Shown here: piece by piece, positions 1 to 32,000 of the stretch
Layout: each line of letters starts with the position of its first letter
Numbering within the stretch: position 1 is the first letter of the stretch
Assembly (NCBI GenBank): GCA_001766815.1
Contig: LYOS01000005.1
Coordinates: 68,687-100,686, forward strand
Direction of reading: 5' to 3'
Source of the DNA: Candidatus Syntropharchaeum caldarium
Lineage (GTDB): Archaea > Halobacteriota > Syntropharchaeia > Syntropharchaeales > Syntropharchaeaceae
Length of the DNA stretch: 32,000 nt
Translations under genes and position numbers: made by a program
The notes under the pieces: model-generated
What the model saw: the letters and a program-made list of their open reading frames with translations, nothing else
Told to the model about the DNA's origin: nothing
The model's database searches: none

Positions 1-1
1 T

Positions 2-499
2 AACGGACTTCCATTCTCCTCGATGGCAGGGCAGGCTGGTGGTGGTAAGCAGACACTCGGATTCCTCGGTATCGGTATTCAGTACTTCTTCTCCCCGAAG
101 TTCCTTCAGGGTGAGGGAGGATGGACAACCACGGCATGGATGCCAAAGGCGCTGAAAGATCGTGTACTCGAGGCGATTCCCGAGGATATGCGTGATAAGA
201 TCGCAACAGAGGAGGATGTAACAGACATCACCCAGCTGATGGAGTTCATGAAGAAGGTCAATCATCCGATGGTTGCAAAATGGGCAGCAGAGGAAGAGGA
301 AGAAGTCGAAGAGGCTGCAGAAGCAGCAGCACCAGAGGCAGCAGCAATGCCACAGATGCCAATGATGCAGCCTGGCATGATGCCACAGATGCAACTTCCC
401 GCATTTGCACCTTCTGGTGGAGCAGCAGGCGGGATCAAGCTGGTTTTGAAGAACGCCAATATCAAGGTGGAGAAGATAATACTCAAGAAGAAGGAGTGA
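2..499 (+). CDS. cdhC: Acetyl-CoA decarbonylase/synthase beta subunit, C-terminal part (5' end outside window)
   Basis: The frame is open from the window edge to the stop at 497-499. The tail has an acidic E/A run followed by an M/P/Q-rich low-complexity segment, as in archaeal CdhC C-termini. It lies directly upstream of cooC-cdhD-cdhE in canonical cdh operon order. Confidence 0.8.
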   Translation, partial: NGLPFSSMAGQAGGGKQTLGFLGIGIQYFFSPKFLQGEGGWTTTAWMPKALKDRVLEAIPEDMRDKIATEEDVTDITQLMEFMKKVNHPMVAKWAAEEEEEVEEAAEAAAPEAAAMPQMPMMQPGMMPQMQLPAFAPSGGAAGGIKLVLKNANIKVEKIILKKKE

Positions 500-533
500 T
501 CCTTCTCTCTTCTTTTTCATATTTTTCACAGAA

Positions 534-1286
534 ATGACAACCATCGTGATATCTGGAAAGGGCGGCACAGGAAAGACAAATATAGCCGCGCTTCTCGTTC
601 GGATTCTCTCGGAAAATAAACTTGTTCTTGCGATAGATGCAGATCCTGATACCAACCTGGCTGATGCACTCGGTTTTCCCGTTACAAAGACGGTAGGTGA
701 CATCAGGGAAGGATTTCTCGATGAGAAGGATGAACTGGCACCTGAACTTGATAAGCAATCATACTTTGAGTCCAGAGTGATGAGTATCATCGAGGAGGCT
801 GATCGGTTTGATATCATTGCGATGGGAAGACCTGAAGGACCGGGTTGCTACTGTTATGCCAACAACATCTTAAGAGCCGTTATCGAGAAGCTTGAGGGAA
901 ATTACGAGATGGTTGTGATCGATACCGAGGCAGGGCTTGAACACTTGAGCCGCAGGACCGTCAGAGACATAGATTTACTCCTTGTTGTGAGCGATGTATC
1001 AAAGAGAGGGCTTGATACGGCAGATCGCATCAGGACCCTTGCAAATGAGCTTAATATCAGGGTAAAACGGATTGCAGTCATTGCAAACAAGGTCAGAAAT
1101 GAACACGATCGCGAGAAGTTGAAAAATATGGCAGAGAAGATGAATCTTGAGTTAATTGGCTTCATACCTTTTGACGAGGGACTTGCAGCGCTTGATCTGG
1201 ATGGGTTACCTTTAACTCAGTTAAAAGATGACTCTCCAGCATTTAAAGCGGTTAAAGAGGTCGTTGAGAGGTTGAATATAGGCTAA
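534..1286 (+). CDS. cooC: CooC-type nickel-insertion accessory ATPase of the CODH/ACS complex
   Basis: N-terminal P-loop GKGGTGKT, Cys-x-Cys metal motif (GPGCYCY) and MinD/ParA-like length (250 aa). Its position between cdhC and cdhD matches the accessory ORF of Methanosarcina-type cdh operons. Confidence 0.85.
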   Translation: MTTIVISGKGGTGKTNIAALLVRILSENKLVLAIDADPDTNLADALGFPVTKTVGDIREGFLDEKDELAPELDKQSYFESRVMSIIEEADRFDIIAMGRPEGPGCYCYANNILRAVIEKLEGNYEMVVIDTEAGLEHLSRRTVRDIDLLLVVSDVSKRGLDTADRIRTLANELNIRVKRIAVIANKVRNEHDREKLKNMAEKMNLELIGFIPFDEGLAALDLDGLPLTQLKDDSPAFKAVKEVVERLNIG

Positions 1287-1306
1287 ATATAAATTGAGGT
1301 GATGGC

Positions 1307-1522
1307 ATGACTGAAATTAAGCTTGAAGATCTTATGAAGATCTTTGAGGGGGCTGATGTAGCAGAACTTGAGAACGTCACGATAAACGGGAATGTTGAGA
1401 TAGAAGCGACTTCAGGTGGAGGAGATACCGCAGGCATACAGCTCGCGATTGGGCAGGGAGCAGCTCAGGTTGGGATGAGCGTATTACAGCTTGCTCAGAT
1501 GCTTGGGATTAAGAAGGGTTAG
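1307..1522 (+). CDS. Stand-alone 71-aa paralog of the CdhD N-terminal domain
   Basis: Aligns colinearly with aa 1-68 of the downstream CdhD (shared [35 protein letters not shown]). It has its own GAGGTGAT Shine-Dalgarno just upstream of the ATG, like cdhD. Confidence 0.6.
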   Translation: MTEIKLEDLMKIFEGADVAELENVTINGNVEIEATSGGGDTAGIQLAIGQGAAQVGMSVLQLAQMLGIKKG

Positions 1523-1561
1523 TTTGATTGAAGGAAAAATTTGGGTGAGGTGATAGTATAA

Positions 1562-2872
1562 ATGACCACGATTAATTTCCAGGATTTAGTAAAGATCCTT
1601 GAGAAGTACGAGATAGCAGAGCTTGAGAATGTAGTGATAGATGGTGATGTGGAGATCGAGATGTTGGAAGGCGGTGGTGGAGATGCCGCGGCACTACAGC
1701 TTGCAATCGGCCAGGGAGCAGCACAGATCGGAATGAACCTGATGCAGCTTGCACAGATGCTTGGGTACCCGGTTGGGGCATTGATGCAACCTGTGGGCGT
1801 TCCACCTGCTGTGGGTGCTGCTGAGGCAGAGATACTTGAGAAACTACTCGATGAGAAGTTTTCGGTTGAGCCTGAGAAGTACACAACCGCAGTGGAAGAG
1901 GTCACGATTGGTGCAACAAAAGCAGATGGCGGAACACGTGAGACAACGGTTACAGTCGGCGGTGAGCGTGCTCTACCATTCTTCAATTACGCAGCTCCAA
2001 TGCCAAACCCCATTGCAATAACACTTGACTGCTTTGATATGCCAATCGGGCTTGCAAAAGCGGTGAAGGTTCATTATGAGGATGTAATGGAGAGTCCAGG
2101 CGAGTGGGCAAAGAAGAATGTTGAGAAGTTTGGGGCCGATATGGTAACGATTCACCTGATCAGTACCGATCCTCTTATCAAGGATACCCCACCAAAAGAG
2201 GCTGCAAAGGTTGTTGAGGAGGTTTTGCAGGCTGTAAAGGTCCCGATCGTGATCGGCGGTTCAGGAAATCCTGACAAAGATCCAGCAGTCCTTGAGGCTG
2301 CGGCAGAGGTTGCAGAGGGTGAGAGGTGTTTGATCGCATCGGCAAACCTCAACATGGACTATGAAAGGATCGCAAAAGCAGCGATGGATCACGGGCACAC
2401 ATTACTCTCATGGACGCAGCTTGATATAAACAATCAGAAGACCCTGAACAGGTATCTATTCAAGGCTGGCGTGAAACGAGAGGATCTCGTGATTGATCCA
2501 ACGACCGCAGCGCTTGGATATGGTATCGACTATGCCTTCACGAATATCGAGCGTATGCGGCTGATGGCGCTCAAAGGCGATACAGATCTGAACTTCCCGA
2601 TCTCATGTGGTATCACGAACGCATGGGGTGCAAGAGAGGCATGGATGAAGGAATCACCGATCAAGGACGACTCAGACTGGGGACCCCGTGAGTACAGAGG
2701 ACCATTGTTCGAGATAATTACAGGTCTGACACTCGGTATGGCCGGGGGAGATGTCTTTATGATGATGCACCCAGGTGCTGCTGCAACGGTCAAGGAAATT
2801 ACCCGAACACTCAGAGGGGATGTTGAAGCAAAATCTGTCCCGATCGATGATTGGGTAACACTGGAGGTGTGA
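1562..2872 (+). CDS. cdhD: Acetyl-CoA decarbonylase/synthase delta subunit (corrinoid protein small subunit)
   Basis: 436 aa, the expected length for the delta subunit. Operon position is after cooC and before the Fe-S/corrinoid gamma subunit. GGTGAGGTGAT ribosome-binding site upstream. Confidence 0.9.
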
Positions 2873-2875
2873 AGG

Positions 2876-4282
2876 ATGAAGTTATCAAGTCCACTCGAGG
2901 TCTATGACTATCTCCCAAAGACCAACTGCGGTGAGTGCGGTGAAGCAACGTGCATGGCGTTTGCTGCAAAACTCATCGAGCGGCAAGATAAGCTCGAAAA
3001 ATGCAAGCCGATACTTGAGGATAAGTTCAGGAAGAAGTACGAGGAGCTTTCAGAGCTTTTAGCACCAGAGATAAAGGAGATTGTACTTGGCGTTGGTGAG
3101 CGCGCGATAAAGATCGGTGGCGAGGATGTGATGCACCGTCACCAGCTGACATTCTTCAATGAGACTGCACTCATCTATGACGTCTGGGATACGATGGATG
3201 AAGCCGATCTTGTTGCAAGGGTGAAGGCGATCACAGACTGGCAGAAGTTCTATGTAGGGGACTTTTTGAGGCTCCATGGTATCGCAGTGAGGTCGGCGTC
3301 TAACGATCCAGCAAAATTTGGAGCATGTGTCAAGAAGGTTCTTGAGACAACACCTCTCCCGCTTGTTCTCTGCTCATTTGATCCAAAGGTTCTGGAGGCA
3401 GGGCTTGAGGTTGCAGCCGATAAGAATCCACTCATCTATGCAGCAAACAAGGACAACTGGAAGGATGTTGCAAAACTTGTAAAGAAGTACAACGTTGCCG
3501 TCACGCTCTACGCACCCGCTGACCTTGATCTCCTGAAGTCAATGGCGGTATCATTTGAGAAGATGGGAATCAGTGACCTGGTGCTTGATCCAGGGACATA
3601 TCCGACAGGGAAGGATCTTGAGCAGACACTCCAGCGATTTCTCCAGATAAGGCGTGCGGGGATCGTTGAAGGTCAGAAAGATATCGCATACCCGCTCATG
3701 TCGGTCCCATTAACGACATGGATGGTATATGATGACCCTGTCGATGCAACTTACTGGGAGACTGTGCTGGCAGATGTCTTCACGATCAGGTATGCTGACA
3801 TCATGATCCTCCACTCGATCGAGCCGTACGCCGTGATGATCCAGCGAACGCTTGTTGATAACATCTATGTCGATCCAAGAAGACCTGTACAGGTTGATCC
3901 AGGCGTAAAAGTTGTTGGAAATCCGACAGAGGAGTCGCCGGTCTTTATGACAACGAACTTCGCACTGACGTACTACACGGTGGAGAGCGATGTTGCATCC
4001 AACAACATCGACTGTTACATCCTTGTGGTTGATACCGATGGTATCGGTGTTGAGGCAGCACTTGCAGGTGGACAACTGACATCCTCGAAGGTCAAGGAGA
4101 CTATGGAGAAGGCGGATATTAACCTTGAGGAGGCGGTGACACACAAGACCCTGATCATACCGGGACTTACGGCAAGAATATCCGGCGAGCTTGAGGATAC
4201 GCTTGGCTGGAATATCCTCGTGGGTCCAGGCGACTCAGGACGTATACCCGGATTTTTGGAAGAGAAGTGGCCCCCCAAGTAG
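2876..4282 (+). CDS. cdhE: Acetyl-CoA decarbonylase/synthase gamma subunit (corrinoid/Fe-S protein large subunit)
   Basis: 468 aa. The N-terminal 4Fe-4S motif (LPKTNCGECGEATCMAFAAKL...C) is characteristic of CdhE/AcsC. It starts 3 nt after the cdhD stop. Confidence 0.9.
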   Translation: MKLSSPLEVYDYLPKTNCGECGEATCMAFAAKLIERQDKLEKCKPILEDKFRKKYEELSELLAPEIKEIVLGVGERAIKIGGEDVMHRHQLTFFNETALIYDVWDTMDEADLVARVKAITDWQKFYVGDFLRLHGIAVRSASNDPAKFGACVKKVLETTPLPLVLCSFDPKVLEAGLEVAADKNPLIYAANKDNWKDVAKLVKKYNVAVTLYAPADLDLLKSMAVSFEKMGISDLVLDPGTYPTGKDLEQTLQRFLQIRRAGIVEGQKDIAYPLMSVPLTTWMVYDDPVDATYWETVLADVFTIRYADIMILHSIEPYAVMIQRTLVDNIYVDPRRPVQVDPGVKVVGNPTEESPVFMTTNFALTYYTVESDVASNNIDCYILVVDTDGIGVEAALAGGQLTSSKVKETMEKADINLEEAVTHKTLIIPGLTARISGELEDTLGWNILVGPGDSGRIPGFLEEKWPPK

Positions 4283-4298
4283 GGGGTTTGTTTTTTTA
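4271..4298 (+). terminator. Hairpin plus oligo-T terminator after cdhE
   Basis: CCCCCC (4271-4276) and GGGGG (4282-4286) form a G:C stem spanning the cdhE stop codon. A T-rich run TTTGTTTTTTT (4287-4297) follows. Confidence 0.4.
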
Positions 4299-4378
4299 CT
4301 CGTATTTTATATATACTCGATTACTTCTCAGCATGGTGACTGTATCGTTGCGGTCTGAGACCGGGGAAGGGTGAGATC

Positions 4379-4726
4379 ATGAGCCACTGGCTATGCATCC
4401 TTAACCGGGAGAACTTTGAGGTTGTCAGGGGCAAGATGATATGGGTAGGCTTTCCGAAAGCCCACACGGTATGAACTTTTACAAAGTTCATCCTCAAATG
4501 TCCAGCATTCCGCTACGCTCCAGCTGGACTTCCAGCCTTCGGCTGGGGTTCTCGCTCGAAGAGCGTAGTCCTACCGCAGGTAGGACATGGGTGTATGAGG
4601 CGTGCTTTACGCCTCATTACAAACAAGAAGAAATGGAGCGAGCATTTAGTCGGGAAGGCGATGGGGGAGATTTCTGAGCGGGATTATGAGGTGATGAGGG
4701 GGTGGGTGGAAGGGGAAAGCTTTTAA
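4379..4726 (+). pseudogene. Disrupted EVE/PUA-like (UPF0310-type) gene: N-terminal 23 codons and C-terminal ~35 codons survive in different frames
   Basis: 4379-4447 encodes MSHWLCILNRENFEVVRGKMIW, a UPF0310-like start, then stops at 4472-4474. A different frame at about 4618-4726 encodes [34 protein letters not shown], which resembles the UPF0310 C-terminus. The central ~90 codons expected from my recollection of the family are missing. Confidence 0.55.
4448..4617. other. Hairpin-dense ~170-nt insert (MITE-like element or structured RNA candidate) replacing the middle of the EVE-like gene
   Basis: Perfect stems read directly: 4471-4479/4483-4491 (9 bp); 4513-4520/4561-4568 (8 bp) enclosing 4532-4537/4541-4546 (6 bp); 4568-4575/4579-4586 (8 bp); 4595-4603/4609-4617 (9 bp). 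Confidence 0.45.
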
Positions 4727-4751
4727 AATCATTCAATTCCATTCATACCAT

Positions 4752-5027
4752 ATGGTAGGAATAAGAACTGTCGGCAAAAAAGGACAGGTTACAATACCCA
4801 AGGAAATTAGAGAGAAGTTTGGGTTGAAAGAAGGCTCAAAGGTCAGTTTTGAGGTTAAAGAGGATGAGATAGTGATTAAACCTGAGAAATCTGGGAAAGA
4901 TTTTGTTGAAGAATGGTGCTCCATTGTTAAAAAGAAGCTGGACAAACCGATCGATTTGAGAAGGCTGAAAGAAGAGTACTACGAGGAGCAGGTGGAAAAG
5001 TTTTACTATCATGTGAACTGTAAATGA
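4752..5027 (+). CDS. AbrB/SpoVT/MazE-family DNA-binding protein (antitoxin-like regulator)
   Basis: The N-terminal swapped-hairpin motif VGKKGQVTIPKEIREKFGLKEGSKVSFEV..DEIVIKP is typical of AbrB/VapB-type antitoxins. It is co-oriented with, and 12 nt upstream of, the ATPase gene. Confidence 0.75.
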   Translation: MVGIRTVGKKGQVTIPKEIREKFGLKEGSKVSFEVKEDEIVIKPEKSGKDFVEEWCSIVKKKLDKPIDLRRLKEEYYEEQVEKFYYHVNCK

Positions 5028-5039
5028 AATGAGGTTATA

Positions 5040-6044
5040 ATGAACAGCGCGGAGGCGTACAGGAAACTATTCGCAGCATTTGCAAGCGGAGCAAGAGATG
5101 AGTTTTTTAAAGTAGCTCAAGAAATAATTGAGGATGAGGAGCGAAAACATAATAATAAACTTGCTAAAGATTTGTGTCGTATTTTATACAACGGAAATAA
5201 AACTAAAAACTATTCAGAACGATATAAAAAAGCATTGCAAATTCCACGGGATGCAGAGAGGGGGCTGCCACTGGTGGAAATAAAAGAATGTAAAAAGGAC
5301 TGGTCTGAGATAGTAGTAGAAGAAAACATAGAAAATACTCTCAGAAGAATAATTTTAGAAAATCAAAAAAGGGAGGTTCTTGAAGTTAGTGGGCTGAAAC
5401 CTAAGATGAAATTACTATTCTTTGGTCCACCAGGATGTGGTAAAACTCTTGCTGCGGAGGTATTAAGTACGGTACTTAGCTGGCCGATGGCTTATGTTAA
5501 GTTTGACGGGTTAATCTCTTCTTATCTGGGCGAAACTGCATCAAACATGAGAAAAATATTTGATTTTATAGAGCGGGGGCAGTGGGTCGTCTTTTTTGAT
5601 GAGTTTGATGCCATTGGAAAGGAGAGAGATAGCCCGTTTGAACATGGAGAGATGAAGAGGGTTGTTAATAGTTTCCTTCAGATGCTGGATAATTTTAAGG
5701 GCGAATCCATTATAATTGCTGCAACAAATCATCAACACCTTTTAGATCCTGCTTTATGGAGAAGATTTGACGAACTTATTTATTTTGGCTTTCCAGATAA
5801 GAAGAGGAGGGTTGAAATTTTCAAAAAATATCTAAGAGGAATAAGAACGATAAAGGTGGATTTAGAGTATTTTGCAGAAAAAACAGATGGTATGAGTCCA
5901 GCAGACATAGAAACAATCTGTTTGAATGCAATAAAAGAGGTAATACTCTCGGATAAGAAGTCTCTAACAAAGGCCGTGCTGGATGAATATGTTGAGAAGC
6001 AAAGAGAACGAATTGAGATTAGAAATAAAGCCATGAGGGGGTGA
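5040..6044 (+). CDS. Classical AAA+ ATPase (IetA-like)
   Basis: Walker A GPPGCGKT, Walker B VVFFDEFD, sensor-1 IIAATN and an arginine-finger region PALWRRFD. Its stop overlaps the start of the downstream S8 protease gene (GTGA). Confidence 0.8.
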   Translation: MNSAEAYRKLFAAFASGARDEFFKVAQEIIEDEERKHNNKLAKDLCRILYNGNKTKNYSERYKKALQIPRDAERGLPLVEIKECKKDWSEIVVEENIENTLRRIILENQKREVLEVSGLKPKMKLLFFGPPGCGKTLAAEVLSTVLSWPMAYVKFDGLISSYLGETASNMRKIFDFIERGQWVVFFDEFDAIGKERDSPFEHGEMKRVVNSFLQMLDNFKGESIIIAATNHQHLLDPALWRRFDELIYFGFPDKKRRVEIFKKYLRGIRTIKVDLEYFAEKTDGMSPADIETICLNAIKEVILSDKKSLTKAVLDEYVEKQRERIEIRNKAMRG

Positions 6045-8464
6045 ATGGAATGGCTGAGAGATTACCTCACTTGCCCTTGCCTGTGGTAATGGAGGGTTTG
6101 CCAAGAAAGAAAAGGAAAGCATACCCAAAGCCAAGGAAAGTAAGGAGCGATGCTGAAAGAAAAACATTTGGTAAGAAAGCATTGGATGAAAGTGAAAAAA
6201 TTATTGAAGATTTTTCAAAATGGAAAAGCAAATATGGAGATAAAATTGATCCCAAGTTAATCTTTAAGATAGAGGCAAATTCACCAATCAACGAGAATGA
6301 TCTTGGTAGAATGGGGCTTAAAATTCTTGGCGTGGATTATAAAGACGCTGTTGTAGTATTTGCTGATGATGAGCATTTGACTGCGTTTAAAAGAATGATA
6401 GAAGAATACGCTAATGAAATACCGCCCGACCAAGAAAATGCAAAACACGCATTCATCCATGCCTTCGAAGATATTCGCAAAATAGCTCCTGGTGAAAAGA
6501 TAGGGGTTAGATTAAGGAAAGAACCACTAAAAGATGAAGATATCGCTATACTGGATATTGAATTGTGGCATTTGGGTAGAGAGTATCGAGAACAGATGCT
6601 CTCATGGAAAGATGGAATAGATAGAATATTAAAGGAGAATGGCGGAGAAGTTACGGATTTCTATCTAGGACGAGCATTGTTTATTATACGGGCAAAAGTT
6701 CCATCAACTTTATTATATGATATTCTTAACCTGCCCCAAGTAGCAAGGGTAGATAGACCTCCTAAGACCACTTTAGACTTGGCGAAAATTAAGGGAATTT
6801 CTCTAGATGAAATTGGTGAGATTCCATCTCCAGAGGATGATGCTCCTGGCATCCTAATTGTTGACTCTGGAATAACGAGCGGGCACCCACTTTTAAAGAG
6901 TGCAATAGGTGATGCTCAATCATATCTGGATGGGAAATCCCCGGTTGATGAGAATAGCCACGGTACTGCTGTCGCTGGTGTTGCCTTGTATGGTGATTTG
7001 CGAGAATATATTAAGGAGAAGAAATTCAATCCAGAACTTTGGATATACTCTGCTCGGGTGTGTGATGAGAATGGCGAGTACGATAAAGAAAAACTTCCCG
7101 AAACGCAGCTAGATGAGGCGATAAAGTATTTTGTTGAACATTATGAGAACATTAGAGTTGTAAACTTATCCATAGGTGATCCTGAAAAGATATATCACCC
7201 AGAAGATTATCAGTACCGATTGGCAGCGGTTATTGATGAGCTTGCGCTTGAGTACGGAGACAACAACATTCTATTTGTTGTTTCTGCTGGAAATTATGAG
7301 GACAGTAGGACGGGGGTGGAGTATCTCGATGAAGAAACTGCAAGTAGGTACCCGGCTTATTTGCTGGATGATCCGAATGCTAAGGTAATTGATCCTGCGA
7401 CTTCTGCGCTTGCTCTCACGGTTGGTTCTCTGAGTTTGGAACAGGGATCTGCTAATAGGTGGTTTGCCTCGCCTTTGGCTGGTTTTGAAGAGTTTCCATC
7501 CCCCTTCACACGGACGGGACCCGGTGTAAACGGAATGATTAAACCGGATTTAGTAGAGTTTGGTGGGGACCTAACATCTGAAAAGGGGTCTGGGATCGTA
7601 ACAGATCCTTCTATCGGAGTAATCACAACGGAAAAGAATTTCCTTACAGAGGGATTATTCAGAGTTGAGGACGGAACAAGCTTTTCAGCAGCTAAAGTAT
7701 CTCATCTGGCTGCAAAATTGTGGAGAGAGCTTCCTGATGCAACTTCTAACCTGATAAAAGCACTACTGGTTGCATCTGCAAAGATACCTGATATAAGACC
7801 CCCTCCCTTGGATAGTATCGATTTAAAAGGTTCAGCTAAAGAGGACCAATCTAAGCTGCTTAACATTTATGGTTATGGACATCCGAGTCTTGATAGAGCA
7901 TTTTCTATCCAGAACAGGGTGCTTTTGATCGATGAAAGAGAGATAAATTTGGACGATATTGTTATCTATGAGATTCCAGTTCCAGTGGAGTTTTATAGAG
8001 GCAGTGGCAGAAGAACTATTTCGATTACACTCGCTTTTGATCCTCCAACTCGAATGACGAGGAAGCAGTACCTTGGTGTTACGATGGAGTTTCATCTTTT
8101 TAGAGGGGTTGATGTTGAACAGATAAAACAGAGATACGCCAAAATGGAGACGTTTGATACCGAAGAAGAGGGTGTTCCACCATTATTACGAAGTAATGAG
8201 ATATCTTTGGTTCCAGGTGTAACGTTAGCGAAGAAGGGAACGGTTCAGAAGCGGATGTGGTTGATAGACCGTACACCAGACTATATTGACGAATCATTGA
8301 AGCTGGTGGTTATCTGTAGTGGCAAATGGATGATTGATGAAGAATACAAGCAAAGATATGCCGTTGTTGTGACGATGGAACAGCGAGATATGATTGAGTT
8401 GTATAACAAAATTAAGGAGCGGTTGAGAATACCCGAGAGAGTGAGGATACGACCGCTGGGCTGA
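6041..8464 (+). CDS. S8 (subtilisin-like) serine peptidase with ~270-aa N-terminal and ~190-aa C-terminal extensions (IetS-like)
   Basis: Catalytic triad contexts ILIVDSGI (Asp), SHGTAVAGVA (His) and DGTSFSAAKVSHLAA (Ser), plus VVSAGN. Translationally coupled to the upstream AAA+ gene. The start may be GTG 6041 or ATG 6050. Confidence 0.8.
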   Translation: MNGMAERLPHLPLPVVMEGLPRKKRKAYPKPRKVRSDAERKTFGKKALDESEKIIEDFSKWKSKYGDKIDPKLIFKIEANSPINENDLGRMGLKILGVDYKDAVVVFADDEHLTAFKRMIEEYANEIPPDQENAKHAFIHAFEDIRKIAPGEKIGVRLRKEPLKDEDIAILDIELWHLGREYREQMLSWKDGIDRILKENGGEVTDFYLGRALFIIRAKVPSTLLYDILNLPQVARVDRPPKTTLDLAKIKGISLDEIGEIPSPEDDAPGILIVDSGITSGHPLLKSAIGDAQSYLDGKSPVDENSHGTAVAGVALYGDLREYIKEKKFNPELWIYSARVCDENGEYDKEKLPETQLDEAIKYFVEHYENIRVVNLSIGDPEKIYHPEDYQYRLAAVIDELALEYGDNNILFVVSAGNYEDSRTGVEYLDEETASRYPAYLLDDPNAKVIDPATSALALTVGSLSLEQGSANRWFASPLAGFEEFPSPFTRTGPGVNGMIKPDLVEFGGDLTSEKGSGIVTDPSIGVITTEKNFLTEGLFRVEDGTSFSAAKVSHLAAKLWRELPDATSNLIKALLVASAKIPDIRPPPLDSIDLKGSAKEDQSKLLNIYGYGHPSLDRAFSIQNRVLLIDEREINLDDIVIYEIPVPVEFYRGSGRRTISITLAFDPPTRMTRKQYLGVTMEFHLFRGVDVEQIKQRYAKMETFDTEEEGVPPLLRSNEISLVPGVTLAKKGTVQKRMWLIDRTPDYIDESLKLVVICSGKWMIDEEYKQRYAVVVTMEQRDMIELYNKIKERLRIPERVRIRPLG

Positions 8465-8479
8465 TCTTTACTGTAAGGC

Positions 8480-8648
8480 GCATTTGGAGGGTATAACAGC
8501 CGATGAGGGAAGGGAGCTCAGGAAACTGAAGAATGAGAACATGAAGATGATTGAGGATGTTTACATGGCGCTTGTGGGTGATAGAGAGGTGCAGGCGTGG
8601 ATTGAGAAGATAAAGGCGCATGAGTGGGTGAGGATGGTGGAGGGGTGA
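8480..8648 (+). repeat. RM-tail repeat copy E (5'-truncated, diverged)
   Basis: Encodes ...LEGITADEGRELRKLKNENMKMIEDVYMALVGDREVQAWIEKIKAHEWVRMVEG*, colinear with the end of copy A. No start codon. It begins about 15 nt after the S8 protease stop. Confidence 0.75.
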
Positions 8649-8677
8649 TTATATTTAGATGAAAGGCAAAGATAAAA
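8649..8677 (+). promoter_or_regulatory. Conserved TATA-containing leader following tail copy E
   Basis: TTATATTTAGATGAAAGGCAAAGATAAAA is near-identical to 9633-9660, which follows tail copy F. Both sit in front of an antitoxin gene. TTATATTTA is TATA-box-like and lies roughly 25-30 nt before ATG 8680. Confidence 0.4.
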
Positions 8678-8679
8678 TT

Positions 8680-8886
8680 ATGATATCTGCTGTGAATTTG
8701 GAGAGAAAGCTACTTGCCCTGGAGAGGGAGCTTCATTCGTTACTTGATATGGTGAGGGAGGAGAGGTTAAAGGAGCTTGGAGGAGATGTGGTGGAGGCTT
8801 CTTCTGGTGCCTGGGGATATGATGTAGATAGTGCTGAGTTTGTTAGAGGGTTGAGAGGTTCTAAACGGCTGGACTGGATAGAATGA
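8680..8886 (+). CDS. Small VapB-like antitoxin (coiled-coil N-terminus, AWG..D..EFVRGLR C-terminus)
   Basis: MISAVNLERKLLALERELHSL...ASSGAWGYDVDSAEFVRGLRGSKRLDW resembles archaeal PIN-partner antitoxins. Its stop overlaps (ATGA) a PIN-like start. I prefer ATG 8680 over 8659 because 8659 lies inside the leader that is non-coding at copy F. Confidence 0.5.
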   Translation: MISAVNLERKLLALERELHSLLDMVREERLKELGGDVVEASSGAWGYDVDSAEFVRGLRGSKRLDWIE

Positions 8887-8945
8887 AGTTCTTTGTGGAC
8901 TGTCTCAAAAAGATGTGGAAAAGCTCAAAAAGCTTTTGGAGATAG
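8883..8945 (+). pseudogene. PIN-domain toxin remnant (20 codons)
   Basis: MKFFVD... is the usual PIN/VapC start and is coupled to the antitoxin stop by an ATGA overlap. The frame ends after 20 codons. Confidence 0.3.
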
Positions 8946-9011
8946 TCATCGTAGAAGAATATACGAATACATATAAAAACATTTATATATCACCTTTAAA
9001 ATACTCATCGT

Positions 9012-9269
9012 GTGAATACTTACACGATCAAGATAAAAGAAGCTGCTGAAAAGCGACTTAAAAGATATGACAAAGAGATTCAGAGGCGTTTTGCATCTAA
9101 AATCAGAAAGTTGAGTGAGAACCCTGAAGTGCATGGAAAACCCCTCAGAAAACCTCTCCATGGATACTGGGAACTGCGATTTGAACGAAGATTCAGAATC
9201 ATTTACACGATAAATCATGCTGAGAAAACAGTTACAATAGAGGCGATAAAACACAAGGATGAGTTTTAG
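9012..9269 (+). CDS. RelE/ParE-family toxin
   Basis: The layout is typical of the RelE/StbE family: ...IRKLSENPEVHGKPLRKPLHGYWELRFERRFRIIYTINHAEKTVTIEAIKHKDEF. It has a GTG start only and no cognate antitoxin upstream on the same strand. Confidence 0.7.
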   Translation: MNTYTIKIKEAAEKRLKRYDKEIQRRFASKIRKLSENPEVHGKPLRKPLHGYWELRFERRFRIIYTINHAEKTVTIEAIKHKDEF

Positions 9270-9463
9270 ATACCAAGCTCCCTTGCAACGGCTTCAAAAT
9301 CTCGTATTTTTGCTTCCCTTCTCTTTCCCTCACTGATCTGCTCCATGAGATCTTCATCGGATAACGTCTCGATCGTTCTCAACATCGATTCATACTCGTC
9401 CAGAGAGATCGTTATCCATTCGGTCTGATGAGTTTTATTATTCGTGTTGGAAGTTTCCATCAT
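9266..9463 (-). CDS. RelB/Phd-like antitoxin
   Basis: ITISLDEYESMLRTIETLSDEDLMEQISEGKRREAKIRDFEAVARELGI matches the archaeal RelB-type antitoxin pattern. Its stop codon overlaps the RelE stop on the other strand (TTAG). Confidence 0.6.
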   Translation of the reverse strand: MMETSNTNNKTHQTEWITISLDEYESMLRTIETLSDEDLMEQISEGKRREAKIRDFEAVARELGI

Positions 9464-9596
9464 ATCTAATAGTAGTGGGTTTGTATATTTAAGGATGATG
9501 TTGTTGTATAAAGTTTTTGGAGGAGAATAGCACCATGAATCCAGTATTATTCACCCACATCTTTACTGTTGGGCATACAGTGTGTGTCTAAAACGG

Positions 9597-9632
9597 ATTG
9601 AGAGGATAAAAGGGCGTGGGGGGTAGGGATGA
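9597..9632 (+). repeat. RM-tail repeat copy F (only the last ~12 codons, degenerate)
   Basis: ATTGAGAGGATAAAAGGGCGTGGGGGGTAGGGATGA parallels ATTGAGAAGATAAAGGCGCATGAGTGGGTGAGGATGGTGGAGGGGTGA of copy E. The same conserved leader follows both. Confidence 0.5.
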
Positions 9633-9660
9633 TTATATTTAGATAAAAAGCAAAGATAAA
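9633..9660 (+). promoter_or_regulatory. Conserved TATA-containing leader following tail copy F
   Basis: TTATATTTAGATAAAAAGCAAAGATAAA differs from 8649-8676 at two positions by eye. It precedes the SD GTGAGGTGA and the GTG start at 9674. Confidence 0.4.
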
Positions 9661-9673
9661 GTGAGGTGAATAA

Positions 9674-9898
9674 GTGACCCTGAAAGTCCTGGTTGATATC
9701 GTGAATGACATAACAAAATTCATTGAGAGGCTTGAGAGGAGGAAAGAGGAGCTTGAGGAGTTAAGAGATGAGCTTCTGGTCTACAGTGATGAAGAGTTTA
9801 TTGAGAGTATAGAAAAGGGATTAAAAGACTTTGAGGAGGGTAAGTTCAAGAGATGTGAGAATCTGGATGAGATAAAAGCTGTTTTTGAAGATCTATGA
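9674..9898 (+). CDS. RelB-like antitoxin
   Basis: 74 aa with a coiled-coil N-terminus and a C-terminal DEEFIESIEKGLKDFEEGKFKRCENLDEIKAVF, typical of archaeal RelB. It overlaps the downstream toxin start by 4 nt. Confidence 0.6.
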   Translation: MTLKVLVDIVNDITKFIERLERRKEELEELRDELLVYSDEEFIESIEKGLKDFEEGKFKRCENLDEIKAVFEDL

Positions 9899-10155
9899 TC
9901 TATAAGGCAGATTTCTCTGATGAGTTTCTTAAAATAGCAAAGAAACTTAAGAAAAAAGATTATACAACTTTTGTAAGGTTACAATCAAAGATTGAGGAAA
10001 TTCTGAGCAATCCAGAGCATTATAAACCCTTGAAAGGTGGGATGAAGGGACTGAGAAGGACACATCCTGGATCTTTCGTGATAATATTCAAAATTGAGAA
10101 GGATTATGTCAGGTTCGTCACATTCAAGCACCATGATGAAGCATATCGTGAATAG
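9895..10155 (+). CDS. RelE/ParE-family toxin
   Basis: 86 aa with ...ILSNPEHYKPLKGGMKGLRRTHPGSFVIIFKIEKDYVRFVTFKHHDEAY, matching the RelE family layout. Coupled to the upstream antitoxin. Confidence 0.7.
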   Translation: MIYKADFSDEFLKIAKKLKKKDYTTFVRLQSKIEEILSNPEHYKPLKGGMKGLRRTHPGSFVIIFKIEKDYVRFVTFKHHDEAYRE

Positions 10156-10184
10156 TAGCGTAGCATATCAAGGTTTGAATAACG

Positions 10185-10592
10185 ATGAATAGATCACCAT
10201 TCATGCAGAAACTGTATGAAATCCTTGCAGACCGCCCCCTCTTCCTCAACGCTACGGAGGAACGCAGAAACAAGCTCAAAGATGTAATAGAATTTTTCGA
10301 CCGCCAGATTGCAGATAACCTCGTTTACGAACTCTACTTCAAAGAAAAATTCGCAGAGGTGGTCTCAAAACATTTAAAAGCCGTAAATTATGATAGGTGG
10401 AGTGAGCTTTACTGGAAGCGGGAGCTTGAAGGAGATCTAAAACCAGAAGAAGAGAAAGAATTAAAAGATTTAGAGAATGAGAACTTAAAAACAATAATTG
10501 AAGTTGTCAAGGCAATCAAATCAGATAGGGAGATCATGGAGTTGATCGAGAAGATAAAAGGGCATGAGTGGGTGAGGTTGGTGGAGGGATGA
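10185..10592 (+). pseudogene. Type IIG-like restriction-modification enzyme, C-terminal remnant (tail copy A, longest and intact to its stop)
   Basis: ...FFDRQIADNLVYELYFKEKFAE...IEKIKGHEWVRLVEG* resembles the conserved C-terminal end of Eco57I/TaqI-like type IIG enzymes (canonical ...LVYELYGLTEEEIKIVEG). Only 135 codons are present and there are no methylase or nuclease domains. Confidence 0.65.
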
Positions 10593-11470
10593 AAGAGAAT
10601 TACCTTGATTTTGGTGGCCTAAAGGATGATAAGAAGCTTGACTGGTTTATCTTTTATTTCATAATACCTCTGTTCTTGATCATCGTTTACATCATGGTCT
10701 ATCTTCATCCAGAGCTTGAGAGAGTTCTCATCCTCCAGACGTCCAATCCCACCTGGATCAGCATATACCTTTCCAACTTTGTCCATACAGATTTATGGCA
10801 TCACTTAGGAGGGAATTTACTTAATTATTTCATTCTAATTTACTTGATACTCTTCTTCAGGACCGATAAAAAGAAATTCTACATCAATATGGCTCTATTT
10901 TTTACTGTACTACCAGTACTCTGTTCTTTATCAACAATTTATCTTGCATCAGCGCCCCCACCATCTTTTGGGGTTTTATGGCAATTTTTGGGTTTTTCTG
11001 GCATTGTTTCTGGTTTGGCTGGTTATCTCCTATACTCTGTTTACCGGTATATCAGAGAAAAATGGGAGATTTTAAATATCCATTTCATTTTTTCAATTCT
11101 CGCATTTAATCTATTGATCATCACTTTTACATATAAATGGTTCTGGATGTCTGTTTTTATCTTTTTATTCTGCTTGGTAGCTTTATATCTGGCTAAAAAT
11201 GGTCTAACGATGACAATCTCTAAAATTATCGACAAGTGGAATAAGATAAAACAAAAGAATGCAAAAGTTAAGATTTACAAGCTTATGATCTTTCTTTTTA
11301 CGGTTTATTTTCTTTTTGGATCAACTGTGGGGTTATTTCCTGTAAATGCAAAGGGAATAAACATTCTTGCCCACTATGCTGGTTATTGCTTCGGAGCGCT
11401 TGTTCCATTGATATTTGTGGATGGTGGCATGTTAGTGCTGAAAAAGCTGTTGGATTCGGATAAAAGGTAG
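10589..11470 (+). CDS. Rhomboid-family intramembrane serine protease (candidate)
   Basis: Polytopic membrane protein with WHHLGGNLLNY (H-x3-N), GFSGIVSGLAGY (GxSG catalytic Ser) and AHYAGYCFGAL (catalytic His) in successive hydrophobic segments. ATG 10589 lies within the last codons of tail copy A, whose GGTGGAGGG serves as the SD. Confidence 0.6.
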   Translation: MKENYLDFGGLKDDKKLDWFIFYFIIPLFLIIVYIMVYLHPELERVLILQTSNPTWISIYLSNFVHTDLWHHLGGNLLNYFILIYLILFFRTDKKKFYINMALFFTVLPVLCSLSTIYLASAPPPSFGVLWQFLGFSGIVSGLAGYLLYSVYRYIREKWEILNIHFIFSILAFNLLIITFTYKWFWMSVFIFLFCLVALYLAKNGLTMTISKIIDKWNKIKQKNAKVKIYKLMIFLFTVYFLFGSTVGLFPVNAKGINILAHYAGYCFGALVPLIFVDGGMLVLKKLLDSDKR

Positions 11471-11550
11471 AACCATAAATTTTAGGATTCTGTAATAAGT
11501 TTACCAAAAAGATAAAACCCACCCATGAATAATGGTAGTAGAGGGTAAAA

Positions 11551-11877
11551 ATGAGAACAACCACTGAGATTAAGGAGCTTGTACTGAAGATAAAGAAATT
11601 CCTTCTGGACCTTTATGGGACAGGGATAAAGCAGGTCATACTCTATGGCTCCTATGCGAGGGGGGATGCGGACGAGGATTCAGATATCGATCTCTTAGTT
11701 GTAGTCGGAGAGGAGATTAGCCCTTCGGAAGTAGAGGAGAGCCTCAACGATCTTTTGTTTGAGATCCTCATTGAGAGGGGGGAGCTGGTATCAGTTATGG
11801 CGATTCCAGAAGGCACTTTCAGGTCTTATAATTCTCCTCTTTTCCTGAATGTGAGGAGGGAGGGGGTATCGGTATGA
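11551..11877 (+). CDS. Minimal nucleotidyltransferase (MNT) antitoxin
   Basis: GSYARGDADEDSDIDLLVV is the pol-beta NTase GS...DxD motif. 4-nt overlap with the downstream HEPN gene. Confidence 0.8.
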   Translation: MRTTTEIKELVLKIKKFLLDLYGTGIKQVILYGSYARGDADEDSDIDLLVVVGEEISPSEVEESLNDLLFEILIERGELVSVMAIPEGTFRSYNSPLFLNVRREGVSV

Positions 11878-12257
11878 AAGAGATAGAAGATCTGATAAAG
11901 AAAGCACAGAGGTTTTTGAGAACTGCTGAAATTACCCTGGATGATTGTGATTACGACTCATGCGTCTCAAGATGTTATTATACGATGTTTTTCATGGCTG
12001 AAGCGATGCTTTTGAGCAAAGGTATCAGTGCATCCTCTCACAAAGGTGTAATAAGTTTATTTGGAGAGCATTTTATCAAGACAAACATATTAAAGGAGGA
12101 GCTGGGTAAGGCATTGAGAAGAGCATACGATTTAAGACAGAAAGGGGATTACGCCACGGGTTTTACCGTCAGTGATAGGGAAGCTAAGAAGAGCCTGGAG
12201 ACAGCTAAAAGATTTGTAGCAGAAGCAGAAAAGTATCTTAAGAGCCAAACGGAGTAA
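11874..12257 (+). CDS. HEPN-domain toxin
   Basis: 127-aa helical protein coupled to an MNT. HEPN-type layout (...SCVSRCYYTMFFMAEAMLL...SHKGVISLF...AYDLRQKGDY). Confidence 0.75.
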   Translation: MKEIEDLIKKAQRFLRTAEITLDDCDYDSCVSRCYYTMFFMAEAMLLSKGISASSHKGVISLFGEHFIKTNILKEELGKALRRAYDLRQKGDYATGFTVSDREAKKSLETAKRFVAEAEKYLKSQTE

Positions 12258-12512
12258 ATGATCTACGAACTCTACTTCAAAGAAAAATTCGCAGAGGCGG
12301 TCTCAAATCACCTTAAGCCGGTAGATTATGATCGCTGGAGTGAGCTTTACTGGAAGCGGGAGCTTGAATGGAATTTAAAACCAGAAGAAGAGAAAGAATT
12401 AGAAGATTTAGAGAATGAGAACTTAAAAACAATAATTGAAGTTGTCAAGGCAATCAAAACAGATAGGGAGATCATGGAGTTGATTGAGAGGATTAAAGGG
12501 CATGTGGGTTAA
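12258..12512 (+). repeat. RM-tail repeat copy B
   Basis: Starts at ATG ATC TAC GAA CTC TAC (IYELY) immediately after the HEPN stop. Roughly nine in ten positions match copy A by eye. A 2-bp loss near the end (GGGCATGTGGGTTAA versus GGGCATGAGTGGGTGAGG) truncates it to ...IKGHVG*. Confidence 0.85.
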
Positions 12513-12531
12513 GGTAAGAGGAGAGTGAAAT

Positions 12532-12876
12532 ATGGTATTGGTAAAAGTGGAGAGGGTAGATGAGAATTTGATTGAGGAGATTGTTAAGAGGATACTCAGC
12601 GTGGTTAATCCTGTGAAGATTATTCTTTTCGGATCTTATGTCTACGGTAAGCCTCGAAAAGACAGTGATTTGGACATACTTGTGATTGTTGATGAAGATA
12701 AGAAACCTAGATACAAAAGAGTGGTTCCTGTGAATCTTGCTCTATCAGATATAATCTATCCGATTGATGTGTTTATATACACCAAGAAAGAGGTGGAGGA
12801 GTGGACAGGTGTACCACAGTCTTTTATCACTACCATTATAAAGAAGGGAAAAGTGATCTATGAAAAAGAAGCTTGA
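12532..12876 (+). CDS. Minimal nucleotidyltransferase (MNT) antitoxin
   Basis: GSYVYGKPRKDSDLDILVIV NTase motif. Overlaps the downstream HEPN gene by 17 nt. Confidence 0.8.
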   Translation: MVLVKVERVDENLIEEIVKRILSVVNPVKIILFGSYVYGKPRKDSDLDILVIVDEDKKPRYKRVVPVNLALSDIIYPIDVFIYTKKEVEEWTGVPQSFITTIIKKGKVIYEKEA

Positions 12877-13270
12877 CTGGATAAAAGAATGGATTAATAA
12901 AGCTGACAAGGACCTCAAGGTAGCTGAAAGGTTCTTAAATGATGAAAATATGGCAGATGTGGTGTGTTTCCATGCACAGCAGGCATCTGAAAAATGCCTG
13001 AAGGCGTATCTAAACTGGCTTGAAATAGAATACCCCAAAACTCACCTTCTTGAAAAACTTATAGAGCTCGCATCCTTAACAGACAAAGATATTTCGAAAT
13101 TGAAAGAAGATGCTGCGAAACTTTCCCCTTTTGCAGTGGAAACAAGATATCCAGAATTTGAGCTTCCATTATCAGAAGATGCTCTGGAGGCCTTAGAAAT
13201 ATCATATAAAATAAGAAACTATGTCCTTTCTAAATTGCCAAGGACAAAAAAGGAAAAAAATGATGTATGA
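12860..13270 (+). CDS. HEPN-domain toxin
   Basis: FHAQQASEKCLKAYL and ETRYP motifs typical of HEPN partners of MNT. Its stop codon overlaps the first codons of tail copy C. Confidence 0.8.
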   Translation: MKKKLDWIKEWINKADKDLKVAERFLNDENMADVVCFHAQQASEKCLKAYLNWLEIEYPKTHLLEKLIELASLTDKDISKLKEDAAKLSPFAVETRYPEFELPLSEDALEALEISYKIRNYVLSKLPRTKKEKNDV

Positions 13271-13536
13271 ACTCTACTTCAAAGAAAAATTCGCAGAGGC
13301 GGTCTCAAATCACCTTAAGCCGGTAGATTACGATCGCTGGAGTAAGCTTTACTGGAAGGGGTAGCTTGAAGGAGATCTAAAACCAGAAGAAGAGAAAGAT
13401 TTAGAAGATTTAGAGAATGAGAACTTAAAAACAATAATTGAAGTTGTCAAGGCAATCAAAGCAGATAGGGAGATCATGGGGTTGATCGAGAAGATAAAAG
13501 GGCATGAGTGGGTGAGAGTGATTGAAAGAGGTTAAA
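13266..13536 (+). repeat. RM-tail repeat copy C (in-frame stop)
   Basis: Starts TAT GAA CTC TAC (YELY). TGGAAGGGGTAGCTTGAA replaces TGGAAGCGGGAGCTTGAA, giving an internal TAG. It ends ...IKGHEWVRVIERG*. Confidence 0.85.
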
Positions 13537-15084
13537 AGCATTTATAAAATTATTGAAAATCTGTTATATCTGTCTTCTTTAGCACAATTCAATACCGAGA
13601 GGAAACAACTGATTCTTAAGTTCTATGATTTCTCTATGAGGAATAAGATTTTATTTGAAAAATGTATAGGTATGAGAGACCTAGAGGATTTCTGTTTGTC
13701 GTATAGGGAAAAAGACCTAATAGAAGAGTGGTTGTTGACATTGCCTCTAGATGTTCATGTAAGTTGGAATCTTGAATACACCACAGAAAGATATGCTCAC
13801 CTTGACAACCTATTTTTAAAAGAATATGGTTTTCACATTGGTTCATTAACCGTAATGGAGATGGTCCTAATGGGTATTATCTATTCAAAAGTAGATTTAG
13901 AAGGGATTCTCAACGAAGTTTATAAGTTCAAAAATAAGGAAGAATATGGAAATTTATGTTTTTTAGCTGAACCAAATAGAATATTTCCTAAAAAATGGTC
14001 ATCCTGCATAATACTTTCAGAAAACGAAATTCTTGAGAGCTACATACAGCATCAAACTAATTTTGATAGATTTTTCAAAGTTATCTCTTCGATAAATTGG
14101 AGAGTTGATTCAGAAGAGGAACTTATACAACTCAGGCTAAAAGAAGCAATAAGTATTTTAAAATGGCTCAGCACGGATTTACAATCTTTGGAGTTGAAAT
14201 ACAATCAGAAATTCTATTTCTTTCTCAAACCACTTTTAAAAGTGCAGGATGAAGACTCCAAGGTTTATTACATCGTACCTTTTCCGTTTATTCTTGGATC
14301 AACCACGAATATCAGAATAGAAAATTCTATTCAATTATCTGAGAAACTTAAAAAAGCTGATGAAAAAAAGAAGGGAAAAATAGTAGAGATTTTGGTAAAT
14401 AAAATCTTTCCACAATTTTTTAACAAAAATATCATTAAAAATTTCAGATACAAGATAGATGAAAAAACTTATGAAAGCGATATAATTCTACTCTTAGATA
14501 AGTCATTGTGGGTAGTAGAAGTTAAATCTCACCCAGTATTTAGGAAGATTCCTGGTAATGTGGATAAAGTCGTTCCTGCTTTTGTCAGCAAAGTCAAGGA
14601 AGGATTGAATCAAGGAAAAAGAACATTAGACTTCTTGTCAAAAAATAAAGACTTACTTTTTCACCTCACAGACAAAAATTTCGAAAATCTCGTTAAAGGA
14701 GTAATAGTTGTGTTAGATGGGTTTATCCCCACACTGCTAACTCTAAACAGAGAATGTGATAGCATTGCTGGAACTGACAAAATTTATCAGAAAATCCCAA
14801 ATTCAGTAAGAGTTTATGTAGTAACTCTTCTGGATTTATACATTTTATCTATGCAGTCAGAGAAAGATAGTTTTGAAGATTTTCTATTGTGGAGAACTGA
14901 TTATTTAAGCAATTTTCCTATAATTTCTTATGATGAAGAAGAATATTGGTCATTTTATAACGACCACTATACAAAGCATGAAGAAATCAAAAATAAGTTT
15001 CCAAAATTGGTAGAAAATGGTATAAAAATAATATATCTCAGTGCGAGGTTTAACAAAAAAGATTACTTAGAGAAAATAGTGTAA
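13522..15084 (+). CDS. Large uncharacterised protein with a C-terminal-half PD-(D/E)xK / NERD-like nuclease motif
   Basis: ...GKIVEILVNKIF...YESDIILLLDKSLWVVEVKSHP gives an E...D...ExK arrangement like NERD or restriction-endonuclease-fold proteins. It is very A/T-rich and K/N/I/F/Y-rich. The start is uncertain (TTG 13522 or ATG 13636). Confidence 0.5.
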   Translation: MKEVKSIYKIIENLLYLSSLAQFNTERKQLILKFYDFSMRNKILFEKCIGMRDLEDFCLSYREKDLIEEWLLTLPLDVHVSWNLEYTTERYAHLDNLFLKEYGFHIGSLTVMEMVLMGIIYSKVDLEGILNEVYKFKNKEEYGNLCFLAEPNRIFPKKWSSCIILSENEILESYIQHQTNFDRFFKVISSINWRVDSEEELIQLRLKEAISILKWLSTDLQSLELKYNQKFYFFLKPLLKVQDEDSKVYYIVPFPFILGSTTNIRIENSIQLSEKLKKADEKKKGKIVEILVNKIFPQFFNKNIIKNFRYKIDEKTYESDIILLLDKSLWVVEVKSHPVFRKIPGNVDKVVPAFVSKVKEGLNQGKRTLDFLSKNKDLLFHLTDKNFENLVKGVIVVLDGFIPTLLTLNRECDSIAGTDKIYQKIPNSVRVYVVTLLDLYILSMQSEKDSFEDFLLWRTDYLSNFPIISYDEEEYWSFYNDHYTKHEEIKNKFPKLVENGIKIIYLSARFNKKDYLEKIV

Positions 15085-15125
15085 GCCATCAGAAAAGATA
15101 ATAAATATCTGGAAGCAACAGGTAC

Positions 15126-15314
15126 AACCGCTGGAGTAAGCTTTACTGGAAGCGGGAGCTTGAAGGGGATTTGACTCCTGATAGGGAAAGAGAGCTTGAG
15201 AAACTGGAAAGGGAGAATATGAAGACGATTGAGGAGGTTTATGAAGCAATCAAAGCAGATGGGGAAATCATGGAGTTGATCGAAAGGATTAAAGGGCATG
15301 AGTGGGTTAGATAA
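15126..15314 (+). repeat. RM-tail repeat copy D (5'-truncated, diverged)
   Basis: Encodes ...RWSKLYWKRELEGDLTPDRERELEKLERENMKTIEEVYEAIKADGEIMELIERIKGHEWVR*, colinear with copies A-C but lacking the YELYFKEKFAE start. Confidence 0.8.
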
Positions 15315-15425
15315 TTGTTATAGGTTGTTTGACATGACTCTTCTCACTGCTGGTAAGCACGCCATCTCTGATAGAAAATATATAAATCTCATAACTGGGT
15401 TAAGATAATAGAGAGGGCTTAAGAA

Positions 15426-15713
15426 ATGTATGATCAGATTAGGGAAATGAAAAGGGAGATTATTGATGTTTTGAGAAAGCATAATGTCAAACGGGCATCG
15501 CTTTTTGGCTCGTTTGCAAGAGGGGAGGCGGGTCCAGGGAGTGATATTGACATTCTTGTGGAGTTTGAAGGGAGAAAAAGCCTGCTGGATCTTGCAGGCT
15601 TGAAAATAGAACTTGAAGAGTTATTGAAAAGGAAGGTTGATGTCCTGACATACAATTCTCTGCATCCTCTTCTAAAGGATAGAATCCTCAGTGAACAGGA
15701 AGTAATACTATAA
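15426..15713 (+). CDS. Minimal nucleotidyltransferase (MntA-type antitoxin)
   Basis: GSFARGEAGPGSDIDILVEF NTase motif. 95 aa, typical of the MntA partner of HepT/DUF86. Confidence 0.8.
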   Translation: MYDQIREMKREIIDVLRKHNVKRASLFGSFARGEAGPGSDIDILVEFEGRKSLLDLAGLKIELEELLKRKVDVLTYNSLHPLLKDRILSEQEVIL

Positions 15714-15910
15714 AAAAAGACCCTGAAATACTTCTTGAACACATTTTAGAGAGTATTAGGCTTATTGAAAGCTATGTGGAAGATAAAACAATCGAAGACT
15801 TCCTTAATTCAATTCAACTACAAGATTCGGTCACTCGCAGAATAGAAATAATTGGCGAGGCTGTTAAGAATTTACCTGAAAGTGTTAAAATGCTACTACT
15901 TGACCAATAG
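15710..15910 (+). pseudogene. HepT (DUF86 HEPN) toxin remnant: start codon lost, 3' half missing
   Basis: Encodes (I)KKDPEILLEHILESIRLIESYVEDKTIEDFLNSIQLQDSVTRRIEIIGEAVKNLPESVK, then diverges and stops. ATA sits where the coupled ATG is expected. The Rx4-6H catalytic region is absent. Confidence 0.65.
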
Positions 15911-15914
15911 CTAC

Positions 15915-16397
15915 TCATCCCGCTGCCACCAACCCAGCAATTACCATCACAATTCCACCTGTCATCAGCAGATAACCTCCTTTTAAAATTTCAACCACTG
16001 CAAGGATCGTGATTTCACCACCTGATGAGAGGGATGGAGCAAAGGATGGATAGAGGTAGAGCAGGATGTACACGCCGAGTACATACATCACAAGCCCTAT
16101 ACCCGTCCTAAGGAACTTTCTTCTGAGGATACCAATCAGAGCAAGGGCAAGTATGAAGAAGAAGGCGTACTTTGCATATTCTCCTTTCAAATCAAGTGAG
16201 TCAAGTAGTGTGTCAATCTCTGGGTTCCCACTCATCGCCTCGATCGAGTTTGCACCAACAACAAGTTTGACCACAATGGGTGGTGTATCAGGCACCTCAA
16301 GCGTTATGTTCAGGCTGTACCATGGATAGAAGAAACTCGTGGCTGCAATCATGAGACCAATCAGTGCGATGATAAAACTCAAATCTTTCTTATTCAT
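15915..16397 (-). CDS. Polytopic membrane protein, unknown function
   Basis: 160 aa with about 4-5 hydrophobic segments. Co-oriented with, and 6 nt downstream of, flaG. No recognisable motifs. Confidence 0.45.
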   Translation of the reverse strand: MNKKDLSFIIALIGLMIAATSFFYPWYSLNITLEVPDTPPIVVKLVVGANSIEAMSGNPEIDTLLDSLDLKGEYAKYAFFFILALALIGILRRKFLRTGIGLVMYVLGVYILLYLYPSFAPSLSSGGEITILAVVEILKGGYLLMTGGIVMVIAGLVAAG

Positions 16398-16403
16398 TCT
16401 CGA

Positions 16404-16853
16404 TCATATCCGGAAGTCCATTGTATCAAGGATACCTGTTTCTGTGACAATTCGCAGGCTATGATCCCCGCTTGAGATCTCTGAACTTGCAATATTTACC
16501 TCAAGTACTTCTCCCTCGCGCCAGGTTGTCTCACCTGTATCAAGCACCTTCAGAATCAGTGAGCTATCGGTTATGTACCGACCATCGAGGAAGACATCGA
16601 TCTGATTTATATCAAGGTTTGTTTTGCCCGTATTCTTAACATAAAACACCCTGTAACTTCCGTTTGTTGGTATCATTGCCGAATCACTTATTATCGTGAT
16701 ATCAGTCTTTAACTGATTCGATAGCACGGTTCCACTGCCCCTCGTTGCATCAGCGACTGACTGGACATTAACACTTATCGCCCCCACAACAAGCGTTGCC
16801 AGTATCATCGATGCTATAAAGAATATTATATGTGATGCTCCAGCATCAGACAT
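16404..16853 (-). CDS. flaG: Archaellum protein FlaG/ArlG
   Basis: N-terminal ASHIIFFIASMILATLVVGAI hydrophobic helix followed by SNQLKTDITIISD, typical of FlaG. Its position after flaF fits. Confidence 0.7.
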   Translation of the reverse strand: MSDAGASHIIFFIASMILATLVVGAISVNVQSVADATRGSGTVLSNQLKTDITIISDSAMIPTNGSYRVFYVKNTGKTNLDINQIDVFLDGRYITDSSLILKVLDTGETTWREGEVLEVNIASSEISSGDHSLRIVTETGILDTMDFRI

Positions 16854-16870
16854 GGTTCATCCCCTCAAGT

Positions 16871-17308
16871 TTAATAGTAATCTGATACGCCATTTGCTGC
16901 TATCACCTTCACACGTGCTGGATTTGAGCTAATTCCTGATATATTGATCTCTAAACATTCATCGGGTGCCCATACAGAGGTTGCTGTACCATCGATCGTG
17001 AGTGCTGTGATGGAATCTGTCTTCAGGTTGCCATCAAGGATTACATCAATTTTGCTCGCGTTTATTACGGTGCTTCCTGTATTATTGACATCAATCAGCA
17101 GAAAATTTCCTTCAGCATTATAACTTGTGTCTGTTATCTCAAAATCCGTTTGAATCTTGTTCAACATCCTTTCCTGCTGAACTTCTTTTGCATCATTGAC
17201 CAGGTTCGATCTATAGCTGTAAGATGATACAAGCATACTTGCAAGAACAATGAACGCCACGAGAAATATCGCAAATGTCATTGAGACGCTAAATCCCATA
17301 CTCTCCAC
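16871..17308 (-). CDS. flaF: Archaellum protein FlaF/ArlF
   Basis: MGFSVSMTFAIFLVAFIVLASML N-terminus and a beta-rich C-terminus (NNTGSTVINASKIDVILDG), typical of FlaF. The likely start is the MGFS methionine at 17299. Confidence 0.7.
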   Translation of the reverse strand: MESMGFSVSMTFAIFLVAFIVLASMLVSSYSYRSNLVNDAKEVQQERMLNKIQTDFEITDTSYNAEGNFLLIDVNNTGSTVINASKIDVILDGNLKTDSITALTIDGTATSVWAPDECLEINISGISSNPARVKVIAANGVSDYY

Positions 17309-18830
17309 CCATCAGATTTTTGAGCTTCATCACTTCCTGCTCTACAAGGTTGACTGTGATCATATCGATCTCGTTTCCATGAATCATTTCAATAAAGAGG
17401 AGTGACTTCTTGTGATCATCTGGTGAGAGTCTCCACTCGGGTTTATCTTTGTAGTAGTCCATCCCTGCTGCATACTCCATCGCCTGATTCCTTAACTCCT
17501 TGTCGATCCATCCGATATGGACGTAGTAGTTCAGCGCCTCAAGAAGGTTGTTTCGTCCAACCCGCTCCAGCAGAAACTCAACCCATCTTATGAGAACAAG
17601 TGACTGCACAGGGTTAATACCATGGCTCGATTCTACAGCCCCCCCTCCTTGATGACAACCGCCTCGGGAATTCACCGAAAGCTCACGATTTTTAATCCCA
17701 TCGATCTGCTCAACAGATCCGCATCCAGCGTTCGTTTCCTCTTCGATGGCTTTCTGGGCCTTGAGCTCTTTAAGTTCGTTCACAATCTCTTTGAATGATT
17801 CAAACTCGGCTTTAATCTCCTCTTCTGCCATACCGATCTCTGTCAAACGTTGAAAAACATTGTTAAACTTGAGATCAATCTCTTCGTTGTGCTCCCCTTC
17901 ACTGATGCGCGCTTCCAGCATTTCTATCTTCTGCGAGAGTTTTGTAACCATTTCACCGAGTGCCGCAAGATCATCCCCTGTGTCACCCTGCATTGTGTTG
18001 AGCCGTGCCTCAATATTCTTGACCACCGCGTCAATTCCCTCAATCTGCGCAATTCTTGCCTCAATCTGGTCAAACCGCTCGGTTATAGCAGAACTCAATG
18101 CACTCTCGCCCACAAAAGGATTCACCTGATCGGATATGATTTCATATAAACTTAAAAATTGTATTGTCGTCTCATCAAGCTTATTTATTTTATCCATCAT
18201 CTCATCGTTTTCTTTCTTAATTATACTCAGTGAAACGTCGATTTTACTCTGTTTAAGTTCCAGTTCTTCAAGCCTGTTGAGAAGTGCAGTGTTGTCATCT
18301 TTTTCACCCCCTTTCTTTGGTGTGGGTGCCTCAAAGTCGTCTTCTTCGTCAAAGTCTTCCTCTTCTTCAAAGTCATCTTCCTCGTCGAAGTCATCTTCCT
18401 CCTCGAAGTCCTCCTCTTCTTCAAAGTCATCTTCCTCGTCGAAGTCGTCTTCCTCGTCAAAGTCATCGTCACTCATGACATCACCTCCATCATCCTCATC
18501 CCACTCCCCCTTTTCTTCAATCTCTTCCTCTACCTCGTCAAAATCAAAGAGATCATCCTCATCGTCTATTTTTTTCTCCACCTTTTTCTGGCCTGAACCT
18601 GGTTTAACTTTTTTTGATATTTCCTTCCTGCCAACAGTATCACCTGCGAGCATCTTGAACTTGTTTTTGAGTGAGTTTTTCCGCATTTTTTTAACATCCA
18701 ACAGATTTTTTTTCGGTCCGAGATCGAGCTTTGCAAATGGATTTGGTACTTTTCTGTTGAAGTTCAAACTTCCTTTGAATGACTTTAACACTTTACCCAT
18801 ATCCATATAAAAGTAATGAATTGGGAACAA
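17289..18830 (-). CDS. flaD: Archaellum protein FlaD/E (ArlD/E) with FlaC-like coiled coil and an expanded acidic repeat
   Basis: The C-terminal domain ...LIRWVEFLLERVGRNNLLEALNYYVHIGWIDKEL...LSPDDHKKSLLFIEMIHG matches the FlaD/E conserved domain. The central SLYEIISDQVNPFV is a FlaC_arch-type motif. The true start is probably the MDMGKV/MGKV methionines. Confidence 0.75.
   Translation of the reverse strand: MFPIHYFYMDMGKVLKSFKGSLNFNRKVPNPFAKLDLGPKKNLLDVKKMRKNSLKNKFKMLAGDTVGRKEISKKVKPGSGQKKVEKKIDDEDDLFDFDEVEEEIEEKGEWDEDDGGDVMSDDDFDEEDDFDEEDDFEEEEDFEEEDDFDEEDDFEEEEDFDEEDDFEAPTPKKGGEKDDNTALLNRLEELELKQSKIDVSLSIIKKENDEMMDKINKLDETTIQFLSLYEIISDQVNPFVGESALSSAITERFDQIEARIAQIEGIDAVVKNIEARLNTMQGDTGDDLAALGEMVTKLSQKIEMLEARISEGEHNEEIDLKFNNVFQRLTEIGMAEEEIKAEFESFKEIVNELKELKAQKAIEEETNAGCGSVEQIDGIKNRELSVNSRGGCHQGGGAVESSHGINPVQSLVLIRWVEFLLERVGRNNLLEALNYYVHIGWIDKELRNQAMEYAAGMDYYKDKPEWRLSPDDHKKSLLFIEMIHGNEIDMITVNLVEQEVMKLKNLMGGEYGI
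18331..18470 (-). repeat. In-frame 18-nt tandem repeat encoding (D/E)(D/E)DF(D/E)E units in flaD/E
   Basis: About eight consecutive units of GAAGTCATCTTCCTCGTC-like sequence on the plus strand. The translation is DDFDEEDDFDEEDDFEEEEDFEEEDDFDEEDDFEEEEDFDEEDDFE. Confidence 0.8.
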
Positions 18831-18990
18831 TATTTAAATATTCACTTTTTTTTCATATTAAAGAAATCAAAAGTTTATATATTCTAAAATATTTATTCTC
18901 ATTTCTTAATCTATTTTAGTGATCACGCTTAAATACGATCCACGAATTCGCCGCCAGTCTGTGTCCGGGTGCACATAAAAGGCTGCTCTG

Positions 18991-19377
18991 ATGCATAACT
19001 TTATATCGCAATATTTCGATACCACTTTAAAGATGGTTGATGAAAAAAATCAGATAACACTCATGGAAGAACGCCTCAAGGACTACCTTAAGAAAGATAA
19101 GACTGGAATCAGGCTGGCGATGCTTGATGCGCTCCTTGAGAGTGAGGGATGTACAACCATGGATCTTCATGCAGCTCTGCTGGATAACGGTTTTGATTAT
19201 TCCTACCGCAGAGTGTGTGCGATGCTTGGTGCTATGAATTCAAAACTCAGCGTTCTTATGCAGACAAAACAGGGTAAATCCAGGATCTATCAGATTAAAC
19301 CCGCATGCAGAGATGCTCTATATTACGCGATGGAAAATTACAAAGACTATCGCTCTCGTGGAAGTGAACCTGAGTGA
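18991..19377 (+). CDS. Small winged-helix-like protein (DUF2551-like by recollection)
   Basis: MEERLKDYLKKDKTGIRLAMLDALLESEGCTTMDLHAALLDNGFDYSYRRVCAMLGAMNSKLSVL...RIYQIK resembles a methanogen-specific family I recall as DUF2551. The start is uncertain (18991, 19033 or 19063). Confidence 0.45.
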   Translation: MHNFISQYFDTTLKMVDEKNQITLMEERLKDYLKKDKTGIRLAMLDALLESEGCTTMDLHAALLDNGFDYSYRRVCAMLGAMNSKLSVLMQTKQGKSRIYQIKPACRDALYYAMENYKDYRSRGSEPE

Positions 19378-20180
19378 AAATCTTTAAGGCTGGCAACTAC
19401 CTCAAACGCCTTCTGTATCATAGGTATGAGCGAGTACTTGAAAAGGAAGTCTTGAGGTCTGAGATCCCGGCACATCTTGCGGTTATAATGGATGGAAACA
19501 GGCGATATGCATCCAGAATCGGGGAAGCCTCCTACAGGGGTCATTTCTATGGTGCAAGGATCGTTGAAGACCTGCTTGAATGGTCGCTCGATATCGGAAT
19601 TTCACATCTGACGCTATATGCATTCTCGATCGAAAATTTTGACCGCGATGAGGAAGAAAAAGCAAAAATCTTCGAGCTTATAACAAAAAAATTTGATGAA
19701 CTTCGCGTGGATCAGCGAATTCATAAAAACAGAGTCAGGATCAGCACCATCGGTGATATAAAGCTTCTTCCAGTATCACTCCAGGATGCGATCAAGCGAG
19801 CGGAAGAAGCAACCGCGGGTTATCAGGGAATGCGGCTTAATATCGCGCTTGCATACAGTGGAAAGAGAGAGATCACGCGTGCGCTCCAGAAAATAGGTGA
19901 AGAGGTTGCAGCAGGAAAGCTATCACCTCAGGAAATCACGGAAGATACACTCACCGCGTTTCTCTACGAAAACAACAGCAGAGACGTGGATCACATGATA
20001 CGCACAGGTGGTGAGAATCGCACAAGTAATTTTATGCCATGGCAGGCAAGCGGTAGTGAGTGCAGTATCTCTTTCCTCATGCCGTTATGGCCAGAACTCA
20101 GGCGTATAGACTTTCTGCGGGCTATACGTACATATCAGAGGTGTGCGGCAAAGGGGGATAGAGTAACTGCTTCTTCATGA
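19374..20180 (+). CDS. uppS: Undecaprenyl/tritrans,polycis-polyprenyl diphosphate synthase (cis-prenyltransferase)
   Basis: HLAVIMDGNRRYA, LTLYAFSIENF, RTSNFMPWQ and WPE motifs of the UPP synthase family. Confidence 0.9.
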   Translation: MKIFKAGNYLKRLLYHRYERVLEKEVLRSEIPAHLAVIMDGNRRYASRIGEASYRGHFYGARIVEDLLEWSLDIGISHLTLYAFSIENFDRDEEEKAKIFELITKKFDELRVDQRIHKNRVRISTIGDIKLLPVSLQDAIKRAEEATAGYQGMRLNIALAYSGKREITRALQKIGEEVAAGKLSPQEITEDTLTAFLYENNSRDVDHMIRTGGENRTSNFMPWQASGSECSISFLMPLWPELRRIDFLRAIRTYQRCAAKGDRVTASS

Positions 20181-20607
20181 GGATCGCATCTGTGCCATCT
20201 GCGTAATATGCAGGTATAATCCCCTCTTTTTCGAAACCAAGCTTTTTATACAGCTGTTGTGCAGCAATATTATCAACGCGGACCTCAAGCTGAACATAAG
20301 GTACTTTTCGCTCCCAGAACATCTTAAATGCTGTATTCAGTATTTTTGTTGCAATCTTTTGCCTTTTGTGATATTTATCAACCGCAATGGCAAATATTCT
20401 GCCACCCCCATCGAGCATCATGATGGCGATTACAAATCCAACGATAATCCCTCGCTCTTCTGCGACAAAAAAACCTTCAGGAAATAACCTGGACAGTTCA
20501 ACGTATATCATTGGATCCTGCTGCAGTTTTCCTTCCTCTGCTATTTCTACAACTCGTCTGAGATCCTCTGGCTGAAAATATCTTATTTTGATCATTCTTC
20601 TCTTCAC
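20122..20607 (-). CDS. rimI: GNAT N-acetyltransferase (RimI-like)
   Basis: IRYFQPEDL...IFAIAVDKYHKRQKIATKILN...LEVRVDNIAAQQLYKKLGFEKEG is the GNAT acetyl-CoA binding core. About 160 aa. Confidence 0.7.
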   Translation of the reverse strand: MKRRMIKIRYFQPEDLRRVVEIAEEGKLQQDPMIYVELSRLFPEGFFVAEERGIIVGFVIAIMMLDGGGRIFAIAVDKYHKRQKIATKILNTAFKMFWERKVPYVQLEVRVDNIAAQQLYKKLGFEKEGIIPAYYADGTDAILMKKQLLYPPLPHTSDMYV

Positions 20608-20651
20608 CCACCGAAGTTAAATTTATCACGTATCGTACCCGCGTACCTGTA

Positions 20652-21065
20652 ATGGTCGATGGTGCTGAGAAATTTATTGCTGAATACATACTTAAGCATT
20701 ACAGCGGACCTGTGGTTGAGGTTGGGATTGGTAAGTATACAGCGGTGGCAGATCATATCCATCGATCAGGAATTTTAATCAGAACGACCGATATTATTCC
20801 TGAGGATGAGATGTCTGATGCACCTGGGTACGTGAAGGACGATATTTTATCACCTGATATTGAAATTTATAAGGGTGCAGATATAATCTATTCGATCAGA
20901 CCCCCAGAAGAACTTCAGGTGTCAATCGCACGGGTTGCATCCGCCGTGGGTGCTGATCTAATTCTTAAACCACTTGGAAGTGAGATCGTGGACATCTCAA
21001 AATATTTCAAGCACTTTGAGGTTGTAAATTTAGGTGGTGCAACCATCATCTGCTACCGGAGTTGA
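20652..21065 (+). CDS. UPF0146-family protein (Rossmann/methyltransferase-like)
   Basis: VVEVGIGKYTAVA...TDI...DDILSPDIEIYKGADIIYSIRPPEEL matches my recollection of the archaeal UPF0146 pattern. Confidence 0.55.
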   Translation: MVDGAEKFIAEYILKHYSGPVVEVGIGKYTAVADHIHRSGILIRTTDIIPEDEMSDAPGYVKDDILSPDIEIYKGADIIYSIRPPEELQVSIARVASAVGADLILKPLGSEIVDISKYFKHFEVVNLGGATIICYRS

Positions 21066-21762
21066 GCGTTTCCAGGCCTTTCTCCTTTGTTCTTATCCTG
21101 ACGGAGTTGAGGTGAGTAGCTGCAATCTCACCCATGCGCCTGATCTCGTTGTATGAAAAGGTTTCAAGATGTGCAGATATTCCTTCCTGTATCACATAGG
21201 TCCCATCAAAACCCTCAAGCGCGCGTGCGATCTTCTCAATCTCGTCTGGTCCGATAACTCCTTTGAATACTGTTGTTCTCACCTCAAGATTAAAGTCTGC
21301 GCTGCAGGAATAACTCAAACTTTCTTTCACCACTTCTGCTGCATTCCTCACACCTGTGATCTCTTCATATCGTTTGGGATCATCAAGCGGCGCCTTAATA
21401 TCTAAAAAAAGTGAATCGATAAGTCTCCGCTCGCCAAGCGCCCTGATCTTCTCTGGATAATATCCACATGTCTCAATCCCAACAAGAAGTCCCGATGCTT
21501 TTGCATACGATGCAAGCTTTGAGAGCGGATCAAACTGCATGAACGGTTCACCTCCTGAGAAAACAACCGCCGAGATGAAGATTTTTGCATCCCGAATCTT
21601 TGCTTCAATGATCTCCTCACCAATCAGGTCATTGCCACTCAAGAGATGCTCGTTCTGGCAGTAGATACATCTGAAAGGGCAACCTCTGAAGAAGATCACC
21701 ATCGCAGCCTTACCAGGGTAGTCGAGCGTTGATGTTTCGATTATACCACCGAAGTTTATCAT
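21046..21762 (-). CDS. Radical-SAM activating enzyme (anaerobic ribonucleotide reductase / glycyl-radical activase-like)
   Basis: CPFRCIYCQN (Cx3Cx2C) about 30 aa from the N-terminus and SGGEP. Start trimmed to MINFGGIIETS (21762), directly after the GGGPS stop. Confidence 0.7.
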   Translation of the reverse strand: MINFGGIIETSTLDYPGKAAMVIFFRGCPFRCIYCQNEHLLSGNDLIGEEIIEAKIRDAKIFISAVVFSGGEPFMQFDPLSKLASYAKASGLLVGIETCGYYPEKIRALGERRLIDSLFLDIKAPLDDPKRYEEITGVRNAAEVVKESLSYSCSADFNLEVRTTVFKGVIGPDEIEKIARALEGFDGTYVIQEGISAHLETFSYNEIRRMGEIAATHLNSVRIRTKEKGLETLNSGSR

Positions 21763-21763
21763 A

Positions 21764-22438
21764 TCAGGGAATTGTCTCAAGAAAACGCTCAAGTCCAACC
21801 TCATAGAGAGCGTTACCCACCACGATCACATCTGCGCAGGCTTTCATCTCAAAAGCCTCCTCACGTCCCGTTATGCCCCCGCCATAAAAGAGTGTAGCTT
21901 CAGATAGTGCATCCTTTGCGGCTTTAACAATCTCAGGATTACCGTACATCCCGCTGTACTCGATATATATGATTGGAAACTTGAAGTAACGCTCAGCACA
22001 GATACAGCACGCCACAACCTCCTCCCTCTCAAGTGCGGTCCTTGCACTGGTAACCATACCAACGGCAGAATCAGGATTAAGGACGATGTAGGCTTCAGGC
22101 ACAACAATATCCCATTCAATATCGCCCATCATCACCCATTCGATATGTTTTCCGATGATCCATTCGGGGTTGGCCGAGTTTATGACCGACGGCACAAAGA
22201 TGTAATCAACACCCTCTGATGAGACAACTGCCGGTGAAGCAGGCTCGAGAATCTTTGGTATGCTGTACCCCTCTAACATCCCGATGAGCTTCTTAACGTT
22301 CTCTCCTGTAATATTCTGTGTCCCTGAGATCATCACCGCATCTGTACCACTGTTAATCACCGCTTCGATCTCAGTTTCTGATATAGGGCGATCGGGATCG
22401 AGTTTCGTTATATGTTTCCATCGTTTCCATATTGTCAT
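21764..22438 (-). CDS. Geranylgeranylglyceryl phosphate synthase
   Basis: WKHITKLDPDR, SGTDAVMISGTQN, YIVLNPDSAV, IIYIEYSGMYGNPE and LFYGGGI: near-colinear with archaeal GGGPS (PcrB family). Confidence 0.9.
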   Translation of the reverse strand: MTIWKRWKHITKLDPDRPISETEIEAVINSGTDAVMISGTQNITGENVKKLIGMLEGYSIPKILEPASPAVVSSEGVDYIFVPSVINSANPEWIIGKHIEWVMMGDIEWDIVVPEAYIVLNPDSAVGMVTSARTALEREEVVACCICAERYFKFPIIYIEYSGMYGNPEIVKAAKDALSEATLFYGGGITGREEAFEMKACADVIVVGNALYEVGLERFLETIP

Positions 22439-22445
22439 TTTTAGA

Positions 22446-22519
22446 TGGGCCCGCGGAGATTTGAACTCCGGGCCTCACGGTTATCAGCCGTGCGCTCCAC
22501 CTGGCTAAGCTACGGGCCC
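22446..22519 (-). tRNA. tRNA-Ile (anticodon GAU)
   Basis: 74-nt cloverleaf folded by hand. Acceptor GGGCCCG/CGGGCCC, anticodon stem CACGG/CCGTG with loop CTGATAA, T-arm CGGAG-TTCAAAT-CTCCG, discriminator A. Confidence 0.9.
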
Positions 22520-22689
22520 TATGCGAGAACACAGAGAAATTCAGGCGATCTACCCCCTCATACTCTGTTATTCACAACTTCTGTATTATACACCCCTCTA
22601 TATAAACATTATTTTTATTGCAACGCCGCGAGTGGTTGCAACACATAAATAAATACAAATATATAACCGTTCTATCTAAGGATATATCT

Positions 22690-23076
22690 ATGTCAGCAGA
22701 AGATGAAGATTATTACATGGAAGTTGCTGTGGTACCAGAACGCCTTCTTGGAGATGAGACTGCAGGCAAGTTTATATCCCGGGTTAGGGATGTCGATGGT
22801 GTTGTGAATGTCACAGTCCAGGGACCGAGTTATTTTGCACGGGATCTTGAGATAGGTGATGCAAAGCTGAAAACCACTGTGAAGATCGGTAAATTATTTG
22901 TTGGAATATCCAAGGCGTCTGCAGAGGATGAGATCCGCAGTATCTGTGATGATCTCTTTACATTCCCGTATCATCTGCACGTGGGAAGATTCAGCAAGGA
23001 CAGGCCAACAATCGTGGATGTGCTTGGAAAATCGAGTTATAAAAGAATAGGCGTCCTTGAAAAGAGATCGAACTGA
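22690..23076 (+). CDS. McrD-like protein (methyl-coenzyme M reductase operon protein D family), stand-alone copy
   Basis: MEVAVVPERLLGDETAGKFISRVRDVDGVVNVTVQGP... and ...FTFPYHLHVGRFSKDRPTIVDVL parallel the McrD pattern as I recall it (FPHRLL..ETTEKLL..GVVRV..HGQ; FPFGY.L.KGKF.RD.PTV.DY). Start trimmed to ATG 22690. Confidence 0.55.
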   Translation: MSAEDEDYYMEVAVVPERLLGDETAGKFISRVRDVDGVVNVTVQGPSYFARDLEIGDAKLKTTVKIGKLFVGISKASAEDEIRSICDDLFTFPYHLHVGRFSKDRPTIVDVLGKSSYKRIGVLEKRSN

Positions 23077-23077
23077 A

Positions 23078-23151
23078 AGTCCCGTAGGGTAGCAGGTCAA
23101 TCCTAGTGGGCTTTGGACCCGCTGACGGTGGTTCGAATCCGCCCGGGACTA
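23078..23151 (+). tRNA. tRNA-Gln (anticodon UUG)
   Basis: 74-nt cloverleaf. Acceptor AGTCCCG/CGGGACT, anticodon stem GTGGG/CCCGC with loop CTTTGGA, T-arm GGTGG-TTCGAAT-CCGCC, discriminator A. Confidence 0.85.
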
Positions 23152-23186
23152 TTTCCACAGCGTCAAATATAACGGAGAGATTATTG

Positions 23187-23570
23187 ATGAAGGAACAGGT
23201 TGAAGTAAGATCCCTCAAGAAGGGAAAGTACATAATGGTAGATGATGAGCCGTGTGTGATTGTGGGGCTTTCCACATCAAAACCAGGCAAGCATGGATCT
23301 GCGAAAGCGAGAATGGATGTCATTGGCATTTTTGATAATCAGAAACGCTCTGTTGTACAGCCAGTCACGGCAAAGGTCTATGTGCCGATCGTTGAGCGAA
23401 AGACGGGACAGGTGTTATCTGTGAATGGGAATGTCGTCCAGCTTATGGATATGGGCGATTACACAACGATTGAGATTGAAACCACGGATGAGATGCTCGC
23501 AAAGATTGAGCCAGGCAAAGAGATACCTTACATCACCTCGATGGGAAAGTATAAGATCGAGATCAGGTAG
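23187..23570 (+). CDS. eif5a: Translation initiation factor 5A (aIF-5A)
   Basis: STSKPGKHGSAKAR hypusination loop. 127 aa. Start trimmed to ATG 23187, downstream of the tRNA. Confidence 0.95.
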   Translation: MKEQVEVRSLKKGKYIMVDDEPCVIVGLSTSKPGKHGSAKARMDVIGIFDNQKRSVVQPVTAKVYVPIVERKTGQVLSVNGNVVQLMDMGDYTTIEIETTDEMLAKIEPGKEIPYITSMGKYKIEIR

Positions 23571-24428
23571 ATGTATACAGAGCCCCTTTTTGCAGCTTCT
23601 CGATCTGCGTATGCAGATGCAAAGGTTGTAATTCTTGGGATGCCACTTGAGAAGAGTGTATCCTTCAGGGGTGGATGCAGGTTTGCACCCGATGCGATCA
23701 GAACAGCTTCGCGCAATCTTGAATGGTATAGCTTTCGGTATGATACCGATCTTGCAGATGCTCTGATCTGTGATATGGGGGATCTCGATGTAAATCTACC
23801 GATCACTGATCTCAAGATGCTGGTCAACGGTGCAATCGAGGATATTCTGCGTGATGGCAAACTTCCGATTGTGATGGGTGGCGAACATACGGTGAGCAGC
23901 TTTATCGTGCCTGCAACAGGGGTAGATACCGTGATCATCTTTGATGCGCATCCTGATCTGCGAGATAGTTATGGTGGAGATGAATACGCCCATGCCTGCA
24001 CATCAAGGCGGATCGTTGAGGCGATCGGGGCTGAGAATGTTGCGATAATCGGCGTGAGGTCTGGATCAAAGGAGGAGTTTGAGTATGCAAAGGATGAGAA
24101 AATTCTCGTCCACTCAAGCGAGGATCTATCATCTCAGGGTCCTGATAAGATAATAGACGATCTTAAATCCTGGATCGGTGATGATAAAATCTACATCTCA
24201 ATCGATATGGATGTTCTCGATCCTTCTTTTGCACCTGCCGTCTCAAACCCGGAACCTTACGGGATTTCACCATCCTGTATAAAGGAGTTCATCCATAAAT
24301 TTGCAGGGCAGACGGTCGGATTTGATATTGTCGAGATAACACCGACGTATGACCATGGAATTACTGCTATCATGGGTGCAAAATTTATCATTGAGTTCAT
24401 CCATTCGTACCTCAGCGGTGGTATCTGA
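23571..24428 (+). CDS. speB: Agmatinase (ureohydrolase family)
   Basis: Mn-binding motifs GGEH, FDAHPDL and SIDMDVLDP. It starts immediately after the aIF5A stop, a common archaeal pairing. Confidence 0.9.
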   Translation: MYTEPLFAASRSAYADAKVVILGMPLEKSVSFRGGCRFAPDAIRTASRNLEWYSFRYDTDLADALICDMGDLDVNLPITDLKMLVNGAIEDILRDGKLPIVMGGEHTVSSFIVPATGVDTVIIFDAHPDLRDSYGGDEYAHACTSRRIVEAIGAENVAIIGVRSGSKEEFEYAKDEKILVHSSEDLSSQGPDKIIDDLKSWIGDDKIYISIDMDVLDPSFAPAVSNPEPYGISPSCIKEFIHKFAGQTVGFDIVEITPTYDHGITAIMGAKFIIEFIHSYLSGGI

Positions 24429-25177
24429 TGAACGCTTATATCACGGCATTGCTGATTACAGCGATTACAGGGGTGCTATTTTACCTGCTGTATAAGGTAA
24501 AGAAAGGAGAGGGGCAGCTTCTCATGGCATTTCTCGGTAGAATCTATGAGATAAAAAGGAGCAGGGATCGAAAGGAGCGGTTGAACATGAAGATGGCCGA
24601 GTACCGAGATCTACTGCACCTTGATGCGCCCACGATACTCGGTTTTGTCCTGACACTCACGGTCTTCACACTGATCGTTTTTGCCCTTCTCTTTAATCTC
24701 GTCTTCTTTACGGTCGTCGTATCAGGCAGTATGAGTCCGACATTTGATAGGGGAGATCTCGTGCTGATGCAGTCAATCGACAAAGATAAGATTGAGGTTG
24801 GAGATATCATCCTTTTTGATCCCCCTGAGAGCCTGACGCCTTACACTCACAGGGTTGTATCTGTAAAGGGTGGCAGGATACGAACCCAGGGTGATGCAGT
24901 GGGGGTTGCCGATCCATGGACGCTATCAACTGATGAGGTCATCGCTAAGGCGGTGATTTTCAATGGAAAACCTATCGTGGTGAAGGACGTTGGGAGTTAC
25001 TTCATCCTCGACTACACGAAGCAGGAACAGAGGGTCGGTGGGAGGTATGGGGGAGAGTACACCTTCATCAAGAACCTTCTCAATGCAGTTAGGGCATGGG
25101 GTTATGCACTCTGTATCATCGCTGTTATGGGTTACATACTTCTGAGCGCAAAGGAGATGGGTGGGAAACTGAGTTGA
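24428..25177 (+). CDS. Signal peptidase I (archaeal/eukaryal S26B type)
   Basis: VVVSGSMSPTFDRGDLVLM (catalytic Ser box), THRVV (His box) and GDA box, flanked by TM segments. ATGA overlap with speB. Confidence 0.8.
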   Translation: MNAYITALLITAITGVLFYLLYKVKKGEGQLLMAFLGRIYEIKRSRDRKERLNMKMAEYRDLLHLDAPTILGFVLTLTVFTLIVFALLFNLVFFTVVVSGSMSPTFDRGDLVLMQSIDKDKIEVGDIILFDPPESLTPYTHRVVSVKGGRIRTQGDAVGVADPWTLSTDEVIAKAVIFNGKPIVVKDVGSYFILDYTKQEQRVGGRYGGEYTFIKNLLNAVRAWGYALCIIAVMGYILLSAKEMGGKLS

Positions 25178-25200
25178 CAGATCTGATATTTGCAGCAGAT

Positions 25201-26520
25201 ATGGCCGATGGCTATGCACTTGTAAACAGGAGACTGCTTTCTGATGGCGTGATTCGAAGGTCAAACAGAGGTGATACAAAGTTTCTTCCAGATATTTTAC
25301 TTGTGATAAAATCACCTGAACTAGTGCTATCAAGATTTGCCCCAAACATTCCTTCACAGCTGGAGAACTTAGATTCAACATGGGTGATACTCGGCGATGA
25401 GGGGGGAGAGACCTACAGCGATCGGATACAGTCACCCATTGACCAGACAACGATCGGGATTGAACTTCTAAAGAAGTATCCATACACAAGAAGGTTCTCT
25501 TACTCAATTGCAAGACCGTGGGATGTAGAAGGAGACATGCCACCAGCGTTGATGGAGGTCTATCTTCAGGGAATCGAAGGAGCACTCCATATCACAGGGT
25601 TTGCAAGAAGTATCGATACCTGTAACTATCTCAATCTGAACCTTCTCTGGCTCTCAAAGCTCCAGAAGAGGATCGCAGATAGGACGGGTTTAAAATGCGG
25701 ATCTATCGCACTGATGATCGTAAATGCTCACTACTACTTAAGAGATGAGGACATAATCAAAAAAATCATGGACGTTGAAGAGATCCCGCCAACAGAAGAT
25801 GCAAAGCTCATACGCGCAAAGACGATCCCCATCGGATGGCGTGAGACACTCGAGCTTGTTTATCATGAAGGTTATGAGGATGAGACCCAGTGGGGCGAGG
25901 TCTTTGAGCGACAGGGCAGGGCAAAGTTTGGACACCGCGTGCTTCTTGGGATTGAAAATCCGTTAGAGGAGATGATCGACGATATGGCACCTTTCACAAA
26001 GAGTTACGGCGAGGAGTACGCAGCACGGTATGTCATTGGCTTTCCTGAGGTCAAGATCGAAGATGGAGAGGTCTATACATACGCATCCCGCGCCAGAGGT
26101 GATCCTGATGATGAGCGGTGGTTTGAACGGGAGAGGGTTGATCAACTTGCTGCTGTGGTTTCTCGCCTGAAGGAGGATAGATGGACGAGACGGGCTTTTG
26201 TCACGATCTCAAGGCCCTGGGATATCGTGCTCGATGAACCAGCCTGCCTTCGCTCGTATGTCTTTCAGGCGATCGATGATGAGACACTTGGGCTTACGCT
26301 ATTTATGCGATCGAACGATGCCTATGGTGCTACCCATGCAAACCAGTACGGTTTTGCGAGGCTTCTCTGGTGGGTAGCACGCGAGACAGGGTTTAAGAAA
26401 TGCAGGATGACACTTCTCTCGTGTAATATGCATATCTATGGCGATTCATGGGATGCGGTGGGGAATCTCTTAAGGCCTGAGATGCCTACAACGAGGGAGA
26501 GGCTGGGTATCTGTGATTGA
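25201..26520 (+). CDS. Tandem thymidylate-synthase-like fusion protein (two ThyA-like domains)
   Basis: The second half has RRAFVTISRPWD...PACLRSYVFQ...LFMRSNDAYGATHAN...NMHIY. The first half has TRRFSYSIARPWD...PPALMEVYLQ...GFARSIDTCNYLNLN...NAHYY. Start alternatives are TTG 25174 (overlapping the upstream stop) or ATG 25201. Confidence 0.65.
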   Translation: MADGYALVNRRLLSDGVIRRSNRGDTKFLPDILLVIKSPELVLSRFAPNIPSQLENLDSTWVILGDEGGETYSDRIQSPIDQTTIGIELLKKYPYTRRFSYSIARPWDVEGDMPPALMEVYLQGIEGALHITGFARSIDTCNYLNLNLLWLSKLQKRIADRTGLKCGSIALMIVNAHYYLRDEDIIKKIMDVEEIPPTEDAKLIRAKTIPIGWRETLELVYHEGYEDETQWGEVFERQGRAKFGHRVLLGIENPLEEMIDDMAPFTKSYGEEYAARYVIGFPEVKIEDGEVYTYASRARGDPDDERWFERERVDQLAAVVSRLKEDRWTRRAFVTISRPWDIVLDEPACLRSYVFQAIDDETLGLTLFMRSNDAYGATHANQYGFARLLWWVARETGFKKCRMTLLSCNMHIYGDSWDAVGNLLRPEMPTTRERLGICD

Positions 26521-29500
26521 GGATTACTTTGATCGGCTGAATGAGAAGCTCCATGAGGCAATTGAGCTTGCGAATAAAGCGCGTGGTAGAGGATATGATC
26601 CTGCACCTGTGGTTGAGATACCGCTTGCAAAGGATCTTGCAGATCGGGTTGAGCGTCTCGTAGGGATCAACGGGCTTGCAGAGCGAATTCGTGAGCTTGA
26701 TCGTGAGTTATCATCCAGAGAGGAAGTTGCGCTTAAAATAGGTCTTGATGTTGCAGAAGGAAGGTTTGGCGATTTCGAATCAAAGGTTGAAGTCGTTGAG
26801 ATGGCGATAAGGTCTGCGAGTGCGATACTCACTGAAGGAGTGGTTGCAGCTCCGATTGAGGGAATCTCACAGGTCGAAGAGGGAAAGAACGATGACGGAT
26901 CGAAATACATCAAGGTATACTATGCAGGGCCGATAAGAAGTGCTGGTGGAACTGCACAGGCTCTTTCAGTGCTTGTTGCAGATTATGTTCGCAGGAAACT
27001 TGGATTTTCGCGGTACAAACCACGAAAGGAGGAGGTTGAGCGGTATGTGGCTGAGATACCGATATATCGACGGATTGCGAACCTCCAGTACACACCAACT
27101 GACAACGAAATCAGGTTGATCGTTGAGAACTGCCCTGTCTGCATCGATGGAGAACCTACAGAGCCTGTGGAGGTTGAGGGCTACCATAGCCTTGAGCGGG
27201 TATCGACATCCCGTGTCAGGGGTGGTATGGCTCTTGTGATCGCAGAAGGGGTTGCCCTCAAAGCTCCAAAGATAAAGAAGTACGTCGAAAGCCTGGGAAT
27301 AGACGGCTGGGACTGGCTTGACGGACTTATAAAAAATAAAGCTTCAACAGATGATGATGAAGGCAGCAAATCCTCAAAAAAATTCCTGAATGACATCATC
27401 GCAGGTCGTCCTGTCTTTTCACACCCATCCATGCCAGGAGGCTTCAGAATCAGGTATGGAAGGGCACGCAATCTCGGACTTGCAACCTGGGGGATTCACC
27501 CTGCAACGATGACGATCCTCGATGATTTCATCGCACCTGGTACGCAGATGAAGGTCGAACTTCCAGGAAAGGCAGCAGGTATTGCGCCTGTTGATTCGAT
27601 CGAAGGACCAAGCGTGGTATTGAAGTCTGGTGAGCTTGTTAAGATCTCATCGATCGAGGAAGCAAAGCGGTTAAAACCGATGATCGAACGTATCGTGGAT
27701 CTCGGCGAGGTTCTTGTAAACTACGGTGACTTTCTTGAGAACAACCACCCACTCGTGCCTTCAAGCTATACCAAGGAGTGGTGGGAGCTCGATCTTCTAA
27801 AAGCAGGGGGCGACCCATCAGATTTCTCTGAGATTGGTCCAGATACAGCGATAAAGCTCTCAAAAGAGCTTGGCGTACCACTTCACCCAGAATACACCTA
27901 TCTCTGGCATGATATAAGCCTTGATGAGTTCAATCAGCTCGGAGAAGCTGTTTCTGAGGGCAGGCTCAAAGATGGACGACTCTATTTAACCTATGATCAG
28001 GATATAAAATCAATCCTTGAGCGGCTTTTGATCCCCCACAGGGTTGAGGATGATCTTCTTCTGATTGATGAACCACGTATCCTGCTCATCTCGCTTGGGT
28101 TTGATGAACCTGGAGCTCGCTGGGAACGAATTGAAGCAGGGAACGTTATAGAAGCGGTATCAAAACTTTCGGGCATCGAGATCCGCGAAAAAGCCCCAGC
28201 ACGGGTTGGAAGCAGGATGGGAAGGCCTGAAAAGTCAAAAAGGCGTGAGATGAAGCCATCTGTACATTTTCTATTTCCTGTTGGCAACCACGGTGGGAAT
28301 ACACGGTCCATCATCACTGCAATCTCCAACAGAGGTCTTATTGAAGTTGAGCTCCCATTCCGAATTTGTGATCACTGCGGGCAGGAAACATATCTTCTAA
28401 AATGCACCTGTGGCCATCGGACTTCGCCCAGGTATATCTGTTCAAACTGTGGGCGGGTTGAGAGCGAGTACACGAGATGCAAACGCTGCAACGGACGGTT
28501 GAATCCATATAAAACGTGGTCTGTTGATCTAAAGCAGCTGTACACGAGTGCACTGAACAGACTCTCTGAGCGTGATCTGAAGCTACTGAAGGGAGTCAAA
28601 GGATTAACTTCATTTGAAAAGATGCCTGAGCCATTTGAAAAGGGAATTCTACGTGCAAAGCACGATTTATCGGTATTTAAGGATGGCACGATCAGATACG
28701 ATCTCACAGATATGCCTCTGACGCATTTTAAGCCAGAGGAGGTGAACGTGAAAGTTTCAAAGCTGAGAGAGCTTGGATACGAGGTGTCTTTTGCAGATGA
28801 GATCCTCGAGCTTGGAGTTCAGGACATTGTACTCTCACAGCATGCAGGCGAGTATCTTCTCAAAGTTTCACAGTTCATCGATGATCTGCTTGTAAAGTTC
28901 TATGATCTTCCAGCCTACTACCGTGCAGAGAAGGTTGATGACCTGATCGGTACACTCGTGATCGGGCTTGCCCCACATACATCTGCAGGCGTGCTTGGAA
29001 GGATCGTTGGGTTCACATCAACCGCTGTATGCTATGCCCATCCCTTCTTCCATGCCTCAAAGCGGCGAAACTGTGATGGAGATGAGGACTGTGTGATGCT
29101 CCTGATGGATGGGCTTTTAAACTTCTCAAGGTCGTATCTGCCAGATAGGCGAGGCGGCAGGATGGATGCCCCGCTTGTTCTAACAACCCAGATCAACCCC
29201 CGCGAGATCGATAGTGAGGCACACAACATCGATATATGCGAGAGATACCCGCTTGAGTTCTACGAGGCAACATTGAGGCGTGTAAGCCCGAAGGATGTAA
29301 AGAGACTCATTGAAACGGTTGAAGACAGGCTTGAAAGTGGAGATGAGTATTCTAACTTCCATTTCACACACCACGTCTCTGATATATCGCTTGGTCCCAC
29401 GATGAGCAGTTACAAGACGCTTGAGACGATGATTGAGAAGATGGACGCACAGCTAACACTTGCAAAAAAGATCAGGGCTGTTGATGCACGAGATGTTGCA

Positions 29501-29827
29501 GAGCGGGTCATAAACACGCATTTTATCAGGGATCTTCGGGGGAACCTGCGAGCGTTTGGGACACAGGGGGTGAGGTGCACAAAATGCAACTCAAAGTACA
29601 GGCGGGTGCCACTGACCGGAACCTGTACCCGATGCGGGAACAACCTGATTCTGACTGTGCATGAAGGCTCGGTCAGGAAGTATCTTGATGCCACCGTGCG
29701 GATCGCAGATGAATTTGAGCTTGAGGCATATACACGGGCAAGGATTGAGCTGATAGAAGAGGAGATTGAGTCGATCTTTGAAGGAGAGGAAGGGTGCAGG
29801 CAGATGGACCTGGGGGAGTTTATGTAA
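26513..29827 (+). CDS. polC: DNA polymerase II (PolD) large subunit DP2
   Basis: 1104 aa. The N-terminus YFDRLNEKLHEAIELANKARGRGYDP, the internal Zn-finger cluster CDHCG...CTCG...CSNCG...CKRCNG and the C-terminal CTKCNSKYRRVPL.G.CTRCG are DP2 hallmarks. The length argues against an intein. Confidence 0.95.
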   Translation: MIEDYFDRLNEKLHEAIELANKARGRGYDPAPVVEIPLAKDLADRVERLVGINGLAERIRELDRELSSREEVALKIGLDVAEGRFGDFESKVEVVEMAIRSASAILTEGVVAAPIEGISQVEEGKNDDGSKYIKVYYAGPIRSAGGTAQALSVLVADYVRRKLGFSRYKPRKEEVERYVAEIPIYRRIANLQYTPTDNEIRLIVENCPVCIDGEPTEPVEVEGYHSLERVSTSRVRGGMALVIAEGVALKAPKIKKYVESLGIDGWDWLDGLIKNKASTDDDEGSKSSKKFLNDIIAGRPVFSHPSMPGGFRIRYGRARNLGLATWGIHPATMTILDDFIAPGTQMKVELPGKAAGIAPVDSIEGPSVVLKSGELVKISSIEEAKRLKPMIERIVDLGEVLVNYGDFLENNHPLVPSSYTKEWWELDLLKAGGDPSDFSEIGPDTAIKLSKELGVPLHPEYTYLWHDISLDEFNQLGEAVSEGRLKDGRLYLTYDQDIKSILERLLIPHRVEDDLLLIDEPRILLISLGFDEPGARWERIEAGNVIEAVSKLSGIEIREKAPARVGSRMGRPEKSKRREMKPSVHFLFPVGNHGGNTRSIITAISNRGLIEVELPFRICDHCGQETYLLKCTCGHRTSPRYICSNCGRVESEYTRCKRCNGRLNPYKTWSVDLKQLYTSALNRLSERDLKLLKGVKGLTSFEKMPEPFEKGILRAKHDLSVFKDGTIRYDLTDMPLTHFKPEEVNVKVSKLRELGYEVSFADEILELGVQDIVLSQHAGEYLLKVSQFIDDLLVKFYDLPAYYRAEKVDDLIGTLVIGLAPHTSAGVLGRIVGFTSTAVCYAHPFFHASKRRNCDGDEDCVMLLMDGLLNFSRSYLPDRRGGRMDAPLVLTTQINPREIDSEAHNIDICERYPLEFYEATLRRVSPKDVKRLIETVEDRLESGDEYSNFHFTHHVSDISLGPTMSSYKTLETMIEKMDAQLTLAKKIRAVDARDVAERVINTHFIRDLRGNLRAFGTQGVRCTKCNSKYRRVPLTGTCTRCGNNLILTVHEGSVRKYLDATVRIADEFELEAYTRARIELIEEEIESIFEGEEGCRQMDLGEFM

Positions 29828-29863
29828 GTTAATGCGGCGGACGGAGAATAATTCATCGTATTA

Positions 29864-29872
29864 ATTTTTTTC
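29864..29872. terminator. Oligo-T tract between the convergent polD and RM-relic genes
   Basis: ATTTTTTTCT lies 37 nt after the polD stop. Confidence 0.3.
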
Positions 29873-29903
29873 TCTATCGCTGGATTTTCCCCTCACCAGG
29901 CCC

Positions 29904-30170
29904 CTAAAGCTCATAGATCAGCTTATCAGTCAGCCAATCCGTCTTCTCAATCCTCTCAATCAACGGCTTAAGCTTCCCTATACTCCCCTCAAACTCCTCT
30001 TTCAAATTCGCCTGAAACTCCCTGCTTGATGGATTCACAGATATCTTCTTCCTGTTCTCCTTAAGGATGCCCAGAAGCTCATCAAAATCATACTTATAAT
30101 ATTCCTTGATCTTCGTCTTAAGCTGTAAATCCTCAATCTTCGCCCCCGCTCTCTCTTTCAAGCCATTCAA
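29904..30170 (-). pseudogene. Type IIG-like restriction-modification enzyme C-terminal relic, cut off right after ...LIYEL
   Basis: ...AKIEDLQLKTKIKEYYKYDFDELLGILKENRKKISVNPSSREFQANLKEEFEGSIGKLKPLIERIEKTDWLTDKLIYEL* matches the conserved C-terminal region of Eco57I/TaqI-like enzymes up to the VYELY motif. TTG start only; there are no upstream enzyme domains. Confidence 0.6.
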
Positions 30171-30471
30171 GAAATCCCCTTATCCCTTTCGTTCTTTTCC
30201 TTGTTCATCTCTATCATTTGTTGACGAGGAAAGCGAGATCATACACCACATCGGACTTCTCCTTATCGGTTATGAAGTTACTATCCTTATCTTTCTGAAG
30301 GCATTCTTCAACTACTTCTAAGATTTTCTCGAACTCGTTGTCGTTGTAGCTGGATTTTAGGGATTTGAGCATTTGTTAACTAATGAGACAAGTTTGTCGT
30401 GCTTTGCTACATCCGATGAGTTTAAGAAGTCGGTAAAAGAAGTAGCATTAAAGGATGGCGTTTTAAGTTGA

Positions 30472-30777
30472 TCAGAAACCAAATGCGATTTTAACAGTCG
30501 CAATTGCTCCCACAATTGTTGCTATTACTAAAAATACTTCTAACCAAAATAATCTATTAGACAAATTATTCGTTGATTCAGAACTTTTAATTATAGATTC
30601 TTCAAGGCTCTTCAATGATTTTTCCAAATCTTGAACGCACCTAACGATTATCGCCATTTTTTGTTGTTCGTACACAATTGAACCGGGCTCGGCAGTACCC
30701 TTCAAATCTGCAAGGATTTCTTCTTTTGTCTTATTTTTAATGTATTTATCGTCTGGCATATTTTTGAACCAACCCAC
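30472..30777 (-). CDS. Small tail-anchored membrane protein, unknown function
   Basis: 101 aa with a coiled-coil-like middle and a single C-terminal TM (LFWLEVFLVIATIVGAIATVKIAF). A/T-rich. No motifs recognised. Confidence 0.35.
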   Translation of the reverse strand: MGWFKNMPDDKYIKNKTKEEILADLKGTAEPGSIVYEQQKMAIIVRCVQDLEKSLKSLEESIIKSSESTNNLSNRLFWLEVFLVIATIVGAIATVKIAFGF

Positions 30778-30921
30778 TTCTGCTTAATCTAACAAAGTAA
30801 ATCCCTAAGTACCTATCTTAAAGTATTTTTCTTGTCCCTATCCTCTATCAAGAACGTATTTATAAAACTTTCGAGAAATGAATTTAAAAGTTTTAGCAAA
30901 ACAACAGAGTAATGCCTAAAG

Positions 30922-31227
30922 GTGGAATTTATGGAATTTTTTAAGTCATTTAAAATAGACGCCTGGTATAAAGTGCTCGTTTATTTAGGTGGAATACTCT
31001 TTATTTTTTCAATATTTATCCCTACTCAATGGATTACAAATGAACAAGTTGTTTTACTCTCATCAGGTATGCTCCTTATTGGCATAGGCGAATGGAAAAA
31101 CCACAAGTACGTTTCATGGACAAAGCCACCAAATGTTTATACTGGGCCTACTGCATTTATCACAACGAAAACGCGGAAACCAGATGCAGTTGGTTGTGGT
31201 TTTAAGATTTTATTGGCTCTATATTAA
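30922..31227 (+). CDS. Small membrane protein, unknown function
   Basis: 101 aa with two hydrophobic segments (VLVYLGGILFIFSIFI, VVLLSSGMLLIGI). A/T-rich. No motifs recognised. Confidence 0.35.
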   Translation: MEFMEFFKSFKIDAWYKVLVYLGGILFIFSIFIPTQWITNEQVVLLSSGMLLIGIGEWKNHKYVSWTKPPNVYTGPTAFITTKTRKPDAVGCGFKILLALY

Positions 31228-31333
31228 TAATATTAGCAGTAATTAATAAATATTTGTTTAATAAAAATCATAACCCTTTTTCCATCACCCTTATTATCCT
31301 CCTCCGTTAGCCCGGTTTTGGGACAAAATTCAA

Positions 31334-31492
31334 CTAATCCCTGACAACAATCACATATGCTCTCCACCCCAGATACCTCTTTGGCACATCAACCTTCGCT
31401 GAATTACCGAAAGGAGTAACTTTCTTCTCGAAAACAACTTCGACTTCCTCCCTCAACACAAAATCACCTTTCTTCACTTCAACCCTTCTCAT
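31334..31492 (-). CDS. DUF2080-like transposon-associated small protein
   Basis: The 52-aa ORF (below the track threshold) MRRVEVKKGDFVLREEVEVVFEKKVTPFGNSAKVDVPKRYLGWRAYVIVVRD has a TPFGNSAKV.VPK motif. That matches my recollection of the Methanosarcina transposon-encoded DUF2080 family. Confidence 0.5.
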   Translation of the reverse strand: MRRVEVKKGDFVLREEVEVVFEKKVTPFGNSAKVDVPKRYLGWRAYVIVVRD

Positions 31493-31545
31493 ATTTTTAG
31501 TATATCCATAGAAATACTTAAATACTTTTTGGTTAAAATCTGAAT

Positions 31546-32000
31546 ATGAACCTGGAATTTAGAGTAACAAAGAAGTTTGTTAATGAGTTATTGGTTGTTT
31601 TAGATGAACTGGTCAAGGAGATAAGGAGAGAAGAGAAGAAGTACCCATATGCTGAATGGGAAAGGAAGAGAGAACTCGTTAAGAAAAGGCTGAGAAAGCT
31701 TCCAGAATATGTTAGGGAAGCTCTTGCGATGATCAGAATTCAGAAAAAAGCTGGAAGACCAAAGGAACTTGACCTGGAGAAGAGGGTTATGCTATTCCTC
31801 TTTGCAAGACTTATGAACAGATCAAACAGGGATGTAGAAGAATTATTGGAGTTGTTTGAGCCTTTGTTTGGTTTCAAAGTCAGCTACAAAACGATAGAAA
31901 GACTGTATTCAGATGAAGAAGTTAAGCTTGCTCTGCACAACCTCTTTATTTTGTTGTTGAGGGAGGAAGGCATCTCAGGTGAGTTTGCAGGAGATGGAAC
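31546..32000 (+). mobile_element. IS-element DDE transposase, N-terminal part (continues beyond window)
   Basis: The frame is open from ATG 31546 to the window end. ...KKAGRPKELDLEKRVMLFLFARLMNRSNRDVEELLELFEPLFGFKVSYKTIERLYSDEEVKLALHNLF...GDGT resembles archaeal IS transposase N-termini, up to the first catalytic Asp region (GDGTG). Confidence 0.65.

Follow-up and report, generated by a model that had tools for sequence, protein, structure and literature searches.

An IetAS-type ATPase–protease module behind an orphaned vapB gene in the defence island of Candidatus Syntrophoarchaeum caldarius

Results

Gene content and setting of the locus

The window, a 32,000-nt stretch of a contig from a metagenome-assembled genome (MAG), derives from Candidatus Syntrophoarchaeum caldarius, a methanogen-related archaeon, and contains a chromosomal segment made up of vapB, ietA and ietS (Table 1). 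Three open reading frames follow one another on the plus strand at 4752–5027 (91 aa), 5040–6044 (334 aa) and 6041–8464 (807 aa), where a first-pass annotation made from the letters alone had placed them, and the stop codon of the first, AbrB-type gene lies, as annotated, 12 nt ahead of the ietA ATG. The setting had been described as a defence/toxin–antitoxin (TA) island of a methanogen-type archaeon, and this description holds. RelE/ParE and MNT-HEPN cassettes lie downstream of ietAS, classical TA pairs abound in the island, which is also rich in repeats, and the GC content of the segment's genes is 0.38–0.42, compared with 0.49–0.50 in cdhE and polD.

Table 1. Features of the vapB–ietAS segment, in window coordinates.
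Feature	Coordinates	Strand	Basis or remark
vapB promoter region	4706..4751	+	91% identity to the stretch 5' of intact vapBC (L126/L127)
orphan vapB, AbrB/SpoVT-type type II antitoxin gene without cognate toxin	4752..5027	+	Pfam/TIGR profiles
native ietAS leader	4995..5039	+	homology to L008
ietA, classical-clade AAA+ ATPase, putative antitoxin/regulator partner	5040..6044	+	PADLOC PDLC02196
ietS, S8 subtilase, putative effector/toxin	6050..8464	+	PADLOC PDLC02198; alternative GTG start 6041
type IIG methyltransferase gene, 3'-end remnant	8484..8648	+	right boundary of the vapB–ietAS segment

The ATPase and the protease match IetA and IetS

The first-pass annotation had likened the ATPase–protease pair to the IetAS anti-phage system and proposed PADLOC profiles as a check; both the IetA profile (E-value 3.6e-97) and the IetS profile (2.9e-132) were matched over nearly the full length. 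IetA scored 324 bits against PDLC02196 (protein residues 8–324, profile positions 8–325 of 374), and three further PADLOC IetA models matched it at 1e-39 to 3e-81. IetS reached 440 bits against PDLC02198 (residues 30–803, positions 22–787 of 795), and Pfam Peptidase_S8 spans its residues 271–613. All motifs quoted earlier were found. IetA carries GPPGCGKT at residues 129–136 (nt 5424–5447), VVFFDEFD at 183–190 (nt 5586–5609), IIAATN at 225–230 and ALWRRFD at 238–244, as well as a SYLGE pore loop at 161–165, and its Walker A and B motifs, pore loop and RRF are kept across 95 IetA sequences. In IetS, with residues counted from the 6050 ATG, the motifs are IVDSG (270–274), HGTAVAG (304–310), SAGN (412–415) and GTSFSAA (542–548), with D272, H304, N415 and S544 invariant across 56 homologues. 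Purifying selection acts on the two genes (dN/dS 0.05–0.11), with values of 0.05–0.08 for ietA and 0.09–0.11 for ietS.

The start of ietS deserves comment. Its homologues, including that of L002, align from residue 4 in the numbering from the GTG, and a Shine-Dalgarno-like run, GAGGGGGTG, lies 7–15 nt 5' of the ATG at 6050; for these reasons translation from 6050, giving 804 aa, appears likelier than from the GTG at 6041, and the 791-aa GenBank version (P0001) probably starts too late. The 4-nt overlap with ietA that had been annotated thus applies only to the GTG start and becomes a 5-nt gap at the likelier ATG. The proposed translational coupling is compatible with either start, as the junction is tight in both cases, and most relatives have spacings of about −23 to +33 nt.

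Against the NCBIfam equivalogs for the tested type, IteA and IteS (NF042959, NF042956), IetA scored 250.9 bits (2.1e-74; cut-off 510) and IetS 128.4 bits (cut-off 900, residues 90–582 only). We assign the pair to a different subfamily from these equivalogs within the same superfamily, and since it falls under their cut-offs, its function is extrapolated over about 23–35% identity. The regions flanking the protease domain had been called uncharacterised, which no longer holds for part of the N-terminal region: precomputed Pfam assignments for a protein identical to IetS include Y4kK_N (PF27160) and Y4kK_2nd (PF27210). No hydrophobic run is longer than 7 residues, which leaves neither a signal peptide nor a membrane segment, and we regard IetS as a cytoplasmic protein with family-specific N- and C-terminal domains.

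In 102 of 117 related loci, IetS is directly preceded by IetA in the same orientation; most of the remaining 15 are cut by contig ends or frameshifted. Relatives with 67–77% identity occur in ANME-1, Methanoperedens and Methanogaster; the distribution is patchy over distant phyla, and the upstream and downstream neighbours vary among genomes. Restriction–modification (RM) and mobile-element genes are frequent among these neighbours (71 genes upstream, 82 downstream), which comprise RM subunits, SNF2/ResIII helicases, SAVED, Mrr, JetD, Fic, integrases and TnsD. Among the closest relatives, L004 and L002 adjoin type I RM genes and L008 a GmrSD gene. Relatives are also present in 520 plasmid records, 339 of them conjugative, and one pair from a Ti plasmid and one from an E. 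coli plasmid match the same PADLOC models more weakly than the window pair.

The first-pass annotation had itself raised the possibility of a housekeeping pair. On this reading, the protease would work with a chaperone or unfoldase, for instance as a proteasome-type ATPase system or as a secreted subtilase and its maturation factor. IetA does belong to the classical AAA+ clade and is related to Cdc48 and PAN, its nearest solved structures being p97/Cdc48 D2 domains (225 bits), and the propeptide–catalytic–β-sandwich layout of IetS (see below) is that of secreted subtilases such as Tk-SP. However, the IetA and IteA profiles (324 and 251 bits) are strongly favoured over CDC48 (135 bits, cut-off 803) and PAN (124 bits, cut-off 500), a Cdc48/PAN-type identity being rejected on these scores, and the lack of a signal peptide or membrane segment, a GC content atypical for the genome, the variable neighbourhoods and the patchy distribution over distant phyla are likewise at odds with a housekeeping role, which is effectively refuted. 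We conclude that 5040–8464, on the evidence of profiles and conserved residues, represents a complete IetAS module, maintained by selection, of an already known anti-virus/toxin–antitoxin family.

Predicted structure of IetS

An AlphaFold2 (AF2) model of full-length IetS (pLDDT 85.1, pTM 0.87) predicts an N-terminal strand and long helix (residues 1–65), two β-α-β-β-α-β domains (70–143 and 165–235), the S8 catalytic domain (about 255–615) and a C-terminal β-sandwich (about 620–780). The best PDB match of this model was ProN-Tk-SP (3afg; E-value 1e-25 over 654 columns), a pro-subtilase of Thermococcus kodakarensis, with KP-43, PCSK9 and pro-subtilisin E among the other top matches; these are pro-forms comprising a propeptide, a catalytic domain and a β-jelly-roll. 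ProN-Tk-SP is like modelled IetS in its order of propeptide, catalytic domain and β-sandwich, but shares only 16% sequence identity with it, and IetS is predicted to add a long helix and a second ferredoxin-like domain, lacks a secretion signal and has an AAA+ partner.

When the N-terminal region was modelled in isolation, as had been proposed, it matched subtilase prodomains with a local probability of 0.99 and TM-scores of up to 0.69 (target-normalised), at Foldseek E-values of only 0.03–0.17. Together, these matches and the whole-model alignments suggest that IetS may be a pro-subtilase-like zymogen. Residues 1–20 were modelled with a pLDDT of 84–86 in the full-length protein only, compared with values below 50 when the N-terminal 260 residues were modelled alone.

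An orphaned vapB and the traces of a probable defence-system swap

The product of the first gene matched Pfam MazE_antitoxin (1.7e-18) and TIGR01439 AbrB (1.8e-18). It is 92% identical over its full length to P0125, the VapB of an intact vapBC pair, and 89% to P0128 (best local identities of 98% and 93%, respectively), and at the DNA level the gene is 95.8% identical to copies that still have vapC (L126). In L126, L127, L128 and three of four Archaeoglobus places, the homologue overlaps a PIN (VapC) gene that comes directly after it. The gene and its promoter thus resemble those of intact VapBC pairs; the difference is that the PIN toxin gene body and its ATG are absent here, with ietAS in their place. 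The vapC ATG has been removed by a 4-nt deletion, and the vapBC-type homology, which begins at 4706, ends at 5007–5013. Apart from its last 8 residues, which differ from those of the homologues because of this deletion at the former vapC start, the vapB frame is intact. A tblastn search with a PIN protein found no PIN (VapC) remnant anywhere in the window, in agreement with the earlier observation that the AbrB gene has no toxin partner.

A three-gene unit, as the first-pass annotation had also considered, is contradicted by the neighbourhood survey it had suggested. AbrB/MazE domains occurred in none of the 71 upstream neighbours of IetA, an HMM of 70 VapB sequences found nothing at E≤1 in the open reading frames of 125 IetS loci, phmmer likewise found none, and the closest relatives (L002, L004, L005 and L008) are without an AbrB gene. 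We therefore rejected a conserved AbrB–IetA–IetS system, AbrB recurring with IetAS in no other locus examined, and interpret 4752–5027 as an orphaned VapB antitoxin gene whose vapC is gone and has ietAS in its place, not as a component of the IetAS family.

The left recombination junction lies at about 5004–5013. Homology of the ietAS type starts at 4995 with L008 and at 5034–5040 with L002, L004 and L005, the ietA ribosome-binding site GAGGT occupies 5031–5035, and the junction itself (GAAAA/GTTTTAC) shares about 6–7 nt of microhomology with the vapC start of L126. Relatives with a near-identical vapB have vapBC followed downstream by an HKD-Snf2 helicase and a type IIG restriction-methylase. 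All that is left of that system here, after ietS, is the final 56 nt of its type IIG methyltransferase gene, 8593–8648 being 93% identical to the end of that gene in L133. The surrounding stretch, 8484–8648, belongs to repeat families D3–D5 and aligns with their other copies, which separate cassettes of the island. This arrangement looks like a defence-system swap that left vapB orphaned. We infer a single replacement event; the flanks of the comparison loci showed no homology to the window beyond vapB and the 56-nt tail, so that their synteny is not seen there.

Since the source is a MAG contig, near-identical vapB copies exist in other samples and the island is repeat-rich, the vapB–ietA adjacency might also be an assembly chimera. 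This we hold to be very improbable: the microhomology at the junction is too short to mislead an assembler, and the two flanks, with the vapC start to the left and the end of the type IIG methyltransferase gene to the right, are remnants of genes that share one locus in relatives, as a real replacement would leave them.

The vapB control region

A TATA-like element, CTTTTAAAA, lies at 4720–4728, about 28 nt 5' of the vapB ATG, and a perfect 12-nt palindrome, TACCATATGGTA (inverted repeat I7), covers the start codon and is kept in L126 and L128. By archaeal promoter geometry and the usual action of AbrB-type antitoxins, the stretch ahead of vapB is a putative promoter and the palindrome a putative VapB operator, and both may now drive ietAS. 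The idea of a recycled antitoxin put forward in the first-pass annotation comes closer than the three-gene unit, insofar as an orphaned vapB stands ahead of ietAS with vapC gone; its protein would at most be a putative regulator of ietAS.

Going one step further, vapB could have been co-opted as a working transcriptional regulator, making the three genes a functional operon born of recombination. The two genes lie close together on the same strand with no terminator-like site between them, promoter and palindrome have been retained and match intact vapBC loci, and the frame is nearly intact. Yet none of the 125 other loci has an AbrB/MazE gene beside IetAS, which means that the family does not need one, and the event looks recent, given the 95.8% identity to copies with vapC, so that an intact frame is no sign of selection. 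Without their toxin, many type II antitoxins are poor repressors, and the 45-nt ietAS leader common to L008 may hold a promoter of its own. We consider such co-option possible but doubtful.

Relation to known ATPase–protease systems

The IetAS anti-phage system (Gao et al. 2020, as cited in PMC13069673), of which E. coli and B. cereus m1293 homologues have been tested, likewise consists of an ATPase and, tightly coupled behind it, an S8 protease of about 800 aa. The window pair also resembles it in its near full-length PADLOC matches, intact catalytic residues and restriction/TA surroundings; it differs in its archaeal host, in a subfamily below the IteA/IteS cut-offs and in its Y4kK-type N-terminal domains. 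IetAS defence depends on protease activity, and cloning of ietA mutants was not possible (PMC13069673); in B. cereus, ietAS works through abortive infection and is set off by SPbeta YosG (bioRxiv 10.1101/2022.08.27.505566). The IetA/IetS pair of pTiC58 (Yamamoto et al. 2009, cited in PMC8562856) was first described as a plasmid-stabilising toxin–antitoxin pair, and in pTiC58 and Mycoplasma the protease serves as toxin and the ATPase as its antitoxin (PMC8562856, PMC13069673).

Compared directly, the pTiO54_95 pair (L134) has the same gene order and, like the window pair, matches PDLC02196 and PDLC02198 best. Its IetA is 35% identical over the full length and its IetS 23% over the catalytic and C-terminal domains, but the N-terminal 240 residues of its IetS have no BLAST alignment to the window IetS, its score with the PADLOC IetS profile is 90 bits as against 440, and the window pair resides in an archaeal chromosome, not on a plasmid. 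TA132/133 of Mycoplasma mycoides, likened to the window pair by architecture from its published description, also has an ATPase antitoxin 5' of an S8 toxin (about 757 aa) and is chromosomal, flanked by direct repeats resembling recombination scars (PMC8562856); it differs in being bacterial. The variant ietHAS (Liu-DS4), which includes an SNF2 helicase, illustrates that IetAS can gain a third upstream gene affecting toxicity (PMC13069673), and 3–4 of the 71 upstream neighbours of IetA are SNF2/ResIII helicases; here, however, the extra gene encodes a 91-aa AbrB-type antitoxin and no helicase.

The plasmid-stabilising pTiC58 pair and the Mycoplasma TA module raise the question of whether the window pair is mainly an addiction module that stabilises the island by post-segregational killing and is not antiviral, a notion with which the 520 plasmid records (339 conjugative) and the many TA pairs of the island agree. 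We find this rather unlikely as its main role, because bacterial homologues protect against phage by abortive infection, the slot in relatives holds a restriction system, and the closest relatives adjoin RM and GmrSD genes rather than being plasmid-borne; addiction and antiviral functions are, besides, not mutually exclusive.

Discussion

Considering these observations jointly, we favour, with a probability of about 0.8, the reading that the segment is a maintained IetAS module that was transferred into a defence slot and has an orphan vapB ahead of it. The transfer into this variable slot appears to have been horizontal: vapC and nearly all of the HKD-Snf2/type IIG system are absent, ietAS is in their place, and what was left would be vapB with its promoter/operator to the left and, to the right, the 56-nt end of the methylase gene.

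By analogy with the tested bacterial IetAS and other AAA/S8 pairs, IetS would be a toxic endopeptidase held harmless by IetA. The models suggest that it is built as an uncleaved pro-subtilase, in which a propeptide-like ferredoxin-fold domain precedes the catalytic domain and the first 20 residues, which are conserved, seem to pack against the body of the enzyme, and that this N-terminal regulatory part is the probable point of action of the IetA hexamer, whose SYLGE pore loop is intact. IetS might then be released by a viral protein or when IetA is disturbed in some other way, and the free protease would cleave cell proteins, stop growth and abort the infection. At this locus, the vapB promoter, coupled to ietA across 12 nt, probably contributes to ietAS transcription, and if vapB itself were co-opted, expression of the protease system would hang on the level of a labile antitoxin.

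An archaeal IetAS pair of a distinct subfamily

All three open reading frames of the first-pass annotation were recovered at the same positions in the window, in the same direction, with 12 nt between the AbrB-type gene (vapB) and ietA, and every motif that it had quoted was located in the IetA and IetS translations (see table). IetA additionally carries SYLGE, a classical pore loop, at residues 161-165. The 95 IetA sequences from related loci share conserved Walker A and B motifs, a conserved pore loop and a conserved RRF motif, and residues D272, H304, N415 and S544 of IetS are invariant in an alignment of 56 homologues. The proposed 4-nt overlap of ietA and ietS exists if translation begins at the GTG at 6041, but not if it begins at the ATG at 6050, which leaves a 5-nt gap; tight coupling holds either way. 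We took the ATG as the putative start, since the homologues align only from residue 4 of the 807-aa ORF onward and a purine-rich ribosome-binding run precedes position 6050. The public annotation of the protease (P0001, 791 aa) begins at Met17 of the 807-aa ORF (window 6041-6089). Given that homologues retain the IetS sequence, with its HLxLP motif, from residue 4 onward, this deposited start is probably 13 codons too short.

Positions of the features in the window, and of motifs in the two proteins
Feature	Position	Size	Strand
Structured element	4455-4640	186 nt
Repeat-separated cassette array	4682-15311
vapB (AbrB-type gene)	4752-5027	91 aa	+
ietA	5040-6044	334 aa	+
ietS, GTG-start version	6041-8464	807 aa	+
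ietS, ATG-start version	6050-8464		+
Multi-pass membrane protein gene	10568-11470	300 aa
NERD-like protein gene	13522-15084	520 aa
Third MNT-type nucleotidyltransferase gene	15426-15713
Archaellum genes	15915-18830		-
IetA GPPGCGKT	residues 129-136
IetA VVFFDEFD	residues 183-190
IetA IIAATN	residues 225-230
IetA ALWRRFD	residues 238-244
IetS IVDSG (numbered from ATG 6050)	residues 270-274
IetS HGTAVAG	residues 304-310
IetS SAGN	residues 412-415
IetS GTSFSAA	residues 542-548

The IetAS identity suggested by these motifs was borne out by the PADLOC profiles, with E-values of 3.6e-97 for IetA (PDLC02196; residues 8-324 against model positions 8-325 of 374) and 2.9e-132 for IetS (PDLC02198; residues 30-803 against 22-787 of 795). 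Pfam assigned AAA and AAA_lid_3 to the ATPase and Peptidase_S8 to the protease. The top NCBIfam matches were the IteA and IteS equivalogs, both below their curated cut-offs (250.9 versus 510 and 128.4 versus 900, respectively), while Cdc48 and PAN scored far lower still for the ATPase. Judged by these scores, the pair is a member of the IetAS family, in a subfamily distinct from that of NCBI's equivalog models. It neither falls into a housekeeping family nor lacks a defence context, and the IetAS reading is supported.

Pairs from an Agrobacterium Ti plasmid and an E. coli plasmid matched the same PADLOC models more weakly; the Ti-plasmid IetA is 35% identical to the window IetA over its full length, and the Ti-plasmid IetS 23% identical across the catalytic and C-terminal domains. 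A public protein identical to the window protease carries the name Candidatus Syntrophoarchaeum caldarius, and its precomputed Pfam domains are Y4kK_N, Y4kK_2nd and Peptidase_S8, so that the N-terminal region, initially described as uncharacterised, had already been catalogued. Relatives with 67-77% identity are named ANME-1/Methanophagales, Methanoperedens and Methanogaster, and one is named Nitrospiraceae; cyanobacterial and other bacterial relatives follow at approximately 40%. The Nitrospiraceae-labelled IetS (P0016), on a 3.6-kb contig, is 70% identical to the archaeal clade and represents either a recent transfer between archaea and bacteria or a binning error.

The pair thus adds a new archaeal member to a known family, one that standard defence-annotation tools would call. 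It differs from the experimentally tested IetAS systems in its host domain, in its subfamily (Y4kK-type N-terminus, scores under the equivalog cut-offs) and in its accidental upstream vapB. Sequence searches of the PDB returned no solved IetS or IetA structure; the match 8jmw (803 aa) is Bacillus Vpr and related only via the S8 domain.

ietA and ietS form a self-contained module

To define the extent of the system, we surveyed 125 loci from genomes, metagenomes and IMG/VR contigs (3 relatives from a genome-contig scan, 80 loci from a metagenome scan and 38 from a viral scan). An IetS ORF was present in 117 loci, and in 102 of these IetA lay directly upstream on the same strand; nearly all exceptions were contig-end cuts or frameshift breaks. 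At the DNA level, the window resembles its closest relatives from 5034/5040 to 8419-8448 and nowhere beyond. ietA-ietS is a self-contained two-gene module. Its dN/dS against three relatives is far under 1 (0.05-0.08 for ietA and 0.09-0.11 for ietS), these being rough values given nearly saturated synonymous sites. No hydrophobic stretch longer than 7 residues occurs in either protein, and the protease is therefore predicted to be cytoplasmic.

Among the closest relatives, the pair adjoins a complete type I RM system (L004), a type I R-subunit fragment (L002) or a GmrSD enzyme (L008), while in L005 Fic and Lon_C genes lie downstream instead. Among the neighbours (71 upstream, 82 downstream), no single gene recurred. 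Restriction subunits, SNF2/ResIII helicases, SAVED, Mrr, JetD and Fic were repeatedly present, as were integrases, resolvases and TnsD. Outside named MAGs, the closest metagenomic relative is L008; its copy (3598-6341) is decaying, with ietA truncated after about 107 residues and ietS split by a frameshift, next to GmrSD, a type IV restriction gene. Evidently, IetAS modules have been lost as well as gained in these archaea, as judged from this copy.

An orphan vapB from an apparent defence-system swap

The first-pass annotation had offered two readings of the AbrB-type gene, as part of a three-gene unit or as a recycled antitoxin. Its product has a clear SpoVT/AbrB domain, yet the three-gene reading is rejected: none of the 71 upstream neighbours has an AbrB domain, and neither phmmer with VapB nor an HMM built from 70 VapB homologues (even at E<=1) matched any ORF of the 125 loci. 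The homologues are archaeal proteins of 84-89 aa. After those examined (98%, 93% and 65% identity) comes an overlapping PIN-domain gene, except in one of four Archaeoglobus places, and by sequence and context they are VapB antitoxins. The second reading holds insofar as the gene encodes an orphaned VapB antitoxin; rather than being a family component, it is an apparent leftover of a defence-system swap.

Window positions 4706-5007, covering the promoter and the vapB gene, are 95.8% identical at the DNA level to L126, a locus with intact vapBC, and the similarity stops where vapC begins. Missing from the window are 4 nt including the vapC ATG; about 8 nt of vapC are kept, followed by a 45-nt leader common to the window and the ietAS locus L008; the join shows a short GAAAA/GTTTTAC microhomology. 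A search of the window for a PIN remnant found none. In L126 and two further intact loci (L128 and L133), the genes after vapBC encode an HKD-Snf2 helicase (PADLOC C3a139, 7e-153) and then a type IIG restriction-methylase. The last 56 nt of this methylase gene recur in the window at 93% identity, 129 nt 3' of the ietS stop. The simplest history consistent with these junctions is that ietAS took the place of vapC and of almost the whole helicase/type IIG system, leaving an orphan vapB. This may have been a single replacement event; no flank homology to the comparison loci was seen beyond the vapB-side and 56-nt methylase remnants.

In L126 (1250-5792) and L133 (738-8901), the HKD(PLD)-Snf2 fusion helicase downstream of vapBC is followed by a 325-aa protein and then a 1088-aa methylase of the Eco57I/MmeI/TaqI_C type; in these Syntropharchaeales-like archaea, the vapBC-linked genes may form a type IIG restriction system assisted by a helicase.

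A TATA-like element (CTTTTAAAA) about 28 nt upstream of the vapB ATG and a perfect palindrome (TACCATATGGTA) over the start codon are both kept and agree with the intact vapBC loci. Given this retention, VapB may still bind the palindrome, and the vapB promoter may feed ietAS. A scan for sigma-70 promoters and intrinsic terminators, which is inapplicable to archaea, found sites no more numerous than in shuffled sequence.

A repeat-separated cassette array

The defence/TA island setting was confirmed, with TA cassettes downstream in the window and restriction genes beside the closest relatives. Between about 4.7 and 16 kb, GC content drops from approximately 0.49 to 0.31-0.43; cdhC/D/E genes border this island on one side and archaellum genes on the other. 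The genes 3' of ietS comprise two pairs of the RelE/ParE type and two of the MNT-HEPN type, together with a solo MNT and a gene for a NERD-like protein.

A repeat that occurs in direct orientation seven times (core GATTGAGARGATAAARGGGCATGAGTGGGTGAGG..TGGTGGAGGGxTGA; longer copies 190-260 nt, 88-94% identity) separates the cassettes: vapB-ietAS, which is flanked by two copies; a 75-aa ORF with ParE; an antitoxin with RelE; a membrane protein with MNT-HEPN; MNT-HEPN; and the NERD-like protein. The repeat shares homology with roughly the final 80 codons of the L133 type IIG MTase gene, encodes ...IEKIKGHEWVRLVEG*, and has a second copy in L133 after a DUF553 gene. Short ORFs consisting of this tail only are common in islands of Syntropharchaeales, ANME-1 and Methanoperedenaceae. 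No integrase was found within the array, and the repeat was judged not to resemble integron attC sites, since hairpin z-scores were -0.3 to -1.3 in six of seven folds and -2.8 in one. These repeats raise another scenario, in which approximately 4680-15310 would be an integron-like array without an integrase, whose cassettes, including vapB-ietAS, were captured through recombination at the conserved tail repeat, where a type IIG MTase gene ends. We consider this unlikely. If such site-directed capture did occur, archaea would have a new route to defence-island assembly, with hybrid operons such as vapB-ietAS as its by-product.

Several other features of the window were recorded. The NERD-like protein has no clear family and a weak NERD match (4.8e-4), the multi-pass membrane protein has no clear family and a sub-threshold rhomboid match, and PADLOC models matched neither. 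The third MNT gene follows the last tail repeat at the right edge of the island; no HEPN partner was detected next to it, and it may be a further orphan antitoxin. The structured element, located between the cdh operon and vapB, forms five or six stable hairpins (MFE -76.8 kcal/mol, z = -5.6; 0 of 200 shuffles equally stable) and appears to break a small ORF starting at 4370 (MSHWLCILNRENFEVVRGK...). It had no Rfam match even at E<=1; a MITE-like element and an undescribed small RNA are both possible identities.

The predicted IetS fold resembles a pro-subtilase

Earlier work assigns the toxin role to the S8 protein and the antitoxin role to the AAA+ protein, both in pTiC58 (PMC8562856; PMC13069673) and in a Mycoplasma pair (PMC8562856; PMC13069673). 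ietA mutants were not clonable and defence requires protease activity (PMC13069673), and in B. cereus the system works through abortive infection, with the SPbeta protein YosG as its trigger (bioRxiv 10.1101/2022.08.27.505566); the mechanism past these points is declared unknown in the literature (PMC13069673).

IetA is closest to the D2 domain of p97/Cdc48, and its pore loop is aromatic-hydrophobic-Gly, as in substrate-threading unfoldases. In the AlphaFold model of IetS (pLDDT 85.1, pTM 0.87), an N-terminal strand and a 30-residue helix come first, then two beta-alpha-beta-beta-alpha-beta domains and the S8 domain, with a beta-sandwich at the C-terminus. The PDB entries that match this model best are unprocessed pro-subtilases likewise bearing a beta-jelly-roll (ProN-Tk-SP, E 1e-25; KP-43; PCSK9; pro-subtilisin E), and the predicted fold thus resembles that of a pro-subtilase. 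A fold search with the N-terminal 260 residues alone gave no match at E<=0.001, only weak ACT/ferredoxin-like and prodomain matches, with a local probability of 0.99 to subtilase prodomains. Residues 1-20, conserved as HLxLP...LPRR, are confidently modelled only in full-length IetS and therefore probably pack onto its catalytic or C-terminal part. Searching 1.84 billion representatives with the N-terminal module returned 343 matching cluster representatives. Among the matches listed, nearly all align from the N-terminus of the protein or close to it (within the first ~60 residues), full-length proteins are IetS-sized (~765-870 aa), and there was no sign of reuse of the module with other effectors; shorter matches look like contig-end fragments.

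We hypothesize that IetS is kept as a zymogen by its own N-terminal region, and that IetA would maintain or reset this state in an ATP-dependent manner. A viral trigger might then break IetA control, and the freed protease would stop cell growth.

On the swap history, the locus would be a clean case of one defence system occupying another's slot, with an orphan antitoxin and promoter left in front, and it cautions annotators against counting each adjacent small regulator as a system component. Knowledge of the IetAS family itself is unchanged by these findings. The pro-subtilase-like architecture predicted for IetS suggests, in testable form, what the ATPase might control, and IetAS reaches alkane-oxidising and methane-metabolising archaea as a distinct, well-conserved clade (67-77% identity) that offers proteins of another lineage for mechanism studies.

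Follow-up and report, generated by a model that had tools for sequence, protein, structure and literature searches.

The window analysed here, a stretch of 32,000 nt from the alkane-oxidising archaeon Ca. Syntrophoarchaeum caldarius, holds an 11-kb island that is made up of small defence and toxin-antitoxin cassettes in a row, and which we read, with a probability of roughly 0.6, as an orphaned, integrase-free and integron-like cassette array in which the 3' end of an RM gene serves as portable homology for loop-out/loop-in recombination. Between successive cassettes lie leftovers of this 3' end, its last 12-135 codons (36-408 nt), which we call tails. The window has six of them, all co-oriented on the plus strand, and the cargo between them comprises Iet, RelE/ParE, MNT-HEPN and NERD-like genes and a membrane protein (Table 1). 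A first-pass annotation of this DNA had described six plus-strand ends of a type IIG-like RM gene marking off cassettes, with the gene's body missing and no integrase or transposase in the island. All six are recovered by repeat families, a tail HMM and alignment, and intact parent genes exist elsewhere; no RM body lies upstream of tail A or anywhere in or beside the island, and a scan of the window found no integrase, transposase or tRNA there either.

Table 1. Tails and cargo genes of the island, in window coordinates; the fourth column gives the span in the tool's repeat families.
Feature	Position	Strand	Repeat-family span	Class and evidence
Eroded EVE-domain gene	4379-4696 (N-terminal piece 4379-4465, C-terminal piece 4607-4696)	+		Island left edge; cargo relic
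AbrB/MazE-type gene	4752-5027	+		First Iet-cassette gene; Pfam MazE_antitoxin 1.7e-18
IetA (AAA+ ATPase)	5040-6044	+		PADLOC IetA 3.6e-97; Pfam AAA
IetS (S8 subtilase)	6041-8464	+		PADLOC IetS 2.9e-132; Pfam Peptidase_S8
Tail E	8448-8648	+	8580-8648 (weaker)	Short-class orphan, TACGACCGCTGG (YDRW) start to stop; HMM 123-189; families D4-D6; alignment
RelE/ParE module	8659-9463	mixed		75-aa ORF 8659-8886 (+), RelE/ParE 9012-9269 (+), 65-aa ORF 9266-9463 (-); Pfam ParE_toxin 1.8e-10
Tail F	9596-9632	+	9596-9628 (weaker)	Very short orphan, last ~12 codons only; family D4
Antitoxin-like gene and RelE/ParE	9674-9898 and 9895-10155	+		Pfam ParE_toxin 4.9e-08
Tail A	10185-10592	+	10309-10577	Longest orphan, 135 codons, intact to stop; HMM 47-189
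Rhomboid-like membrane protein	10589-11470	+		ORF list; weak Pfam Rhomboid match
MNT and HEPN, type A	11551-11877 and 11874-12257	+		Pfam NTP_transf_2, HEPN
Tail B	12258-12515	+	12247-12515	Long-class orphan; starts between ATGATC and TACGAACTC (YELY); HMM 87-181
MNT and HEPN, type B	12532-12876 and 12860-13270	+		Pfam
Tail C	13266-13535	+	13249-13517	Long-class orphan; in-frame TAG at 13362-13364
NERD-like 520-aa protein (earlier PD-(D/E)xK protein)	13522-15084	+		Pfam NERD 4.8e-4, below curated cut-off
Tail D	15123-15314	+	15123-15311	Short-class orphan; start at TACAACCGCTGG; HMM 123-185; alignment
MNT and truncated HepT	15426-15713 and 15776-15910	+		Island right edge; Pfam NTP_transf_2 4.8e-20; HepT-like match covers profile positions 13-47 of 120 only

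In the repeat families, copies A to D are 74-94% identical to the reference copy; the refined coordinates were taken from the tail HMM. For tail E the earlier span of 8480-8648 holds at its end but not at its start, which the HMM places 32 nt further upstream, and the tail overlaps the last five codons and the stop of the S8/IetS gene. The leaders that follow E (8636-8676) and F (9620-9660) are 88% identical (repeat family D9). A seventh copy at 4682-4714, offered by the repeat families, was rejected as the C-terminal relic of the EVE-domain gene; this eroded gene was found by tblastn with the EVE protein of two other loci (L097/L015), and EVE genes recur as cargo behind RM genes. The ORF of tail A, 135 aa long and annotated as SCAL_001599 (100% identical), starts where the variable recognition domain gives way to the conserved C-terminal region.

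Tails A, B and C share an exactly identical stretch of 54 bp (10467-10520, 12405-12458 and 13407-13460) and a 39-nt deletion that is absent from their nearest relatives, and their pairwise identities (A-B 0.889, A-C 0.899, B-C 0.909) agree with the nine positions in ten estimated by eye; D is 0.71-0.73 and E 0.59-0.66 identical to the other window tails. Both B and C open with TAY GAA CTC TAC (YELY), abutting or overlapping the HEPN stop codon, a coincidence of junctions that the alignment upholds, and their 5' halves are identical despite the different HEPN genes in front. The first-pass annotation was likewise right that A is intact to its stop, that B carries a 2-bp deletion (a frameshift) near its 3' end and that C contains an in-frame stop. 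Its ordered decay downstream of A does not survive, as A, B and C are mutually equidistant and show no divergence gradient. Tail D is indeed 5'-truncated and more diverged, but its truncation is not decay: like that of E, it is the YDRW junction type, which recurs behind other cargo families elsewhere, and D shares its junction with the same NERD cassette in another locus (L058, 96.5% identity). A role of A as remnant or anchor of a resident gene is likewise unsupported: this tail is itself an orphan, with a RelE cassette in front, and L025 and L026 show the same arrangement, together with relics of tail F (3678-3751 and 664-708, respectively).

Intact ORFs of 1067-1222 aa that end in this tail occur in Methanothermococcus, on a Methanocaldococcus plasmid, in Archaeoglobaceae and Thermoplasmata and on many metagenome contigs. 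They carry the domains Eco57I, MmeI_Mtase, N6_Mtase and TaqI_C; the parent of the tail is an Eco57I/TaqI_C-type (type IIG-like) methyltransferase gene. Upstream of 63 such RM genes only an HKD/PLD-Snf2 helicase gene recurs (32 of 63), with no conserved integrase or transposase. For S. caldarius itself, the best 120 matches listed include no intact member of this RM family, which makes current activity in this genome doubtful.

The same layout recurs widely among 105 loci with this tail (the window and 104 fetched). Twenty-one of them have 2-5 tails each, co-oriented without exception, and ten of these arrays open with an intact long RM ORF. The gaps between tails measure 195-3840 nt (median 1384), and 51 of the 59 ORFs within them, which belong to 22 families, lie on the tail strand; no integrase or transposase was found among the recurrent cargo families scanned. 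One array in Methanophagales (L014) runs RM, DUF553, tail, MNT-HEPN, tail, MNT; another (L061) has 4-5 tails; and one in a closed Methanoperedenaceae genome (L002) has, like the window, no RM body. Cassettes of the window lie immediately 3' of intact RM genes in three loci at 86-96.5% identity: positions 12291-13285 (MNT-HEPN type B) match L028 at 96.3%, directly 3' of an intact 1159-aa RM gene, positions 13281-15241 (NERD-like) match L058 at 96.5%, directly 3' of one of 1204 aa, and positions 10235-10842 match L027, where the RM gene is also intact, at 86%. Cassette content, whose variation had been singled out for checking, differs among related contigs: positions 9625-11302 match L025/L026 at 91-93% with other cargo upstream there, and what follows the HEPN-B cassette is NERD in the window, AlbA_2 in L090 and DUF553 in L085. 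The type A MNT-HEPN pair has a homologous pair in L067, and the rhomboid-like gene stands behind the intact RM gene of L027 and behind tails in L025, L061, L077, L088 and L094.

The tails themselves are mosaics, in which the 3' part is linked to the cargo behind and the 5' part of an orphan to the cargo in front. Downstream of the ELYWK motif a tail matches the tail that precedes the same cargo elsewhere, and the orphan after HEPN-B is of HEPN-B type up to ...CTTTACTGGAAG and then continues as the RM-gene tail variant of the next cargo (L058, L036). Accordingly, tail C is of HEPN-B type in its 5' part and of NERD type in its 3' part, and tail D is a patchwork whose segments resemble three different tail lineages. 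RM genes with 92%-identical bodies have 75%-identical tails where their cargo differs (L032/L036), and the reverse is found in L027/L058 (bodies 63%, tails 92%) and L087/L096 (69% and 97%). The proposal that an incoming element brings a replacement tail is supported by these matches and discordances. A single att-like crossover site is not, since exchanges map to several HMM positions (~132, 136-141, ~162 and ~173, with alternating patches in tail D) and the tail has no inverted-repeat core and no attC-like fold, single-strand folding being no better than that of shuffles (z -1.7 to +0.4). Scattered exchange points, patchwork tails and the lack of a core or fold fit homologous recombination better than a site-specific recombinase.

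We propose that such arrays would normally grow behind a two-gene defence system formed by the HKD/PLD-Snf2 helicase and the Eco57I/TaqI_C-type methyltransferase, with the conserved last ~100 codons of the latter as the portable homology. A cassette would then run from the 3' part of one tail, stop included, across one to three compact cargo genes into the 5' part of the tail that follows. Two direct tail copies could recombine, presumably by the host's homologous machinery, and loop it out as a circle, which could re-enter through one crossover with a tail copy anywhere in the same genome or, after transfer between cells, in another. The upstream tail copy would be complete and leave the RM gene intact, a 5'-truncated orphan would remain downstream of the cargo, and repeated rounds would build RM-tail-cargo-tail-cargo arrays. 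About half of the orphan tails hold frameshifts, stops or internal deletions, as expected if they are scars. The tail's last codons (V-E-G) give a GGAGG-like ribosome-binding sequence, and the cargo ATG overlaps the tail stop in most cargo families, as that of the rhomboid-like gene does with tail A (ATGA); promoterless cargo is therefore probably expressed through translational coupling. The array of the window would have lost the helicase and the RM body that anchored it and kept tails and cargo, with some tails decaying and others locally homogenised by gene conversion. Circular or empty-site forms were not observed in the contigs, which are short-read assemblies; these tend to break at the tail repeat or could mis-join across it, so that the exact order of the window cassettes is provisional.

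A clearly less probable possibility is that cassettes enter and leave at a core within the tail through a site-specific recombinase acting in trans (a host Xer-like enzyme, an integrase encoded elsewhere, the RM enzyme or the HKD/PLD-Snf2 protein), much like integron cassettes or Xer-dependent dif modules, with mosaicism as secondary gene conversion. Orphan starts do cluster whatever cargo precedes them, at YELY (5-6 cargo types), within 3 nt at YDRW (4-5 cargo types) and in a third cluster near IEKIK, and both main junctions open with TACGA. Homologous recombination accounts for the inheritance of such junctions, not for their repeated origin at one place, and this counts against the cassette array built by homologous recombination that we prefer. 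Three to four mapped exchanges also fall within one 13-nt block, CTTTACTGGAAG, immediately downstream of the short-class start, which could reflect a specific core and not just the stretch of highest conservation. The compact, co-oriented and promoterless-looking cassettes are integron-like, an HKD/PLD-Snf2 gene recurs upstream of the RM genes, and PLD-family nucleases generally act via a covalent intermediate able to support strand transfer. Against this stand the absence of any integrase or transposase from the window and the cargo families scanned, and of a conserved one upstream of the RM genes, the tail's lack of core and fold, and the exchanges at ~140, ~162 and ~173; moreover, synonymous sites across the RM family are only slightly more conserved in the tail than in the body (0.47-0.59 against 0.41-0.55).

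It is unlikely that the tail is instead a small gene, a helical module of ~65-110 aa either fused to RM or free-standing, so that the repeats would be paralogous genes and not scars, kept beside cargo for their protein or their translation, with a role such as coupling linker or adaptor to the RM/helicase complex. All long-class orphans do open with an ATG, two codons ahead of ELYF, some orphan ATGs overlap the preceding cargo stop (AlbA_2 in L090, OLD in L041, HEPN-A in L067), the tail of L061, L081 and L088 is a separate ORF behind the RM gene that retains the usual ...LYGV... ending, and the tail end offers the next gene its ribosome-binding sequence and ATGA. However, the disrupted orphans include B, C and F (reduced to 12 codons) in the window and many relics elsewhere, lengths range over 12-135 codons, and the 5' half of a tail differs in history from its 3' half. 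Least credible, and disfavoured, is an origin without mobility, in which tandem complete RM systems and their partner genes suffered later deletions that spared only RM 3' ends. The frequent fragmentation of RM genes of this family by frameshifts (L107, L108) and the lack of an RM body in the window and in L002 would suit it, but it needs many independent deletions, each running exactly from a cargo stop to YELY or YDRW, and it sits badly with the same cassette in varied orders and neighbourhoods at 89-96% identity and with arrays behind a single intact RM gene.

Among the known systems closest to the array are integrons, especially sedentary chromosomal ones, with their compact, mostly co-oriented and apparently promoterless cassettes of 1-3 genes, a recurring recombination element between them, toxin-antitoxin and anti-phage cargo and a cassette order that varies by host. 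The array differs in having no IntI beside it, a coding 3' end of 36-408 nt in place of an attC hairpin, variable exchange points, and a defence gene in place of the attI site as anchor. The pdif modules of Acinetobacter plasmids are likewise small, carry resistance or toxin-antitoxin genes, encode no recombinase and have a repeated site at their ends; they are Xer-dependent, and their 28-bp inverted-repeat XerC/D core has no counterpart in the RM tail. Elements that insert into gene 3' ends and bring a substitute for the end, among them phage 21 and e14 in icd and tandem islands at tRNA and tmRNA genes, also duplicate the target's 3' end on both sides, preserve the gene in the upstream copy and by serial insertion leave tandem partial copies; the units described here measure 1-4 kb, encode no integrase and have a long duplication of variable length with no single crossover core.

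Two parallels with an RM link are found in the work of Furuta and co-workers. In the 'insertion with long target duplication' of RM units (Furuta et al. 2010, PMC2853133), direct repeats are likewise far longer than transposon target duplications, no mobility gene is present and the mechanism is unknown, but there RM genes are the cargo and an arbitrary chromosomal target forms the repeat, and no archaeal case was kept in the survey; here it is the RM gene's own 3' end that is repeated, other defence genes make up the cargo, and one insertion follows another. The swapping of recognition domains in type IIG and type I RM genes via the conserved regions that flank them (Furuta et al. 2010, PMC2853133; Furuta and Kobayashi 2012, PMC3467074) similarly uses a conserved segment that adjoins the variable recognition domain as a recombination handle and gives bodies, recognition domains and tails discordant histories, for which the spare recognition-domain-plus-tail copy behind the RM gene of L045 may be compared. 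In the present arrays the exchange mainly concerns unrelated genes downstream, and partial tails pile up as an array. The recurrence of this layout in other hydrothermal archaea suggests a way of gathering and exchanging defence genes that needs no integrase.

The direct-repeat detection and alignment of the window recovered six plus-strand copies of the 3' end of an RM (restriction-modification) gene, lettered E, F, A, B, C and D in their order along the DNA and here called tails, as the first-pass annotation had claimed; their limits (see table) come from a profile built on 42 homologous tails. Tails A, B and C share an exact 54-bp identity and are 89-91% identical in pairs, close to the earlier estimate of nine positions in ten, and the lesions described before are present, namely a 2-bp deletion in B and an in-frame TAG in C, with A intact. 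The ORF at 10185-10592 is SCAL_001599 (100% identity). The ordered decay that had been proposed downstream of A is not seen, as pairwise identities give no rise in divergence away from A. Tails D and E (71-73% and 59-66% identical to A/B/C, respectively) had been taken for worn-down long copies, but both belong to a short class that begins (AAC)|TACGACCGCTGG, at the motif YDRW, other instances of which lie behind AlbA_2, OLD and Fic cargo; the junction of D was inherited together with the cassette of the NERD-like gene. Nor is A the stump of a resident gene: it is an orphan, a tail without an RM body, behind a RelE cassette, as in two of the tail-bearing loci fetched from other genomes and metagenomes (L-numbers; here L025 and L026), and its 5' end lies where the variable recognition domain gives way to the conserved C-terminal region. 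A 39-nt deletion is common to A, B and C and absent in L027, L028 and L058, and the 5' halves of B and C are identical despite different HEPN genes in front. Stops, frameshifts or internal deletions disrupt about half of all orphan tails, so that these behave as scars. Dozens of annotated "hypothetical proteins" of 75-235 aa are fragments of the tail; among the 80 listed as matching tail A, many are such scars and others the terminal fragment of an RM gene broken by a frameshift.

Features of the window, and cassettes, arrays and repeats at related loci (comparison gives the basis of the call or the identity to the matching locus)
Feature	Locus	Position	Strand	Basis or comparison
CdhD family, flank of island	window	1562-4282		
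Eroded EVE-domain gene, left island edge	window	N-terminal piece 4379-4465; C-terminal piece 4607-4696		
Iet system	window	IetA 5040-6044; IetS 6041-8464		PADLOC IetA 3.6e-97, IetS 2.9e-132
Tail E	window	8448-8648	+	tail profile
Tail F	window	9596-9632	+	tail profile
Tail A	window	10185-10592	+	tail profile
Tail B	window	12258-12515	+	tail profile
Tail C	window	13266-13535	+	tail profile
Tail D	window	15123-15314	+	tail profile
Two tRNAs, outside island	window	22446 and 23078		
F, antitoxin, RelE, A, rhomboid-like gene	window	9625-11302		L025, L026, 91-93%
Tail A, rhomboid-like gene	window	10235-10842		L027, 86%; behind 1166-aa RM gene
Tail B, MNT, HEPN-B, start of tail C	window	12291-13285		L028, 96.3%; tail is part of 1159-aa RM gene
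Tail C, NERD-like gene, first 119 nt of tail D	window	13281-15241		L058, 96.5%; behind 1204-aa RM gene
RM, DUF553 membrane protein, tail, MNT-HEPN, tail, MNT	L014 (Methanophagales)			
Helicase, RM, tail, DUF553, tail, rhomboid-like, tail, Fic-like, tail, OLD	L061			
DUF553, tail, HD-domain protein, tail relic	L002 (closed Methanoperedenaceae GB37 genome)			
AlbA_2 GCGTCAGATTT repeats	L032	6755-6790		
AlbA_2 GCGTCAGATTT repeats	L059	4030-4067		
AlbA_2 GCGTCAGATTT repeats	L061	12580-12617		
AlbA_2 GCGTCAGATTT repeats	L090	5655-5692		

The identification of the repeat as an RM-gene 3' end was confirmed by intact ORFs of 1067-1222 aa that end in the tail sequence, in Methanothermococcus, a Methanocaldococcus plasmid, Archaeoglobaceae, Thermoplasmata, Aenigmatarchaeota and many metagenome contigs. 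Eco57I, MmeI_Mtase, N6_Mtase and TaqI_C domains lie in one polypeptide in L058 and L003, and in L028 without a TaqI_C match; a gamma-class N6-adenine methyltransferase joined to a TaqI_C-type recognition domain is the combination by which type IIG is recognised, and the gene matches PADLOC type IIG models (REase_MTase_IIG, 1.5e-90). The domain scan called no nuclease domain in the N-terminal ~300 aa. Directly upstream in 32 of 63 loci lies an HKD(PLD)-Snf2 helicase of 1017-1265 aa that matches PADLOC candidate C3a139, and this separate protein implies that the RM system may be a two-gene system instead of a classical type IIG enzyme. The family is large (438 matches at E <= 1e-20) and reaches thermophilic bacteria; no intact gene from S. 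caldarius is among the best 120 of the 438 matches, and the loss of the RM body from the island, already noted from the sequence, extends to the entire window, in which neither body nor helicase has left a trace. The motif at which the repeat starts, ..D..VYELYF, is the counterpart of the usual methyltransferase C-terminal "..ID..VY.LYGLT..", and the ~95 residues that follow it form an extension without a solved relative.

Several loci depart from this plan. In L061 (9560-10078), and likewise in L081 and L088, an RM gene with the usual ...GKLYGVNKEDMSYIL...NGY* end runs with its stop into the start of a separate tail ORF (MVTELYF...), and the tail may therefore be a module that was once independent. 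The RM gene of L045 (3456-6749) has immediately behind it a second copy of its last ~318 codons, recognition domain plus tail (6183-7796), apparently a spare specificity module that would serve domain swapping. On the Methanophagales contig L107 (1152-10402), a radical-SAM/GMT-wHTH fusion gene lies between the HKD-Snf2 helicase and a frameshifted RM gene, so that cargo can also sit inside the two-gene system.

The tail arrays are real and recurrent: they are cassette arrays anchored on the tail of an RM gene and free of any integrase. We sampled 105 loci, 24 from species-representative genomes and 80 from metagenomes in addition to the window, and 21 of these hold two to five tail units, with a single tail in about 80. 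Every additional copy lies on the same strand as the first of its locus, the gaps between tails measure 195-3840 nt (median 1384), and the ORFs between them, of 22 families, are co-oriented in 51 cases out of 59. A long RM ORF heads ten arrays, and several further arrays are cut by a contig end; the array of L002, like that of the window, has no RM gene. In L014, L032, L039, L058, L059 and L067, among others, the insert is bordered by an incomplete copy of the 3' end of the target gene, which the upstream copy keeps intact; the window itself has no intact upstream copy, its RM body being absent. An IS481-like rve transposase gene (L002 6986-7957) adjoins the RM-less array in the closed Methanoperedenaceae GB37 genome and may be connected with the RM gene loss there.

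The first-pass annotation had asked whether the site is differently occupied elsewhere, and variation of this kind was found. A cassette here means the 3' part of a tail, one to three cargo genes and the 5' part of the next tail, and across L025-L028 and L058 the window's cassettes occur in varying neighbourhoods. The NERD cassette is followed by a DUF553 cassette in L058 versus MNT in the window, and upstream of F lie an OLD cassette and other genes in L025 versus Iet, E and a RelE module in the window. Shared cassettes with different neighbours thus provide the variation that had been sought. All of these sequences are short-read assemblies, in which a 54-bp identity could allow mis-joins, and contigs of two sister Syntropharchaeales MAGs, on which an orphan tail at the start (L105 168-524, L106 278-634) leads into MCM and thermosome genes, show that assembly is interrupted at the repeat; the array there occupies another place in the chromosome than the window's array. 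The adjacencies F-RelE-A-rhomboid, HEPN-B-tail and NERD-tail (HEPN-B being the HEPN gene at 12860-13270) are each repeated in independent assemblies, which together with the array in the closed L002 genome establishes the phenomenon as real; the exact cassette order in the window is provisional, as it comes from short-read assembly across a repeat.

How the cassettes are joined can be followed in the tails themselves. The gene that comes after the HEPN-B cassette is NERD in the window, but AlbA_2 in L090 and DUF553 in L085. In all three the orphan tail behind the cassette is an HEPN-B-specific variant from the YELY start to ...AGTAAGCTTTACTGGAAG; beyond this point it becomes the variant that, behind the RM genes of L058 and L036, stands ahead of the downstream cargo. 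The RM bodies of L032 and L036 are 92% identical and their tails 75%, parting directly 3' of CTTTACTGGAAGAAGCAA, with OLD behind one and AlbA_2 behind the other; shared tails on unlike bodies occur in L027/L058 (body 63%, tail 92%) and L087/L096 (69%, 97%). These variant switches and the discordance of body and tail imply that the 3' part of a tail comes with the cargo behind it and that an orphan keeps its 5' part together with the cargo preceding it, and the earlier proposal that an incoming element brings a replacement tail is thereby upheld. The geometry is the one expected if a circle bearing one tail plus cargo enters a resident tail by a single crossover.

The exchange points are scattered. 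Three or four exchanges fall in the CTTTACTGGAAG block, and others lie at HMM positions ~140, 162 and 173; of these, the tail behind AlbA_2 switches at profile position ~136-141 in L059 and at ~173 in L032 versus L061. The NERD tails of the window and L058 alternate between agreeing and differing patches up to a final parting at position ~162, and tail D is a patchwork whose remainder past ~162 resembles the L088/L028 lineages. These positions rest on hand-checked alignments; an automatic change-point scan for crossovers was dropped, its output being dominated by two conserved blocks. Scattered switches, patchwork tails, the shared deletion and the identical 5' halves of B and C are together the signature of homologous recombination and gene conversion, and from the alignments the exchanges would be of that kind, among diverged repeats, and not a single site-specific crossover. 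The arrays are most likely driven by homologous recombination.

What recombination between existing tails leaves to be accounted for is the origin of the cassette ends. The orphan tails fall into a long class, a short one starting at YDRW and a very short one starting near IEKIK. The long start, ...AAATGAWS|TAYGAACTCTACTTC, occurs after two HEPN types, DUF553 and an HD protein, and also after the natural stop of an RM gene of a different family, and both main junctions begin TACGA. Recombination between tails propagates such a junction; it does not explain how unrelated cargo got its junction at the same nucleotide, and we therefore retain, as an unlikely rival, a trans-acting site-specific activity that makes the ends. 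A bolder reading would see a dedicated gene-capture platform of hydrothermal-sediment archaea (Syntrophoarchaeum, ANME-1/Methanophagales, GoM-Arc1/Methanoperedenaceae and others), in which the RM-gene 3' end would serve as attachment site, delimiter and translation-start donor for promoterless defence cassettes, their ends made at defined points (TACGA at YELY and YDRW) by an enzyme for which no recombinase activity is known so far; the HKD/PLD-Snf2 protein, or cleavage by the RM enzyme at a fixed distance with circularisation of the fragment, are the candidates. We consider this improbable; if true, it would be an independently evolved integron analogue without a tyrosine recombinase. Pfam and PADLOC scans found no integrase or recombinase in the ~20 recurrent cargo families, and upstream of 63 RM genes there is none either, only the HKD-Snf2 helicase recurring there. 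The tail is encoded by no IMG/VR viral contig that might point to a viral vector. We regard the arrays as a variation on known cassette and accretion systems, with the specificity of the cassette ends unexplained.

Among the known systems, the integron is alike in its compact, co-oriented cassettes split by a recombination element, as in the 21 tail arrays, and the chromosomal integron in architecture and cargo. It differs in both of its defining features, IntI and attC. An intI tyrosine recombinase gene adjoins the integron array; there is none by the window array or upstream of the 63 RM genes, and the absence of integrases and transposases reported for the island holds throughout the window. 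Sites of the attC type are imperfect palindromes that fold as single strands, whereas tails A-E, folded as DNA on both strands, do no better than dinucleotide shuffles (z of -1.7 to +0.4). A scan for inverted repeats (arms >= 9 nt, spacer <= 40 nt) found none in tail A, nor any between YELY and the stop in the tail of L058, where two weak palindromes (6217-6248), the only ones of the stretch scanned, lie upstream of the YELY point; the ~28-bp sites of Xer/dif-type modules, two inverted arms with a short spacer, have no counterpart in either tail. Constraint on the tail at the DNA level was rejected, synonymous-codon identity across the RM family being just marginally raised (0.47-0.59 in the tail, 0.41-0.55 in the rest of the gene). 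Tandem site-specific integrative elements resemble the arrays in their replacement 3' end and differ in encoding an integrase, which the tail-array cargo does not, and probably in their single fixed crossover core, shared by attL and attR. The nearest published concept that we found is "insertion with long target duplication" (Furuta et al. 2010, PMC2853133), in which RM genes are the insert and whose survey retained no archaeal case. It is alike in direct repeats of >30 bp (here 36-408 nt), in the lack of mobility genes and in a repeat that is single-copy at unoccupied sites (about 80 single-tail loci here); its inserted segment holds R and M genes, in place of the Iet, OLD, AlbA_2, MNT-HEPN, RelE and similar cargo of the tail arrays. 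Domain swapping in type IIG and type I systems also uses a conserved segment beside the recognition domain as a recombination handle, a likeness with which the spare recognition-domain-plus-tail copy of L045 agrees. In the literature we found only general work on long target duplication and integrons, and no description of defence cassette arrays delimited by an RM tail.

The cargo is typical defence-island content: SLFN/AlbA_2, OLD-family ATPase-nucleases, MNT-HEPN, RelE/ParE, EVE, radical-SAM plus GMT-wHTH, M78-HTH, KAP NTPase, HD domain, RecD-like helicase, DUF5677, Fic-like and PIN, with a three-gene set of unknown function. Most cargo genes begin within a few nucleotides of the tail stop, the start ATG overlapping it (ATGA), the last tail codons (V-E-G) give a GGAGG-like sequence just upstream of that ATG, and the start ATG of several orphan ORFs overlaps the stop of the cargo in front. 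Overlaps and GGAGG-like sequence suggest that the array is a chain of translationally coupled ORFs; coupling, a function we infer, could be the reason why a piece of tail is kept before every cassette. Promoter and terminator scans used bacterial-type models and were uninformative for an archaeon. The AlbA_2 cassettes end in three tandem GCGTCAGATTT units right before a short tail, and the Fic-like cassette of L061 has two GGTTGACGCAAA copies (13650-13680), and their GACGCAAA core recurs in reverse complement, as TTTGCGTC, within the AlbA_2 repeat; as both proteins end in a similar wHTH domain, the units may be operators.

In the window, the island (~4300 to ~15910) is of low GC (0.31-0.43, flanks 0.47-0.50) and lies between acetyl-CoA decarbonylase/synthase genes and minus-strand archaellum genes; the remainder is housekeeping (PolD, eIF5A, an arginase-family protein, PcrB). 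No known RNA families were found in the island, and an exact-protein look-up of the flanking CdhD, seeking other assemblies of the locus, returned no record. A candidate seventh tail at 4682-4714 was rejected as the C-terminal relic of the EVE gene; EVE genes are cargo behind RM genes also in L015 and L097. The Iet system is complete, here in an archaeal host, with the AAA+ ATPase IetA followed by the S8 protease IetS; an AbrB/MazE-type gene precedes IetA (Iet region 4752-8464), and the IetS stop codon lies inside tail E. The IetS C-terminus "IELYNKIK" was rejected as residual tail homology, the PADLOC IetS profile reaching residue 803 of 807. Outside the island, eight tandem 18-nt units (18311-18506) encode an acidic D/E-rich repeat within a minus-strand FlaC/FlaD/E-like archaellum gene (17289-18830), and a 93-nt direct repeat (1415-1507 versus 1673-1765, 78% identity) joins a 71-aa ORF (1307-1522) and the start of a CdhD-family gene (1562-2872), whose 5' end it may partially duplicate. 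A second low-GC stretch (30000-32000, 0.36-0.37) holds short ORFs only, none with a Pfam match.

The arrays touch on two open fields, the assembly of defence islands and the movement of small toxin-antitoxin (TA) and defence modules without mobility genes of their own, especially in archaea. In practical terms, short-read assemblies of the uncultured lineages concerned end up broken or scrambled at the repeat. The window and its ~20 relatives offer a concrete, testable architecture, in which a conserved gene tail provides reusable homology and possibly an expression signal, so that defence genes of unrelated kinds can accumulate downstream of an RM system and swap between distant archaea of one habitat. 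If a dedicated enzyme is involved, this would be a new recombination system; if homologous recombination suffices, integron-like cassette dynamics would be possible without an integrase.
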